Numbered from the whole stretch's first letter, positions 1 through 63,934 are shown. The stretch: DNA of 63,934 nucleotides, filler included, from Acidimicrobiia bacterium (GCA_046759765.1; 6 parts of 6 records of this genome joined end to end with filler, not necessarily neighbours in it); one strand, 5' to 3'. The notes: generated by a model not told the origin, from the letters alone. Numbers and translations: made by a program.

Positions 1-966
1 CGGTGGTCGCCGTCCCAGCTCACCCTCAACGATCGTGGCGAGCTGGCGATGGCCCGGCAGCGAGCCGGGCAGCTCGAAGTAGAGGGGTTCCACGTGGGAA
101 TAGCGCTCCGAGAGCTGACTCACCTCCTGCTCGTCGTAGATCGGTGCAACGGATAACACCTCCCGTGATCCAGGAGGAGCCCAAGGCTTTCCCGCCGCCA
201 GCTCGGTGAGGTTGGCGTCCAGCCAGCGTGCCACCCAGCGTGATCGATCGCCGGGGATCCAGTCGGCACGTCCCAGCACCACCATCGCCACGGCTTCGGC
301 CATGTCCTCCGCCGGGTCGACACCGCCGTACTGGGTGGTGGCCCCCGAGGTCGTAGGCAACCTCCACTCTGCTTGCGTGGGGTCGTCGGACGTGTTGCGC
401 CATCCGGTGGCGGCGGCAAAGTCGGCCACGAGCCGCGACCCACTGCTTGGATCGACTCTGGGAACTGCGCCGGTCAGAGCCGAGTCGATATAGGCGTCGC
501 TCAGGGTCAAGAACTGGGCCACATGGGCCAGCTCGTGAAAGTAAGAGCGTGCGAGGTCGAAGCGGGTGACGGGGCCGTCCGGATCGGTGAAGCTCCGATC
601 GACGAGGTAGACGTCGGGTCCGAGCGTGAACGCGCGGGCGTCTATGTGAGCTGGATCGGGCGACGAGATCGTCGGAACTCGCACCACGGCGCGTGGTGCC
701 GCCACCCGGTCGAGCTCGGGAGGAACCTCTGCTATCGCGCCGGCAAGCCGTTCCAATTCGTCAGCGTTAGGCCGGGTGTGGGAACCGAGCACGGTCGTTC
801 CCGAGATGTTCCGCTCCCAGTCGATGTCCTCCGGCAGCGGTGAGCCCAGGTCCGAGATGAGCTGATCGTCCGCGAGGTCGTATTGAGTGGGGGCCGCCGG
901 GTCGGGGAGGCCCGTGCTGCCGCATGCGACGACGAAGGCGGCGACGAATAACAGGCGGCCAAGCAC
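1..966 (-). CDS. Lipoprotein with zincin (HExxH...E) metallopeptidase motif, 3' end runs off window; absent from ORF track
   Basis: Manual translation from GTG at 966 is open to base 1: MLGRLLFVAAFVVAC (lipobox) ... ARAFTLGPDVY ... FHELAHVAQF ... TQYGGVDPAEDMAE. Confidence 0.8.
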   Translation of the reverse strand, partial: MLGRLLFVAAFVVACGSTGLPDPAAPTQYDLADDQLISDLGSPLPEDIDWERNISGTTVLGSHTRPNADELERLAGAIAEVPPELDRVAAPRAVVRVPTISSPDPAHIDARAFTLGPDVYLVDRSFTDPDGPVTRFDLARSYFHELAHVAQFLTLSDAYIDSALTGAVPRVDPSSGSRLVADFAAATGWRNTSDDPTQAEWRLPTTSGATTQYGGVDPAEDMAEAVAMVVLGRADWIPGDRSRWVARWLDANLTELAAGKPWAPPGSREVLSVAPIYDEQEVSQLSERYSHVEPLYFELPGSLPGHRQLATIVEGELGRRPP

Positions 967-1047
967 AGCCTGTCTTGTAGCAGGATGCGGCCGCTTTACG
1001 AGGTTTCCCGTGGAGTACCCTCCCCAGAAACCGAAGGGAGTGAAGTC

Positions 1048-1983
1048 ATGGCAAGGGTGACCGTGGTCGGAGCCGGCAAGTACGGCTCGACCACTGTTCA
1101 ACGGTTGGCCGAGGCCGATCTCAGCGACGAAGTCGTCATGATCGACATCATCGAGGATCTGCCACAAGGACTGGCCTTGGACATGAACCAGTCGCGTCCA
1201 GTCGAGGGCTACCGCACCAAAGTCGTCGGCACCAACGACTACAAGGACACCGCTGACAGTGATGTGGTTGTCATCACTGCCGGCCGGCCGCGCAGCCCGG
1301 GCATGAGCCGGATGGACTTATTGGAGGTCAACGCCAGGATCGTCAAGGACGTCACTACCCGCGTCATGGAGCACTCACCCGAGGCCACGCTGATCGTGGT
1401 GACCAACCCCCTCGATCACATGACCACCTTGGCGGCGGAGGTGTCCGAGCTGCCCAAGAGCAAGGTGATGGGACAGGCGGGGATCCTCGACAGCTCTAGG
1501 TTCGCATACTTCATCTCCGAGGAGACCGGCACGGAGATCCTGGAGGTCGAGGCCCTGACGCTCGGTTCACATGGCGACACGATGGTTCCAGTACCGAGTC
1601 AGAGCACGGTGGCGGGGCGGCCCCTTGCAGAGGTGCTCGACTCGGAGACGATCGATCGGCTGGTCGAAAGGACGCGGGACGCGGGTGCCGAGATCGTGGG
1701 CCTGCTGAAAACGGGATCTGCCTACTACGCACCTGCCTCAGCGGCGAAAGCGATGGTTGCCGCCGTGCTCGGGGACACGAAGGAGACGCTTCCAGTGTGC
1801 GCCTGGGTTGACGGCGAGTACGGTATCCACCACATCTATCTGGGTGTCCCGGCCCGGTTGGGGGCCAACGGAGTGGAGGAGATCGTCGAACTCGACTTGA
1901 CTACCTCCGAATTGGCCTCGCTGCGTGACGCAGCCGAAGCTGTCAGAGAGAAGGTGGGCGAGCTGGAGGAGGTGACTTACTGA
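1048..1983 (+). CDS. mdh: Malate dehydrogenase (LDH-like)
   Basis: GAGKYG Rossmann motif, ITAGRPRSPGMSRMDLL, VTNPLD, LDSSRF, GSHGD, GSAYYAPA; SD GAAGGGAG before ATG 1048. Confidence 0.95.
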   Translation: MARVTVVGAGKYGSTTVQRLAEADLSDEVVMIDIIEDLPQGLALDMNQSRPVEGYRTKVVGTNDYKDTADSDVVVITAGRPRSPGMSRMDLLEVNARIVKDVTTRVMEHSPEATLIVVTNPLDHMTTLAAEVSELPKSKVMGQAGILDSSRFAYFISEETGTEILEVEALTLGSHGDTMVPVPSQSTVAGRPLAEVLDSETIDRLVERTRDAGAEIVGLLKTGSAYYAPASAAKAMVAAVLGDTKETLPVCAWVDGEYGIHHIYLGVPARLGANGVEEIVELDLTTSELASLRDAAEAVREKVGELEEVTY

Positions 1984-2054
1984 GCCAGTAACCCTTGGGC
2001 CACAAGGGTTCATGCCTAAAATCACGGGTCCTTATTTCTCCCATAGGAGGGGGT

Positions 2055-2327
2055 ATGAACAAAAGTGATCTAGTAGACAAGGTCGCGTCGGAGACCTCGA
2101 GCAGCAAAGCCGCCGCCGGTGCGGCTGTTGATGCCGTAATTGGGAGCATCGTCTCCGGATTGCAGTCGGGCGAGAAGGTCCAGATCTCCGGATTCGGTAC
2201 ATTCGAGGTTCGCCACCGCGCCGCCCGTACGGCCCGCAACCCTCAAACGGGCGCTGACGTATGGGTTCCGGCCCGCAACGCCCCCGCTTTCAAGGCAGGC
2301 AAGGCGTTGAAGGACGCGGTCAACTAG
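2055..2327 (+). CDS. hup: HU family DNA-binding protein
   Basis: MNKSDLV...[21 protein letters not shown]...[21 protein letters not shown]. Confidence 0.95.
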
Positions 2328-2348
2328 GAAGCAGTTTCTAAGTCGTAA

Positions 2349-2380
2349 GGGGGGCGCCGTCCGGGGGGACCGGCGCCTCC
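2349..2380. terminator. GC-rich hairpin between convergent hup and SCP2 genes
   Basis: GGGGGCGCCG...CGGCGCCTCC inverted repeat; no clear U-tract. Confidence 0.55.
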
Positions 2381-2386
2381 GTCGCG

Positions 2387-2773
2387 TCAGAAGTCGACTT
2401 CGATGCCTTCGTTGGCGGCCCGCCACTGGGAGATGACATTGGTGTGCATCATGAGCTTGGCCAGGTTGCCGGTAGCTTTCAGCTTGCCGCTGAAGAAGGC
2501 CGACTCGGTGTTCAGCTCTCCCTTGGTGATGGCCACCGCCGTCTCGTAGTCGTTAGCGATCTGGACGTCGGAATCCTCGACTTCGCCCAACTCGACCGAA
2601 GCGTTTCCGCCAGAGGCCTGGAAGTGGTAGTGAACGTCCCCGTCGGGTGCGTCCGAGACCGTGAACTGGATGGTCAGGTCCACGTCCGCGACTGCGCCCT
2701 TGAAGCCTTCGTGGCTGTTCAGAGCGGTGGTAACTGCCTCGGTCCACCCCTCGCTGAGGAATTGCACGCCCAT
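2387..2773 (-). CDS. SCP2 sterol-binding domain protein
   Basis: FLSEGW...DYETAVAITKGELNTESAFFSGKLKATGNLAKLM. Confidence 0.85.
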   Translation of the reverse strand: MGVQFLSEGWTEAVTTALNSHEGFKGAVADVDLTIQFTVSDAPDGDVHYHFQASGGNASVELGEVEDSDVQIANDYETAVAITKGELNTESAFFSGKLKATGNLAKLMMHTNVISQWRAANEGIEVDF

Positions 2774-2788
2774 CGATCGCAACCTTTC

Positions 2789-3682
2789 CTAGACGCTCGG
2801 AATGGTAGCCCCCGCCTCGTGAAGCGGAGCAAGGGCGCGTGCGATGCCGTCGAACACGTCGTGTGAGACCGGGCGGAGAGGAAGTCGTGGCAAGCCCGGC
2901 CGCAGCCCGGCGATCTCGGCGGCCGCTTTCACTCCCGGTACCCGATGCGGCTCGATTATAGCTGCGGCTTCTGCGAGCGAATGCTGCCACCGCTCTGCTT
3001 CGGCCGCGTTGGCAGCAAGAGTCACTCCGAGAACGTGCTCGGGGAGGTAGTTGCAGCTGGCGGTGATGGCGCCGTAGGCACCGGCTGCGAGCGCTGCCTG
3101 TAGGACGGCCGTTGCGCCAGCGAACAGAAAGAAGCCGTCAGGGACGGACGCCGCGATCCGACCCATCCTGGCGGCATCGCCCCCTGAGTCCTTCATTCCT
3201 GCTATCGCTTCGTGTGAGGCAAGTTGGGCGACCACCTCCACGGGGGGCTCGTAAGCGGTATAGAGGGGGACCGAGTAGATCAGTATCGGAAGGCGGGCGG
3301 AGTCGGCCAGCCTGCGGTAGTGCTCCGCCACCGCGTCGTGATGTCCACGAATCAGCGTCGTGGGCGTCATGACGAGACCCGCGTCTGCGCCTCCGTCGGT
3401 TGCTTCCTCGAGCTGACGCATAGCCGCGCGCCGCGTCTCGGCGGCGATGCCACAGAGCAGAAACGGATCCGAGCCGAGCTCGTCGCGTGCCCACTGGAGG
3501 AGCCTCATCCTCTCGCCCTCTTCGAGATACGGCCCCTCGCCTGTAGACCCGCCCAGGAGAAATCCTTCGATACCACGCTCGGCCAGCTGTCGAAGGTTAT
3601 GCCGATGGGCGGCCTCGTCGAGCTCACCTAGACCGTCGAAAGGGGTGATCAGAGCCGGCATGGCCTGGGGCGGAACCCGCAT
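2789..3682 (-). CDS. Dihydrodipicolinate synthase / N-acetylneuraminate lyase family aldolase
   Basis: PALITPF, GSTGEG, LIYSVP, GMKDSGGD (Schiff-base Lys), PRLPL. Confidence 0.9.
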   Translation of the reverse strand: MRVPPQAMPALITPFDGLGELDEAAHRHNLRQLAERGIEGFLLGGSTGEGPYLEEGERMRLLQWARDELGSDPFLLCGIAAETRRAAMRQLEEATDGGADAGLVMTPTTLIRGHHDAVAEHYRRLADSARLPILIYSVPLYTAYEPPVEVVAQLASHEAIAGMKDSGGDAARMGRIAASVPDGFFLFAGATAVLQAALAAGAYGAITASCNYLPEHVLGVTLAANAAEAERWQHSLAEAAAIIEPHRVPGVKAAAEIAGLRPGLPRLPLRPVSHDVFDGIARALAPLHEAGATIPSV

Positions 3683-3702
3683 CGAGCGGAATCTAACGCC
3701 CG

Positions 3703-5157
3703 TCAGCGGATGAGTCTGAAGACGACCTGGTTGGGATCTCCGGGGTAGGGCCAGCGGGCATTCTCGGGCATCATGCCCGCCTCGAGGATGAAGGCGGTTA
3801 CGGCCTCGAGACCTCTTATCCCGCTGCCCGGGGTCCCGCACGTCGAGACCGGGTCGGGTCCGCAAGGGCCGCTATCAGCTATTCCTGGCGTATGAACGAT
3901 TTCGCAGCTGAGGGCCGAACAGCCATAGAAAGTCGAGTCCAGATAGACGGGCCGGAAGGTCTCGATTCGGTAGAGGCTTCCCGGTGGCCCGAAGTCGTCT
4001 TCCCACATCTCCGGTACGAATCCGAAGCGAAATGCATCCGAAATGTCGGGTACGAAGATCACTTGATCGGCCAGGGGATCCCAATTCTCGAGGCAGTTCT
4101 GCATCGAGAGCACGTCGGAAACCGAGCCGCACGGGTGTCCGAGCGGGAACGGGCGTAAGTAGTCCCATAGAGGAGTGTCGTCAATGCTGGTGGTGGGATT
4201 GCCGCCCTGCGGCCCGCGAACGGTTATGCGGTTTCCTCCCTGGGAGAGTCTCCCTGGGTAGGGCCCGGTCAACGAATGAACAGAGCCTCCATGAGTCAGC
4301 CCGGCATCGAGGTTGCTGCCTACTCCCGGCTGTCCGAGCGCCATGTTGGGCTCTGCGTACCAGATAGGACACATTGTCTGCTCCTCGACGCCGGGACCTA
4401 GACCGGTCGGGTGCTGACGCATCGGATGGTCGACACCACGGGCTATGTTCGAAAGCAGGCGTCCATTCGTGTCGCCGGTGCATTCGATGGTCGTGCCCAT
4501 TTTGTAGTTCCCATAGAGAAACACGTCCATCGAGCCGAAGTTGCCAGTGGTGGGAAGATCGTCGCAGTCGCCCCAGCTCGGGTTACCCGAGGTCTTCAGG
4601 CAGTTGTATGTCGTGTTGCCTGCGTTGCCGGGCAGGAGGAAGGGCAGAATGCTTCCGCTGCGAAGGTCGCCTTCTGCCTCCGCCTGGGCACTCGTCTGCA
4701 GTGCAAGAACCCCGAGGAATCCCCCAAAGGTGGTCTCTACGTCGATCGTGGGGATCCGGACCCACGCCCGCTGAAGGTTCTCGGTAAAAGCGACGCAGTT
4801 GGAAACGGGCGAGATGTTCGTGTAATCCGCCGGAGGAGTGCTGCACTTCGCGGGGTCCGCCCAATCGGCCGCGGCCGGGTCGTCGAGAGAGGCGGTGGCG
4901 ACCGCAATGGCCTCGCTGGCACCGCTGGTCAGAGCAGCGTTGATGCAGGCGCTCGTAGATCCGCAACCCGTGCCCGGGCGGGCGAACTGGACCGCGGCAA
5001 GGGAGGCGACGTCCGCAGCCGATTGGTCCTGTCGACGCTCGTTGAACCCGGCTCCCACGTCGATGACAAGCGCTGCCATGCCCATGATGAGGAGCATCGA
5101 TCCGGCGACGACCAGGGCTGAAGCCCCGTCGTCTCGCCGAAGGAATTGCCGGATCAC
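3703..5157 (-). CDS. TadG-like Flp pilus pseudopilin/tip protein
   Basis: DDG|ASALVVAG...LVIDVG...QSAADVASLAA Tad N-terminus; Cys-rich C-terminal domain. Confidence 0.85.
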   Translation of the reverse strand: MIRQFLRRDDGASALVVAGSMLLIMGMAALVIDVGAGFNERRQDQSAADVASLAAVQFARPGTGCGSTSACINAALTSGASEAIAVATASLDDPAAADWADPAKCSTPPADYTNISPVSNCVAFTENLQRAWVRIPTIDVETTFGGFLGVLALQTSAQAEAEGDLRSGSILPFLLPGNAGNTTYNCLKTSGNPSWGDCDDLPTTGNFGSMDVFLYGNYKMGTTIECTGDTNGRLLSNIARGVDHPMRQHPTGLGPGVEEQTMCPIWYAEPNMALGQPGVGSNLDAGLTHGGSVHSLTGPYPGRLSQGGNRITVRGPQGGNPTTSIDDTPLWDYLRPFPLGHPCGSVSDVLSMQNCLENWDPLADQVIFVPDISDAFRFGFVPEMWEDDFGPPGSLYRIETFRPVYLDSTFYGCSALSCEIVHTPGIADSGPCGPDPVSTCGTPGSGIRGLEAVTAFILEAGMMPENARWPYPGDPNQVVFRLIR

Positions 5158-5612
5158 GAACAGGCAGCCGGCAGCCCGGTATCGGCCCAGGTCGCAGTCT
5201 GCTCGAGCCTTACCTCGACGCTCGACGACAGCGTTAGGGGGGACGGTATCGCCCAGTCGAGCAGGCCCGTTATCGTGGATCCAGGTGCGGCGATCGTCGC
5301 AACGGCCGGATCCCCGATGTCGCCCGCACCCGTTATGCCGACCGTGACTCCCGAGACTGTGTCCATCCGGCCGCAGATCTCGGCCACGATGTCCACCGTC
5401 TGGGCGCTGCCGCTGTTGCCGTTGGGGTTGTAGTTGACGGCGACGAGGCGGGCTCCCTCGCGCGCACCGTGCCGCACATTGAGATTCTGAGAGAACAGCC
5501 AGCCGAACTCCACCATCCCCACCAGGATCAAGACGAGGAAGGGAATCACCAACGCGAACTCGACGATGGCCGCTCCTCGATCCGATCGTTCGAGTCGGAA
5601 GAATCTCGGCAT
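5154..5612 (-). CDS. TadE-like pseudopilin
   Basis: RG|AAIVEFA prepilin motif, GMVEFG, AREGAR. Confidence 0.9.
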   Translation of the reverse strand: MPRFFRLERSDRGAAIVEFALVIPFLVLILVGMVEFGWLFSQNLNVRHGAREGARLVAVNYNPNGNSGSAQTVDIVAEICGRMDTVSGVTVGITGAGDIGDPAVATIAAPGSTITGLLDWAIPSPLTLSSSVEVRLEQTATWADTGLPAACS

Positions 5613-5728
5613 GTCACTCCTGCGCTCGGTGGAGCACCGAGGCCCCCGGCCCCGGCCACCCCGCCTCTCAGCCCAGGATGTGTGCGCTAGCTAGCGCATA
5701 GAGTGGTTATCGTCCCACTCTGAGTGAA

Positions 5729-5756
5729 ACTGTACCAGGCGCCCTCGCTATGGCAA
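5729..5756 (-). promoter_or_regulatory. Putative sigma-A promoter for the last Tad cassette
   Basis: Minus strand TTGCCA-N16-TACAGT with TG extended -10. Confidence 0.5.
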
Positions 5757-5759
5757 TGC

Positions 5760-7106
5760 CTACTCGTCGAGCGTGACGATGTAACGACTGGGCTGGCCTT
5801 GGCCGGGCTCCCATCCGTTCACGCAGCTCGAGTTCGGGCCGTACCAGATGACGAAGGAATCGGTGATCTTGAGCACGTCCCCATTGTTGAGATCGGTGTC
5901 GTAGAGCGGCCGGTCCATAAAGATGTCGTAGAAGCCGATGACTTTCACATCCTTGTTACCGCTAGGAGATAGCGGTGGCGGCTGGAGGGTTCCATTCCAC
6001 AGCAGGTCGTCAGTTACCACTGGTATCTCCGCCAGGCGAGGCGAGTCGCATTTGTACACCGGTCCGTCGTAGTAGATGTGCCGTTCGTTGGGATCAGTAA
6101 CGGTCATGAAGTCGCCATGCACTTGCGGCACCCAGGGCGACTTCCACGTCCCCAGGGCCGGATCGTCGATCATTCCGTCCGCGACCGCCTGTTGGATGTT
6201 GGCCAGTCCGTAGATGGTCGTCGCGTTGCTCGGGTCCAGTGGATAGGAAAGCGGGGGGCTGCTGGTGTCGTTGAGGCTGTAGTGCCAGTAGTCACCGTCT
6301 ACCTCTCGACTCTGGGGCGTGAAGAACTTCCGTCCCCAGTTGAGGGAGGCGGGTCCGAGATTTTCGAGCCGTCCGTCAACGGCAGCCGAGTTGCTGCCGC
6401 GCACGAGACCGTCCGAGAGATGCCCGGCGGAGACCCCGGTGTCGGTCTCGAAGACCCAGCAGGTGGGATCACCGGCCTGACAGGTCGGCACTCCGCTGGC
6501 ATCGAGGAACGCGTAGTCGGCGGAGAGGTCGGGCTGTGTGCCCAGTGAGATGTTGCGGATGATCCAGTTGCTGGTTCCGTTGCTGTCGTCCCGTGGAACA
6601 CGGAGCGGCTGGCAATTGCCGGAATTGCAAGGGTTGCCGACCTGAAGCGTTCCGTCGAAGAAGCCGCCTCCCGGGGCACCGAAAGGCAGGTCTCCGCCAC
6701 CGACCTGGAAGTAGCAGCTGGCGACGGCGCGGTCAGCGATATCGATCTGGCTAACCCCGATCACGGGCGACACCTGACCGTCGATCGAAGTAGTGATGAT
6801 GGCCTCGACCGAGGCGGGCGCATAGTTGGGGTTGAGGATGAGCTCGCCCGGGCTGTAGCCGTTGGCGAGAGCGAAGACCTCGCCGGCTGCGATCGGGTCA
6901 TCTCCGTGGCACTTCGCCCAGGCGGCGGCAATAGCGGCATGGTCAGCCCCGTTCTGGACGCTCCGGTGCTCGTCCAAGCCCCGCCCCCCATCGAGGGCCA
7001 GGGCGACGAGGGCGAAGACAAGAAGCAGCACGATGGCAGCGACGACGAGAGCCGCTCCATGCTCCTGGCTGAGACGGTTCTTCAAGGACGAAGCTCTTTC
7101 GATCAC
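5760..7106 (-). CDS. TadG-like Flp pilus pseudopilin/tip protein
   Basis: HG|AALVVAA...LALDGG...VQNGADHAAIAAA. Confidence 0.85.
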   Translation of the reverse strand: MIERASSLKNRLSQEHGAALVVAAIVLLLVFALVALALDGGRGLDEHRSVQNGADHAAIAAAWAKCHGDDPIAAGEVFALANGYSPGELILNPNYAPASVEAIITTSIDGQVSPVIGVSQIDIADRAVASCYFQVGGGDLPFGAPGGGFFDGTLQVGNPCNSGNCQPLRVPRDDSNGTSNWIIRNISLGTQPDLSADYAFLDASGVPTCQAGDPTCWVFETDTGVSAGHLSDGLVRGSNSAAVDGRLENLGPASLNWGRKFFTPQSREVDGDYWHYSLNDTSSPPLSYPLDPSNATTIYGLANIQQAVADGMIDDPALGTWKSPWVPQVHGDFMTVTDPNERHIYYDGPVYKCDSPRLAEIPVVTDDLLWNGTLQPPPLSPSGNKDVKVIGFYDIFMDRPLYDTDLNNGDVLKITDSFVIWYGPNSSCVNGWEPGQGQPSRYIVTLDE

Positions 7107-7114
7107 CAGTTACC

Positions 7115-7516
7115 TCATGGATAGGGACTGCACGTGTTTTCGGAGACGATCTGACCCGTGAAGGTTCGCGAAAGGGTGAGGTTCCCGCCCAGCATCGGCC
7201 CCAGGATCGGTGTGATGTAGTCGTGGTCGTAGGTGACGGTCACCGCCACCTGGTCGGGGACCGAGCAGTCGATGCCGATGTTGGCGGCCGTAAGCGTCGG
7301 GTTGTCGATGCTCGAGGTGATGCGCTGAATCGTCAGCAGCGGATCGAAAGGCTCGAAGGAGGCGTAAATGGCGCCCTCTTGCGCGGCCTCCTTCAGGGCC
7401 AGGTCCGTATAAAGAGCCCGGCCGAGGTCGACGATGCCGAGAACGAGCAGGAGGAAGAGGGGTGTCACCAGGGCCATCTCCACCGCGGAGGCGCCTCGCT
7501 CGGATTCGAATCTCAT
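7115..7516 (-). CDS. TadE-like pseudopilin
   Basis: RG|ASAVEMA, GIVDLGR, AAQEGA. Confidence 0.9.
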   Translation of the reverse strand: MRFESERGASAVEMALVTPLFLLLVLGIVDLGRALYTDLALKEAAQEGAIYASFEPFDPLLTIQRITSSIDNPTLTAANIGIDCSVPDQVAVTVTYDHDYITPILGPMLGGNLTLSRTFTGQIVSENTCSPYP

Positions 7517-7520
7517 TGCG

Positions 7521-8018
7521 CTACCCCTTGAAGATCGTGCGACGGTCGGTCGAGGTGAGGGTCACCGGGCCGAGGAGGTCCCCAATCAGCGGGATCCCCG
7601 TCTGGAAGTCGGCCGTCACCGTCACGATGATCCGATCACCCGAGTCGAAGGTGTCGGCCGAAGGCGGCGTTCCTGCTGGGCAGGTGGCTAACAGCGGCGT
7701 GCCCGGGCCGTTGTCATAACTGATGTCGATCGCTGAATCCAACAGCGTGAGCATCACGGCGGGACTGCGGGCCGCAGCCCGGATCTCGGCACAGTCGGTG
7801 TAGCGGGGGATCCCATTGACGCTCATGCCTACGGCCGATCCGTAGCGGGCGGCGTCTCGGCTGGCGGTCTCGACCTCAGTGGCGATGGCTATGAAGCGGC
7901 CAAACTCTGCGATGCCGAAGATCATCAGCAACAGAAGCGGCATGATCAATGCGAACTCGACCAGGGAGGCACCCCGGTCGTTATCCCGCTGAAGTAAATA
8001 CCGCCTTGTCGCCCCCAA
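7521..8018 (-). CDS. TadE-like pseudopilin
   Basis: RG|ASLVEFA, GIAEFGR, ASRDAARY. Confidence 0.9.
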   Translation of the reverse strand: MGATRRYLLQRDNDRGASLVEFALIMPLLLLMIFGIAEFGRFIAIATEVETASRDAARYGSAVGMSVNGIPRYTDCAEIRAAARSPAVMLTLLDSAIDISYDNGPGTPLLATCPAGTPPSADTFDSGDRIIVTVTADFQTGIPLIGDLLGPVTLTSTDRRTIFKG

Positions 8019-8085
8019 CCCCCTCCCCCTTTCGCGCGCTCAGTAGTCGAATGGATAGTTCCGACTACTTTGAGCGTTGACACGT

Positions 8086-8115
8086 AGCGTAGTCACATAC
8101 CACGCAAAGTGGCAA
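8086..8115 (-). promoter_or_regulatory. Putative sigma-A promoter for the TadE-TadE-TadG cassette at 5760-8018
   Basis: Minus strand TTGCCA-N18-TACGCT, followed by a long leader hairpin at 8037-8076. Confidence 0.5.
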
Positions 8116-8129
8116 GTGGTTGGTGCTAG

Positions 8130-9620
8130 CTATCCGTTCGGTATCAGGTGAACGGGATTGCCGACTACGTAAGCCCGCCACGTGGTGGTGTCCTGGGCGG
8201 TACCGCTGTAGTCGTAGTCGACCTGCCACCAGCAGGTGGCGCCACAGGCGTAGGTGTCGGGGAGGTCCATCTCGACCTTCAACCAGTCACCGTTGTAGTC
8301 GTTGGCCGGGCGCGTGGCGTTGATCGAGCACGGCGTGAGGGTGCCTCGTGGGGTCCAGCTGCTCGTGAAGTCCGGCTTCTCAAAGAACCGGCACGACGGC
8401 CAGGTCCCACCGGTAGGTGCGACGATATTGATGATGTTGGGCACGTTGTGCTGGGCGTCGCCCGGGTCGTACAGCTCGACGACGAAGGTCTTGCCCCGGT
8501 AGAAGTCCGCCACCTCGGCCAGGTAGAAGTTCGGCGCTCCGGCGGTGATGTTGTTGAACAGAGACATGTCGCCGAGGGCATAGAGCCGGGGACTGCCGCC
8601 GCTGCCCAGAACGCGGATCGAGTAGCGGTTGAGCCCGGTGTCGTCGGCCGGGTTCGAAGTCAGCACGCGGATCCGGACCGGGTAGATGGCCTGCACCGGG
8701 TTGTTGACCGAGCAGTGGGTGACCCACACGTAGGGGTCGGTATCCGGGACCTCGGGCAGCGGCCCGTAGCTGCTCGTGCAGCCGGCCACTGGGACGTTGT
8801 CCGAAAGATCGAGGGGCGTCGGATCGGGATTGAAGACGGTGACCTGCACCGTATGGCCGGCTCCTCCGCAGCCGCCGCAGACGTTGTGGTCACCAGTGCG
8901 CTTGTGGTCACCGCCGGGGACGTGGAGGTTCATGTCGAGCAGCTGGAGCGTGAAGGAGGAAGTCCCGGGATCGTCGACCTCGATCCCGTAGGTATATCCG
9001 TTAGCTCGCCAGCCGTCCTGCGGTCCAGGACAGCCGGCTCCGCTGCTCGAGCCGTCGTTGCAGTAGGACGAGTGGCCATCACCCATTCGTGTGGTGGTGA
9101 AGCGGCCGTGAATGTTGGCCCAGAACTCCGGGCATCCGGGCCCGCCACCGGCACAGCCGGGTGGGTTCCCAAACAGGTTGTCGGGGCTGCCCATCGGTAG
9201 CGGTGGTATGTACTCGGCGGTGGCTGTTCTGGTTATCGACTGGAAGTCCTGACCAAAAACTCTCAAGAAGAACGTGGGTACGACGTCACTGACGGTCACC
9301 CGGAGTTGATGAGGCTCATCGGGGACCATCGCCGGACTGACGATGGCGCTGTCGACTCCGGTCACATACCCGTTGGCCGAGGCGATCGAGTGAGCGTCGG
9401 TCGAGGCCTGCGGAAAGTTCTGAGGCATGTGGATGACTCCGCCGAGAGCGGCCGCATCGGCAGCCCGCTGAATCCGGTTGGCATTGACGTAGAACCAGCC
9501 CAGGTCGGTGGCGAACGCCGATAGCCCGAGGAGCAGGACCATCGCCACGGCCGTCAGTGTCAGGATGCCGCCCTCTTCACTTCGATGGATAGAAGCCAGA
9601 CGTGAGTACAGAGAACTCAT
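8130..9620 (-). CDS. TadG-like Flp pilus pseudopilin/tip protein
   Basis: EEG|GILTLTA...FATDLG...IQRAADAAALGG; Cys/Trp-rich C-terminal domain. Confidence 0.85.
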   Translation of the reverse strand: MSSLYSRLASIHRSEEGGILTLTAVAMVLLLGLSAFATDLGWFYVNANRIQRAADAAALGGVIHMPQNFPQASTDAHSIASANGYVTGVDSAIVSPAMVPDEPHQLRVTVSDVVPTFFLRVFGQDFQSITRTATAEYIPPLPMGSPDNLFGNPPGCAGGGPGCPEFWANIHGRFTTTRMGDGHSSYCNDGSSSGAGCPGPQDGWRANGYTYGIEVDDPGTSSFTLQLLDMNLHVPGGDHKRTGDHNVCGGCGGAGHTVQVTVFNPDPTPLDLSDNVPVAGCTSSYGPLPEVPDTDPYVWVTHCSVNNPVQAIYPVRIRVLTSNPADDTGLNRYSIRVLGSGGSPRLYALGDMSLFNNITAGAPNFYLAEVADFYRGKTFVVELYDPGDAQHNVPNIINIVAPTGGTWPSCRFFEKPDFTSSWTPRGTLTPCSINATRPANDYNGDWLKVEMDLPDTYACGATCWWQVDYDYSGTAQDTTTWRAYVVGNPVHLIPNG

Positions 9621-10144
9621 GACTGTGCCGGCTCCAATCGCATGACCGTGTCGTCCTGCCAGGTCTCGTTGCCGACCCAGGGCACTAGGTCGGTAATCCA
9701 GTCATGCGAAAAGACGACGCGAACTCCGAGGTAGTCGAGGCTGAGCGCATTGGTGCTGCGGCTGGTGGGTGCCCAGGGACAGCCGTTGTCGCACACGAAA
9801 CCGCCGCCAACCTTTCGATAGATATTCGTTCCGGACAGCGGATCGGAAACGGAGCCGGTGCTGTCGGAGCGAAAGATCCATACTTCCTTCACCAGCGCAC
9901 TGGGATTCGAAGCCAGGGCCTGGTCTACCGCCGCGAGCACCAATGTATCGGCGGCTGGGTCATCGCCCGAGGCGCTTCCGGTCCTCGCTCCCTCCCGGGT
10001 GGCGCTCGAGACTGCCAGCCAGTCAAGGAGGGCGAATCCCATCTCAGCCGCTCCGACGGCGAGCACGATGACGAGCGAGGCGATCAGAGCCGTCTCGATG
10101 AGGGCCGCGCCTCGCTCAGACCGCAGGTCGACGGGGTGCCTCAT
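9617..10144 (-). CDS. TadE-like pseudopilin
   Basis: RG|AALIETA, ATREGAR, C-terminal MRLEP; start overlaps the upstream stop (ATGA). Confidence 0.9.
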   Translation of the reverse strand: MRHPVDLRSERGAALIETALIASLVIVLAVGAAEMGFALLDWLAVSSATREGARTGSASGDDPAADTLVLAAVDQALASNPSALVKEVWIFRSDSTGSVSDPLSGTNIYRKVGGGFVCDNGCPWAPTSRSTNALSLDYLGVRVVFSHDWITDLVPWVGNETWQDDTVMRLEPAQS

Positions 10145-10704
10145 TCGAAGATGCTCGGTTCGAGACGCATGATCGTGCTGCTGGTCCAAGATGAAGTGCT
10201 GCCCCAGAAGCCCGTGATCCAGCGGTGGTTGTAGGTGATCCGGACCTCGACGCGTCCCGTCGTCGGGGCGGATACATCGCGGTCGGTGGGCTTGTACCCC
10301 GGTTCCACGTACGGCGAGGCGCCAGGCGAGCCGCCGGCAAAGAAGTCGGGACATGGGATCCAGTCACAGGGCGGACCCGGGTTGTAGGTGTAGCTGGTTG
10401 TCTCTCCAAATGGGTTGTCGGGGTTTCGAATGGTGATTGAGGTAACGTCGTTCATGTTGGCGCCGGCGAGAGCTGAGACCAGAGCGGTTAGGGCGCCGAA
10501 ATCCGACTGCACATCGGCACCGAGGGTGGCCGCCACCCGGGCCCCTTCGCGCGAGGCGTGGCCGATGGAGAGATAGTCCTTCAATGCGAGGCTGAACTCT
10601 GCGACGCCGAAGATCAGCATCGCGACGATGGGAAAAACAACCGCCGTCTCGACGAGGGTTGCGCCTCGCTCGGCACGGCGCTCCGCTCTAAACCGCCACT
10701 TCAC
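10141..10704 (-). CDS. TadE-like pseudopilin
   Basis: RG|ATLVETA, ASREGAR, C-terminal MRLEP. Confidence 0.9.
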   Translation of the reverse strand: MKWRFRAERRAERGATLVETAVVFPIVAMLIFGVAEFSLALKDYLSIGHASREGARVAATLGADVQSDFGALTALVSALAGANMNDVTSITIRNPDNPFGETTSYTYNPGPPCDWIPCPDFFAGGSPGASPYVEPGYKPTDRDVSAPTTGRVEVRITYNHRWITGFWGSTSSWTSSTIMRLEPSIFE

Positions 10705-10971
10705 TCTTTACCACGCAGGGTGCTCGGCTGACCGCTCTCAGTGAACACTCTATCGCCCGCAGGCTCTGTGCGGGCAAGGAATATTTCGGTAGGCCGCGTA
10801 TTGACTAGCCACCGAAGAATCGACCGCCCTTGTATCAGCATGAGGCACCTCAGCCCGCGCTCACAGCGCAGCTCTCCCGGTGCCCGGTTTGCCCTACCGA
10901 TCAAGCAACGCCGTTGGCCAAACTATCCGCGCTGCGGCCGGCGCACAAGAGGGGAATCTCAGAACCCGGTC

Positions 10972-11478
10972 TCAACCGAAGACGAGGTGGATGGGGTTAC
11001 CGACGATGGTCGCCGCCCACGTCGTGCGGTCGTTTACCGAGCCGCCGTAGTTGTAGCGGATCATCCACCAGCATCCGTTGACCGGGTCGCAGGTGTAGGA
11101 GGGGGGAATGGGCACGGTTATCTCCAGCCAATCGCCATTGAATTTGCATCCGGGTGGGCTGCTGATCTGGCCGCAGTTGGTGGTGGTCCGGGTGGCGTCG
11201 ATGACGCATGGACTCGGGTTTCCCGTCTCCTCGACCGAGCCGTCCTTCCAGCTGATGACCCGATAGGAGCAGGACGGCCAGGGATTGCCGTCCGGACCAA
11301 GCAGCGTCATGGCGTTGGGGATGTTGGCCTCTGCGTCACCGGGGTCGAAGAGCTCCAGGAGCATGTCCTTGCCGGCGTGGACTTCCTTCACCTCGGCGAG
11401 GAAGAACTCCGCCGTTCCACCCGACACGTTGACCCAGATCGACATGTCTCCAATGGCGAAGACCCGCGGCTGGGGCCC
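10972..11478 (-). CDS. TadG-like protein, C-terminal part (5' lost at contig end), paralog of 8130-9620
   Basis: FFLAEV...LELFDPGDA...NGDWLEI...YTC...CWW...DRTTWAATIVGNPIHL matches FYLAEV...VELYDPGDA...NGDWLKV...CWW...DTTTWRAYVVGNPVHL. Confidence 0.8.
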   Translation of the reverse strand, partial: GPQPRVFAIGDMSIWVNVSGGTAEFFLAEVKEVHAGKDMLLELFDPGDAEANIPNAMTLLGPDGNPWPSCSYRVISWKDGSVEETGNPSPCVIDATRTTTNCGQISSPPGCKFNGDWLEITVPIPPSYTCDPVNGCWWMIRYNYGGSVNDRTTWAATIVGNPIHLVFG

Positions 11479-11578
11479 NNNNNNNNNNNNNNNNNNNNNN
11501 NNNNNNNNNNNNNNNNNNNNNNTTAATTAATTAANNNNNNNNNNNNNNNNNNNNNNNNNNNNNNNNNNNNNNNNNNNN
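11479..11578. other. Artificial contig linker
   Basis: N44-TTAATTAATTAA-N44, stops in all six frames. Confidence 0.99.
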
Positions 11579-11763
11579 TCTCCGGTGGCGCCGACGATGA
11601 CGACAACGGCCCTGCGATCCCTACCTCGAGCCAGGATCGAGATCGTATCCTCCACCTCGACCAGCAGCTGGTCTCGGGATTCCGCAAGGGAGTCACGTCC
11701 CGGCGCGGCAACGGTGGTATTGATTGCATCGCGAAGTGCGGCCAGGGCATGCGCCGCCTGCAT
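11579..11763 (-). CDS. N-terminal fragment of a probable P-loop GTPase (dynamin-like family)
   Basis: Helical N-terminus, then hydrophobic strand VVVIVGATG cut at the gap inside a putative Walker A. Confidence 0.5.
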
Positions 11764-11839
11764 GGCGCCGGATTGTCGCACACAGAGGCACCGGAGCCTG
11801 GCACATCCGTGTCACACCCCCCAGGTACGTTGTTCTGTA

Positions 11840-12988
11840 ATGCCGATAAGCCTGACCCCCAATGGGATAGAGATCGATCACCTTGTCGTAGACGATGCGG
11901 TCGTTCGCGACCTTCTGCAGGGCGAGCCGGCACCGCGCCGAGACGAGCTGGTTGCGCGGGCCATCTCCGTTGGGGCTCGGGGCGTTATGACCATGGGGCT
12001 TGGGCTCGATCTGGCCGCTCTGGACGCCACGGTGCACGACTCGGTCTCCTCGGCCATGAGCCGTGCGGTGGAGCAGCTCGGGGGCTGGCGGGAGAGCTTC
12101 CTCGCCAGCTTCGATCCCGGGCGACCGGGAAGCCACACTGCCAGATTCGTCGAAGAGATCGACGCCCTGGTCGGGCGAGGAGGCGCGCTCGAGACCTGGC
12201 TGGGAGCCGCGCTCGATCCACATTCCGACGAAACGGCCCTGGGGCGCCTCGGACAGTCCATGCGGGAGCGCCTCGACCGCCTCGGTGATCTGATAGTCGA
12301 AGAGCGCGGAAGAAAGTCCGAGGCGGAGCGGGGCACGAGGAAGGGCTTCCAGTTCGAGGATGTGGTGGAGGAGCAGGTCCGAGCGACGGCTCGCCATCTG
12401 GGAGCGATCGTCGAACGAACCAGCAGAACGACTGGAGAGATGGGTTTGGCGGGCGACCTGACTGTCGCACTCCAGGGGGGAGACCTGGTTGTCATCGAGG
12501 TCAAGGATCAAGCCCGGATCGCGCTTACGGGACGGGAGAGCATCCTCGACGAGCTGGAGAGAGCAATGACGAACAGGCAGGCAACATTCGCAGTCTGCGT
12601 CTCTGCTCGAGACGCCTATCCCACCGAGGTCGGCGGCTTTGCTAATTACGGCAACAAGGTTCTGGTGACAGATCCAGGTGACGGCACGATGATCGACGTT
12701 GCACTCCGCTGGGCCGCAGCGGCCCTGGCGGCGGCGCCGGACGGCTCTGACCGGCAGATAGATCCGGCCGTGATTGTCGGCAAGCTGCAAGAGATACGAT
12801 CGCTGGCCCAGCTGTTCTCCAGCAACCGCAGGTCACTCACCGAGATCGGGAGGTCAGTCGAGAGCGTGCGGACGTCAATGGGTGAGATGCGGGGGCGTCT
12901 TATCGCCCTCACCGAGGAGCTGCTTGGTGATCTCAGGCTGCCGGCCTCGGGGGAAGTGGTGGAGTTGCATCGAGCAGCTAAGAGCTGA
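11840..12988 (+). CDS. Coiled-coil protein with PD-(D/E)xK nuclease-like domain (RmuC/DUF2130-like)
   Basis: KGFQFEDVV...AGDLTV...VIEVK motif set between helical regions. Confidence 0.65.
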   Translation: MPISLTPNGIEIDHLVVDDAVVRDLLQGEPAPRRDELVARAISVGARGVMTMGLGLDLAALDATVHDSVSSAMSRAVEQLGGWRESFLASFDPGRPGSHTARFVEEIDALVGRGGALETWLGAALDPHSDETALGRLGQSMRERLDRLGDLIVEERGRKSEAERGTRKGFQFEDVVEEQVRATARHLGAIVERTSRTTGEMGLAGDLTVALQGGDLVVIEVKDQARIALTGRESILDELERAMTNRQATFAVCVSARDAYPTEVGGFANYGNKVLVTDPGDGTMIDVALRWAAAALAAAPDGSDRQIDPAVIVGKLQEIRSLAQLFSSNRRSLTEIGRSVESVRTSMGEMRGRLIALTEELLGDLRLPASGEVVELHRAAKS

Positions 12989-12991
12989 GGC

Positions 12992-13777
12992 TCAAACCTC
13001 TCTCCGCGACACAGCTATGCGAGCCGCCGCTTGCCCTTCGGTGCATGTCTCGAGCCGGGCGCAACCTGTGCACCACGGACCTCCCGTCCGGGGCAGGGCT
13101 CGGCGGTCCTGCCACGACGAGCGGAGGTCGGTCACCATGAGTGCGACCGCCTTAGCTGTCGACTGGACGCTGGCCGAAGTCGGGACAGAGCGGGACCGCT
13201 CCCCCGTTCGCACCGAGACAGCCTCCACGATCTGCGGAAGCTCGGAGTGCACGAGGACCCAGAGCAGGCTGTAGAAGCCCAGCTGCGCCTCCGCCTCTCC
13301 GAGGCCGCCCGTCTTCCAATCGACCAGCCGCACGTCCTCTTCGTCCTCGAAGACCGCGTCGATGGTGCCGACGAGCTCGACGCCCTCCTGAGGCTCGGCT
13401 TCCAGCTCGAGCTCCGAGCCGGTGAATCCGTCGGTCGGGAGCCTCACGAACCGTTCGTATAGTGCCCTGACCTCTTCGAATACCCGGTCCAGGTCGGACG
13501 TCTTTAGGCCCAGCGAAGCCATCTTGTGGTTCAGGTTCGAGCTGCCGATTTCCTGCCGGCATGCTTGATCGAACTCGTCGGGCGGGATCGGTCCGGTCGC
13601 CAGATGTCGTGAGAAGAGCCGGTGGGCCAAACCGCCTCGGAAGGCACTGATGGTATCCGGCCCGTATTCCCCCTGGAGCCTGGAGTCGGCGAGCTCCGGG
13701 CACTGCCTGTACGCAACGAACGTTGAAGCAGAGACACGAACGGGCTCGCCGTCAGGCACCGAAGGAAACTCGAGCAT
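12992..13777 (-). CDS. RecB/Cas4-like PD-(D/E)xK nuclease with Fe-S-type cysteines
   Basis: SAS..YRQCP, G.LAH, ELEL, GTIDAV, LVDWKTG, QLGFY, WCTGCARLETC. Confidence 0.85.
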   Translation of the reverse strand: MLEFPSVPDGEPVRVSASTFVAYRQCPELADSRLQGEYGPDTISAFRGGLAHRLFSRHLATGPIPPDEFDQACRQEIGSSNLNHKMASLGLKTSDLDRVFEEVRALYERFVRLPTDGFTGSELELEAEPQEGVELVGTIDAVFEDEEDVRLVDWKTGGLGEAEAQLGFYSLLWVLVHSELPQIVEAVSVRTGERSRSVPTSASVQSTAKAVALMVTDLRSSWQDRRALPRTGGPWCTGCARLETCTEGQAAARIAVSRREV

Positions 13778-13859
13778 GGGCCGATCGTATCGACGTGACG
13801 GTTCGTTGAGGGACAGCATCGGTAAAATGCCGGCCGCGACAGGGACTTCCATAGCCAAA

Positions 13860-15785
13860 ATGCCCATGCTTTCACGGATCGCTTTGGTAGTGATCGGCGC
13901 GCTTGCCGGTCTGGCGGCGATCGTCCTCTCTGCCTTCTTTATCTATCGATGGAGCCACTCGGGTGAGGTGCTCGGCGTTGTCGTAGTTGGCAGTGCTCAG
14001 GTAGGGGGATTGAGTGAGATCGAGGCCACCGCGGAGGTCCTTGCCGTCGAGGACGAGCTGGTCTCGACACCGTCGACAGTCCGAGTCAACGGCTCCGACT
14101 TCGAGCTACTGCCCCACACAGTGGCCTTCGAAGTCGATGAGTCCTCGATCGTCTCCTCGGCAATGCTGATCGGCCGGGAGGGTGGACTCGCTTCACAGTT
14201 CACATGGTGGCTCACCTCCTTTGGAGAAACCTTCTCGTTGCCGCTGGTTGGTTCACTCAATGAGGAGGCGCTCCACGTCCTGCTGGATCAGTGGGAGGTC
14301 GACTCTGGCATGGAACTCCCATTCGACGGCGCCATAACACTCGAGGGAGCCACGCCGTTTGTTCAGTATCCGAGGCCTGGCTTGGGCATCGATCGTCCGG
14401 GGGTGCCCCAGCAGATTCTCGGGACACTTCTTCAACATGAGCGCCGACCGGTGGTGCTTCCGACGAACGTCCTCGAGCCTGCGTTAACGCAGCAGGATCT
14501 GGATCAGAGCCTGGCGCATGCGCGGAAGCTCCTCTCTGGCCCCGTAACGCTCACCAGGGATGATCCGGAAGTCAGCGTGACCTTCTCAACCGAGCAGCTT
14601 GCACAATCATTCGTCGCCACCATCATCCACGGACCGAATCCACGCATGCAGCTGGGGTTCGACGTGACGGCTATCGACAGCTACCTGAACGCGATTCGAG
14701 AGGATCTCGAGGCTCCGCCCCGTAACGCCGAGTTCGTCGTTGATGAGGACGATCGAATCAGGATCCTGCCCAGTCGTCCGGGGACCCTGGTGGACAGTGG
14801 CCTCGCGGCGGAGGCGGTTACAGATGCAGCCGGTACGTTCGCTCGGCTGGGTGAATTTCCCTTTGAGGACGGTGCCGAGCCGGAGGTGACTACCGCATCG
14901 CTCGAGCGACTCGGAATCGAGCATCTGGTGTCGGCCTTCACCACCTATCACAGCTGCTGCCAATGTCGCGTCAACAACATCCATCTGATCGCGGACGAAA
15001 TCGACGGAGCTTTGGTCCTTCCGGGTGAAACCTTCTCTGTCAATGAGCACGTCGGACCTCGCACTACGGCCGAGGGATATTGCGAAGCGGGAACGATCAT
15101 CGGCGGAGAGCTAGAGGACACGGTTGGCGGTGGAGTGAGCCAATTCGCCACGACGTTCTACAACGCCGTCTTCTGGGGCGGCTACGAGGACATCGAGCAC
15201 AAGCCCCACAGTCTGTACTTCAGCCGGTACCCGGAAGGTATCGAGGGGACGATCTCTTGGCCAGCCCCGAATCTGATCTTCCGTAACGACACAGACTCCG
15301 GCGTCTTGATCAAGACCGACTACACGGATACTTCGATCACCGTCAAGTTCTTCGGATTCAACGGAGGTCGCATCGTCGTTGGGGAGCAGAAAGGCGGCGA
15401 CACGATACTTCGCGTCGTTGCGCCCGGAAGTGACGCTCGAATCGTCACCGCCGAGCTCTCAGAGCGGTACAACTTCCGCGACTCCAAGACCAAGTACGAG
15501 GCGGATCCCACCCTGGCGCCCGGCGAGGAGGTGGTCGAGACCCGAGGCGGACGGGGGTGGAGCGTCGACGTCGCGCGGACGATTCGTTATCCGGACGGGA
15601 CCGAGGTGCAGAACTTCTGGACCGTCCGCTATGGCCCGCCGTTTCGTGTGATCCTCGTGCATCCATGCATGGTGCCCGAGGGTCACGAGGGTTACACGGG
15701 CGAAGAGTGCCCGGAGGAGACCACCACGGTACCGGAGACCTCGATTCCTCCCACGACCGTGCCGCCGACTACGACCGAAGGATGA
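13860..15785 (+). CDS. VanW family protein with N-terminal TM anchor and PG-binding repeats
   Basis: RVNNIHL...VLPGETFSVN...VGGGVSQFATTFYNA...HKPHSLYFSRYPEG.EGTI...FRND. Confidence 0.9.
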   Translation: MPMLSRIALVVIGALAGLAAIVLSAFFIYRWSHSGEVLGVVVVGSAQVGGLSEIEATAEVLAVEDELVSTPSTVRVNGSDFELLPHTVAFEVDESSIVSSAMLIGREGGLASQFTWWLTSFGETFSLPLVGSLNEEALHVLLDQWEVDSGMELPFDGAITLEGATPFVQYPRPGLGIDRPGVPQQILGTLLQHERRPVVLPTNVLEPALTQQDLDQSLAHARKLLSGPVTLTRDDPEVSVTFSTEQLAQSFVATIIHGPNPRMQLGFDVTAIDSYLNAIREDLEAPPRNAEFVVDEDDRIRILPSRPGTLVDSGLAAEAVTDAAGTFARLGEFPFEDGAEPEVTTASLERLGIEHLVSAFTTYHSCCQCRVNNIHLIADEIDGALVLPGETFSVNEHVGPRTTAEGYCEAGTIIGGELEDTVGGGVSQFATTFYNAVFWGGYEDIEHKPHSLYFSRYPEGIEGTISWPAPNLIFRNDTDSGVLIKTDYTDTSITVKFFGFNGGRIVVGEQKGGDTILRVVAPGSDARIVTAELSERYNFRDSKTKYEADPTLAPGEEVVETRGGRGWSVDVARTIRYPDGTEVQNFWTVRYGPPFRVILVHPCMVPEGHEGYTGEECPEETTTVPETSIPPTTVPPTTTEG

Positions 15786-15786
15786 T

Positions 15787-16095
15787 TTACTCGTCGCGGT
15801 TTTCGTCGTAGTGGACGAAGAGGTTACGAATGATGTTCGAGCTGGTATCTACCACGTCCTCGGTCCACCCTTCGGTGCGCTCGACTGAAATGGTGTTGGA
15901 GAGCACGTAGACACCGGAGATGTCAGGATCGGCGGCCCATAGTTGAGCCGCGAGCCGGGCCGGCCAGGTCTCGGATTGTTCCGCGTCGGCGGCGGATTCG
16001 AAACTCTCCCCATCCTGTCCGCCCAGCGTCCGATCGGTGGCGAAAATCGTGACTTCGCCGAGTCGAGTGGCATGAACCTCGATCAGCTGACCCAC
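15787..16095 (-). CDS. Small protein resembling the NifU/Nfu N-terminal scaffold domain
   Basis: SD AAGGAGG then GTG; F.TDRTL...LAAQLW...ISGVYVLSNTISV...W. Confidence 0.6.
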   Translation of the reverse strand: MGQLIEVHATRLGEVTIFATDRTLGGQDGESFESAADAEQSETWPARLAAQLWAADPDISGVYVLSNTISVERTEGWTEDVVDTSSNIIRNLFVHYDENRDE

Positions 16096-16132
16096 ATACC
16101 CTCCTTGCGGCCGGGACTGTAGTAGAAGCCCC

Positions 16133-17554
16133 CTAGCGGCCAACAGCTGAGATCTCGTGCAGTTTGAGCAGATTGGTTGAAGCCTGCTGGTTAGGAGGTA
16201 TGCCGGCAATCATCACGACTGCATCACCTTCTTTACACAGCCCTGTCTCCAGGAGGTGGCTTTCGGCGCCCTCGATCATGTCGTCTGTATGCGAAAGACG
16301 CTCGAAGGACTGCGGCTCTACGCCCCAGTAGAGCGCCATTCTTCGTCGGGTCGCTTCTATCGGAGAGAACGCCACGATGTTGGCGGCCGGCCGGTTCTTC
16401 GATACCAGCCTGGCCGTGTTGCCCGTTTCAGTGAAAGCGACGATGGTGCCCAAGTCGAGGTCGTCGGCAACATCGACCGCGGCCCTGGCAACCGCAGAAG
16501 CGAAAGTCGGGCGACCCGTGAGAACTCCCTCGGCATCCCGTCCCGGTCGTTCGAGGCGAGCTTCCGCGGCGACACAAATCCTCGCCATTGCCTCCACGGC
16601 TCGAGCGGGATGATCACCTATGGCGGTTTCCGCGGAGAGCATCACCGCGTCGCTGCCCGAAAGAACTGCCGTCGCCACGTCGGTTACTTCGGCACGGGTT
16701 GGCCGCGAGGCGTGAACCATCGACTCGAGCATCTCCGTCGCCGTGATCGAAATCAGACCCGCCGCATTCGTTCTTGCGAGTACCTCCTGCTGGACGAGAG
16801 GAATCTCCTCGAGCGGCAGCTCGACGCCGAGATCGCCCCGGGCGACCATGACGCCTTGCGAAGCGGTGAGCACGTCATCCAGGTTCTCGTAGGCGGCCGC
16901 CGACTCGACTTTGGCGATCAAATGGGTCTCTTTGGGAACCAACGATTCGACATCCCGCAGATCCTCTCCGCTGCGGACGAACGAAACGGCCACATAGTCG
17001 AAACCGACCTCAGCCCCGAACTCGAGGTCACTGCGATCCTTCTCCGTCAGATGGGGCATGGACAGACTCGAGGCCGGCAGCGCCACCCCGCAATGATCCG
17101 TCAGGTCACCGCCCTCGACCACCTCGGCCAGAAGATGTTCGTCGGCGGACTCCGTGACAACCAGACGCACCTGCCCATCAGCCAGCACCAGCGGATCGCC
17201 AACCGAGACGTCCTCCAGCAACCCCGGGTAGTCGATCGGTACCTCATTCTCCGCCGTCGACTGGGATCGGCTGGAGACCACCACCCGCGAGCCGGCTTCG
17301 AGCCGTATCCCGCCGTCGCGGAAAGTTCCCACGCGTATCTTGGGGCCGGCCAGATCCTGCAGCAGCGCCACCGGACGACGCTGTGCCTCGGCGGCGGACC
17401 GCACCCACTCCGCAAACTGTCGATGTCCATCTCGGTCGCCGTGGGAGAAGTTGAGACGGGCGACATCCGTTCCGGCCGTGATCAGATCGGAAATTCCCTG
17501 CTCAGAGGCAACCGCAGGGCCTACTGTGGCGATGATCTTCGTGTGCCTTCCCAT
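16133..17554 (-). CDS. pyk: Pyruvate kinase
   Basis: TKIIATVGP, RLNFSHG, DLAGPKIR, AKVE, MVARGDLGVE, PTRAE.TDV, MLSAETA.G. Confidence 0.97.
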   Translation of the reverse strand: MGRHTKIIATVGPAVASEQGISDLITAGTDVARLNFSHGDRDGHRQFAEWVRSAAEAQRRPVALLQDLAGPKIRVGTFRDGGIRLEAGSRVVVSSRSQSTAENEVPIDYPGLLEDVSVGDPLVLADGQVRLVVTESADEHLLAEVVEGGDLTDHCGVALPASSLSMPHLTEKDRSDLEFGAEVGFDYVAVSFVRSGEDLRDVESLVPKETHLIAKVESAAAYENLDDVLTASQGVMVARGDLGVELPLEEIPLVQQEVLARTNAAGLISITATEMLESMVHASRPTRAEVTDVATAVLSGSDAVMLSAETAIGDHPARAVEAMARICVAAEARLERPGRDAEGVLTGRPTFASAVARAAVDVADDLDLGTIVAFTETGNTARLVSKNRPAANIVAFSPIEATRRRMALYWGVEPQSFERLSHTDDMIEGAESHLLETGLCKEGDAVVMIAGIPPNQQASTNLLKLHEISAVGR

Positions 17555-17641
17555 AGACGACCCACGATAGATCCGACTGCCTCTCGGAGGGCGCCGGCGT
17601 ACTGACGACCACCGGCGACTGGTTAGCATCGAGCCCGGCTC

Positions 17642-18478
17642 ATGAGCCGTTTCGTCATCGCCCAGATATCAGATCTTCACTGCGGGTCGTTGCTATACGA
17701 CCCGGATCTCTTGGAAGCGGCGGTGGGCGAGATCCGTGCCCTGCAACCCGACCTGGTTGTGGTGGCCGGCGACCTGACGGAGTTCGGCTACGCGTCGGAG
17801 TTCCAGGAAGCACATGGCGCCCTCCGGCCGCTCATGGAGGAGCTCACCACGATCGTCATTCCCGGCAACCACGACTCCAAGAACGTGGGCTATGTCCACT
17901 TCCAGGACTACTTCGGGAAAGGAGACGCCTCGGGCAAGTCAGACCGGGTTCTGCACATGGCCCGTGAGTCGTCGCCCTCGCGGATAAGCGTCGTCGCGAT
18001 GGACTCGTCCAAGCCCGACCTCGCTGAAGGTGAGATCGGTCGGGAGAGATATGAGTGGATTCGGGAGCAGTTCTCGGTGCCGGCGGACTTTCGCATCTTT
18101 TGCTTACACCACCATCTGGTCCCGGTACCCGGGACCGGCCGAGAGCGCAACATCGTCTGGGATGCCGGGGACGTAATGGCGCTGCTCGAGGACCGGGAAG
18201 TCAACTTGGTTCTCAGCGGCCACAAACACGTCCCCCATGTCTGGGAGATGGCCGGCATCCTGATCGTTAACAGCGGCACTGCTTCGTCGTATCGGCTGAG
18301 GGGTTACACCCGGCCTTCATACAACGTGATCCACGTCGACGAGGGAGCGATCGATGTGGCCCTCATCTACCCGGGGACGGGCGAACGGAGAGCCGCTTCC
18401 TACCTGCGTTACGAGCGAAGGCTCGACCGTAACCCCGACCTGGCGGGAATGTTCTCTAAGGCGACCTGGAGCTGGTGA
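17642..18478 (+). CDS. Calcineurin-like metallophosphoesterase (Icc/CpdA-like)
   Basis: SDLH, AGDL, PGNHD, HHH, SGHKH motifs. Confidence 0.9.
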   Translation: MSRFVIAQISDLHCGSLLYDPDLLEAAVGEIRALQPDLVVVAGDLTEFGYASEFQEAHGALRPLMEELTTIVIPGNHDSKNVGYVHFQDYFGKGDASGKSDRVLHMARESSPSRISVVAMDSSKPDLAEGEIGRERYEWIREQFSVPADFRIFCLHHHLVPVPGTGRERNIVWDAGDVMALLEDREVNLVLSGHKHVPHVWEMAGILIVNSGTASSYRLRGYTRPSYNVIHVDEGAIDVALIYPGTGERRAASYLRYERRLDRNPDLAGMFSKATWSW

Positions 18479-18780
18479 TGATCGTTCGAATGTTTCTGTC
18501 TGCGTGCGCGCCGCAGGACATGGACGAGGTGATACGACTCTTTCAGGAAGACGTGGTTCCCGCGTTCGAGGCTTACGAAGACTGCCTGGGGATTGAGCTG
18601 ATCGCTTCGGTCACACCAGGCGTCGACGGCATGATCGAGGGCGGTGCAATGACGCGCTGGACCTCGCTAGAAGCGATGGAAGAGATCGTCGCCAAGCCGG
18701 ATATAACAGCTAGCCAGGTCCGCCTCCGCGAGTACCTGCGGAGGACGCCGCTCGTCAAGGTGTACGAGGTCGTTTCCTGA
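18475..18780 (+). CDS. ABM-like (dimeric alpha/beta barrel) protein
   Basis: About 100 aa; MIVRM...VVP...G...TRWTSLEAM...YEV. Confidence 0.65.
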   Translation: MMIVRMFLSACAPQDMDEVIRLFQEDVVPAFEAYEDCLGIELIASVTPGVDGMIEGGAMTRWTSLEAMEEIVAKPDITASQVRLREYLRRTPLVKVYEVVS

Positions 18781-19352
18781 CACTCTTCGCGGCGGTTCCT
18801 CTGAAATGGTTTGGCTTGGCGAAGCGACGACTAGAGGCGTCCCTCGGACAACCGGATCGTGCTCGGCTGGTGGAACGCATCGCCGCTCGGACCGTTGATG
18901 CCGCGTTGGAAGCCGGATTCTCCGTCGGTGTGGTCACCGACAGCCCGGAGGTCGTCGCCTGGTCGGAGGTCCGCGGCGTCGAAACCATCCGAGAGCCTTC
19001 CGACGAGCCTCCTGGTCTGGACCGGGCCGCGCGAGCCGCCGCTAGGCATGCCCACGGACTCGATCTCCCCTGGGCAATCGTGCACGGCGACCTTCCGCTC
19101 GTCACCGGACACGACCTCCGCTCGATATCGGATGAACTTCCCCCCGGAGGTGTGGTCCTCGCTCCTTCCTACGACGGGGGAACCAACGTTCTCGCCGGCT
19201 ACGGCAGCCGCTTTCCCTTTGCCTATGGACCCGGCAGCTTTCGTCGGCATCTCGCCCGAGCCGCCCACTCGCCGATTCGGGTCGTCGTCCGACGTGGACT
19301 CGCACTCGATCTCGATTCGGCCCGGGACCTCAGCACAGCCGGTCTCGCCTAG
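18777..19352 (+). CDS. cofC: 2-phospho-L-lactate/PEP guanylyltransferase (F420 biosynthesis), probable CTG start
   Basis: AAVPLKWFGLAKRRL, GL..A, HGDLP, APSYDGGTN, FAYGPGSFRRH, LALDLDSARDL. Confidence 0.85.
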   Translation: MTLFAAVPLKWFGLAKRRLEASLGQPDRARLVERIAARTVDAALEAGFSVGVVTDSPEVVAWSEVRGVETIREPSDEPPGLDRAARAAARHAHGLDLPWAIVHGDLPLVTGHDLRSISDELPPGGVVLAPSYDGGTNVLAGYGSRFPFAYGPGSFRRHLARAAHSPIRVVVRRGLALDLDSARDLSTAGLA

Positions 19353-19363
19353 AGGTCGGGCGT

Positions 19364-20557
<1,194 letters not shown>

Positions 20558-20617
20558 GGAGCCTCTCTCTCGCCTTCTGAAACCTACCAACGCGAATTTG
20601 CTCGTGCAGGAGGGCCG

Positions 20618-21325
20618 ATGACGGATCGGGTCGCGGTCATTAGCGGCGGCACCGGTGCCCTCGGGACCGCCTTGGCAGCCAGGCTGGCCGCGGGCGGTCA
20701 CCGGCTGGCCGTCACCTACCTGATTCCGGCGGAGGCCGAAGCGTTCGAAGCCAGCCTCGACCTCGATGAGGACAGACTCCTTCTGCGCAGGGTGGACGCC
20801 GGCGACCCGGACCTCGTCGCCGATTTCATGCAAGAAGTAACGGACCGCTTCGGGTCGCTCGAGATTCTCTGCGGACTCGTAGGCGGGTGGGCGGGAGGCC
20901 GCGATGTCGAAGAGACCGACGACGTCCGGTTCGACCGGATGATTGACCTAAACCTGCGCTCAGCCTTCTACGCCGTCCGAGCCGCGGTCCCGCATCTACG
21001 GAAGGCGGGCTGGGGCCGCATCGTGTTGGTCGGAAGCCGTGCCGCCTTCGACACGCCGTCAGGACAGGGAGCCTTCAACGCGGCGAAGGCCGGAGTCGTA
21101 GCACTGGGCAAGACCCTGGCGGAGGAGCTGTCCGACACGGACATCACCGCCAATGTTCTGCTGCCGGCCGTTATCGACACTCCGGCTACCAGAGCTGCTC
21201 TCCCCTACTCGGACTACATCGACTGGCCCACGCCCGACGAGATCGCGGCGGTGGCCGAGTTCCTCGTCTCCGAGGAAGCCGGAGTCATCACGGGGGCGGC
21301 GATTCCCGTCTACGGCCGGGCCTAA
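20618..21325 (+). CDS. SDR family oxidoreductase
   Basis: [13 protein letters not shown] replaces YxxxK; PAVIDTP. Confidence 0.85.
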
Positions 21326-21352
21326 CCGAGATCGAAACAGCTAGCGCAGGAG

Positions 21353-22201
21353 ATGAGCTTGGAGGTCGTTCTCCAGGTTGGAGTTCTGGTCTTTGTACTC
21401 TCGTCGATGCTGGCGATGGGGCTGAGCCTGACCCTCCGTCAGATCATCGAGCCACTCCGCGATGTGCGGCTGGTCGCTGTTGCGCTCCTGGCGAACTTCG
21501 TGGCTGTGCCCCTGCTTGCTGTGGCGATCGACGCGGTCCTGTCGCTCTCCGAAAGCCTATCCGTAGGTCTTCTTCTGATTGCGACCGCGGCCGGAGCCCC
21601 GTTTCTGCCCAAGCTCGCCGAAGTAGCCAAAGGAAACATCGCCTTCTCCGTCGGCCTGATGGTGCTGCTCATGGTCCTGACCGTCATCTACATGCCGCTG
21701 GTGCTTCCAATTCTCATAACCGGCATCGAGATCAATCCTTGGGACATTGCCTCGTCGCTGATCTTTCTCATGCTCCTTCCGCTTGCGATCGGTCTCTTCG
21801 TCAAATGGCGGTACGAATCGATGGCCGACGGATTGCAGCCTGCCATGGCCCAGACATCCACGGTGGCGATAGCCATCCTCTTGGTCGCGGGAGTCATCGC
21901 CAACTTCTCCTCCATCATCGACATCATCGGGACGGGCGGCTTTCTCGCCATCGTCCTGTTTCTGGCGGGTGGCTTCATCTTGGGATACCTGGGAGGATCG
22001 GACCGCGGCACGAGGTCGGTTCTGGGGCTGGGAACCGCGCAACGCAACCTCTCGGCGGCACTGGTCGTCGCCGGGCAGAACTTCTCGGCTGATCCGGACG
22101 TCCTGACCTTCATCATCGTGGCCGGCATTGTGGGCTTGGTGTTGCTCATGCCGCTGGCCGGCGAACTCGGGCGAAGGTCGACCGCGCCAGCCGAGGGCTG
22201 A
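21353..22201 (+). CDS. Bile acid:sodium symporter family transporter
   Basis: SMLAMGLSL, ANF.AVP, AGAPFLPKL, AQRN.SAA; multiple TM helices. Confidence 0.9.
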   Translation: MSLEVVLQVGVLVFVLSSMLAMGLSLTLRQIIEPLRDVRLVAVALLANFVAVPLLAVAIDAVLSLSESLSVGLLLIATAAGAPFLPKLAEVAKGNIAFSVGLMVLLMVLTVIYMPLVLPILITGIEINPWDIASSLIFLMLLPLAIGLFVKWRYESMADGLQPAMAQTSTVAIAILLVAGVIANFSSIIDIIGTGGFLAIVLFLAGGFILGYLGGSDRGTRSVLGLGTAQRNLSAALVVAGQNFSADPDVLTFIIVAGIVGLVLLMPLAGELGRRSTAPAEG

Positions 22202-22265
22202 GCACCCAGCCACGCCCCCGCCAGCACCAACTAGGTTTCAGGCCGAGTCCTGCAAGGAGGTTGAT

Positions 22266-22640
22266 GTGGGCGGGGAAGCGGCCAAATACGCGAGGCTCGT
22301 GGACGTCTGCAAGCGCGGCGACTTCGACGTTATATATGACATGGTTTCCGACGATGTCGAATGGTGGGAGGTCGGTGCCTCAGCGCCCATTCGAGGCAAG
22401 GACAATCTCATCGCCACAGAACGCGAGGAGCTAGCCCAGTGGAGCATCACGCCCAGCGTGCACGACGTGCTGGCCAGCGATGATCACGTAGTGAGCCTGG
22501 TCGAGGCAACGGCCAAGAGGGACGATGCCGTCTTTAACTATCGGACCGTCGAGATCTTTCACGTCGACGACGAGGGCAAGGTCACCCATCGGTGGAGCTT
22601 CGCCGACGATACGCAGGCGGTGAAGGACTTCTTCGCCTAG
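22266..22640 (+). CDS. SnoaL/NTF2-like protein
   Basis: SD AAGGAGG; DDVEW...RGK...HDVLASDDHV...EIFHV..GKV. Confidence 0.85.
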   Translation: MGGEAAKYARLVDVCKRGDFDVIYDMVSDDVEWWEVGASAPIRGKDNLIATEREELAQWSITPSVHDVLASDDHVVSLVEATAKRDDAVFNYRTVEIFHVDDEGKVTHRWSFADDTQAVKDFFA

Positions 22641-22707
22641 CCGCGCGTCAGAATCCGCCCGAGTCGGTTCTAGTAGGCTCGCCGTTCGCCTTTAAGGGGG
22701 AGATTGC

Positions 22708-22798
22708 ATGCCGGACCAACTGCCTGAGCCTTACGGCAGGGAACCACTGAGCACTCATCCGACCGTCGTGAGAGACGCGTCCGCTGAGCTGAAGGAGT
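22708..22798 (+). CDS. N-terminal fragment of an unknown protein
   Basis: SD AAGGGGGAG then ATG; open to the gap (MPDQLPEPYGREP...). Confidence 0.4.
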
Positions 22799-22898
22799 NN
22801 NNNNNNNNNNNNNNNNNNNNNNNNNNNNNNNNNNNNNNNNNNTTAATTAATTAANNNNNNNNNNNNNNNNNNNNNNNNNNNNNNNNNNNNNNNNNNNN
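22799..22898. other. Artificial contig linker
   Basis: N44-TTAATTAATTAA-N44. Confidence 0.99.
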
Positions 22899-23007
22899 TT
22901 CTTCCACGTCGACTTTCTCGAGCAACTCGACGGTGTCACAGTCACGGAAGGAGGACGACCAGTGGAAGAAGCTGGCTCGGACTGTAGAGGTCGCCCACGA
23001 CGTCTAG
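22899..23007 (+). pseudogene. Deletion junction and C-terminal remnant of a MetE-II (YxjH-like) pseudogene that starts at 44992
   Basis: 22899-22953 is identical to 45198-45252; then out-of-frame EDDQWKKLARTVEVAHDV* resembles the family C-terminus (QW.KL..vve.A..vW). Confidence 0.75.
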
Positions 23008-23144
23008 GGCTACGAGCCGGGGTAACCGCCGTCCTACCTATCGAATAGAGGCCTATCAGGGCCTCGGCCTTGCCGTCCAACGCATCATTAAGATCGTTTG
23101 CAGTCACTCTGCGGCGCTTGGCGCCCAACAGACGGAGGTTGAAG

Positions 23145-23945
23145 ATGGATCTTGGGTTGGCAGGACGCACGGCGGTCATCACCGGCGGAAGCATGGGCAT
23201 CGGCAAGGCAATCGCCAGGAGCCTTGCCGCGGAAGGTGTCAATCTCGCTCTGATAGCCCGAGGGAAAGAAGCGCTAGATGAGACCGCCTCCGAGTTAGCC
23301 GACGCCGCGGTCGAAGTGGTTCCGATTCCTGGCGACGTGACCGATGCCGATTCTGTCAACGCGGCCGCCGCACAAGCCACGGAGGCGTTCGGCACGATCA
23401 ACATCCTCGTCAACAGCGCCGGCCACCGGATGCGGCGGATGGACCGCCAGATTCTCTGGGAAGACGAGGACTGGATTTCGGACATCGACATAAAGCTGAT
23501 CGGAATGCTGCGGACCGTCAGGGCATTCATCCCCTCCCTCGCCACCGACGGGTCCGGCCGAGTCATCAACATCAGCGGCGTCGCTGGCCAGACCGTGTGG
23601 CACGGCGCGATGACTCACGGGATCAACAACGCTTCCTTCATCCAGGCAACGAAGTACTTAGCGAAGGACCTGGCGGGAGACACCATCACCGTGAATTCGG
23701 TTTCTCCGGGACTGGTCGCTACCGAGTGGAGGCAGGGCTGGGCCCAGATGATGGCCGACAACCAGTCGGTTACGAAGGAGGATTTCCTTGAGGGATACGT
23801 TCAGCAGCTCGGCATCATGAACGGCCGTTGGGCCGAAATGTCCGAGGTCGCGGACGTCGTCACTTTCCTTGCCTCCGACCGTGCTTCATACATCACCGGA
23901 GCGGTGATCAACGTTGACGGGGGCTTGTCGGCCAACGCCGTCTAG
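23145..23945 (+). CDS. SDR family oxidoreductase
   Basis: MDLGLAGR, TGGSMGIG, LVNSAG, YITGAVINVDGG; HGINN instead of YxxxK. Confidence 0.9.
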   Translation: MDLGLAGRTAVITGGSMGIGKAIARSLAAEGVNLALIARGKEALDETASELADAAVEVVPIPGDVTDADSVNAAAAQATEAFGTINILVNSAGHRMRRMDRQILWEDEDWISDIDIKLIGMLRTVRAFIPSLATDGSGRVINISGVAGQTVWHGAMTHGINNASFIQATKYLAKDLAGDTITVNSVSPGLVATEWRQGWAQMMADNQSVTKEDFLEGYVQQLGIMNGRWAEMSEVADVVTFLASDRASYITGAVINVDGGLSANAV

Positions 23946-23985
23946 CCCCTGCGGCTCGGTCACGCGGAGCTACCCTGCCGGTCCG

Positions 23986-24447
23986 ATGCAGAGCCTCCAG
24001 GACCGACTCGCGCCCAACAACCGGTGTTTCGGGTGTGGGTCGCTCAATGACAAAGGCCTTCAGATCAAGAGCTACGCCGAAGGCGACGAGCTGGTCGCCC
24101 GCTTCCGGCCCGAACCCCACCATGTTGCGTTCGGCCGGGTTCTCAACGGAGGGATCTGTGGCACCTTGCTCGACTGCAACTCCAACTGGGCCGCGGCCTA
24201 TCACCTGATGCAGCGTGACGGCCTCAACGAGCTACCCAGCACCGTCACGGCTGACTTCCATGTGGTGCTCGAGCGCCCCACGCCGGTGGACTCAGAAGTG
24301 ACAGTGCGTTCCCGGGTGGTGTCGGCGGACGGCAACCGAGCGGTGGTGGAAGCCTCGCTTGAAGCAGACGGGACGGTCACGGCCACCTGCCGGGGCACGT
24401 TCGTTGCGGTCGAGGAGGGTCACCCGGCCTTTCATCGCTGGGCCTGA
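23986..24447 (+). CDS. PaaI/hotdog family thioesterase
   Basis: CFGCG..N.KGL, LNGGICGTLLD, PTP, HPAFHRW. Confidence 0.9.
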   Translation: MQSLQDRLAPNNRCFGCGSLNDKGLQIKSYAEGDELVARFRPEPHHVAFGRVLNGGICGTLLDCNSNWAAAYHLMQRDGLNELPSTVTADFHVVLERPTPVDSEVTVRSRVVSADGNRAVVEASLEADGTVTATCRGTFVAVEEGHPAFHRWA

Positions 24448-24451
24448 TGCT

Positions 24452-25663
24452 TCAGGTCCGGCGACCGGACAACGTGTACGTCTCCATCGGGCCCTTCCCC
24501 TTGACGTCGATCGTGCCCACCGGCGCGAAGTGGAACCGATCCTTGGCGGCTCGGAAAACGGCGTCCGTCACCTGAATCTGACCAGCCTCGCCGTGCGACT
24601 CCATGCGGCTGGCCGTGGTCACCGTGTCGCCCCACAGGTCATAGGAGAAGCGAGTCGTGCCGATGATCCCCGCTACGGCGGGGCCGGTATTGATCCCGAT
24701 TCTCAACCGGAGATCCGAGTGGAGGTCCTCGGCAAGACGACCCATGCTCTTTTGCATATCGAGGGCCATCTGACAGGCGACATCGAGATGGTCATCGCGC
24801 GGGATAGGCACCCCCGCCACTGCCATATAACCGTCGCCGAGAGTCTTGATCTTCTGAACGCCGTGACGGTCGGCAAGGCCGTCGAAGGCCGAGAAGATCC
24901 TGTTCAGCTCCTCGACGAGCTCTTGGGCGGAGACCTGCTGAGTGTGACTCGTGAAGCCGACGAGGTCGGCAAACAGGACGCTGCACGCCGGGTAGTCGTC
25001 GGCAATCACCCCCGGATCACGTTTTAGCCGCTCGGCGATCGACTCGGGGAGAACGTTGAGGAGCAGGGACTCGGCGCGCTCCCGCTCGGCGGCCAATCGC
25101 CCCAGGAAGTACACGAGGACCGGAACCACCAGAGTCAGTGTCCCGATGAGAATGTACGGGAAGAGGATGGCCGGAAGAGCGGGATCCGGCGGAGGTCTAC
25201 CGGCCTGCAGAGTCTGCTCCAGGAATCCAAAGACGATGGCGAGTACGCCGTAGAAGACCCCAACCGCAATGGTTCCCGGGCGACGCAGTACGAGCGCCGA
25301 TGAGACAGTGGCGGCGATGCCCCACATGAAGTAGGCGCCGGAATTGGCGTAGCCGCCCATCGCCAGATGCACAAAGGTGTTGTTGGCCATGCTGGCGACC
25401 GCTAGCAACGTGAAAGCTCCCCAGAGGCTGCCCGTAGCGGCAAAGATGACCCACGAGCCGAGATAGGCGGCCGTCAAAGCAACTCCTGCCCACCCACTCG
25501 TTGGCTCGCCCAAGCTGAAGAAAAGAGTGGTGATGAGCGCTGCGTTGACCGCCGCACCCGAGAAACCACCCGTGGCCAGGCGGACGATGGCTCCCGGGTC
25601 CTCGATGGTCTCCGCGGCGCCCGACGCCCTCGTCCGCTGCTCCAACCGATCCCAGAACGTCAT
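24452..25663 (-). CDS. Membrane-bound class III adenylate/guanylate cyclase
   Basis: About 6 TM helices, then LLLNVLP..IA, VLFADLVGFT, KIKTLGDGYM, YDLWGDTV..ASRMES. Confidence 0.92.
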   Translation of the reverse strand: MTFWDRLEQRTRASGAAETIEDPGAIVRLATGGFSGAAVNAALITTLFFSLGEPTSGWAGVALTAAYLGSWVIFAATGSLWGAFTLLAVASMANNTFVHLAMGGYANSGAYFMWGIAATVSSALVLRRPGTIAVGVFYGVLAIVFGFLEQTLQAGRPPPDPALPAILFPYILIGTLTLVVPVLVYFLGRLAAERERAESLLLNVLPESIAERLKRDPGVIADDYPACSVLFADLVGFTSHTQQVSAQELVEELNRIFSAFDGLADRHGVQKIKTLGDGYMAVAGVPIPRDDHLDVACQMALDMQKSMGRLAEDLHSDLRLRIGINTGPAVAGIIGTTRFSYDLWGDTVTTASRMESHGEAGQIQVTDAVFRAAKDRFHFAPVGTIDVKGKGPMETYTLSGRRT

Positions 25664-25727
25664 TCGACTACCTCCACGCCTCACGGGCTAGTGAAGCACG
25701 CCCCCGCGACAGTGACCTGAGGGCAAT

Positions 25728-26246
25728 ATGCTTGGACCGTCAAGGGGGTTCGAGATCGCCAACCGCGAGCAGCCACTGACCAGCGAGGAGATGCTGGCGG
25801 CCGCCCGCCTGGAGGTGGTCGGCGACGAGTCGCCGAGCGAACTGCTGGTGCAAGAGGCCCGACGGAGGTTCGAGGCTGAGCAGCCCGATTCGGTCAGCGA
25901 GGCCATGACCCGAGTCGCGGCACGGGAAAGAGAGCCGGTGGAAGCAGCCACTGCTCTCGAGCGAGAGCTCGAGCAAATGGCAACCACCTCGCGGTCCGAG
26001 CCGCGACCGGGCCTCACCCGACACCCAACCGGCCCGAGGACGAGGCGCACTCAGGCCCCCACGCCAGTGCCGCCCGACCCGTTCGAGCGCCAGCCCAGAG
26101 TCTCCCGCAGACTGCGACGCCTGATCACGCTGGCGGTGGTAGCTGTCATCATCATCATCAATCTGATATCCGACACAGACCTGATAGCCCAGATCGAGGA
26201 CCTTTGGAACGAATTGACCAGAGGCGGATCATCGGGACCTCAGTAG
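25728..26246 (+). CDS. Hypothetical protein with C-terminal TM helix
   Basis: Acidic helical N-terminus, Pro/Arg linker, LITLAVVAVIIIINLI. Confidence 0.6.
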   Translation: MLGPSRGFEIANREQPLTSEEMLAAARLEVVGDESPSELLVQEARRRFEAEQPDSVSEAMTRVAAREREPVEAATALERELEQMATTSRSEPRPGLTRHPTGPRTRRTQAPTPVPPDPFERQPRVSRRLRRLITLAVVAVIIIINLISDTDLIAQIEDLWNELTRGGSSGPQ

Positions 26247-26285
26247 GGCTCTCCTCGATCCAGGAACGGCGCGCCGCTAGCTAGC

Positions 26286-27635
26286 TCATCTCTCAGAGAT
26301 GATTCTGCGCAGGGCATCCACCTGTCTTCGGACATCATCCGCGCTTCCGGCACCTCGGCTCCGGACACGACCGAGCCACCAGGCCAGATCGAGGACCACG
26401 AGGTCCTGCGCCTCGATAGGCGAGCCGGCGAGATCCTGTTCAGTCACCTCGGTGAGTGACCGCCCCTCCTGCTCCAGACGGAGGATCAGCTCCCCGACGG
26501 CGCCGTGAGCCCGGCGATGTGACAATCCACGCCCCACTAGCGCCTCCGCCAAGTCGACTGCCCCGGTCTCGGGAGGCGGTGGAGGGGGCTGGAAGACAAC
26601 GGTCTCCATCAGTGCGGCAAGCACCTGCAGCGTGGCCGCCGCCACCTCGTCGGCGTCGAACACGGCGGGCTTGTCCTCCTGCAAATCCCGGTTGTAAGAG
26701 AGCGGAAGGCCCTTTTGAAGAGCAAGCAAAGCCGTCAAATCGCCGATCACCGGCGCCGTTCTCGCCCGCGCCAGTTCGGGAACGTCCGGATTCCTTTTCT
26801 GAGGCAGCGCGGACGATCCCGTAGCCATTGAATCCGGGAGCTTGATCCATCCAAATTCGCTCGACGCCCAGAGGACGAGGTCTTCGGAAAGGCGAGAAAG
26901 ATGAGCCATAAGCTGAGCGCAGCAGAACACGTACTCAGCGGCGAAATCGCGGGCCGAAACCGCATCCAGCGAATTCTCGAAGGGCACTATGCCCAGGTGG
27001 GCGGCGGTCAGGCTCGGATCGACCGGGAGGCCGCTTCCTCCACCGGCGCCCGCGCCCAACGGCGACACGGCTATGCGTTTTCGAGCTTCCGCGAAGCGCT
27101 CCGCGTCCCGGGTCAACATCCACGCGTAGGCGAGAAGATGGTGGCCAAGGGAAATCTTCTGCGCCGGCTGCAAATGGGTGTATGAAGCCACGACCACATC
27201 GGCCTGCTCGAGGGCGCGTGTGCAGAAAACCTCGATCAGGGTGTCGATCTGGGCTATGCGCTCCTCTGCGGCGCGGCGAAGATAGAGCCGTAGGTCGAGC
27301 GCTATCTGGTCGTTACGGCTCCGGCCCGTATGGAGCATCTCGCCTACTTCACCGACCAACTCGATCAGGCGCCGCTCGACGGCAGTGTGAACGTCCTCGT
27401 CCGTTTCTTTGAAGAGGAACGAATCCTGTTCAGCCTCGTCTCTGATGATGGACAGCCCATCCAGCAGAGCAGCACTCTGTGTGGCCGTCAGGATTCCCAC
27501 CTGACCGAGCATCTCCACGTGCGCGAGCGAGCCTTCGACATCCACCATCAGTAGCCGCCGATCCGTCGAATCGGTTGTGTACGACCAGACGGGGGTAGCC
27601 GGAGTCTCCTTGAATCGCCCGCCCCATAGCGTCAC
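26286..27635 (-). CDS. argH: Argininosuccinate lyase
   Basis: [46 protein letters not shown]. Confidence 0.95.
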
Positions 27636-28840
27636 TCGCCCTCCCCGAGCCGGGCCTCTGCCAACCTTCGCAACCGGAGCGCATTGAGACGAATGAACCC
27701 ACCAGCGTCTGCCTGGTTGTAGACGTCGTCCTCCTCGAAAGTCACTGTGGCCTGGTCGTAGAGGGCGTGGCGGTCCGAACGGCGGCCTTCGGGAGTTACG
27801 GTCCCCTTGAACAGCTTGAGCCGCGCCTCCCCGTTCACCCGCTCCTGCACCTGGTCCATGAAAGCCTGCAGAGCCTCGCGCTCGGGCGAGAACCAGAATC
27901 CGTTGTAGACCATCTCGGCATAGCGTGGGATGAGTTCGTCTCGTAGGTGAGCCACCTCCCTATCCAGGGTGATGGACTCAACGGCCTTGTGAGCATGATG
28001 GAGGATCGTCCCTCCGGGCGTTTCGTACACTCCCCGGCTCTTCATCCCGATGAACCGGTTCTCGACTATGTCGACGCGCCCTATCCCGTGACGACCGCCG
28101 ACATCGTTGAGGGCCAGCAGAACATCAAGGGACTCCATTTTCTTGCCGTTCACGGAAGTCGGGGTTCCGCTCTCGAATCCGATTGTGACCTTCTCCGGCT
28201 CATCGGGGGCGTCGGCCGGATCGTTGGTCATCCTGAACATGCCAGGCGGAGGTGCGATCCACGGATCTTCGAGAACGCCGCCCTCGTAGGAGATGTGGAG
28301 CAGGTTGGCGTCCATCGAGTAAGGGTGCTCGGTGGTTACCGGGACTTCGATTCCTTGCTGCTCGGCATAGGAGACCAGATCCTTTCGCCCTCGGAGGTCC
28401 CATTCGCGCCAGGGTGCGATCAACCTGATATTGGGCTGAAGGGCGTAGGCGGCCAGCTCGAAACGAACCTGATCATTTCCCTTCCCGGTAGCACCGTGGG
28501 CAATGGCGTCGACACCCTCCCGCGCCGCCGCTTCGACGAGACCTTTGGCAATCGCGGGTCGAGCCAGGGAAGTCCCCAATAGGTAGTAGCCCTCGTAGAC
28601 AGCGTTGGCCCGCAACGCAGCCATGACATAGCCGGCGGCGAACTCACCCCTCAGGTCCTCAACCAACGCCTTGACCGCGCCCGTGGCGAGGGCCCGCTTA
28701 CGGGCCTCGGCGATCTCGTCGCCCTGGCCGACGTCGGCCGTGTAGGTGATCACCTCGGCGTCATAGGCGTCCTGCAGCCAGCGGACGATGACAGAGGTGT
28801 CCAAGCCCCCTGAGTAGGCGAGCATGATCCTGCTCTTCAT
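27632..28840 (-). CDS. argG: Argininosuccinate synthase
   Basis: [42 protein letters not shown]. Confidence 0.97.
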
Positions 28841-28841
28841 C

Positions 28842-28879
28842 TCTGCATAATAAGCTCGTAGTTCGCATAAACTGCAAGC
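28842..28879. promoter_or_regulatory. Tandem ARG boxes between divergent argG and argR
   Basis: TGCATAATAAGC (28844) and CGCATAAACTGCA (28864), 20 nt apart, resemble the TGCATA-N-TATGCA ArgR consensus. Confidence 0.65.
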
Positions 28880-28882
28880 GGT

Positions 28883-29362
28883 TTGACAGTGGCCAAGCGC
28901 GAACGACACCGGCTGATCCTGAGGCTCGTGGGGCAACAACAGCTGGGCACGCAGGCCGAACTCACCGAAGCATTGCGCGGCGCCGGAGTCGACGTCGTTC
29001 AGAGCACCGTGTCCCGCGATATTGCCCAGCTCGGGCTGATCAAGGTCCGAAGTGAAGATGGGCGGCTCCTCTACGCCACTCCGGGGACCGTCGACCAGGA
29101 CAAGCTCGGCGATCTGGAGCAGGCGCTTCAGCGCTGGGCCATGACCATCGAAGCAACTGGCAACTTGGTGGTCATCACGACACCGTCGGGATTCGCGGAT
29201 CCTCTGGCGCAGGCGATCGATGAGTGCAACCACCCGATGGTGTTGGGCACCATCGCAGGCGAGAACACGATCTTCGTGGCTGCCACCGCGGGAACATCAG
29301 GTGAGGAGCTACGCGACGTTTTTGTGGCCGGCAGACAGAGCGGACCGGCAGGAACAGGCTGA
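28883..29362 (+). CDS. argR: Arginine repressor
   Basis: TQAEL...[23 protein letters not shown]. Confidence 0.95.
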
Positions 29363-29364
29363 GT

Positions 29365-29388
29365 AGCCATTGAGGCGCAATGGCTTTC
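29365..29388 (+). terminator. Hairpin after argR
   Basis: AGCCATTG-AGGCG-CAATGGCT followed by TTCC. Confidence 0.6.
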
Positions 29389-29498
29389 CTGGGCGTGAAG
29401 GTCGACGTGTACCTTGCATCGGTATTTCCTCGCATGGCAGGCTCCCATGCGAAGGACCATGGCTTGGCTTCTGTGAGTGTTAGAGCGAAGGGAAGGTG

Positions 29499-30512
29499 AT
29501 GAGCGATCCCAGCCGGTTCGGCGTATTCCTACCGTCCTTCATCTGGCAAGACGACGGTCCCGAACGGGCCAAGGGAATCGTCGACTTCGCCCGACAGGTG
29601 GAGGACCTGGGTTTCGATTCGATCTTCATTACCGATCACTTGCTGGCGGCGCAACAGTTCTACTCAGTGTCTTTCCTCGAGCCCGTCTCGACTCTCTCTT
29701 TCGTGGCCTCCGTTACGAGCCGCGTCAAGCTCGGCACCTCTGTCATGGTCCTCCCGATCCGGGAGCCGGTGCTCCTCGCCAAGCAGCTGGCCACACTCCA
29801 ATTCCTCTCTGGAGGTCGGATGGTGCTGGGAGCGGGAATCGGCTGGTACCCGCCTGAGTATGCGGCTGCCGGAGTCCGTAAGTCGGAGCGCGGGGCTCGC
29901 ACCGACGAGATCCTGGAAATCGTCGTGCCACTGCTCGAGGGCAGGACAGTCTCGTACGAGGGCAGCTATTACTCGATCGAGAACGTTGAGATCGAACCCC
30001 ATGTCGGTCAGCCGCCGCGGGTGTGGATCGGGGGCGGCTCCCAATTGGCCGATCCCGGATCACCCGAGTTGCCGCGGTTTGCGGAGGCAGTGAAGGCCAG
30101 GATTCTCAAGGCCGACGGCTGGATCCCGCGCCCGACCTGTCCTCCAGAGGACATCGCTTCGGACTGGGTAGAGCTCAAGGACTACTTCGAGGCCAATGGC
30201 AGGGATCCGGCGACGCTGACGATCGCACACGAGAACTTCGTTCACGTCGTGCTGACCCAGGATCCCCAGCGAGCCCGTCGTGAGCAACACGAGGCCTTCC
30301 TCCGAGTGATGAGCGACGCCCGTGGCCCTGAATACCTCGAGAAGGTCTATTTATTCGGCACTCCGGATGAGATCGTCGAGTCGTTGCAGGCTCGCGCCGA
30401 CGCCGGAGTGCAGAGGTTCATACTCCACACCATGACACCCGACCCCCGGCAGCTCGAGAGCTGGGTTTCAGAGATCGTGCCGTACGTGCGATTCCGGGAC
30501 GAGGATCCATGA
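29499..30512 (+). CDS. LLM class (luciferase-like) flavin/F420-dependent oxidoreductase
   Basis: EDLGFDS..ITDH, KLGTSV.VLP.REP, LSGGR.VLG.GIGW. Confidence 0.9.
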   Translation: MSDPSRFGVFLPSFIWQDDGPERAKGIVDFARQVEDLGFDSIFITDHLLAAQQFYSVSFLEPVSTLSFVASVTSRVKLGTSVMVLPIREPVLLAKQLATLQFLSGGRMVLGAGIGWYPPEYAAAGVRKSERGARTDEILEIVVPLLEGRTVSYEGSYYSIENVEIEPHVGQPPRVWIGGGSQLADPGSPELPRFAEAVKARILKADGWIPRPTCPPEDIASDWVELKDYFEANGRDPATLTIAHENFVHVVLTQDPQRARREQHEAFLRVMSDARGPEYLEKVYLFGTPDEIVESLQARADAGVQRFILHTMTPDPRQLESWVSEIVPYVRFRDEDP

Positions 30513-30516
30513 GTCG

Positions 30517-31680
30517 ATGACAAGAACTCTCGAGTTGCCGGTCGGAGACGGAACCACGATGAGGTGGTCTCCCACGAGGGATCCGCTGCCCGTCCCCACA
30601 CGAGGTTCGATCTCGTCCCGAAGAGCCTTCGCGGCCACGCACGTCGTCGCCGACCCCCAGCGCGAGCCGGGGCCCGGCGGTGTCTTCCCGATCGATTGGG
30701 ACTCGACTCTCGGTTTCCGTCGTCATATCTGGTCGCTGGGCCTCGGTGTGGCCGAGGCCATGGACACCGCTCAGCGCGGTATGGGACTGGACTGGGAGAC
30801 GTCGGAGGAATTGATCCGGCGTACCGCTTCCGAAGCGGCCGCGGTCGGCGGCCTGACGGTCTACGGTGCCAACACCGACCAGCTGGCTCCCAATGAGGCG
30901 GCCGGAATCAGCGAGATCACCGACGCCTACCGGGAGCAGATGTCGGTCATCGAGGATGTCGGCGGGACCGCGGTGCTGATGGCGTCCCGGCACCTCGCCC
31001 GGAGCGCCGGCTCGGCCGACGACTACCTCGAGGTTTACGGATCCGTTGTCAAGGAGGCGGCACGCCCGGTTCTGATCCACTGGCTAGGCGAGATGTTCGA
31101 TCCCGAGTTGCGCGGCTACTGGGGATCGGTTGATACGTGGCAGGCGATGGAGACCGTCGTCCAGCTGATCACTGCTCACTCAGACCGAATCGAAGGCGTC
31201 AAGGTCTCGCTGCTCGACATGGAACTCGAGCTCGAACTGCGGGGCCTCCTCCCCGAGGGAGTGCGCCTGTATACGGGGGACGACCTCAACTTTGCCGAGC
31301 TGATCCTCGGCGACGAGAGCGGACACTCCGACGCTCTCTTGGGAGTGTTCGATCCCATTGCGACTGCGGCTTCAGTCGCGCTGCACGCTCTCGATGAGGG
31401 CGATGTGCCGCGGTACCAAGAGGTGCTCGAGCCCGCCGTCCCCTTCAGCCGGCACCTCTTCGGCCCTCCGACCATGCATTACAAGACCGGGGTGGTGTTT
31501 CTCGCCTATCTGAACGGGCATCAAGACCACTTCCGGATGGTGGCCGGGGCGGAGCGCGATCGGTCGCTGCCGCATCTGTGCCGGCTGGCAGTGCTTGCCG
31601 ACGAAGCCCGGATCCTCCAGGACCCGGACCTGGCCGTGAGCCGGATGCGGCAACTCTTGGCACTTGCCGGCGCCGAGTGA
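30517..31680 (+). CDS. DUF993 family TIM-barrel (DHDPS-like) protein
   Basis: FAATHVVADP, IDWDSTL.FR, AEAMDTAQRGMGLDW, HWLGEMFDP.L.GYWG, YTGDD.N. Confidence 0.85.
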   Translation: MTRTLELPVGDGTTMRWSPTRDPLPVPTRGSISSRRAFAATHVVADPQREPGPGGVFPIDWDSTLGFRRHIWSLGLGVAEAMDTAQRGMGLDWETSEELIRRTASEAAAVGGLTVYGANTDQLAPNEAAGISEITDAYREQMSVIEDVGGTAVLMASRHLARSAGSADDYLEVYGSVVKEAARPVLIHWLGEMFDPELRGYWGSVDTWQAMETVVQLITAHSDRIEGVKVSLLDMELELELRGLLPEGVRLYTGDDLNFAELILGDESGHSDALLGVFDPIATAASVALHALDEGDVPRYQEVLEPAVPFSRHLFGPPTMHYKTGVVFLAYLNGHQDHFRMVAGAERDRSLPHLCRLAVLADEARILQDPDLAVSRMRQLLALAGAE

Positions 31681-32927
31681 GGGCCGACCACACAGTCAAC
31701 GAGCCTGTGGCCGATGCTCGCCGCCTGGTGGAGCGGATCTGGCGCCAGGCCGTTGACGCCGTCGATCCCGCAGAAAGGGTGTTGCGTTCTCTCCAGGGCT
31801 CCGAGAGACCTACACACGTTCTGGCGGTCGGTAAGGCGGCAGTAGCGATGAGCCGCGGAGCGCATGCACAGTTTGGGGCAGTTACCGGATTGGCTGTTTC
31901 GGCAGATGAACGGGCACCCGCGCCCAATCTCGTACATGTGATCGGCGATCATCCCCTACCCGGAAACCGAAGTCTGGAGGCCGGCACGCAGGCGGTGGAA
32001 CTCGTCCAAGCCCTCGGTGAGGAGCACCATCTCCTCGTGCTGCTGTCGGGCGGCGCTTCCGCACTCATGGAGCTGCCTCAACCGGGCATCACTATTTCGC
32101 ATATACGTGACACGACCGTTCATCTAATGCACGCCGGGGCGGACATCGAGGAGCTGAATACCGTTCGCACCCACCTGTCGGTTCTCAAGGGCGGAGGACT
32201 GGCTCGGCTGGCGGGACCGGCCCGAGTCACCACTCTGGCTATGTCTGACGTGATCGACGATCCACCTCACGTGATCGGCTCGGCTCCCACGGTCCCGACC
32301 GCCACCTCGCCCAAGGAGGCACTCGACATACTCGATGAATACGACCTGCGAGACGTCATCAAGGGAGATGTCATCACGACTCTCGAATCCCAAGCAGGCA
32401 CCCGTTACTCACTCGAGGCCGGCGATTATCGGATCGTCGCCAACATGGCCGACGTGGCAAACGCGGCCGCAAGCGCAGCCCGAGCCGCGGGTCTGAGTGC
32501 CTCGATTCTGACCACACGGCTCGCCGGGGAAGCCCGGGAGGCCGCCCCCGGCGCGATTCGTCGGGCGCTCGCCGCCGATACCGACATCAGCCTGCTGGCC
32601 GGCGAAACAACGGTGACCGTGCAGGGAGACGGAGTCGGCGGACGCAGCCAGGAAGCAGCGCTGGCGGGAGCGATCTATATCGCGGGCCGCCCCGACATCG
32701 TGTTCCTCGCCGCGGGTACCGACGGCAAGGACGGGCCGACTCCCGCCGCGGGCGGGATCGTGGATGGCGGGTCGGTCGAACGGGTGGGGTCCGTTTCGGA
32801 GGCGCGGGCTGCCTTGGAGCGGAACGATTCCGCCACGTGGCTGGCCGCCGCCGGTGATCAACTCGTTACGGGGCCCACAGGAACCAATGTCGGGGATCTC
32901 TGGGTGATCTGGACCCACCGATCCTGA
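31677..32927 (+). CDS. Glycerate 2-kinase (MOFRL/GckA family)
   Basis: GKAA, DHPLP, LSGGASAL, LKGGGLA, SDV, GETTV, GTDG.DG, TGPTGTNVGDL. Confidence 0.9.
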   Translation: MRADHTVNEPVADARRLVERIWRQAVDAVDPAERVLRSLQGSERPTHVLAVGKAAVAMSRGAHAQFGAVTGLAVSADERAPAPNLVHVIGDHPLPGNRSLEAGTQAVELVQALGEEHHLLVLLSGGASALMELPQPGITISHIRDTTVHLMHAGADIEELNTVRTHLSVLKGGGLARLAGPARVTTLAMSDVIDDPPHVIGSAPTVPTATSPKEALDILDEYDLRDVIKGDVITTLESQAGTRYSLEAGDYRIVANMADVANAAASAARAAGLSASILTTRLAGEAREAAPGAIRRALAADTDISLLAGETTVTVQGDGVGGRSQEAALAGAIYIAGRPDIVFLAAGTDGKDGPTPAAGGIVDGGSVERVGSVSEARAALERNDSATWLAAAGDQLVTGPTGTNVGDLWVIWTHRS

Positions 32928-32936
32928 GATCGTCAG

Positions 32937-33248
32937 TCACTGGCCGGGAGGGTTGTTGGGGCGAACTCCGGCCACCGTGTACCGGTTGATGTTTCGGGTG
33001 GCCCCTACGTCGGACATGAAAGCCCGGAACTCCAAGAAGTGGGCGGCCGACATGTGGGCATCGACGTCCGGCTCCGTCTCCCATTCCTCGAAGACGAGAA
33101 ATCGCCCAGGCTCTGTGACGTCAGCCCAGAAGGCATACGAGATACAGCCGGGCTCTGAGCGCGTTGCCCCCGTTACGCGTAGGGCGGCGTCAGCAAACGC
33201 GGCGTGATGCTCGGGCGGTACCTCCACCGTCCCGGCCACGACGATCAT
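32937..33248 (-). CDS. Putative quinol monooxygenase (ABM family)
   Basis: MIVVAG...TRSEPGCISY...FEEW...HM...HF. Confidence 0.85.
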   Translation of the reverse strand: MIVVAGTVEVPPEHHAAFADAALRVTGATRSEPGCISYAFWADVTEPGRFLVFEEWETEPDVDAHMSAAHFLEFRAFMSDVGATRNINRYTVAGVRPNNPPGQ

Positions 33249-33317
33249 GCGCCAGTATCCCACTCCCGCGGCTCCCCTTTTACAGGCGCTAAGCCCTGAT
33301 CTGCTACATACGGGCTC

Positions 33318-34040
33318 ATGCACGGCGAGGAGGCAGCAGGTCTGCGGCTGATAGGCCACTCGGATCTGGGCGGCTTCGGCGACGCTATGCAGGTGATGCG
33401 CCACGACGACGCCCTGTACGTCGCCCACCTGGGGACGAGCGGCAAGGGAACGTCGATTCTCGACGTCTCCGATGTCACGTCTCCACGTCTGATACGTCAA
33501 TGGAATCCGCCAGCCGGAACCCATACCCACAAAGTCCAGGTGGCGGACGGCATGTTGGCGATCAACCACGAGCGGTTCCGCAGCGACTCGTGGGAGTCCG
33601 CCGGGTTGGCCCTCTACGACCTCACAGAGCCGTTTGACCCTCATCAAATCGGCTTCTGGCCGTCCGGCGGCGAGGGCGTCCACCGGATTGTCTGGGAGGG
33701 CGGCGAGTACGCCTACCTATCCGCAACCCCCGAGGGATTCGACGACCGAATCTGGTTCATAGTCGATCTCACCGACCCCGAGCATCCCGAAGAAGTGGGC
33801 CGTTGGTGGTGGCCAGGTATGTGGACCGGCGGTGGCGAGCAGCCGGATTGGCCAGCCGACGAGACCAGAAACGTACACCACGGGATGGTTCACGGAGACC
33901 GCGCCTACGTCGGCTTGTGGGACTCGGGAATGGTCATTCTGGATATCTCGGAGCCCACGAACCCAACTGTCGTGTCCCGGCTGACTTGGGAGGTCGGCGG
34001 TCGTACTCATACCTGCCTGCCGCTTCCCGGCAGGGAGCTC
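33318..34040 (+). CDS. LVIVD repeat beta-propeller protein, 3' truncated
   Basis: LIGHSDLGG, ILDVSD..P, HTHKVQ, IVDLTDP..P.EVGRWW, VILDISEP. Confidence 0.8.
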
Positions 34041-34140
34041 NNNNNNNNNNNNNNNNNNNNNNNNNNNNNNNNNNNNNNNNNNNNTTAATTAATTAANNNN
34101 NNNNNNNNNNNNNNNNNNNNNNNNNNNNNNNNNNNNNNNN
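34041..34140. other. Artificial contig linker
   Basis: N44-TTAATTAATTAA-N44. Confidence 0.99.
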
Positions 34141-34142
34141 GC

Positions 34143-35507
34143 GACAACGAGCTGCATCTCGACGACTACGGCCTCGAGTACCTGCATCCCGATCCGGTCG
34201 TCCACCTTCCCTTCCCCGATAGCGAGTCGATAACGCAGTGGCGCGACCTCGACCGAACCTGCGAGGAGCTTGCCCGGTTCTCGACGCACGACGCCGATGC
34301 ATACCGGGAGATCATCGCCGAATACGACACGGTCAAAGGAGCCTTCGGGGCGTATCGGTACACACCAGTCGATTGGGGGCCGTCGCTGGACACCCTGCTC
34401 TCCGGGTTGCCGGGTGGAAATCAGTGGATGCGCCGCCGCCGATTAACCGCAGCTCGTGTCATATCCGACGTCTTCGAGGAAGAACACGTCAGGGCCTTCA
34501 TGCTGTGGATGGCCTTCATGACACTCCAGCCCCCAAACCGACCCGGGACCGGGTGGCTGGCCTACTCCTTGGTCTACGGCCGACAGACCCACTCCTGGAC
34601 GATTCCAAAAGGTGGATCCCGGGCGCTTCCCGACGCGCTGGGTCAATTGATCCAGGACTGCGGAGGAACCGTCGTTACCGGAGAAGAGGTCACGAACCTG
34701 ATCCTGGAGAACGGTCGCTGCGTGGGGGTGGAAACCGGGTCGGGCAATCAATACCGAGCGGAGAAGGCTGTGCTCTCGACCATTCACGTCAAGCATCTGG
34801 TCGGCATGGCTCCTCGCGAAGCGTGGGACGAGGACTTTCTTTATGGGGTAGAGACATGGCAGCCGGGGATAACAATCTTCGCTGCCCATTACGCGACTTC
34901 CGAGCCGCCCCGCTTTGCCGGTCCGGAAGGAGAAGTGACACCGCTGGCAGCCGGAACTCCCGGATCCGTCGAGCGGATCCTGAGAATGGCCCGAGACTTC
35001 GAGCTGGGCATCGTCGCCCGGGATGAGCCCGTCCTGCTGGTTGTTTGTCCCACCGTCGAAGACCCGAGCCGCGCACCCGAAGACCAACACACGCTCAAAG
35101 TCATGGGCTTTCAGCCCTATGCGATCCCGGAGGGACCCGAGCATTGGGATGAGATAAAGGAAGAGGTGGCAGCCAACAACCTCGCCCACTTGCGCAAATT
35201 TGCCCCGAACCTCACCAACGGCAAGATCCTGGCTGCGCATATCAAGAGCCCGCTGGATCTGGAACGGCTCAATGCTGCGAACTGGCACGGTTCTTGTCAC
35301 GGAGGGGATATGGGTCCCGCACAGAGCGGCGGCCTCCGTCCGGCACCTGGCTGGGCTCAGCACCGCCTGCCCCTCGAGGGCCTCTATCAGACTGGCGCCA
35401 CCACCCATCCGGGTGGCTCGGTCTCAGCCGCTCCGGGACGGAACGCAGCTCAGGTCATGCTGGCGGACCTGGGGCTCTCCTTCGAAAAGGCACTTGGGAG
35501 CCGCTGA
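34143..35507 (+). CDS. Phytoene desaturase-like FAD-dependent oxidoreductase, 5' truncated
   Basis: DYGLEY..PD, PKGGS.AL, PTVEDPSRAP, SPLDLE, GLYQTGATTHPGGSVS.APGRNAA. Confidence 0.85.
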   Translation, partial: DNELHLDDYGLEYLHPDPVVHLPFPDSESITQWRDLDRTCEELARFSTHDADAYREIIAEYDTVKGAFGAYRYTPVDWGPSLDTLLSGLPGGNQWMRRRRLTAARVISDVFEEEHVRAFMLWMAFMTLQPPNRPGTGWLAYSLVYGRQTHSWTIPKGGSRALPDALGQLIQDCGGTVVTGEEVTNLILENGRCVGVETGSGNQYRAEKAVLSTIHVKHLVGMAPREAWDEDFLYGVETWQPGITIFAAHYATSEPPRFAGPEGEVTPLAAGTPGSVERILRMARDFELGIVARDEPVLLVVCPTVEDPSRAPEDQHTLKVMGFQPYAIPEGPEHWDEIKEEVAANNLAHLRKFAPNLTNGKILAAHIKSPLDLERLNAANWHGSCHGGDMGPAQSGGLRPAPGWAQHRLPLEGLYQTGATTHPGGSVSAAPGRNAAQVMLADLGLSFEKALGSR

Positions 35508-35510
35508 GAG

Positions 35511-36521
35511 TCAGGCGGCGGCGGTCGTAGCTGCGGAGATCAGCCGGTGAGCGTTGCCGCTCCTGATGGCTTCGAGCTCATCCCTCGTCAGGTCCGGAAC
35601 ATTCTCCAGCGTGCGCACCGGATCCGGATCGCCCATCTCGAACGGGAAGTCGGAACCGAGAAGGAGTCGGTCCGCTCCGACGACCTCGATGAGAAATCGC
35701 AGAGATTGCGGCGAGTGCAGCACTGTGTCGAAATAGAGCGACCGAATGACCTCGGAGGGTGGCGTTTCGAGATCCCGGGCGGCCGCGGCCGGCACAGCAT
35801 CGAAGCTCCGCTGGAGCCGCCCGACTTGATAGGGGAGAAATCCACCGCCGTGAACGACACAGACCGACAGGTTCGGGTGACGATCGAACAAACCGGAAAA
35901 GATCAGCCGAGAGATGGCGATGGTGCTCTCGGCCGGCCTACCCACCGAGTTATGTAAGAAGTGGGCCGAAAGATCGATACCCGGCAGCGGTGATACCGGA
36001 TGGAGGAGAACGAAACTCGAGAGACGAGCGGCCTCGCCCCAGAACACACCCAGATCGGCGGTTATGAGGTCCGTGCCGTCGACATTGGTCCCGATCTCGA
36101 CTCCCACCATGCCGAGCTCCTTCGTCGCATAGCGAAGCTCCTCCGCAGCCGCATCGGGAGCTTGCAGGGGGACGGTCGCCAGCGCCATGAACCTATCCGA
36201 ATCCTTCGCCGCTTCGTGGGCAAGTGCTTCGTTGACATGCCTGGCCCAAGTGATTCCACGTTCGGGGTTTAGGGCGTAGGCCGTGAGATCGATGAAGCTC
36301 GACAGCAGCTGCAGCTCGACGCCCGCGCGGTCCATGTGCTCCAACCGCGTAACTGGGTCCGTGAGGTCTTCACGGAGCGGTAGCGTCCTGACCCGTCCTT
36401 CTATGAGCGCTCCCGACTCATCCAGCTCGATACCGATTTCGGGCCCCTGCGATCGCATGAGCAAAACCAGCTCTTCTGGGACGCAGTGAGCGTGTACGTC
36501 TATCGCTCCAGCTTCGCTCAC
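35511..36521 (-). CDS. Amidohydrolase family (ACMSD-like decarboxylase/hydratase)
   Basis: IDVHAH, LLHP, HGGG.LPY, YFDT, GSDFPFEMG. Confidence 0.9.
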   Translation of the reverse strand: MSEAGAIDVHAHCVPEELVLLMRSQGPEIGIELDESGALIEGRVRTLPLREDLTDPVTRLEHMDRAGVELQLLSSFIDLTAYALNPERGITWARHVNEALAHEAAKDSDRFMALATVPLQAPDAAAEELRYATKELGMVGVEIGTNVDGTDLITADLGVFWGEAARLSSFVLLHPVSPLPGIDLSAHFLHNSVGRPAESTIAISRLIFSGLFDRHPNLSVCVVHGGGFLPYQVGRLQRSFDAVPAAAARDLETPPSEVIRSLYFDTVLHSPQSLRFLIEVVGADRLLLGSDFPFEMGDPDPVRTLENVPDLTRDELEAIRSGNAHRLISAATTAAA

Positions 36522-37738
36522 GATCGGCCTTCCTCCATGACCTGACGGCGGCTAGGCCCCGGACGCGTCTCCGGAAGAATCAATGCCGCTGCGATCATCA
36601 ATACTGCTGTCGCAGCAGCCATCGGCAGGAGAGCGCCCGCTCGACCCAGGGCATCGTAGAGCAGGCCCGCCACGAGGGGACCTACCACGAAGCCTGCGTC
36701 TCCAGCGAACCGAAACACGCCAAGCCGTTTCCCCAGACGTCCAGATCCTGTGAGATCACCGAGCACGGTGGCGCCCACCGACACCCCGACCGAACCAAGC
36801 GAGGCAAGGCCGATCGCGGTCAGCCATGTGCCGAAGGTCGGGTCGAGCGCTCCGATCGTGATCCCGATCGCCTGCACGGCTAGGCCTGAAATCAGCGCCC
36901 ACCTTCTCCCCAACTCATCGGAGGCCCGGCCGGCCGCCAGAGCCCCCAGGACCCGTGCGACTCCTCCGACGGCGAGTCCCAAACCGATTGTCCTCACGGA
37001 CAATCCGAGCTCGGCGTCTCCGATGATCGGGAACAGGGTTTGGATCAGCGCTCCCCCTATCGCGAACTGGAGGGCCGGTAGCGCGTAAAGGACGGCCGCT
37101 ACCCGCCGGGGGATTGCGGCCTCCTCATCAGATCGCCGATTCGTTTCGCGTCCTTCGGATCCACTCGTTGGCGCCGCCCTCACGGCGATCAGGCCCAAGC
37201 CCGCAAGAAGGCCGGCTGCAACGAAGGACCATCGCCAGCTGCCCAGAGACTCGATAGCGCCGCCGAAGGCCGGGCCAAAGGCCTGGCCGGCCAGTAGGGC
37301 TGTCGCGAAGAGGGAAAGAGACGTTCCGCGCCGGCGTCCGCTGGTAGCCGTGGCGAAGAAAGCCATGCCGGTGGTGTTCGTCCATGAAGAGCCCACCCCA
37401 CCCAGGAACGCGGCAATGTAAATGACGGCCGCTATCGGCGCACCGGCGAAGAGCAGGCTGGCGCCCACGACGATGACGGACGACGTCCCCAGCATTCTCC
37501 TGGTTGGGATCTCGTCGGTCAGCCGCCCTACCGGGAGGTCGGCGACTAGCCGGCCAGCCGCGAAAAGGGCGGTCAACAGACCGAGTTGAGTCGCCCCCAG
37601 AGAGAACTCCGACCCGATCTCCGGCAGGAGCGGAGCTCGGGCAAAGGAGGCGACCGTGATGATGAACACGGTGGCGCCCACCGACCACATGGCACCGGCT
37701 GTGCTGCTCGGGCTCGAGTACATTCGAAAGCGGCTCAC
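36518..37738 (-). CDS. MFS transporter
   Basis: About 12 TM helices; GRLTD...RR and GRASDELGRR motif A. Confidence 0.9.
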   Translation of the reverse strand: MSRFRMYSSPSSTAGAMWSVGATVFIITVASFARAPLLPEIGSEFSLGATQLGLLTALFAAGRLVADLPVGRLTDEIPTRRMLGTSSVIVVGASLLFAGAPIAAVIYIAAFLGGVGSSWTNTTGMAFFATATSGRRRGTSLSLFATALLAGQAFGPAFGGAIESLGSWRWSFVAAGLLAGLGLIAVRAAPTSGSEGRETNRRSDEEAAIPRRVAAVLYALPALQFAIGGALIQTLFPIIGDAELGLSVRTIGLGLAVGGVARVLGALAAGRASDELGRRWALISGLAVQAIGITIGALDPTFGTWLTAIGLASLGSVGVSVGATVLGDLTGSGRLGKRLGVFRFAGDAGFVVGPLVAGLLYDALGRAGALLPMAAATAVLMIAAALILPETRPGPSRRQVMEEGRS

Positions 37739-37753
37739 CGCGGCGCGCCGGGC

Positions 37754-39211
37754 TTACCAGTCAGCTGCGATGTATTTGGTCTCCAGGAACTCTGCCATGC
37801 CCTCATGACCCCCCTCGCGGCCGATGCCGCTCTCCTTGACCCCACCGAACGGAGCGGCGGGATCGGAGATCAATCCGCGATTGACTCCGACCATGCCCGC
37901 CTCCAACGCCTCTGACACACGCAGAGCCCGGGCCAGGTCACCGGTGTAGAGATAGGCCGCCAAGCCATGGTGGGTGGCATTCGCCAGCGCAATGGCCTCC
38001 TCCTCGGACTCGAAGGTAACGACCGGCGCGACTGGGCCGAAGATCTCATGACCGAGGATCGGGTCATCGGACCGGACACCCGCCAGCACGGTCGGCTCGA
38101 AGAAGAAGCCGGGGCGATCAGGAGCGCTGCCCCCTGTAGCGACCGTCGAGCCGGCTCCCGTCGAGACTCCGACCAGTTCGCCCAAATCCTTCTGCGCCGC
38201 CTCGTTGATCATGGGGCCGAGCTCGACGCCCGGATCCAAGCCCGGTCCGGTCCGGATCGCCGCCATCGCCGATGACAGCTCATCTGTGAATGCGCCGGCA
38301 ACGGCCTCGTGGGCGTAGATCCGGTTAGCTGCGATACAGGACTGACCGCCGTTGCGCAGCTTGGCAATCATCGCCCCGGAAACGGAGTCCGGGATCTCCG
38401 CATCGTCGAAGACGAGAAATGGGGCGTTGCCCCCTAGCTCCATCGACACGTTGATCACCCGATCGGCGGCCAGCTTGAGAAGCTCACGACCCACCTCGGT
38501 GGAACCCGTGAATGAGAGCTTTCTCACCCTGGGATCGGCCAACACCGCCGGGACGACCTCGGCGGAGCTCCGCGCCGGGATCACGTTGAGCACGCCTGCC
38601 GGCAACCCTGCCTCCTCCAGGAGGGAGGCCATTGCCAGCGCCGTGAGCGGCGTATCCGAAGCCGGCTTGAGGATCATCGTGCAGCCGGCCGCGATCGCGG
38701 GTCCGATCTTCCGGGTTGCCATTGCCGCCGGGAAGTTCCAGGGAGTGACGAGGAACGAGACACCGATGGGCTGATGGATGGCAAGTATGCGCTTGTCGCC
38801 CGCCGGCGCCGTCAAGATCGATCCCTGGTTGCGCACCGCTTCGCCCGAATACCACCGGAGGAACTCCGCCGAGTAGACGGCTTCTCCCCTCGCTTCGGAG
38901 AGCGCCTTGCCCATCTCCAGGACGATCAACTCTGCCAGCTCGTCCGCTCTCTCCACCATCAGCTCGAAGGCTCGTCGGAGGATCTCGCCCCTCTCCTGAG
39001 GCGACGTAGCCGCCCAGCCCGGTCCCGCCTCGGAAGCTGCGGTCACCGCCTCGAGGGCATCCTCGATCCCGGCCGCGGCCACTCTGGTGAGTGGCTCGCC
39101 CGTAGCAGGGTCGAGAACGTCTATCTCGTAGCCATCGGCCGCGGCGCGCCACTCTCCTCCGATGTACAAAGAGGTTCTCCCCTGGCGGATCATCTCTTCC
39201 AGCTGAGTCAT
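37754..39211 (-). CDS. gabD: NAD(P)-dependent succinate-semialdehyde dehydrogenase (GabD-like)
   Basis: TPWNFP, FTGSTEVG, SMELGGNAPF, NGGQSC, EIFGP, PFGGVKESGIGREG. Confidence 0.8.
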   Translation of the reverse strand: MTQLEEMIRQGRTSLYIGGEWRAAADGYEIDVLDPATGEPLTRVAAAGIEDALEAVTAASEAGPGWAATSPQERGEILRRAFELMVERADELAELIVLEMGKALSEARGEAVYSAEFLRWYSGEAVRNQGSILTAPAGDKRILAIHQPIGVSFLVTPWNFPAAMATRKIGPAIAAGCTMILKPASDTPLTALAMASLLEEAGLPAGVLNVIPARSSAEVVPAVLADPRVRKLSFTGSTEVGRELLKLAADRVINVSMELGGNAPFLVFDDAEIPDSVSGAMIAKLRNGGQSCIAANRIYAHEAVAGAFTDELSSAMAAIRTGPGLDPGVELGPMINEAAQKDLGELVGVSTGAGSTVATGGSAPDRPGFFFEPTVLAGVRSDDPILGHEIFGPVAPVVTFESEEEAIALANATHHGLAAYLYTGDLARALRVSEALEAGMVGVNRGLISDPAAPFGGVKESGIGREGGHEGMAEFLETKYIAADW

Positions 39212-39229
39212 ACCTTCTCCTCTGGCCTC

Positions 39230-40162
39230 TCAGGACAACCCGTCGGACACGTCGCGATCTTCCGACCGCAACTCCATGCCGGCGCCGGCCGCATTGAGCT
39301 CGAGGAGCGCGGCGAAGTCCAGGTCGCCAAACCCGCGCCCGATCCCCTCGGTCACGATCTCGTGCACTAGCGCCGCGGTAGGCATTGGTACATCTAGATC
39401 CCTTGCGCTGGCCAGCCCCAACTCGAAGTCCTTGCGTAACAGATGCCAGGTGAAGGTAGTCGTCCAGTCGAGGTTGACGAAGGCGGGCGTCTTGTAGCGG
39501 GTAAACGTCGAGCCGACAACACTCTCGTTGAAGAACTCGAGGAAGTCGGCTCGCGATACGCCGGCTGCCTCGGCGAGGAGCGTCACCTCAGCCATAGATT
39601 GTGTCACGACCCCGAGGTGCAAGTTGTGGCAGAGCTTGACCAGCCGGGCTAGATCGCCCTCGCCGACATATGTCGCCTTACGCGCCAGCTGCTCGAAGTA
39701 CGGCTTTGCCTCGTCGTAGGCGGCCCGGGGCCCCGAGACCACCATGGTCAGCTTCCCGGACTCCACCACTTTCGGGTTCCCGCTTACAGGAGCCGCCAGA
39801 ACCGCAGTGCCCACGGCCGCGGCGCCATCTCTCAGCTCGGCCGAGGCGTCCATGTCGATAGTGGTGGAATCCACCAAGACGCGCGGATGGGTGTTCTGCG
39901 CGGTGAGCACCCCCTCCGCTCCGAAAGCCACCTCCAGGACGTCCTTAGGGCCGCCGACCATCGTGAAAACGATGTCACGGTCAGAGAGCTCGGCGGGACT
40001 GTCTACCACCGTGGCACCGAGATCGGAGAGTGGTCCGGCCTTGGCACGCGTGCGGTTGTAGACGGCTACGTCGCCCCCCTCCCGGAGCAGCCGTTCGGCG
40101 AGCGCATAGCCCATCCGCCCGGTGCCGATCCACCCGAGCCTGGCGCCTTCCGAAGTGCCCAT
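39230..40162 (-). CDS. Beta-hydroxyacid dehydrogenase family (3-hydroxyisobutyrate DH-like)
   Basis: GWIGTGRMG, YNRT, APVSG, VKLCHN, LLRKD. Confidence 0.88.
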   Translation of the reverse strand: MGTSEGARLGWIGTGRMGYALAERLLREGGDVAVYNRTRAKAGPLSDLGATVVDSPAELSDRDIVFTMVGGPKDVLEVAFGAEGVLTAQNTHPRVLVDSTTIDMDASAELRDGAAAVGTAVLAAPVSGNPKVVESGKLTMVVSGPRAAYDEAKPYFEQLARKATYVGEGDLARLVKLCHNLHLGVVTQSMAEVTLLAEAAGVSRADFLEFFNESVVGSTFTRYKTPAFVNLDWTTTFTWHLLRKDFELGLASARDLDVPMPTAALVHEIVTEGIGRGFGDLDFAALLELNAAGAGMELRSEDRDVSDGLS

Positions 40163-40212
40163 ATGTGCCTCCCTCCTGCGGAAGCTGTGGATTAGCCGAC
40201 TCGCAGCCAGCC

Positions 40213-40228
40213 CTACAATCGATTGCAG
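40213..40228. promoter_or_regulatory. Palindromic operator-like site in a divergent intergenic region
   Basis: CTACAATC|GATTGCAG, one mismatch from a perfect palindrome; central CG as in LacI-type operators. Confidence 0.5.
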
Positions 40229-40241
40229 TGAGGATAGTGCG

Positions 40242-41120
40242 TTGAGCGGGGTGGTCTGGGCGGCCGCGGCCGGTCTGCTGTTCGGGGTCTTCCAGGCCTT
40301 CAACCGACGGGCCAACCAGCTGGTGGATGCCTATCGGGGAGCTTTTGCGCTCATCCTCATCTCGGCGATCTCAGTTGGCATCGTCGCCGCTTTGACACAA
40401 GACCTTTCACTTCTGTCTGAGGCCCCCGCCACGTCGTTCCTTTTCTTCCTGGGCGCGGGCGCATTTCAGTTCTTCGTCGCCTGGACCTTCCTCGGTCTTT
40501 CCCAACAGCGAATCGGCGCCTCCAGTACGGGGGTGGTTATCGCCGCCGCGCCTATCGGAGCCACGATTCTGGCCGCGCTCGTCTTGAGCGAACCGCTCCC
40601 TGCGCTGACGGTTCTGGGCGTGCTGCTTGCCGCCGCGGGCGTAGCACTCATTTCGCTCGGACAAGGGAACTCGAGCCTCAGCTTCGGCGCAGTCCCATGG
40701 TTTGCGCTCGGATGTGTTCTGTGCTGGAGCATCAGCCCCCTGCTCATCCGGCTCGGCTTGGAGGAACTGCCGTCGCCTCTCATAGGGGTGACAGTTGGCC
40801 TGATCGGAGCGGCAACGCTGTACGGGGTTTTTCTCGCTCTCGGGGGAGGCCCGAGCGGAAAGCCTGCCGAGAGCGCCCTGCCCTGGTTATTGCTGGCAGG
40901 GGTAGTCGTGGCAGGCGCCATCACCTCGCAATGGACCTCATTCGATCTGATCGAGATCAGCGTCGCCGTGACGCTCCTGCAACTAGCAGTGCCAACCGTT
41001 GTGTTATTGGCACCTCTTGTGGTGCGAACCGAGGCGGAGCGGATAACGCCGGCTCTGGTGGGAGGAATGGGGGCGGTGCTGGCAGGATCCATCCTTGTGA
41101 TCTGGGCAGTGCAGGCGTGA
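40242..41120 (+). CDS. EamA/DMT family transporter
   Basis: About 10 TM helices, ...LSEP...GV; start codon (TTG) uncertain. Confidence 0.85.
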   Translation: MSGVVWAAAAGLLFGVFQAFNRRANQLVDAYRGAFALILISAISVGIVAALTQDLSLLSEAPATSFLFFLGAGAFQFFVAWTFLGLSQQRIGASSTGVVIAAAPIGATILAALVLSEPLPALTVLGVLLAAAGVALISLGQGNSSLSFGAVPWFALGCVLCWSISPLLIRLGLEELPSPLIGVTVGLIGAATLYGVFLALGGGPSGKPAESALPWLLLAGVVVAGAITSQWTSFDLIEISVAVTLLQLAVPTVVLLAPLVVRTEAERITPALVGGMGAVLAGSILVIWAVQA

Positions 41121-41217
41121 GCCTTCGACGCGGAACCGGGTCTCCTCGGCCGGCTAGCTGCGAATAGGATCGAGGATATGAGTCGTATACACCTCGGGGC
41201 GAGCAAGGAGAGGTCCT

Positions 41218-42471
41218 ATGTCTGAGTTTCCAGTGGCCACGAGCCCGGCGCCGGGAGTCATGGGCGTCGATTGGGAAGAGCGAGTCGACTTCGAGCGGCT
41301 TCGCCAGCATCGGATCGCTCGCGTTCGCGCGATGCTCTCCCAGGAGAATCTGGGCGCGGTCCTCCTGTTCGAGACCTCGAACATCCGCTATGCAACCTCG
41401 ACGCAGATCGGTTACTGGGCGTTCAACAAGGGTGAGCGCTGGGCTCTCGTGACACCCAATGGACGGCCACGCATTTGGGACTTCGGTTCTGCCGCCAAGG
41501 CCCACCGCCTGCAACTTCCGCACATGTATGACACGGAGAACTCGGTCGGGGGCAACACCGGCCTACAGGGAGCCATCGGGCCAGAGACAGGCCTGCATGC
41601 CAACGCCGCCAAGGAGATCAAGCGAATTCTCACCGAGGAGGGGCTGGCCGATCAGCCTCTCGGAGTGGATATGGCCGAAACGGCTGTGCTCCTGGCTCTT
41701 CAGGCCGAAGGTCTTCACGTCGTCGACGGCCAACAGGCCATGATGAAAGCCCGCGAGATCAAGAGCCCAGACGAGATCCTGCTGCTCACCCAGGCCTGTG
41801 CGATGGTCGACGGCGTCTACCAGGACATCTTCGAGGCGCTCAAGCCAGGGGTGCGAGAGTCGGACATCGTCGGGCTGGCACATGCTCGCCTGTTCGAGAT
41901 GGGTTCGGAGTTCATCGAGGCGATCAACTCGATTGCGGGCGAGCGCTGTAGCCCGCATCCCCATGTCTTCTCTGACCGCCTGATCCGTCCCGGAGACCAG
42001 GCCTACTTCGACATCATTCACGTCTTCAACGGCTATCGGACGTGCTACTACCGGACGTTCGTGGTGGGGCGGGCGACGCAGGCCCAACGGGACGCGTTCA
42101 AACAGTCACGAGAATGGATGGATGCCGCCATCGAACTCGTGAGACCGGGAACGACCACCGATCAGATCGCCAAGGTGTGGCCGCGAGCCGAGGAGTTCGG
42201 TTTCGACGACGAGATGGACGCTTTCGGGCTGCAGTTCGGCCATGGCGTGGGCGTGGGCCTGCATGAGCGTCCGATCATCAGCCGCTTGAACTCTCTCGAG
42301 AACCCGATCGAAATACGAGAAGGAATGCTTTTCGCCCTCGAGACTTATGCTCCCGCGGCGGATGGCCGCTCGGCGGCACGCATCGAAGAGGAAGTCATCG
42401 TGACAGCCGAAGGCAGCAAAGTGATCACGCTCTTCCCCTGCGAGGAGTTAATGGTCGCCAACGAGTACTAG
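41218..42471 (+). CDS. M24 family (Xaa-Pro peptidase/creatinase-like) hydrolase
   Basis: NIRYAT, REIKS.DEI, GHGVG..HE.P, ALE, RIEE. Confidence 0.9.
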   Translation: MSEFPVATSPAPGVMGVDWEERVDFERLRQHRIARVRAMLSQENLGAVLLFETSNIRYATSTQIGYWAFNKGERWALVTPNGRPRIWDFGSAAKAHRLQLPHMYDTENSVGGNTGLQGAIGPETGLHANAAKEIKRILTEEGLADQPLGVDMAETAVLLALQAEGLHVVDGQQAMMKAREIKSPDEILLLTQACAMVDGVYQDIFEALKPGVRESDIVGLAHARLFEMGSEFIEAINSIAGERCSPHPHVFSDRLIRPGDQAYFDIIHVFNGYRTCYYRTFVVGRATQAQRDAFKQSREWMDAAIELVRPGTTTDQIAKVWPRAEEFGFDDEMDAFGLQFGHGVGVGLHERPIISRLNSLENPIEIREGMLFALETYAPAADGRSAARIEEEVIVTAEGSKVITLFPCEELMVANEY

Positions 42472-42492
42472 TCGCAACCGGGGATCCACGCG

Positions 42493-43506
42493 ATGACCAC
42501 CGAGCAGACTGCGTCTCCCGACGTCGACCTCACGAAGACTGAGCGCTTGGCCATCTACCGCTCAATGGTCGAGATGCGGGAGTTCGAGTTGAAGGCCCAC
42601 GCCCTCTTCATGGAGGGCTTGGTGAAGGGAACCAGTCATCTCGGCATGGGCCAGGAAGCGGTGGCGGCCGGCTTCGCCGCCGCGATGCGCGATGACGATC
42701 TCTCCTTCTCTAGCTATCGGGGTCACAATCACGCCCTGGCGCGCGGGGCACCAATGGCACCCGTGATGGCCGAGCTCCTGGGCTACGCCAACGGTATCTG
42801 CGGCGGCAAGGGAGGCTCCATGCATATCACCGGAGCCGAGCACGGGCACCTTGGTTCGTATGCCATTGTGGGCGCTCACATGCCGATCGCCGCCGGTGCG
42901 GCGTGGGCCGCCGCTGTGCGTGGGACGGAACAGGTCTCGGTGTGCTTCTTCGGCGACGGCGCCACCAACATCGGGGCATTCCATGAGGCATTGAACATGG
43001 CTGTGGTGTGGAAGCTGCCGGTGGTATTCGCCTGCGAGAACAACCTCTACATGGAATACACGCCGATCGGGGATGTCACGGCAGTGGAGTACCCGGCCGC
43101 GGACAGGGCGTCCGCATACGGGCTCGAACGGATTCTGATCGACGGAAACGACGCTGATTCCGTATACGAGGTCGCCGAGCGGACGATCGCACGGGCACGC
43201 CGCGGCGAAGGACCATCGCTCGTGGAGGCGCTCACCTACCGACATGGCGGGCATTCGCGGGCCGATCCCGGAAAGTATCGACCCGACGAGGAGGTCGAAG
43301 AATGGAAGGCGCGCGATCCGCTCATCCTCTATCGAGAGCGGCTCGAGGCGTTGGGGGTCGAAGGCGATGCTTTGGATGAGATCGAGCAACAGGTCACAGA
43401 AGCAGTGGAGAAGGCCACCGATGAGGCTCGGGCCGGTGCCCCGCCGGGACCGGACGAGCTGGCCACGCAGGTCTGGGCAGACGGAGGTGCGGCGTGGCGG
43501 AACTGA
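42493..43506 (+). CDS. TPP-dependent dehydrogenase E1 alpha subunit (AcoA-like)
   Basis: GQEA, YRGH, GKGGSMH, GDGATN...ENN, TYRHGGHS..D. Confidence 0.92.
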   Translation: MTTEQTASPDVDLTKTERLAIYRSMVEMREFELKAHALFMEGLVKGTSHLGMGQEAVAAGFAAAMRDDDLSFSSYRGHNHALARGAPMAPVMAELLGYANGICGGKGGSMHITGAEHGHLGSYAIVGAHMPIAAGAAWAAAVRGTEQVSVCFFGDGATNIGAFHEALNMAVVWKLPVVFACENNLYMEYTPIGDVTAVEYPAADRASAYGLERILIDGNDADSVYEVAERTIARARRGEGPSLVEALTYRHGGHSRADPGKYRPDEEVEEWKARDPLILYRERLEALGVEGDALDEIEQQVTEAVEKATDEARAGAPPGPDELATQVWADGGAAWRN

Positions 43507-44468
43507 CCTACCGGGATGCCGTTGCGCATGGAATCGCCCAGGAGATGGAGCGCGATCCGAGCGTCTACATGATCGGTGAGGACATCGGGGTAGCTGAAGG
43601 GGTATTCAAGACGACTGTTGGCTTGTTCGAACGGTTCGGTCCCGACCGGGTCCGGGACACCCCGATCTCGGAGGAGGCCATCACGGGAATGGTGATGGGG
43701 GCGGCTATGAACGGGCTTCGGCCCATCGGCGAGATCATGTTCTCGGACTTCCTGGCTACCTGCTGGGACATCGTCGCCAACCAGATCGCCAAGACCCGTT
43801 ACATGACCGACGGGCAGGTCGAGCTACCGATTGTTCTGCGCACGGCCAACGGCGGAGGAGTGCGGTTTGGCGGCCAGCACAGCCAGAGCGTGGAGAACTG
43901 GGCGATGTCGGTCCCCGGGCTCAAGGTGGTTGCCCCTTCGACACCGGTCGACGTGGTCGGACTGATGGCGGCTTCCGTACGCGATCCCGATCCGGTCATA
44001 TTCTTCGAGCACAAAGCGCTGTTCGCCACCAAAGGTGAGGTTCCGGACGGTGAGATCGTCGACGAGCTCGGCAAGGCCAAGATCGTTCGCGACGGCACCG
44101 ACGTCACGATCGTCGCATTGGCGGCGATGGTCCCCAAAGCGTTGGAGGCGGCCGACCAGCTCGCGGCAGAGGGAATCTCCGCCGAGGTGATCGATCTCCG
44201 AACGTTGGTGCCGTTGGACGTCCGGACTTTCCTTGCCTCGGTGGAAAAGACGAGCCGGCTGGTGACCGTAGAGGAGAACCCGCGCCTGTGTGGCTGGGGA
44301 GCGGAGATCGTCTCGATCGTGGCCGAGGAAGGGTTCTGGAACCTCGATGGCCCGATCGTCCGCGTCACGACCCCTCACATCCCGTTACCGGCGACGGAAT
44401 TCCTGGAGGATCTGGCGCTGCCTTCGGCAGAGCGGATCGTTACCGCTGTTCGGCGGATTACGGACTAG
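43494..44468 (+). CDS. TPP-dependent dehydrogenase E1 beta subunit (AcoB-like)
   Basis: GEDIG, DTPISE, EIMF.DF, QHSQ, PVIFFEHK, IDLRTL.PLD. Confidence 0.92.
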   Translation: MAELTYRDAVAHGIAQEMERDPSVYMIGEDIGVAEGVFKTTVGLFERFGPDRVRDTPISEEAITGMVMGAAMNGLRPIGEIMFSDFLATCWDIVANQIAKTRYMTDGQVELPIVLRTANGGGVRFGGQHSQSVENWAMSVPGLKVVAPSTPVDVVGLMAASVRDPDPVIFFEHKALFATKGEVPDGEIVDELGKAKIVRDGTDVTIVALAAMVPKALEAADQLAAEGISAEVIDLRTLVPLDVRTFLASVEKTSRLVTVEENPRLCGWGAEIVSIVAEEGFWNLDGPIVRVTTPHIPLPATEFLEDLALPSAERIVTAVRRITD

Positions 44469-44567
44469 CGGCTCAGCTTCGGCGGAGGTAGATCCCTCTC
44501 CGCGATGCTGGCCGCATAGAGTCCGATGCAAAAGGCCCAGACGAGCGCTCGAATCTGAGGAGGAAGC

Positions 44568-44995
44568 ATGGACATCATCGACCGGCACTTCGCCGCTGAG
44601 AACGCCCACGACGTGGAAGCGACGCTCGCTACCTACGCCGACGACATCATCTGGGACGACATAACCCATCCGGATAGTCCCTTCCACGGAAAGAGGCCGC
44701 CGCCAACGTGTACGGGGGCAGCCTGGAGGCCATACCGGACCTGAAGCTCACATCAGTGAAGAGGTTCAGCTCTGGGGACGGAAAGTTCGTGGTCGACGAA
44801 TCCATCGTCACCGGGCACCTGGAGGGCTTCTAGGCAGGTGTCGAAGGAGGGGGCGCTCCAGTCGAGGTGAGACTCCTCCACGTCTTCGAGCTGAGAGACA
44901 GCCTGATCGCGTACGAGAACGCGTGGTTCGACTCCGGCGCAGTTCGCCGTCAGGCCGACGTCTGGCATCAGGCCCAAGAAAGCGAGCCGCAATGA
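44568..44995 (+). pseudogene. SnoaL/ester cyclase family pseudogene
   Basis: SD GAGGAGG; MDIIDRHFAAENAHDV...HGK, a frameshift near 44692, EAAANVY...GF* (TAG 44831) AG...LHVFELRD.LIAYENAWFD. Confidence 0.8.
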
Positions 44996-45252
44996 ACGAC
45001 CTGCCCCTTTCCGAGCCGACCATGTGGGCAGCTTCTTGCGACCCCCCGAAGTACACGAGGCCCGCCGCGCATACAGGGCTGGTCAGATCCCGCATGACGA
45101 GCTACGAGCGACCGAGGACAAGGCTATTCGCGGGGTCGTCGCCCGGCAGGAGGAGGTCGGCCTTCGCGGAATCACGGACGGCGAGTTTCGGCGAGCCTTC
45201 TTCCACGTCGACTTTCTCGAGCAACTCGACGGTGTCACAGTCACGGAAGGAG
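44992..45252 (+). pseudogene. Cobalamin-independent methionine synthase II-like (YxjH family) pseudogene, N-terminal part
   Basis: PFRADHVGSFLRP...QEEVGL..ITDGEFRR...HVDF; ATG 44992 is out of frame with the body; continues into contig 3 through a large deletion. Confidence 0.8.
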
Positions 45253-45352
45253 NNNNNNNNNNNNNNNNNNNNNNNNNNNNNNNNNNNNNNNNNNNNTTAA
45301 TTAATTAANNNNNNNNNNNNNNNNNNNNNNNNNNNNNNNNNNNNNNNNNNNN
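45253..45352. other. Artificial contig linker
   Basis: N44-TTAATTAATTAA-N44. Confidence 0.99.
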
Positions 45353-45407
45353 CCGGGAAGGAGGCCGCACCGTCGGCGCCGGACGAGTAACCAAAATCCT
45401 CAAATGA
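45353..45407 (+). CDS. tuf: Elongation factor Tu, last 17 codons
   Basis: REGGRTVGAGRVTKILK* directly upstream of rpsJ. Confidence 0.95.
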
Positions 45408-45454
45408 GCGAAGCTCATTTCAGAGCAAACTGACAACTACGAGCAAACCGAGTA

Positions 45455-45769
45455 ATGGCAGACGAGAGCCAGACGATACGGATACGCCTCAAGGCCTACG
45501 ACCACGAAGTGGTCGACGAATCCGCGCGCAAAATCGCCGAGACCGTTGTTCGCACACAGGCTCAGATCAAGGGACCGGTTCCGCTACCCACCGAGATTCA
45601 CCGCTACACGGTCATTCGCTCCCCGCACAAGGACAAAGACTCGCGTGAGCATTTCGAGATGCGTATCCACAAGCGTCTGATCGACATTTTGGAACCGACG
45701 CCGAAGACCGTGGATTCGCTGATGCGACTGGATCTTCCCGCCGGAGTGGAAGTGGAGATCAAGCTGTGA
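45455..45769 (+). CDS. rpsJ: 30S ribosomal protein S10
   Basis: [30 protein letters not shown]. Confidence 0.99.
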
Positions 45770-46404
45770 AGGCCATCGTCGGCGAGAAAGTGGGGATGAC
45801 CCAGATATTCGACGAGGACGCGCGAGCCGTTCCCGTCACCGTCATTCAGGCCGGGCCCTGTCGCGTCGTCCAGATCAAGACGCCCGAGACCGACGGCTAC
45901 TCAGCCATTCAGCTCTCTTTTCAGGAGCTGGCGCCGGGAAAGGCCAATCAGCCGATGACCGGTCACTTCGCCAAGGCGGGCGTGCCGCCCAGCCGCCACC
46001 TAGTCGAGGTGCGGGTCGATGATCCCGAGTCGTATGAGCTGGGCCAAGAGATCAAAGTCTCCGACGTGCTCGCGCCGGGCCGCAAGGCCGACGTGACCGG
46101 GCTCTCCAAGGGTAAGGGTTTCCAGGGCGTCATGAAGCGGCACAACTTTTCCGGCCAAGGAGCCAGCCACGGTGTTCACAAGGTCCACCGGGCACCAGGG
46201 GCCATCGGCGCCTGCGCCACTCCGTCGCGCGTGTTCCGAGGCAAGCGGATGCCGGGGCGTATGGGCGCCGAGAGAACAACGATCCTGAATCTCGAAGTGG
46301 TTGCTATAGACGACGAGCGAGATCTGTTGCTTCTCGGTGGAGCAGTACCTGGCCGGCGCGGCTCCGTGGTGATTGTCCGAGAGGCGGTGAAGACTCATGC
46401 CTGA
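45766..46404 (+). CDS. rplC: 50S ribosomal protein L3
   Basis: [27 protein letters not shown]. Confidence 0.99.
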
Positions 46405-47083
46405 CGCACCAACGGCCCTCGCATTTGATGCCGATGGCTCGTCCAAGGGCGAGCTCGAGCTCGATCCGGAAATCTTTGGCGTGGACCCCAACATTGCGTT
46501 GCTGCATCAGGTGGTAACAGCCCAGCTCGCCGGCGCGCGGGTCGGGTCGGCGAGTACCCAGACACGAGCCGAGGCGCGGGGCGGGGGCCGCAAGCCCTGG
46601 CGTCAAAAAGGTCTCGGGCGGGCACGGCATGGCTCTCGCCGGTCGCCGCAGTGGGTCGGGGGTGGAGTCGCCCACGGACCCAAACCCCGCAGCTACAAGC
46701 AGCGAACCCCCAAGAAGATGAAGAAGCAGGCGCTACATGCGGCCCTGTCGGCGCGTGCCTCCGAAGGCGCAATCCTCGTAATCGACACTCCTAACTGGGA
46801 CGAGCCACAGACGAAGCGTGGGCGCCGCCTGCTAGAAGACATAGGCGCGGCGGGCAAGACACTGGTGGTGCTCTCACCTCGTGACCGCAACACCGCCCTC
46901 TCGTTGCGAAACCTCCCCGGGGTGGTCATGTCTGTACCCGACCAGCTCACCGCGTACGAAGTCCTCTGGGCGAACCAGGTGGTCTTCACGACCGACACGC
47001 TTTCGGCGGCCACGGAAGCCGGCTCCTACGACGTGGGCAAGGGAGACTTCGTTCCCGAGGATGCGGAGGATGAGGTTTCGTGA
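46397..47083 (+). CDS. rplD: 50S ribosomal protein L4
   Basis: [28 protein letters not shown]. Confidence 0.99.
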
Positions 47084-47367
47084 AGGATCCCAGAGACGTG
47101 ATCATTGCCCCCGTGGTTTCGGAGAAGTCTTACGACCTGGTTGAGGATCTGAACACCTACACGTTCTTGGTGGACAAGCGGGCCACCAAGACTGAGATCA
47201 AGCAGGCGGTGGCGGACATATTCGGGGTCAGGGTTCTATCCGTGAACACGATGAACCGCATCGGCAAGAGAAAACGCACGGGCTACGTTGTCGGCCGCAG
47301 GGCCGCCACCAAACGGGCGCTGGTCAAGCTCCCCCCCGGCCAAAGCATCGACCTGTTCGGAGTCTGA
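47080..47367 (+). CDS. rplW: 50S ribosomal protein L23
   Basis: [26 protein letters not shown]. Confidence 0.98.
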
Positions 47368-47368
47368 G

Positions 47369-48202
47369 ATGGCAGTGAAGAAGCGCAAGCCGACCTCGCC
47401 TGGACGACGATTCCAGACCGTTGCGGACTACGCCGAGCTCACGTCGGACACACCCGAGAAGTCTCTTCTCGACTCCCAGAAGCGGTCGAGCGGGCGTAAT
47501 TCCGATGGCCGTATCACCTCGCGTCATCGCGGTGGAGCCCACAAGCGCCGCTATCGAGTAATCGACTTTCGGCGCAACAAGGACGGCGTTCCCGCGCGGG
47601 TGGCGAGCATCGAGTACGACCCCAACCGCAACGCACGGATTGCGCTCCTTCACTACGCCGACGGCGAGAAGCGCTACATCCTGGCTCCGGTCGGCGTGCG
47701 GGTCGGCGACCGGCTCGAGAGCGGATCGGGCGCCGAGATCCGCCCGGGCAACGCCCTGCCACTCCGCAACATCCCGGCCGGATCGATGGTGCATGGCGTC
47801 GAGCTGCGTCCTGGAGGCGGAGCGAGGCTGGCGCGCGCAGCCGGGACTGCGGTCCAGCTCATGAGCAAGGAAGGCGACCAGGCCCTTTTGCGGCTCCCAT
47901 CGGGCGAGATGCGTTTCGTCCATCTCGACAGCCGGGCCACCATCGGCCAGGTGGGCAACCCCGAGGCAGAGCTCGTGAAGATCGGAAAGGCGGGACGCAA
48001 TCGCTGGCGCGGTGTTCGTCCCCAGACGCGGGGCGTGGCCATGAATCCCGTGGATCACCCGCTGGGTGGTGGGGAAGGCAAGTCCTCCGGCGGAAGGCAC
48101 CCGGTGAGTCCGTGGGGCAAGCCCGAGGGTCGCACCCGCAAGAAGAAGAAGGCTTCCGACCGAGAGATCGTTCGCCGGCGTACGAAGAAGGGCCGCAGAT
48201 GA
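47369..48202 (+). CDS. rplB: 50S ribosomal protein L2
   Basis: [33 protein letters not shown]. Confidence 0.99.
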
Positions 48203-48231
48203 CGGATAGGAGGGGATATATGGCGTACCCA

Positions 48232-48375
48232 CCTGCGAGCCTGATGGCGCCTCACCGGCCCTCGACGCCCCTGGCTGCGTCCTCCTCCTCGACGCAGTGC
48301 TCCGACTGCGCCTTCGTCGTGCGTCCTTGCCAGATGACGCCGATGCCTCGGCGACCCGCTCATCACTCCCACAGG
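48232..48375. repeat. MITE/RPE-like palindromic insertion between rplB and rpsS
   Basis: Imperfect terminal IR (CCTGCGAGCCTGATGGCG / CGCTCATCACTCCCACAGG) around a core CTGCGTC...GCAGTGCTCCGACTGC...CCTTGC. Confidence 0.6.
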
Positions 48376-48386
48376 AGGGAACGCCC

Positions 48387-48665
48387 ATGGCTCGCAGTCT
48401 GAAGAAAGGGCCGTTCATCGACGAGCACCTGATCCGCAAGATCGAGGAGCTCAACCGGACGGGAGAGAAGCGGGTCATCCGTACCTGGAGCCGTCGTTCC
48501 ACAGTCATTCCGGAGATGGTGGGCCACACGCTGGCGGTCCATGACGGCCGCAAGCACGTCCCGATCTACATCACCGAGGCGATGGTGGGCCACAAACTCG
48601 GCGAGTTCGCGCCGACGCGTACGTTCCGTGGGCATGCGGGCGAGAGAGCGGCGAGGAAGTTATGA
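48387..48665 (+). CDS. rpsS: 30S ribosomal protein S19
   Basis: [29 protein letters not shown]. Confidence 0.99.
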
Positions 48666-49006
48666 ATATAAGCGCCCGCGCTCGGTTCGTCAGGTTCTCG
48701 CCCTACAAGATCCGGCGTGTCCTGGACCTCATCCGGGGCCTTCCGGTGGAGGACGCTCGCCACGTTCTGCACTTCACGCAGCAGCGGGCTGCCGATCCGA
48801 TCGCCAAGGCATTGGAGTCCGCAGTCGCCAGCGCCCGCCACAACGAAGGTCTGGATTCGGAGGAGCTCTTCGTAGCGGAGGCGTTCGCTGACGAGGGACC
48901 GACCGTTAAGCGCTACCAACCGCGAGCGAGGGGCCGCGCTACCCAGATACTCAAGAGAACCAGCCACATCACGATCGTGGTGTCTGACGACGAGGAGCCC
49001 GTCTAA
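48662..49006 (+). CDS. rplV: 50S ribosomal protein L22
   Basis: SPYKIR.V.DLIRG, DEGP..KR..PRARGRA..I.KRTSHI. Confidence 0.99.
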
Positions 49007-50139
49007 TGGGACAGAAGACCCATCCCTACGCCTTTCGCATCGGCGTTGTCAACGACTGGAAGTCGCGGTGGTACAGCGACAAGGACTACACGGATCTCGT
49101 GAACGAGGACTGGCAGATCCGGGACCATCTCACCGGTGAGCTGACCCGGGGTGCCATCTCCCGCATCGAGATCGAGAGGACCCGCGACAAGGTTCAGGTG
49201 GACGTTCACACCGCGCGACCCGGAGTCGTCATTGGTAGGAAGGGCTCCGAGGCGGAGCGTCTCCGCAGCGAGCTGGAAGACCTGACGGGCCGGCGTGTCA
49301 AGCTGAACGTGATCGAGGTCAAGGATCCCGAGACCGACGCCCAGATCCTTGCGCAGGGCGTTGCCGACCAGATTCAGAACCGCGTCGCCTTTCGGCGGGC
49401 CATGAAGCGGGCCGTTGCGACCGCCACGAAAGCTGGAGCACAAGGCATCAGAGTCGAGTGCAACGGCCGGCTCGGCGGATCCGACATGGGGCGTCGTGAG
49501 TGGTATCGAGAGGGAAGAGTCCCCTTGCACACCATCAGGGCGGACGTCGACTTCGGCATGGCGACGGCTCGGACCACCGTCGGCGCCATCGGAGTAAAGG
49601 TGTGGGTCTACAAGGGAGACATCATTCCCACGCTGAAGACCACCAGGGAGAAGATCCAAGCAGAGGCCGCGCTGGCGACCGGAGGACCAAGCTCCGAAAG
49701 GCGTGGGATCGCGTCCGCTAGGGCGCGTGCCGAGATGGCAGTCGGGGAAGATCGAGAGCCGCGTCTGATCGAGGCTGGAGGCGGAAAGCGGCTGATCGAG
49801 GCGGGGGGCGGAAAGCGAGATGGCAGGAAGCTCATCGAGGCCGGCGGTGGAACGCAGCTGAAGCCCGAGCAGGCGCTGTCGGAGTACGAGGCTGAGCGCG
49901 AGACGGTTGAGGTGCCGGACGACGACGACTTTGTTCCGGAGAGTGATGCCACGGGCGAGGGCGACCAGCCCGTGGCCGAGCCGCAGGCCGGCGCTGCGCC
50001 CGACAAAGACGCGGAGGCGGTCGAATCGCCTGGGACCACCGAAGGGGACCAGACCTCCACAACGCCCCCGGAGGAGCCGGCCGACGATCCGTCCACAGCG
50101 AAGCCGCCCAACGATCCGTCCTCAGAGCAGGAGCAATAG
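49006..50139 (+). CDS. rpsC: 30S ribosomal protein S3 with long C-terminal extension
   Basis: [36 protein letters not shown]; about 165 extra residues. Confidence 0.97.
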
Positions 50140-50142
50140 CCG

Positions 50143-50556
50143 ATGCTGATGCCCAAGCGGGAGAAGTTTCGCAAGGCCCACCGCGGTCGTCGTAAGGGTA
50201 TGGCCAAGGGGGGCACCACTGTCACCTTCGGTGACTATGGCCTGCAGGCGCTAACCTCCGGCTGGATCACCGCACGCCAGATCGAGTCCGCGCGCGTCGC
50301 GGTCACTCGCACGGTCCGAAGAGGCGGGAAGGTCTGGATAACGATCTTCCCGGACAAGCCAGTCACGGCGAAGCCGGCAGAGACTCGCATGGGTTCGGGC
50401 AAAGGCAACCCCGAGTTCCACGTCGCAGTCGTAAAGCCTGGAAGAGTCATGTTCGAGCTGTCCGGCGTGTCGGAGGACATGGCGAGAGAGGCAATGCGCC
50501 GCGCCGCGCACAAGCTGCCCGTGAAGACCAAGTTTGTCAGGCGGGAGGAAACGTGA
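50143..50556 (+). CDS. rplP: 50S ribosomal protein L16
   Basis: [27 protein letters not shown]. Confidence 0.99.
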
Positions 50557-50786
50557 AAGCAGCCGAGCTGCGCGACCTCACGCCTCGGGAGCTGCTAGAG
50601 CAGCTCAGCGAGGCCAAGGAGGAGCTCTTCAATCTGCGTTTCCAGCTGGCCACCAACCAGCTGGACAACACGTCGCGCCTGCGGGAGGTCCGTCACGACA
50701 TCGCCAGAATCAACACCGTCATTCGAGAGCAAGAGCTGGCGGCCTGGGAGGCGCAGCAAGCGGCCGCGGAGGAGCGTGATGACTGA
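50553..50786 (+). CDS. rpmC: 50S ribosomal protein L29
   Basis: [15 protein letters not shown]...R.DIARI.T. Confidence 0.98.
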
Positions 50787-51036
50787 GCGGGCCAGTCGCA
50801 AGGTGAGAACGGGAACCGTCATTTCGGATGCCAGAGACAAGACGGTCACGGTCGAGGTGATTACTCAGACTCGGCACGCCCGCTACGACAAGATCGTCCG
50901 TCGTGCCAGCCGATTCCACGTGCATGACGAGGCCAACGAAGCCAAGGTGGGAGATCTGGTTCTCATAGCTGAGACTCGCCCGCTTTCGAAGACAAAGCGA
51001 TGGCGCCTCGCCGAAATACTGGAGAGAGCACGATGA
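50779..51036 (+). CDS. rpsQ: 30S ribosomal protein S17
   Basis: [24 protein letters not shown]. Confidence 0.98.
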
Positions 51037-51401
51037 TCCAGCAGGAATCGCGCTTGAAGGTGGCCGACAACAGCGGGGCGCGGGAGGTCCTGTGCATTCG
51101 GGTGCTGGGTGGCTCTCACCGTCGCTATGCGAGTTCGGGGGACGTGATCGTGGCGACGGTGAAGGATGCAATTCCCGGCGGTCCGCTCAAGCGCGGAGAG
51201 GTCGTGCGTGCCGTAGTGGTCCGGACGGCTAAAGAGCGCCGCCGCCGTGACGGGACCTACATTCGTTTTGACGACAACGCCTGTGTGCTCATCGGCGAGG
51301 GCAGGGAACCGCGAGGCACACGGATATTCGGACCGGTCGCGCGAGAGCTACGCGAGCGCCGCTTCATGCGGATTGTCTCTCTCGCTCCCGAGGTGCTCTG
51401 A
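51033..51401 (+). CDS. rplN: 50S ribosomal protein L14
   Basis: [35 protein letters not shown]. Confidence 0.99.
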
Positions 51402-51706
51402 TGAAGCTCCGCGAGGGCGATCGGGTGAAGGTTGTCACCGGCAAGGATGCGGGAAAGGAATCGCTGGTCGTGCGTGTCCTGCCCAAGAAGAACAAAGTCG
51501 TGGTCGAGAACGTGAACACTGCCAAGCGTCATCAGCGGCCGACGCAGCAGACGATGCAGGGCGGAATCATTGACAAGGACATGCCCATTGATGCCTCCAA
51601 CGTGATGATCCTGTGCCCGGAGTGCGGTCCGACCCGGGTCGGCTACACCTTTGACAAGGAAGGGACGAAACGCCGGATCTGTCGAAAGTGCGGTGGTGAG
51701 CTGTGA
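51401..51706 (+). CDS. rplX: 50S ribosomal protein L24
   Basis: GD.V.V.TGKD.GK, GGII, PI..SNV; C-terminal CxxC pairs. Confidence 0.98.
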
Positions 51707-52263
51707 CGATGCCGCGGCTGAAAGAGCAGTATCGCAACGAGATTGCGCCGCGGCTGCGCGAGCAACTGGGTCTCGCCAATCCGATGGAGGTGCCGACTCT
51801 TACCAAGATCGTCGTCAACGTTGGCGCGGGAGAGGCGGCGGCTGACGCCAAGGTAATTGACGCGGTCGTCGAGGATCTGGCCGTGATCACGGGACAGCAC
51901 CCGAGGCTCAATCGGGCCCGCAAGTCGATTGCCAACTTCAAAGTCCGTCAGGGCCAGGCAGTTGGTGCCTCGGTGACGCTCAGGGGCGACCGGATGTGGG
52001 AGTTCTTCGACCGACTGATCTCGCTCGCCATTCCTCGTGTCCGGGACTTCCGAGGGCTTTCCCGCAAGTCCTTCGACGGTTCGGGCAACTACACCTTCGG
52101 TCTCACCGAGCAGCTGGTGTTTCCCGAGGTCGATTACGACAGCATCACGGGAGTGCGGGGGATGGATGTGACCATCGTGACGTCCGCCACCTCCGACGAA
52201 CAGGCACAGGCGCTTCTGGAATCGTTTGGCTTTCCGTTCCGCAGAGTTCCGGAGACTGCCTGA
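51703..52263 (+). CDS. rplE: 50S ribosomal protein L5
   Basis: [32 protein letters not shown]. Confidence 0.99.
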
Positions 52264-52264
52264 C

Positions 52265-52450
52265 ATGGCCAAGAAATCACTGATCGCCAAGCAGCAGCGG
52301 AAGCCGAAATTCAAAGTGAGGGCATACAACCGGTGCCGTCGCTGTGGGCGGGCACGCGCTTACCTGCGCAAGTTCGGCATGTGTCGAATCTGTGTACGCG
52401 AGCTTGCCCTTCGCGGCGAGCTGCCCGGGGTCAAAAAGGCGGCCTGGTAA
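52265..52450 (+). CDS. rpsN: 30S ribosomal protein S14 type Z (zinc-binding)
   Basis: MAKKS...[11 protein letters not shown]...FGMCRIC.RE...PGVKKAAW. Confidence 0.98.
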
Positions 52451-52452
52451 CG

Positions 52453-52848
52453 ATGATGACCGATCCGATCGCGGACATGTTCACCCGCATTCGCAATGCC
52501 AGCCGTGTAGCCCAGCCGGCGGTCTCGATGCCGTCGTCGAAGCTGAAGGAGGAGATCGCCAAGATCCTGGCGTCCGAGGGCTACGTCGATGGCTTCAACG
52601 TCGCCCAAGACGGACCGAAGCGAACCTTGACCGTGGAGCTGCGATATGTCGACGACCGCGAGAGCGTCATTCAAGGAATCAGGCGGGTCTCGACGCCCGG
52701 ACGGCGAATATACCGACGGGCGAAAGACCTTCCCCGGTCACGGGCCGGTCTGGGTGTGCATGTGATCTCGACATCCCAGGGCCTCCTGTCCGATCGGGAG
52801 GCCAGGCGCCGAAGTCTCGGTGGCGAGCTGATCTGCGAGGTCTGGTAG
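52453..52848 (+). CDS. rpsH: 30S ribosomal protein S8
   Basis: TDPIADM.TRIRNA, RVSTPG.R.Y, GGEL.C.VW. Confidence 0.99.
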   Translation: MMTDPIADMFTRIRNASRVAQPAVSMPSSKLKEEIAKILASEGYVDGFNVAQDGPKRTLTVELRYVDDRESVIQGIRRVSTPGRRIYRRAKDLPRSRAGLGVHVISTSQGLLSDREARRRSLGGELICEVW

Positions 52849-53396
52849 TGAGCAGGGTCGGCCAGGCTCCCATAGATCTGCCCGAAGGGGTCGAGGTCGA
52901 GGTCAAAGGACAGATCGTGTCGGTGTCCGGTCCCAGGGGGGAACTCAAGCGCGAACTCGCCGAGAAGATCACCGCGGCCACGGAAGACGGGGTGGTCACC
53001 GTTGACCGTGCTGACGACGAGAGGCAGACGCGGGCCCTACATGGGCTGTCTCGCGCTCTTCTCTTCAACATGGTGCAAGGAGTTTCCGAGGGTTTCTCGA
53101 AAGAGCTTTCCATCGTTGGCGTCGGGTATCGATGCGCGAAGCGTGGCTCTGATCTCGAGCTCCAGCTCGGTTTCAGCCATCCGGTCTCGTTCGAGGCTCC
53201 GGAGGGCATTGACTTCGATGTACCAGAACCGACGCGGATCATTGTGTCGGGGATCGACAAGGAACTCGTCGGCGAGACCGCCGCTCGAATTCGCCGTATC
53301 CGTCCTCCCGAGCCCTATAAGGGCAAGGGCGTCAGATACGTTGACGAATACGTCCGGCGGAAGGCCGGCAAAGCCGGAGTAGCTCCTCGGCTATGA
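52848..53396 (+). CDS. rplF: 50S ribosomal protein L6
   Basis: [28 protein letters not shown]. Confidence 0.99.
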
Positions 53397-53743
53397 AGTC
53401 CGCGGCAGAAGCTCGTCAGCGGAGGCACCGGCGGGTGCGCAAGAAGGTCGAGGGTACGCCCGACCGTCCTCGGCTGGCCGTGTTCAAGAGCAACCGGTAC
53501 ATCTACGCGCAGGCGATCGACGATCGAGCCGGCCGTACGCTGGCCGCGGCCTCATCCCTGGAAGAAAGTTTGCGAGAGCGAACTCTCACCGTCGAGACGG
53601 CTGCTGAGGTTGGCAAGGAGCTCGGCAAACGCCTCAAAGACCATGGCATCGAGGTCGTGGTGTTCGATCGCGGCGGGCATGCGTATCACGGGCGTGTGCG
53701 AGCACTCGCCGAGGCCGTCCGCGAAGCAGGAGTCAGGATCTGA
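53393..53743 (+). CDS. rplR: 50S ribosomal protein L18
   Basis: RPRL.VF.SN.YIYAQ.IDD, VFDRGG..YHGRV. Confidence 0.99.
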
Positions 53744-53744
53744 G

Positions 53745-54296
53745 ATGACCACACCAGAGACCCCCCAATTCGAAGAGAGGGTGATTCACATCAACCGCGT
53801 CGCCAAAGTGGTGAAGGGCGGCCGCCGGTTCTCGTTTTCGGCCCTGGTTGTTGTGGGCGACGGAGCCGGGCGCGTGGGAGTCGGTTACGGCAAGGCCAAG
53901 GAGGTGCCGTCGGCCATCCACAAGGCCATGGATATAGCCCGCCGCAGCATGTTCACGGTGCCGATGGCCGGGACCACCCTCATCCATCCGATCGTGGGCC
54001 GCCAAGGTGCGTCTCGCGTCCTTTTGAAGCCCGCCGCGCCGGGGACGGGGGTCATAGCCGGCGGTGCAGTTCGCCAGATTCTCGAAGCCGCCGGTATTCG
54101 AGACGCGCTGGCCAAATCGTTGGGGTCCCCGACCCACGTGAACGTCGCTCAGGCCACAGTCAATGGGCTCAAGGGCCAGCGACGCCCCGAGGAGGTGGCG
54201 AAGGCCCGTGGCAAGCGCCCGGAAGACTTCATGCCTCCCGGCCTGCTGGCCGCATACCGCTCCACCGAGATGATGCGGGCCGAGCCTCCGGAGTAA
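53745..54296 (+). CDS. rpsE: 30S ribosomal protein S5
   Basis: [28 protein letters not shown]. Confidence 0.99.
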
Positions 54297-54305
54297 ATCG
54301 ACATC

Positions 54306-54485
54306 ATGGCCAAAATCCACGTGACGCTTGTTCGCAGCCCGATCGGCCAGAAGCCCAAGACCCGCGCCACGGTCGCGAGCCTTGGTTTGCGGCGACTGCA
54401 CCAGACCGTTTCGCACGACGACTCGCCGGCGATAAGAGGCATGGTCGAGAAGGTAAAACACCTGGTCGAGGTACGCGAGAAGTAG
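54306..54485 (+). CDS. rpmD: 50S ribosomal protein L30 (not in ORF track)
   Basis: MAKIHVTLVRSPIGQKPKTRATVASLGLRR...IRGMVEKVKHLV. Confidence 0.97.
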   Translation: MAKIHVTLVRSPIGQKPKTRATVASLGLRRLHQTVSHDDSPAIRGMVEKVKHLVEVREK

Positions 54486-54487
54486 AC

Positions 54488-54949
54488 ATGGCAGAGACAG
54501 GGAGACAGCTCAGGCTGCATCATCTCAAGCCGGCACCCGGTTCCCGGAAGAGGAAGATCCGCGTTGGGCGGGGCGAGGGCGGAAGACGCGGCAAGACTGC
54601 AGGCAGGGGAACCAAAGGGCTGAAGGCCCGCGAGGAGATCCGCCAGGGATTCGAGGGTGGGCAGACTCCGCTCACCCAGCGCCTACCGAAGCTGCCCGGA
54701 TTCAAGAACCCCAACAAGGAGTACTTCGCCCTGGTGAACGTGGGGCGTCTCAACCAGTTTCGTGCCCGGTCTACCGTGGGGCCGGACGAGCTCCGCGCCC
54801 GGGGCTTGCTAAAGAAACGGGGAAGGGTAAAGGTCCTCGCAGAGGGAGAGCTCACCAAACCGCTCACCGTACGGGCGCACGCCTTCAGTGAGTCGGCAGC
54901 GACCAAGATCGAAGCGGCCGGCGGGACAGTGGAGTACATCGAGGAATGA
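54488..54949 (+). CDS. rplO: 50S ribosomal protein L15
   Basis: RVGRG, GKTAGRGTKG, FEGGQTPL..RLPK..GF. Confidence 0.99.
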   Translation: MAETGRQLRLHHLKPAPGSRKRKIRVGRGEGGRRGKTAGRGTKGLKAREEIRQGFEGGQTPLTQRLPKLPGFKNPNKEYFALVNVGRLNQFRARSTVGPDELRARGLLKKRGRVKVLAEGELTKPLTVRAHAFSESAATKIEAAGGTVEYIEE

Positions 54950-55068
54950 GCTATCAGCTGTCAGCGGGAAGCAGTCAGCCGTCAGCCGCCAGTTGCCATT
55001 CCCGGTGACGAGCGGAGCGATGAGTGATACTAAGACTGATAGCTGAATGAAAGCTGATAGCTGAATGC
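54950..55068. repeat. Inverted heptamer tandem-repeat element between rplO and secY
   Basis: Left arm GCTATCA GCTGTCA GCGGGAA GCAGTCA GCCGTCA GCCGCCA GTTGCCA; right arm TGATAGC...TGAAAGC TGATAGC TGAATGC. Confidence 0.8.
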
Positions 55069-56366
55069 TCGCCGTCTACCGCCATATGTTCACGATTCCG
55101 GATCTTCGGAAGAAGATTCTGTTCACCCTGTTCATCTTTGCGGTGTACCGGGCGGGAGCAGCCATTCCGGTTCCGGGAATCGATCTCGACGCCGTTCAGG
55201 ACCTGGCTGAGCTGCAACGACAGGGCGGGATTGTCGCTTTGCTGAATCTCTTCTCGGGTGGCGCGCTGGAGTCGTTTTCGATCTTTGCGTTGGGAATCAT
55301 GCCGTACATCACCGCCAGCATCATCATGCAGCTCTTGGCGGTGGTGATCCCCCGCCTCCAGGCTCTGCAAGACGAAGGTGAGGCGGGTCGCAAGGTCATC
55401 ACCCAGTGGACCAGGTATCTGACCGTCATACTGGCCCTGCTGCAGTCGGCCGGCTTCACGGTCTTGTTTCAGGGTGCCCTCACGCAGAACATAAACCTGA
55501 TCCCTGAAATCACGCCGGGACGCTTCGTGCTGATCATCATCACGATGACCGCCGGGACTGCGGTGATCATGTGGATGGGCGAGCTGATCACCCAGCGGGG
55601 CGTCGGCAACGGTATGTCGCTGATCATCTTCATCAGCATCGTTAGCCAGCTGCCGGCGAGCTTCGCGGTGATGTATCAAGCCACCGTAGGGGCGGACCGT
55701 GCCGGTCGATTCGTCGTATTGGTGCTGATCTTTCTGGCGATGGTGGTTGGCATTCTCTACGTCGAACAGGGCCAGCGCCGCATACCCATCCAATTTGCCA
55801 AGCGGATACGAGGCCGGCGGGTGATGGGCGGCCAGAGCACCTATATCCCGCTGAAGGTCAACACGGCCGGCGTGATCCCTGTGATCTTCGCGACCAGCGT
55901 GATGTACTTCCCCGCGCTCATTTCGACCGCCATTCCGTCGGAGGGTGGCATCTTCCGGTCGATTCGCGATTTCATCAACGACAGCCTCGCCAATCCGGCG
56001 AGCACGTTCTACATCGTGGCGCTCTTTGTGTTGATCCTGTTCTTCACCTACTTCTACACGGCGATTCAATTCGATCCCGTACGCCAAGCCGAGCTGATCC
56101 AGCGTCAGGGCGGTTTCATCCCCGGGGTACGGCCAGGCCCGCAGACCTCGCGCTACCTCGAGAGGATTCTCAACCGGATCACCCTTCCGGGCGCGGTGTA
56201 CCTGGCGATTCTGGCCATCCTTCCATCGATTGTTGCCGCGATCTGGGACATCCCGGTGGGCTTCTCAGGGGTGTCGATCTTGATCGTCGTTGGCGTGGCC
56301 CTAGAAACCATGAAGCAGATCGAGAGCCAACTGACAATGAGGAACTACGAAGGGTTCCTAACTTGA
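55065..56366 (+). CDS. secY: Preprotein translocase SecY
   Basis: SIFALGIMPYITASII, GNGMS, AGVIPVIFA, FIPGVRPG..T, YEGFL. Confidence 0.99.
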   Translation: MLAVYRHMFTIPDLRKKILFTLFIFAVYRAGAAIPVPGIDLDAVQDLAELQRQGGIVALLNLFSGGALESFSIFALGIMPYITASIIMQLLAVVIPRLQALQDEGEAGRKVITQWTRYLTVILALLQSAGFTVLFQGALTQNINLIPEITPGRFVLIIITMTAGTAVIMWMGELITQRGVGNGMSLIIFISIVSQLPASFAVMYQATVGADRAGRFVVLVLIFLAMVVGILYVEQGQRRIPIQFAKRIRGRRVMGGQSTYIPLKVNTAGVIPVIFATSVMYFPALISTAIPSEGGIFRSIRDFINDSLANPASTFYIVALFVLILFFTYFYTAIQFDPVRQAELIQRQGGFIPGVRPGPQTSRYLERILNRITLPGAVYLAILAILPSIVAAIWDIPVGFSGVSILIVVGVALETMKQIESQLTMRNYEGFLT

Positions 56367-56431
56367 GCCAGGCCTTTCGCCTTGCTCGGCGAGGGGCGTC
56401 CGGCCCTCCCCCTAGCCCCCTCCCGCCGTGC

Positions 56432-56531
56432 NNNNNNNNNNNNNNNNNNNNNNNNNNNNNNNNNNNNNNNNNNNNTTAATTAATTAANNNNNNNNNNNNN
56501 NNNNNNNNNNNNNNNNNNNNNNNNNNNNNNN
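56432..56531. other. Artificial contig linker
   Basis: N44-TTAATTAATTAA-N44. Confidence 0.99.
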
Positions 56532-56602
56532 CAGGCGGCCGCAAGTACCGCAACCATCAACAACAGGGGGAACCGAGGCCCGGTCCGGCCGGAAACCGTC
56601 AT
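56532..56602 (-). CDS. N-terminus of a probable lipoprotein, cut by the gap
   Basis: MTVSGRTGPRFPLLLMVAVLAAA-TG(n); the last codon is incomplete and would give a LAAAC lipobox. Confidence 0.55.
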
Positions 56603-56880
56603 CCTTCAACTATTACACCGCAGGCCCTCGTAGGGTTCCAGGTCCTAACACCCTGATCAGCGGGGGAGCTGATCTAAGCGCGGCGTCGCACCACACACGA
56701 AGGCTGGATTACAGCCGAGATGCCGTTGGTGAGCGCTCCTCGGGGCGCACTGGGGGCGCGGGAGGACCAAAACAGGTGCAATTCGCTGCGTGATTGTGCA
56801 AGACGATGAAGGGACGCAAAGCGTTGCCGGGCAAGGGTTTCCGGCCGATCCCCTTGTGCGCCAACGGAAGGCCGATTCTG

Positions 56881-56949
56881 ACTGCATCAGTCTTGAAAAC
56901 TGCTGGGCTCCATTCGGGGTCTCGTGGGTTCGAATCCCACTCCCTCCGC
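56881..56949 (+). repeat. tRNA-Ser(TGA) 3' fragment, direct repeat copy 1 (att-like)
   Basis: CAGT-CT-TGA-AA-ACTG anticodon arm, long variable arm, GTGGGTTCGAATCCCAC, TCCCTCCG; no GGAGGGA 5' acceptor strand upstream. Confidence 0.85.
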
Positions 56950-57161
56950 TCAAAGGCCTGGTGTAAAGCTTTCCGGTGGTAGTGGCTGTAACGCGACCAC
57001 CTGGTCGGAGACGTTGCCTCCAAACGTGGAGGAGTTATGTGCTCTTCATGTCCACGGCCCCGCCCGAATCCTCTGCCGCATATGCGCTACCTCGAGGGTC
57101 GGTAAGTCACTCGCAAGCACCGTTTGCCACACTTAGACCTGTTTTCAGCCTGGGAGTTGGC

Positions 57162-59963
57162 GTGAGTACCGCTGAGGCCGGTACTGGGGCTTCAGATTCT
57201 CCGGTAGCTGTCGTCTACGACGGGTTCCTTTCCTACTCCCACGCTGCTGACGACCTGCTTGCACCGAGGCTGCAGGCTGGGTTGCAGCGGTTCGCTAAAC
57301 CGTGGTGGAAACGACGCGCATTACGGGTTTTCCGAGACGATGCCTCCCTGAGTGCGAATCCTCATCTGTGGTCGTCGATCACCGAGGCCTTGGATCAGTC
57401 GGGCTGGTTTGTGCTGTTGCTCTCACCTGATGCGGCAGAGTCGCCGTGGGTGAACCGAGAAGTGGAGTACTGGCTACAACATAAGGAGGCGTCTCGGGTT
57501 CTGCCGGTGGTCACCGACGGGGAGTTCGGCTGGGCCGGCGGAGATGTCAGCCCTGAGACTGACTCCACTCCGCCGGCTCTCTATGGGGCGTTTGGGGAGG
57601 AGCCGAGGTGGGTGGACCTGCGTTGGGCCAGGACAGACACCGATCTGGATTTGAGCAATGCCGAGTTCCGTAACGCCGTCGCGGATATCGCTTCTGCCCT
57701 ACGGGGGATGCCCAAAGACGAGTTGGCTTCTGAGGAGGTCAAACAGCACCGCCGCACCATCCGCACCGCCTGGGCCGCCGGTGTGGCGCTGCTGCTGCTT
57801 GTAGTGGTTGCCACAGCGGCAGCCGTGTTCGCTATCAGCCAGCGAAACGAAGCCCAAGAAAACGAGCGGCTGGCAAGGACCCGCGAGCTGGCTTCAGCTG
57901 CCGACTTCAACATCAGTCTGGACCCGGAGCGCAGCGTCCTGCTAGCTCTGGCCGCTGTCGATGCGAGCCGGTCTGTGGACGGCCTGGTGCTTCGGGAGGC
58001 CGAGGAAGCTCTTCATCGTTCGGTGCAAGCTTCGCGGGTGGTGTACAGCCTCCCTGCTTCTGGGGCGGTGGCCTTCAGCCCCGACGGGAGGTTGCTTGTG
58101 ACCCCGGGAATCTCATCATCCAGTTCGGAGGCTTCCGGCCAGGCCGAAACGGTCACGGTGATCGCTGGGTCGTCCACGGTGATCGTCTGGGATGTGACAT
58201 CCGGTCAAGTACTGGGCACTTTGGAAGGGCATGAGGGTTTGGTGACCAATCTCACATTCAGTCCCGACGGCTCTCACGTAGCGACTTCTAGCTCGGACCG
58301 CACAGCGAGGGTGTGGAACGTCTCTACCGGCGAAGAGCTGATGAGGTTCGTTGGTCATGAGGACGGACTGATCAGTGTCGCCTTCAGCCCGGACGGTCGT
58401 CTGCTGGCTACAACGGGCATGGATGAAGCCGCAAGGATCTGGGACGTCCAATCGGGCGATGAGCTGGCTGCCTTAGAGAATCCGTTTGCGTCGGGCCTTG
58501 CCTTCAGTCCCGACGGGACTGTTCTGGCTGTAGCAGGCGGCGACCTCAAACTGTGGGACGTGGCCAGTGCTGAGTTGGTTCGAACGCTGTCGGGTCACCA
58601 GTTCGAGCTGAGCGACGTCGTCTTCAGCAAGGACGGCAGCATGCTGGTGACGTCCAGTCAGGACGCCACGGCCAAACTCTGGGACCCTGAAACTGGAGAG
58701 GAGTTCTCCACACTGATTGGCCACACCGGCCCTCTGCTCGGTGTCGACATCAACTCGGACGGGACTCTGATAGTCACCAGTGGCAGTGATGCCAGCGTCA
58801 GAGTGTGGGAACGAGGTCCCAGCAGCGTGCGAGAGGTGATGTCGTTGGTCGGACATGAAGGACCGATTCCCAATGTTGCCTTAAGCCCGGACTCGAGCCT
58901 GCTAGCGAGCGGCAGTGAGGACGGGTCCGTGCGGGTATGGGATCTGAGCGTCAACGGCAGCCGCGAACAACTCACGGTGCCCGGTGCGTCCGTCTGGGTT
59001 GGGGCAGTCGCCTTTGCCCCTGACGGGACCTGGATAGTGGCCAGCGCCGACGACGGCGTTGCTGTTGGCTGGAATGTCGATACCGGAGACGAGTTGTTCC
59101 GGCTCGTCGGCCACGAAGGCCAAAGCACAGAAACCGGCGCTGTCTTCGCTGTCGATGTGAGTACTGACGGAACCATCGTTGCGACCGCAAGCAACGACCG
59201 GACAGTCAAACTGTGGGATGCGTCTACCGGCCGGGAGCGGCTGACGTTCTCAAATCATGACGGATGGGTGAACGGCGTAAGCATCAGTGCCGACGGTGCA
59301 ACCGTCGCCTCTGTCGCTGACGACGGCACCGCGAGATTATGGGAAGCAGAAACAGGCAACGAACTGGTCGCGATCGCTGCCCATCCCGGGAACGTCGTCT
59401 TCGGTGTGGAGTTCAGTCCTGGCGGATCCTTGATAGCCACGGTAGGTACCGACAGCCGTGCGGTGATCTGGGACGCCCAAACTGGACTCGCCCAGATCGA
59501 CTGGACTGTCCCTCGCCCGTTCTCGGTCGCTTTCGACCCGCTGGGAGAGCGGGTTGTCACAGCGGGAGACGACGGCTCCGTCACAGTATGGGATGCCACC
59601 AGCGGCGAGGAGATCCTCAGCATCCAAGCCCACTCGGGAGGAGTTCTGCACGCCACCTTCAGCCCCGACGGATCACAGCTCGCGAGCGGAGGCTTCGACG
59701 GAGCAGTACGTCTATGGGATTCAGCAACGGGCCTACAGCTCCTCGAGCTGGGTGGCCACACAAGTCTTGTAGCGCGAGTCGCCTTCAGTCCCAATGGCGA
59801 ACTGCTCGCATCGATCAGCGACGACGGCACAGTGCGGATCTATGTGCTTCCGGTCGAAAGACTCATCGAGCTCGCCAAGAGCCGTCTGACCCGATGGTGG
59901 ACTCCACAAGAGTGCCTCCAATATCTACACACCGACGGGTGCCCACCGCCAAACACGGACTAG
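57162..59963 (+). CDS. TIR domain - TM helix - 14x WD40 repeat protein
   Basis: YDGFLSYS...VFRD...LLSP....SPWVNRE (TIR, catalytic-position Glu); TM AWAAGVALLLLVVVATAAAVFAI; 14 GH/FSPDG/W[DNE] repeats; GGGAG before GTG 57162. Confidence 0.92.
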   Translation: MSTAEAGTGASDSPVAVVYDGFLSYSHAADDLLAPRLQAGLQRFAKPWWKRRALRVFRDDASLSANPHLWSSITEALDQSGWFVLLLSPDAAESPWVNREVEYWLQHKEASRVLPVVTDGEFGWAGGDVSPETDSTPPALYGAFGEEPRWVDLRWARTDTDLDLSNAEFRNAVADIASALRGMPKDELASEEVKQHRRTIRTAWAAGVALLLLVVVATAAAVFAISQRNEAQENERLARTRELASAADFNISLDPERSVLLALAAVDASRSVDGLVLREAEEALHRSVQASRVVYSLPASGAVAFSPDGRLLVTPGISSSSSEASGQAETVTVIAGSSTVIVWDVTSGQVLGTLEGHEGLVTNLTFSPDGSHVATSSSDRTARVWNVSTGEELMRFVGHEDGLISVAFSPDGRLLATTGMDEAARIWDVQSGDELAALENPFASGLAFSPDGTVLAVAGGDLKLWDVASAELVRTLSGHQFELSDVVFSKDGSMLVTSSQDATAKLWDPETGEEFSTLIGHTGPLLGVDINSDGTLIVTSGSDASVRVWERGPSSVREVMSLVGHEGPIPNVALSPDSSLLASGSEDGSVRVWDLSVNGSREQLTVPGASVWVGAVAFAPDGTWIVASADDGVAVGWNVDTGDELFRLVGHEGQSTETGAVFAVDVSTDGTIVATASNDRTVKLWDASTGRERLTFSNHDGWVNGVSISADGATVASVADDGTARLWEAETGNELVAIAAHPGNVVFGVEFSPGGSLIATVGTDSRAVIWDAQTGLAQIDWTVPRPFSVAFDPLGERVVTAGDDGSVTVWDATSGEEILSIQAHSGGVLHATFSPDGSQLASGGFDGAVRLWDSATGLQLLELGGHTSLVARVAFSPNGELLASISDDGTVRIYVLPVERLIELAKSRLTRWWTPQECLQYLHTDGCPPPNTD

Positions 59964-60016
59964 CAGCCCACACTCAAACCTGACCCGCCCATCTGGGCAC
60001 CTACTAGCTCATTCGC

Positions 60017-60085
60017 ACTGCATCAGTCTTTAAAACTGCTCGGCCCCATTTGGGGTCTCGTGGGTTCAAATCCCACTCCCTCCGC
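60017..60085 (+). repeat. tRNA-Ser 3' fragment, direct repeat copy 2 (att-like)
   Basis: 64/69 nt identical to 56881-56949 by manual alignment; anticodon mutated to TTA. Confidence 0.85.
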
Positions 60086-60086
60086 C

Positions 60087-60722
60087 CTACGTGGTGGTCA
60101 CTCGTAGCGTGAAGGGCGACGTAGTACGGCCCGATCGAGCGGATACCTCGATGTAATACGAACCTGGGAATACGAACTCCGCTTGCTCGAACGCGCCCAG
60201 CTCACCGCGAAAGAGCGGGGGTTCGATCAGCACTAGCTCATCCTCAGGACCGGAAACGTCCGAAGACCGCAGGCCCAGGCCGCCCCGTAGTGCTTCCATA
60301 TCAGGGAAGCCCACAAACAGGGCGAGGTCGTCCGTCAGTTCGGTCAGCTCAACCGAGATGCTGGTAACACCTTCGGGGATCTGCACACAGAAGAACCATG
60401 TGCTGTGTTCCGCATCGCGGGTCTCGCTGACCGTCGATCCGATGGCGATCTCCGTTGCCGGCTCTTTGCACTCCTCCACCGGCGGTCCCGCCGGGGCTTC
60501 GCTAGACGTTTCCACCTCGGCAGGAGCCGCAGGCTCAGCCGGTGCCTCCGGCTGGTCCGGCGATTCTCCAGCTGGACTGGGTGCCTCGGTCACAGCCGGC
60601 TCGGCCGGCTCCGGCTCGTCAGATTCTGTCGGCGTACTCGCACCGCCTCCGCATGAAGCCAAAGTCACCACCACAGCCACGAGTAGAGCGCCACGAACAG
60701 TTCTCGTTTGGCGCTCAGACAT
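60087..60722 (-). CDS. Lipoprotein with Pro/Glu-rich linker and PPC-like beta domain
   Basis: Lipobox LASC; EPAEPA linker; DDLALFV...EDE.V...PGSYYIEV. Confidence 0.75.
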   Translation of the reverse strand: MSERQTRTVRGALLVAVVVTLASCGGGASTPTESDEPEPAEPAVTEAPSPAGESPDQPEAPAEPAAPAEVETSSEAPAGPPVEECKEPATEIAIGSTVSETRDAEHSTWFFCVQIPEGVTSISVELTELTDDLALFVGFPDMEALRGGLGLRSSDVSGPEDELVLIEPPLFRGELGAFEQAEFVFPGSYYIEVSARSGRTTSPFTLRVTTT

Positions 60723-60740
60723 CCGAACCCCCTTTAACCT

Positions 60741-61202
60741 CTACAGCCTACGGTCATCGAAGAACTCGCTCAGCAGCGCCGCGCTCTCCTCTTCCATGAC
60801 TCCCGCGATCACCTCGCAATAGTGATTGAGTCGCGCGTCCTGAGGAATGTTGTAGAGGCTCCAAGCAGCACCTGCCTTAGGATCCGCAGCTCCGTAGACG
60901 ATACGGTCTAGCCGAGCCCAGACCGCGGCCCCCGCACACATCGGGCAAGGCTCCAGCGTGACTACGAGCGTCATGCCGTCGAGTCGCCAGCTACGCCGCT
61001 CAGAGGCGGCTCCGGTAATGGCCAGAATTTCCGCGTGGGCAGTGGGATCCTGCAGCTCCTCTTTGCGGTTGTGATCGGAGGTGACGACCGCGCCATCTGC
61101 GTCGACTAGCACAGCTCCGACCGGCACATCCCCGTGCTCAGGCGCCCGACGAGCCTCGTCCAGAGCCAGCTGCATGAAGGGTTCGTATTCGAGGAACTCC
61201 AC
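60741..61202 (-). CDS. tadA: tRNA adenosine(34) deaminase
   Basis: M..AL.EA, VPVGAV, DPTAHAE, VTLEPCPMCAGA, DPKAGA, FF..RR. Confidence 0.92.
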   Translation of the reverse strand: MEFLEYEPFMQLALDEARRAPEHGDVPVGAVLVDADGAVVTSDHNRKEELQDPTAHAEILAITGAASERRSWRLDGMTLVVTLEPCPMCAGAAVWARLDRIVYGAADPKAGAAWSLYNIPQDARLNHYCEVIAGVMEEESAALLSEFFDDRRL

Positions 61203-61274
61203 GCAGCCGTACACTACGGACTCGCGTCCCAACGTCCGCCGGCTACTCACCGGATCAGCCTGGGTCGACGCGTT

Positions 61275-61365
61275 GGAGGGATCGCATAGTCTGGCCTAGT
61301 GCGCACGCCTGGAAAGCGTGTTGGGGGTTACCGCCCCCTCGTGGGTTCAAATCCCACTCCCTCCG
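61275..61365 (+). tRNA. tRNA-Ser(GGA)
   Basis: GGAGGGA/TCCCTCC acceptor stem, CACGC-CT-GGA-AA-GCGTG, long variable arm, GGTTCAAATCC; CCA not encoded. Confidence 0.95.
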
Positions 61366-61368
61366 CGA

Positions 61369-61391
61369 GGAACCGGCCTAAGGCCGGTTCC
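61369..61391 (+). terminator. Perfect inverted repeat after the tRNA
   Basis: GGAACCGGCCT-A-AGGCCGGTTCC. Confidence 0.6.
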
Positions 61392-61421
61392 AGCTCATCC
61401 TGGGCCTCTAGGCTCGGAGTC

Positions 61422-61693
61422 GACTGTGCTAGGTGGGGCGTTAGGGGTGCCCTGAACCCGAAGTCCCCTCAATGCGGGGCCGAACTCCCTGCCGGAGGGC
61501 TGTGCTCGTTCGGGCCAGCGCCGGGCACGTGGTGTTGAAGATTGGGTCCTACGCGACGGGACACCGTGAACCGAGTCAGGTCCGGAAGGAAGCAGCTCTA
61601 AGCGGGCCGTCCCGGGTGCCGTAGGAGTGCCTGATCCGAGCCGGCGACCCGGAACGCGCCGCACGAACAGGCTCGAGGGCAGGGTGCACAGTC
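61422..61693 (+). ncRNA. ffs: Signal recognition particle RNA, large (Alu-domain) type
   Basis: Helix 8 TCAGGTCCGGAAGGAAGCAGC; Alu-like 5' GTGCTAGGTGGGG..GGTGCCCTG.ACCCG; end pairing GACTGTGC/GCACAGTC. Confidence 0.92.
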
Positions 61694-61809
61694 ACCTTCC
61701 TGTGAGTCGCGGTCCCGCCTGGCGGGATCGTTACTGACCGAAAACCGGGTCACAGTTTCCTGTCAATCGGGGCCGCGCTTTTCACGGCTGAGATTGACAA
61801 GAACACGCC

Positions 61810-63060
61810 TTACGCCTCGATCGTGTCGAAGCCCACGTAGGGCTGCAGCGCCTCGGGTATCGCAATCGAGCCGTCGGACTGCTGGTAGTTCTCCATGATC
61901 GCGATGAGCGTCCGACCGATTGCCACCGCAGTGCCGTTGAGCGTGTGCACGAGGCGATTCTTACCCTCATCACGGAAGCGGACCTTGAGCCGACGCGACT
62001 GGTAGTCAGTCGTGTTAGAGCACGAGGTGATCTCCCGATAGCGCCCTTGCGACGGCATCCATGCCTCGATGTCGTACTTCTTGGCCGCGGCCGGACCAAG
62101 ATCCCCAGCCGCCACGTTGACGACGCGATACGGAATGCCGAGTTCTTGCACCAACGCTTCCTCGAGACCCAGCAGCCGCTCGTGCTCAGTAGCCGACTCT
62201 TCCGGGCTGACGAACGAGAACATCTCTACCTTGTCGAATTGGTGCACACGGAAGATACCCCGGGTGTCCTTTCCGTAGGTACCCGCTTCGCGCCGAAAGC
62301 AGGTCGAGAACGCAACGTACCGAACGGGCACAGCATCGAGGATCTCGTCCATATGAAGACCGGCGAGAGGCACCTCGGACGTGCCGACCAGGTAGAGGTC
62401 ATCCCGCTCAATCGCGTACACCTGGTCCCTGTCACCCGGGAAGAAGCCGGTCCCGAAGAGGGCCGGCTCTCGGACCATCACCGGAGGCACGACAGCAGTG
62501 AAGCCCTCCGCGATGAGGCGATCGAGCGCCCATCGAACGAGCGCAAACTCCACGATCACAGCCGCACCTAGGACGTAGCCGAAGCGAGTACCCGACACCT
62601 TCGCCGCTCGTCCAAGGTCGATCATGCCGAGGCGCTCCCCGAGCTCCACATGGTCTAGTAGCTCGAAGCCGTAGTCGGGAATGTCCCCCCACCGGCGGAC
62701 CTCGACCGCATCCTCCTCGGTGGCGCCATCGGCGGCCGTCTCGTCGGGCAGATTTGGAATCGACGCCCACAGCTCGTCGAACTCGGCGGCCGCAGCCTCT
62801 GCCTCGGCCGCCAGGCGCTTCGCCTCTCCACCCAGCGCGCTGGCCTTTTCGATTTCGGACTCTCTCTCATCCCCGTCTAGGTTCGGGATTTCCTGGGAGA
62901 CTCTCTTCTGTTCAGCCCTACGGTCTTCTGACTCGCGCCGCAGGCTGCGTCGTCTCCGGTCCAAGTCCTGAAGTCCGGCGAGGTCTACCGAAAGGCCCCG
63001 GCGGCTCAGGCCTGACTCGAGCCGAGCGAGGTCGTCACGTAGCAGCGCCGGGTCGAGCAT
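61810..63060 (-). CDS. serS: Serine--tRNA ligase
   Basis: MLD, IPN, GTSEV, CFRREAG..GKDTRG.FRVHQFDKVE, EITSCSN.TDYQ.RR, HTLNGT. Confidence 0.98.
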   Translation of the reverse strand: MLDPALLRDDLARLESGLSRRGLSVDLAGLQDLDRRRRSLRRESEDRRAEQKRVSQEIPNLDGDERESEIEKASALGGEAKRLAAEAEAAAAEFDELWASIPNLPDETAADGATEEDAVEVRRWGDIPDYGFELLDHVELGERLGMIDLGRAAKVSGTRFGYVLGAAVIVEFALVRWALDRLIAEGFTAVVPPVMVREPALFGTGFFPGDRDQVYAIERDDLYLVGTSEVPLAGLHMDEILDAVPVRYVAFSTCFRREAGTYGKDTRGIFRVHQFDKVEMFSFVSPEESATEHERLLGLEEALVQELGIPYRVVNVAAGDLGPAAAKKYDIEAWMPSQGRYREITSCSNTTDYQSRRLKVRFRDEGKNRLVHTLNGTAVAIGRTLIAIMENYQQSDGSIAIPEALQPYVGFDTIEA

Positions 63061-63103
63061 GGCAGGCGGATGCTACTGCTGGGCCTGCGCAGTCCTCTTG
63101 CCT

Positions 63104-63934
63104 TCAGGCCTCGACAGCATCGTTGACGAAGAACCGTCTGCGATGGAAATTGTTGTCGAGTTTCGACGAGTCCTCCTCAGCGACTTTGGTGATAGCGACG
63201 GAAAGATCGTATGCCTCACTCGGCGTAACGGGCAAAGCCGCGAACATCGCCGTGTTCTGCCCTCCGGGCGCCAACACCGCCAGCACCTGCTGGTCTTGAA
63301 ACAGCACGTTTCCGCCGTCGGTCGTCAGAGTGAGAGCCACACGAACCGCCTCCTCCGGACGGTTTCCATGGTTGGCGACAACGATTTGAACATCGATCGT
63401 CTCAGTAGCGGGAATCACACTGACGGTGGCGTCGGCCTCGGAGATCTCCTCAGGCGTAATACGCACGGCCGAGATCCCCACGTCGACCACCAACGCGAGG
63501 CTGGGCGAACGACGCGCAGCCTGAGCGAGACTACTTGCAACGATGGGCGGATCACCTTCCACATAGGCAACCGACGGGAGGTCTCCGGCTTCGACGTCGA
63601 TCATGGATCTCAGGGCCGCCGCTAGGTCCAGAAACCCCTCGTAGGTCGAGTCTCCTACACGGAGCTTGGTCAAGGCGAGCCCCAAATCGCGTTCGGCGAG
63701 GGGACTCTGAGGCTGATCTACGGAATCCAGTAGTGCCACCTCGAACTCCCCCAGACCTTCATTCCACGACTCGAGCGCCACGAGGAATACTTGTTGGGCC
63801 GCCTGTGCCTGCGGCGGAGCCTGCGAGATGGCGATCTGTTCCATTGCCTCCTGTGTCCCCTCCATCAGTTGCGCCATCGTCGCCATCAGGCTCTCGCGAT
63901 CAATCCGGTTGAGATCTCTTCGGACAAGCTCCTG
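63104..63934 (-). CDS. Hypothetical protein with C-terminal CARDB/Ig-like domain, 5' end outside window
   Basis: Frame open to the window edge; helical region, then V.I.V.N.GN..E...LAPG beta-sandwich pattern. Confidence 0.7.
   Translation of the reverse strand, partial: QELVRRDLNRIDRESLMATMAQLMEGTQEAMEQIAISQAPPQAQAAQQVFLVALESWNEGLGEFEVALLDSVDQPQSPLAERDLGLALTKLRVGDSTYEGFLDLAAALRSMIDVEAGDLPSVAYVEGDPPIVASSLAQAARRSPSLALVVDVGISAVRITPEEISEADATVSVIPATETIDVQIVVANHGNRPEEAVRVALTLTTDGGNVLFQDQQVLAVLAPGGQNTAMFAALPVTPSEAYDLSVAITKVAEEDSSKLDNNFHRRRFFVNDAVEA

Follow-up and report, generated by a model that had tools for sequence, protein, structure and literature searches.

A 3,061-nt segment of an Acidimicrobiia genome (56950-60010), which contains one gene and no recombinase, is bracketed by two copies of a tRNA-derived direct repeat. 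The segment is probably a small genomic islet that arose by site-specific integration into tRNA-Ser(UGA) and now lacks a recombinase of its own, i.e., a CIME-like or decayed element. In its best reading, the islet is decayed or non-autonomous and was left by tandem integration at tRNA-Ser(UGA). A gene bounded by tRNA fragments is the usual scar of site-specific integration and an ordinary, described kind of structure. The analysed window (the whole stretch of 63,934 nt) is made up of six contigs joined by N linkers, and the contig under study occupies positions 56532-63934 (7403 nt in full). Its features are the following:

56532..56603, minus strand: 5' end of a partial gene with a lipoprotein-like signal peptide; 23 codons from the ATG at 56603, then TG.. 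at the contig edge (six-frame translation, frame -2)
56875..56949, plus strand: copy 1 of the 75-nt repeat; a 13-nt shared non-tRNA motif and about 62 nt of the tRNA-Ser(UGA) 3' part
57162..59963, plus strand: protein with TIR domain, predicted transmembrane segment and WD40 beta-propeller; 933 aa by the database gene model, ORF open from 56976
60011..60085, plus strand: copy 2 of the 75-nt repeat; anticodon loop CTTTAAA, last 29 nt identical to the resident tRNA-Ser(GGA)
60087..60722, minus strand: lipoprotein-like ORF of the right flank; 211 aa, no family, lipoprotein-type N-terminus
60741..61250, minus strand: tadA (tRNA adenosine deaminase), conserved flank; Pfam MafB19-deam and dCMP_cyt_deam_1
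61275..61366, plus strand: intact tRNA-Ser(GGA); ARAGORN, Rfam tRNA 52.3 bits, cloverleaf fold -44.3 kcal/mol, z -3.5
61424..61691, plus strand: SRP RNA, large bacterial type; Rfam RF01854, 178.9 bits
61810..63060, minus strand: serS (seryl-tRNA synthetase), the anchor for comparison with relatives; Pfam and homologues

The order of the TIR-WD40 gene between the fragments, the minus-strand lipoprotein gene, tadA and the intact tRNA-Ser(GGA) is as the original prediction had listed it. The minus-strand lipoprotein gene that it placed at the left is real but tiny; this partial gene runs off the left contig end and is too short for any family match. The stop codon of the right-hand lipoprotein-like ORF starts 1 nt past the last base of copy 2, again as described beforehand. 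This ORF matched no Pfam family, and it had a homologue in none of the 80 serS loci listed. The tRNA-Ser(GGA) is the only intact tRNA that ARAGORN found in the whole window.

The repeat search returned two direct copies (56875-56962 and 60011-60098) at a spacing of 3136 nt. The repeat proper measures 75 nt, seven positions of which differ between the copies. A length of 69 nt had been predicted; it holds for the core, which blastn aligned at the predicted identity of 64/69 (92.75%), but falls short of the shared repeat. The similarity of the two copies stops at the tRNA 3' end. A 29-nt block is common to both copies and to the 3' end of tRNA-Ser(GGA), matching it by 97% in copy 1 (1 nt differs) and by 100% in copy 2, where an exact match had been claimed. 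This identity of copy 2 with a host tRNA end is expected of a native chromosomal end.

Over their 3' 60-62 nt, both copies share 88% identity with an intact gene, the tRNA-Ser(tga) of the Acidimicrobiia locus L004. The tRNA part of copy 1 comprises the anticodon stem-loop with CTTGAAA, the variable arm, the T arm and the 3' acceptor strand. Both fragments thus come from a tRNA-Ser(UGA) gene, as proposed, but the anticodon triplet of copy 2 is TTA and not TGA. The proposal that both start in the D-stem had to be revised. Homology to the genuine tRNA-Ser(TGA) starts at the anticodon stem, at about position 28, in both copies. On the 5' side of this position copy 1 agrees with the L004 tRNA at 14/27 positions and after it at 55/63 (Fisher p 7e-4); the values for copy 2 are 7/27 and 52/63 (Fisher p 4.5e-7). 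Such a collapse of similarity indicates a junction and not uniform pseudogene decay. The part assigned to the D region is a shared non-tRNA-like motif of 13 nt, which lies directly 5' of the tRNA-homologous part and is 11/13 identical between the copies, as att junctions would have. The alignments support the view that the repeats are displaced tRNA-Ser(UGA) 3' ends of att type bounding an integrase-free, single-gene segment, a point on which the prediction held.

The best Rfam match of copy 1 was tRNA-Sec (31.8 bits, E 0.0027), aligned end to end over 56866-56947; copy 2 reached 22.3 bits (E 0.78) with the same model, and both scores are below the gathering score of 47. The predicted fold of copy 1 was no better than those of shuffled sequences (z about -0.9 to -1.2), and that of copy 2 had z = -2.1. 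The hairpins of the variable and T arms are kept in both copies, and a U.G to C-G difference in the variable stem keeps the pairing. We rejected the fragments as complete unusual tRNAs, given the lack of an ARAGORN call, the Rfam scores below gathering and the lack of an acceptor helix in the folds. Copy 1 as a nearly full-length tRNA gained no support either and is kept only as a minor alternative: its 5' flank looks tRNA-like by eye, but 64 of 500 shuffles scored at least as high in local alignment, and genomic control windows score as high as the flank against the tRNA (not significant).

It is highly improbable that the fragments are not att scars but tRNA pseudogene duplicates made by ordinary recombination, functional tRNA-like RNA elements (processing or termination signals) or split-tRNA halves: the preserved hairpins, the pairing kept in the variable stem and the fold of copy 2 point that way, whereas the acceptor 5' strand is absent, neither ARAGORN nor the Rfam gathering score recognizes a tRNA, copy 1 folds no better than its shuffles, no terminator-like sites occur at the copies, and a tRNA end displaced not long ago would in any case still have its hairpins.

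The sole domain-bearing ORF between the copies is the TIR-WD40 gene (56976/57162-59963(+)), in agreement with the claim that no integrase lies between the fragments. Its TIR domain matched Pfam TIR_2 (E 6e-11) and ThsB_TIR (E 5.3e-06, 27.2 bits at a cut-off of 21.2), and Pfam assigned 12 stretches to WD40 (E 6e-109). Inspection of the translation by eye gave the predicted transmembrane segment. PADLOC gave weak TIR and repeat domain-level matches only, and beside the TIR gene there is no ThsA-like neighbour with which it would form a Thoeris system (ThsA + ThsB). No solved structure was related by sequence to the TIR-transmembrane part at E<=0.01. Judged from its domains, the cargo is a predicted membrane-anchored TIR, probably with an NAD-cleaving or signalling effector role, joined to a WD40 propeller as sensor, and it may plausibly be a conflict or defence gene. 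Among 8000 candidates scored, the family of this architecture has at least 989 members at E<=0.001, with a best N-terminal identity of 69-76%. With a family of this size, in which one listed member (P0229) carries the name Acidimicrobiia, a foreign origin of the cargo is not demonstrated.

The composition of the islet is barely atypical, which counts against the integration reading. Its GC content is 0.615, compared with 0.629 for the right flank. The GC3 of the TIR-WD40 gene is 0.675, while the neighbouring genes have values of 0.66-0.76 and the long ORFs elsewhere in the window mostly 0.70-0.80. The gene fits closely between the repeats, with 26-212 nt from copy 1 to the start and 47 nt from the stop to copy 2. 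This tight fit is unlike a random deletion remnant and speaks for an element of small original size.

The ORFs tested on the 7.4-kb contig include no recombinase or Xis domain. No Xis or other small mobility gene was detected between copy 1 and the TIR gene, and the small ORFs between the copies had no Pfam or PHROGs match. The segment thus has tRNA 3'-end repeats on both sides and no integrase, excisionase or transfer genes inside, as a CIME or decayed element has. A classical tRNA-integrated island carries its integrase beside the tRNA end; none was seen on the contig. A recombinase acting in trans had also been suggested, and the 56 ORFs on the other five contigs, which sample little of the genome, include no integrase.

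The left contig end lies 343 nt from copy 1. ARAGORN detected no intact tRNA-Ser(UGA) on the contig, as anticipated, or in the rest of the window. With the contig ending so close, neither the intact parent tRNA nor any integrase would be visible, and an integrase-bearing neighbour element may lie beyond the edge. Three ORFs tried in these 343 nt belong to no Pfam or PHROGs family, and blastn gave no match for this stretch in the window or in the 80 loci, nor for 56532-57170 in the phage and plasmid collections. A promoter and terminator scan of 56532-61500 yielded nothing above shuffles.

For comparison with relatives, we used 80 serS-anchored loci obtained by a search of genome contigs. The best of the loci listed have 57-62% serS identity; relatives at 67-74% identity in a protein search lie outside this set. 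The comparison for variable gene content that the prediction had called for showed the cargo to be absent from the neighbourhood in 80 of the 80 loci listed (tblastn). The right-hand genes (tadA, tRNA-Ser(GGA), SRP RNA and serS) are conserved in relatives. Ten of the loci listed are from Acidimicrobiia, with tadA in 5, CARDB in 9 and serS in 10, and homologues of tadA adjoin tRNA-Ser(GGA) in L001, L002, L003, L005 and L047. Neither an empty site nor a polymorphism appeared among the loci listed, the closest of which are at 57-62% serS identity. An intact tRNA-Ser(TGA) occurs within 10 kb of serS in 25 of the 80 loci listed, including L004 and L047, which makes it plausible that the parent gene lies just beyond the left contig edge. 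In L003, two tyrosine-integrase genes are located directly downstream of tRNA-Ser(GCT). In the Thermoleophilia locus L036, an intact tRNA-Ser(TGA) is followed by 4.1 kb without an integrase and then by a 55-nt 3' repeat (98% identity). This is an analogous integrase-free islet with two genes, a cyclase-ATPase unit; a homologue of its main gene adjoins the tRNA in L039, where there is no repeat.

With these results in hand, we considered how the islet could have formed. The attP of the element would include a tRNA copy that starts at the anticodon stem and runs through the 3' end, and it would recombine with the tRNA gene in or beside the anticodon stem-loop. The element's copy would restore the tRNA, and the native 3' part, now displaced, would remain at the opposite end of the inserted DNA. 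If the restored tRNA then received a further element, the earlier one would be shifted rightwards. From left to right, the resulting order would be the intact tRNA-Ser(UGA) off the contig, a newer element with its right end at 56532-56874, copy 1, the TIR-TM-WD40 islet, copy 2 as the 3' end first present in the chromosome, and then the flank with the lipoprotein gene and tadA. The islet is unable to move alone. Given a cognate integrase from a neighbouring element, its excision as a 3,136-bp circle or its co-mobilisation would be conceivable. However, 5 of the 69 core positions are not the same in the two copies, and one of them is the middle anticodon base, where the crossover probably takes place; the islet is therefore probably fixed in place now. 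As a separate observation, the 5' flank of copy 1 is somewhat tRNA-like (14/27), a likeness of which the tandem model has no need.

A single integration is an unlikely alternative, in which copy 1 would be the former intact tRNA (attL), since decayed, the sequence to its left would be native and a functional tRNA-Ser(UGA) would reside elsewhere. Positions 1-27 of the L004 tRNA are indeed better matched by the 5' flank of copy 1 than by that of copy 2 (14/27 and 7/27), and a tRNA-type Rfam model, tRNA-Sec, spans copy 1 end to end. This 5' similarity is, however, not significant by the shuffling test. Neutral decay would not be limited to the 5' third and leave the 3' two-thirds at 87-88% identity to another family's tRNA. 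The 13-nt non-tRNA motif common to both copies also argues for a common element-derived junction.

The original prediction had gone further and proposed an array formed by repeated capture of integrase-free cassettes. Such an array requires more than one bounded unit; one is present here, and the search for further tRNA fragments in the other 56.4 kb of the window (blastn) found none. A dedicated integron-like system, in which recombinase-free single genes are captured serially at tRNA-Ser(UGA) by an integrase in trans and the tRNA fragments act as cassette boundaries, appears quite improbable to us. The tight fit of a single gene (47 nt to copy 2, at most 212 nt from copy 1), the lack of a recombinase or Xis inside and the second integrase-free islet with tRNA-Ser(TGA) and a 3' repeat in L036 are in its favour. 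Against it, besides the single unit and the 0/56 integrase count in a small genome sample, the copies have diverged, anticodon loop included, and there is no sign of an attC-like element, an attI or a shared promoter. The L036 islet, moreover, has two genes, and its main-gene homologue stands beside a tRNA without a repeat in L039. The pattern can be explained without such a mechanism, by elements that accrete in tandem at a tRNA and then decay, as outlined in the available accounts of CIMEs, ssrA islands and tycheposon islands. We would also give little credence to a broader version, an Actinomycetota class of minimal recombinase-free cargo units, each with one or two conflict or signalling genes and a tRNA-Ser(UGA) 3' copy. 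Insertion, stacking and exchange of these units would fall to a tyrosine recombinase specific for tRNA-Ser and encoded at another locus, and tRNA-Ser(UGA) would be a cassette platform comparable in function to an integron, with the TIR-WD40 unit and the L036 cyclase-ATPase unit as instances.

If the reading as a stranded islet at tRNA-Ser(UGA) is true, the locus is a further example, in a poorly studied, uncultured Actinomycetota class, of tRNA genes collecting small islands, and it shows how a conflict gene of TIR type can survive as a passenger stranded without an integrase. If single-gene units of this type turned out to be traded between genomes in trans at tRNA-Ser(UGA), they would represent a simple gene-shuffling platform outside integrons; the present data show no such exchange.

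The likeness to integrons is confined to the idea of gene units parted by recombination sites. An integron has intI, attI and a common promoter; on this contig, intI, attI and attC are lacking, the ORFs tested include no recombinase, and 56532-61500 contains no promoter-like site. In place of two or more cassettes, each with attC, there is one bounded unit, and its repeats are tRNA 3' parts. Arrays of islands with tRNA or tmRNA 3' repeats between them, including islands that lack integrases, are described in the portions consulted of reports on Dehalococcoides ssrA islands, streptococcal CIMEs and tycheposon islands (PMC3146451; PMC5704250; bioRxiv 10.1101/2020.12.28.424599). The tycheposon islands of Prochlorococcus form by tRNA-gene integration (tRNA-Ser(TGA) in a figure-legend example) and, in the passages seen, include degenerate remnants and extra partial tRNAs scattered inside (bioRxiv 10.1101/2020.12.28.424599). 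Their host phylum is unrelated, and no tycheposon-type recombinase or replication module was seen on our contig. The Dehalococcoides islands, according to the sections available, form series on the downstream side of a small RNA gene; each is closed by a directly repeated copy of that gene's 3' end, and a short conserved non-target motif just upstream of each ssrA repeat marks the insertion point; those without an integration module were proposed as CIMEs (PMC3146451). That motif is placed as the 13-nt motif is here. In the same sections the Dehalococcoides islands have 20-bp tmRNA repeats, a serine recombinase and many units per genome, whereas the present locus has a 75-nt repeat, a class II tRNA and one unit. 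CIMEs, as defined in the part of the source consulted, have attL/attR-type repeats from the 3' end of the target gene, carry no integration or transfer genes and occur in tandem with same-site elements (PMC5704250). The islet resembles the CIMEs of ICESt1-related elements of Streptococcus thermophilus, so far as these are covered there, in its end repeats and absent mobility genes, a likeness drawn from sequence alone. It differs in having no neighbouring ICE or IME in view, in its target (tRNA-Ser(UGA)), in its host and in its single TIR-WD40 gene. Integrase-less islands between tRNA or tmRNA 3' repeats are known already, and the islet is a further case, in Acidimicrobiia.

The repeats lie on the last of the six contigs (11.5, 11.2, 11.1, 11.1, 11.1, and 7.4 kb) that make up the window. 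Neighbouring contigs are separated by linkers of 100 N, each with a central stop-codon spacer (TTAATTAATTAA), and no feature is to be read across the joins. The contig of the islet, 56532–63934, has 7,403 nt and is complete according to the database record of its serS (seryl-tRNA synthetase gene). A protein search with serS yielded a best identity of 74%, and many of the homologues were named Acidimicrobiia, phylum Actinomycetota; by this gene, the host belongs to the uncultured members of that class. A scan of 56 ORFs on the other five contigs found no mobile-element genes. On the first contig, three TadE-like pilus genes follow in succession beside housekeeping genes (5154–8018), and the fifth contig holds a ribosomal protein operon with secY at its end.

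11479–11578, 22799–22898, 34041–34140, 45253–45352, and 56432–56531: N linkers
56875–56949: copy 1 of the repeat
60011–60085: copy 2 of the repeat
61275–61366, plus strand: tRNA-Ser(GGA)
61424–61691: SRP RNA, large bacterial type (RF01854 full-length, 178.9 bits), between tRNA-Ser(GGA) and serS

The repeat search returned copies 1 and 2 as a direct repeat with a spacing of 3,136 nt. Their core identity by blastn was 64/69, as originally predicted. The likeness between the copies spans 75 nt rather than the predicted 69, ending at the tRNA 3' end; in the following 13 nt, a hand count gave only 7/13. Both copies also share a block of 29 nt with the 3' terminus of tRNA-Ser(GGA), with one mismatch in copy 1 and, as predicted, none in copy 2. 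Compared with the intact tRNA-Ser(TGA) of L004, an Acidimicrobiia serS locus, copy 1 showed 88–89% identity over 60–62 nt, a stretch that starts in the 5' strand of the anticodon stem and reaches the 3' end.

The homology break was located in an alignment of both copies with five intact tRNA-Ser(TGA) genes, using the L004 tRNA as the reference. From position 28 on, copies 1 and 2 matched the reference at 55/63 and 52/63 positions, whereas at positions 1–27 they matched at 14/27 and 7/27 (Fisher p = 7e-4 and 4.5e-7, respectively). The likeness drops sharply before position 28. Therefore, the copies are true tRNA 3' parts, each with an abrupt junction at the anticodon stem, and not whole genes that decayed evenly; the start at a D-stem position proposed earlier was not borne out. 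The 13 nt directly upstream of the junction agree between the copies at 11/13 positions and are not convincingly tRNA-like. A similarity of the copy 1 5' flank to tRNA positions 4–14, noticed by eye, was unsupported, as 64/500 shuffles scored equally well.

Both fragments had been assigned to tRNA-Ser(TGA). They are 3' parts of it, although only copy 1 has the UGA loop; the anticodon loop of copy 2 (60030–60036) is CTTTAAA, with the triplet TTA. This would be an ochre-reading anticodon were the gene whole. In a fragment lacking the 5' half, the simplest explanation is that TGA has mutated. Working tRNAs were ruled out for both copies by the lack of an ARAGORN call, sub-threshold Rfam scores, and folds without an acceptor helix. 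The top Rfam match of both was tRNA-Sec, which scored 31.8 bits for copy 1 and 22.3 bits for copy 2, where 47 bits are required. ARAGORN found tRNA-Ser(GGA) as the only tRNA in the whole window, and Rfam confirmed it.

Between the copies lies one real gene, in agreement with the original prediction. It encodes an N-terminal TIR_2 domain (E = 6e-11) with ThsB_TIR, and the remainder contains 12 WD40 stretches; a hydrophobic stretch between TIR and WD40, read from the translation, is a putative membrane anchor. The database gene model has 933 aa, which places the start at 57162. The ORF to the right of copy 2 (211 aa, lipoprotein-type N-terminus) ends one base past the copy and is followed by tadA (tRNA adenosine deaminase gene), again as expected. 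The lipoprotein frame to the left of copy 1 is present, but only as a stub: from an ATG at 56603 on the minus strand, 23 signal-peptide-like codons run off the contig end. The predicted lack of an integrase between the fragments held, as recombinase, Xis, and transfer domains were found in none of the ORFs tested on this contig.

The anatomy of the locus is that of a residue of site-specific integration at a tRNA gene, and the sharply bounded tRNA 3' parts support the earlier interpretation of the fragments as att scars. The attP of the integrating element would carry the portion of the tRNA that runs from the crossover point to the 3' terminus, and the native end thereby displaced would remain on the far side of the element. 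Two fragments of the same sense, without an intact tRNA gene in the interval, fit two successive integrations. The TIR-WD40 islet would be the older element. The original chromosomal end would be copy 2, the T arm and acceptor strand of which equal those of the host tRNA-Ser(GGA); copy 1 would have been brought by the older element and then displaced by a newer one with its right edge at 56532–56874. The anticodon loop is one of the classical tRNA sublocations for integration crossover, and a crossover in or near it would fit the break at the anticodon stem. The islet is non-autonomous, since it has no recombinase, and it is probably no longer excisable, because the copies diverge, anticodon position included.

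The weak side of the integration reading is that neither an intact tRNA-Ser(UGA) nor any integrase is seen on the islet contig. The composition of the islet also counts against it, being nearly host-like: GC is 0.615 versus 0.629 in the right flank, and the GC3 of the TIR-WD40 gene is 0.675 versus 0.66–0.76 in neighbouring genes (long ORFs elsewhere in the window mostly have 0.70–0.80). The TIR-TM-WD40 family is large, with at least 989 matches at E ≤ 0.001 among 8000 candidates scored. One of the members listed, P0229, was named Acidimicrobiia, and the best N-terminal identity among the candidates scored was only 69–76%; therefore, no recent transfer is visible. The homologue pairs P0160/P0170, P0213/P0239, P0146/P0186, P0218/P0232, P0126/P0220, and P0201/P0206 each share their longest-contig size, which suggests that paralogues often lie on one contig. 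A further point against the reading is how tightly a single gene fills the space between the repeats, which an element small from the outset explains better than random deletion.

A search anchored on serS listed 80 loci, each with flanks of 10 kb; Acidimicrobiia account for ten (L001–L007, L024, L047, and L071). The CARDB-domain gene adjoining serS is present again in nine of the loci listed, and tadA with tRNA-Ser(GGA) in 5/10 of the Acidimicrobiia loci. From tadA rightwards, the contig is ordinary chromosome. None of the 80 loci contains a counterpart of the TIR-WD40 gene or of the lipoprotein gene. The relatives listed are too distant (serS identity of 57–62%) to reveal an empty site. In 25/80 loci, including L004 and L047, serS has an intact tRNA-Ser(TGA) at most 10 kb away, making it plausible that the parent gene is just past the left contig end. 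In the region 60741–63934 of the window, the tadA(−)/tRNA-Ser(GGA)(+) pair is kept, but it is placed and oriented differently with respect to serS than in L001 and L003: in the window, serS is on the 3' side of tRNA-Ser(GGA) with the SRP RNA between, while in the other two it is on the tadA side. This difference suggests that the surroundings of the tRNA-Ser cluster were inverted or rearranged.

Among the loci listed, tRNA-Ser 3' parts outside intact tRNAs occurred in three places: the window, L006 (a tRNA cut by the contig end), and L036, from a Thermoleophilia MAG. In L036 (11259–15479), the order is serS, an intact tRNA-Ser(TGA) at 11259–11347, a segment of 4.1 kb, and a 55-nt copy of the tRNA 3' end with 98% identity (15425–15479). 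The 4.1 kb hold a zinc-ribbon/cyclase/AAA_16 gene, apparently broken by frameshifts, and a methyltransferase; no integrase domain was found in 12 ORFs tested, 11 of which overlap this segment. L039, too, has a cyclase gene homologue after the tRNA, with no repeat. With the L036 segment, the same tRNA species has a second islet that lacks an integrase, and such bounded islets are not peculiar to the window. In L003 (Acidimicrobiia MAG, 13033–15795), two back-to-back tyrosine-integrase genes sit immediately downstream of tRNA-Ser(GCT). They share 31% identity, and one has Arm-DNA-bind_3, Phage_int_M, and Phage_integrase; no 3' repeat matching this tRNA was seen in 8 kb of sequence. L036 and L003 together show that tRNA-Ser genes near serS serve as integration sites in Actinomycetota.

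The boldest reading, at which the tight single-gene unit and the L036 islet hint, is that tRNA-Ser(UGA) in Actinomycetota acts as a cassette platform served in trans; we consider it very unlikely. The predicted integron-like array was not shown, and every defining integron feature tested was lacking. The underlying observation is confirmed with small corrections, and the structure is one more instance of an already known type. Cis-mobilizable elements (CIMEs) keep attL and attR but no longer have genes for integration and transfer; they originate by decay and stack by accretion (PMC5704250). In its structure, as read from the DNA, the islet matches this category, making it a candidate CIME. 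In Dehalococcoides, islands are lined up in series on the downstream side of ssrA, each ended by an ssrA 3' repeat; some of them have no integration module, and for these CIME status was proposed (PMC3146451). The 13-nt motif upstream of the break in the window is paralleled by the conserved non-ssrA motif that adjoins each of those repeats (PMC3146451). The window structure would work like CIMEs and the Dehalococcoides ssrA islands.
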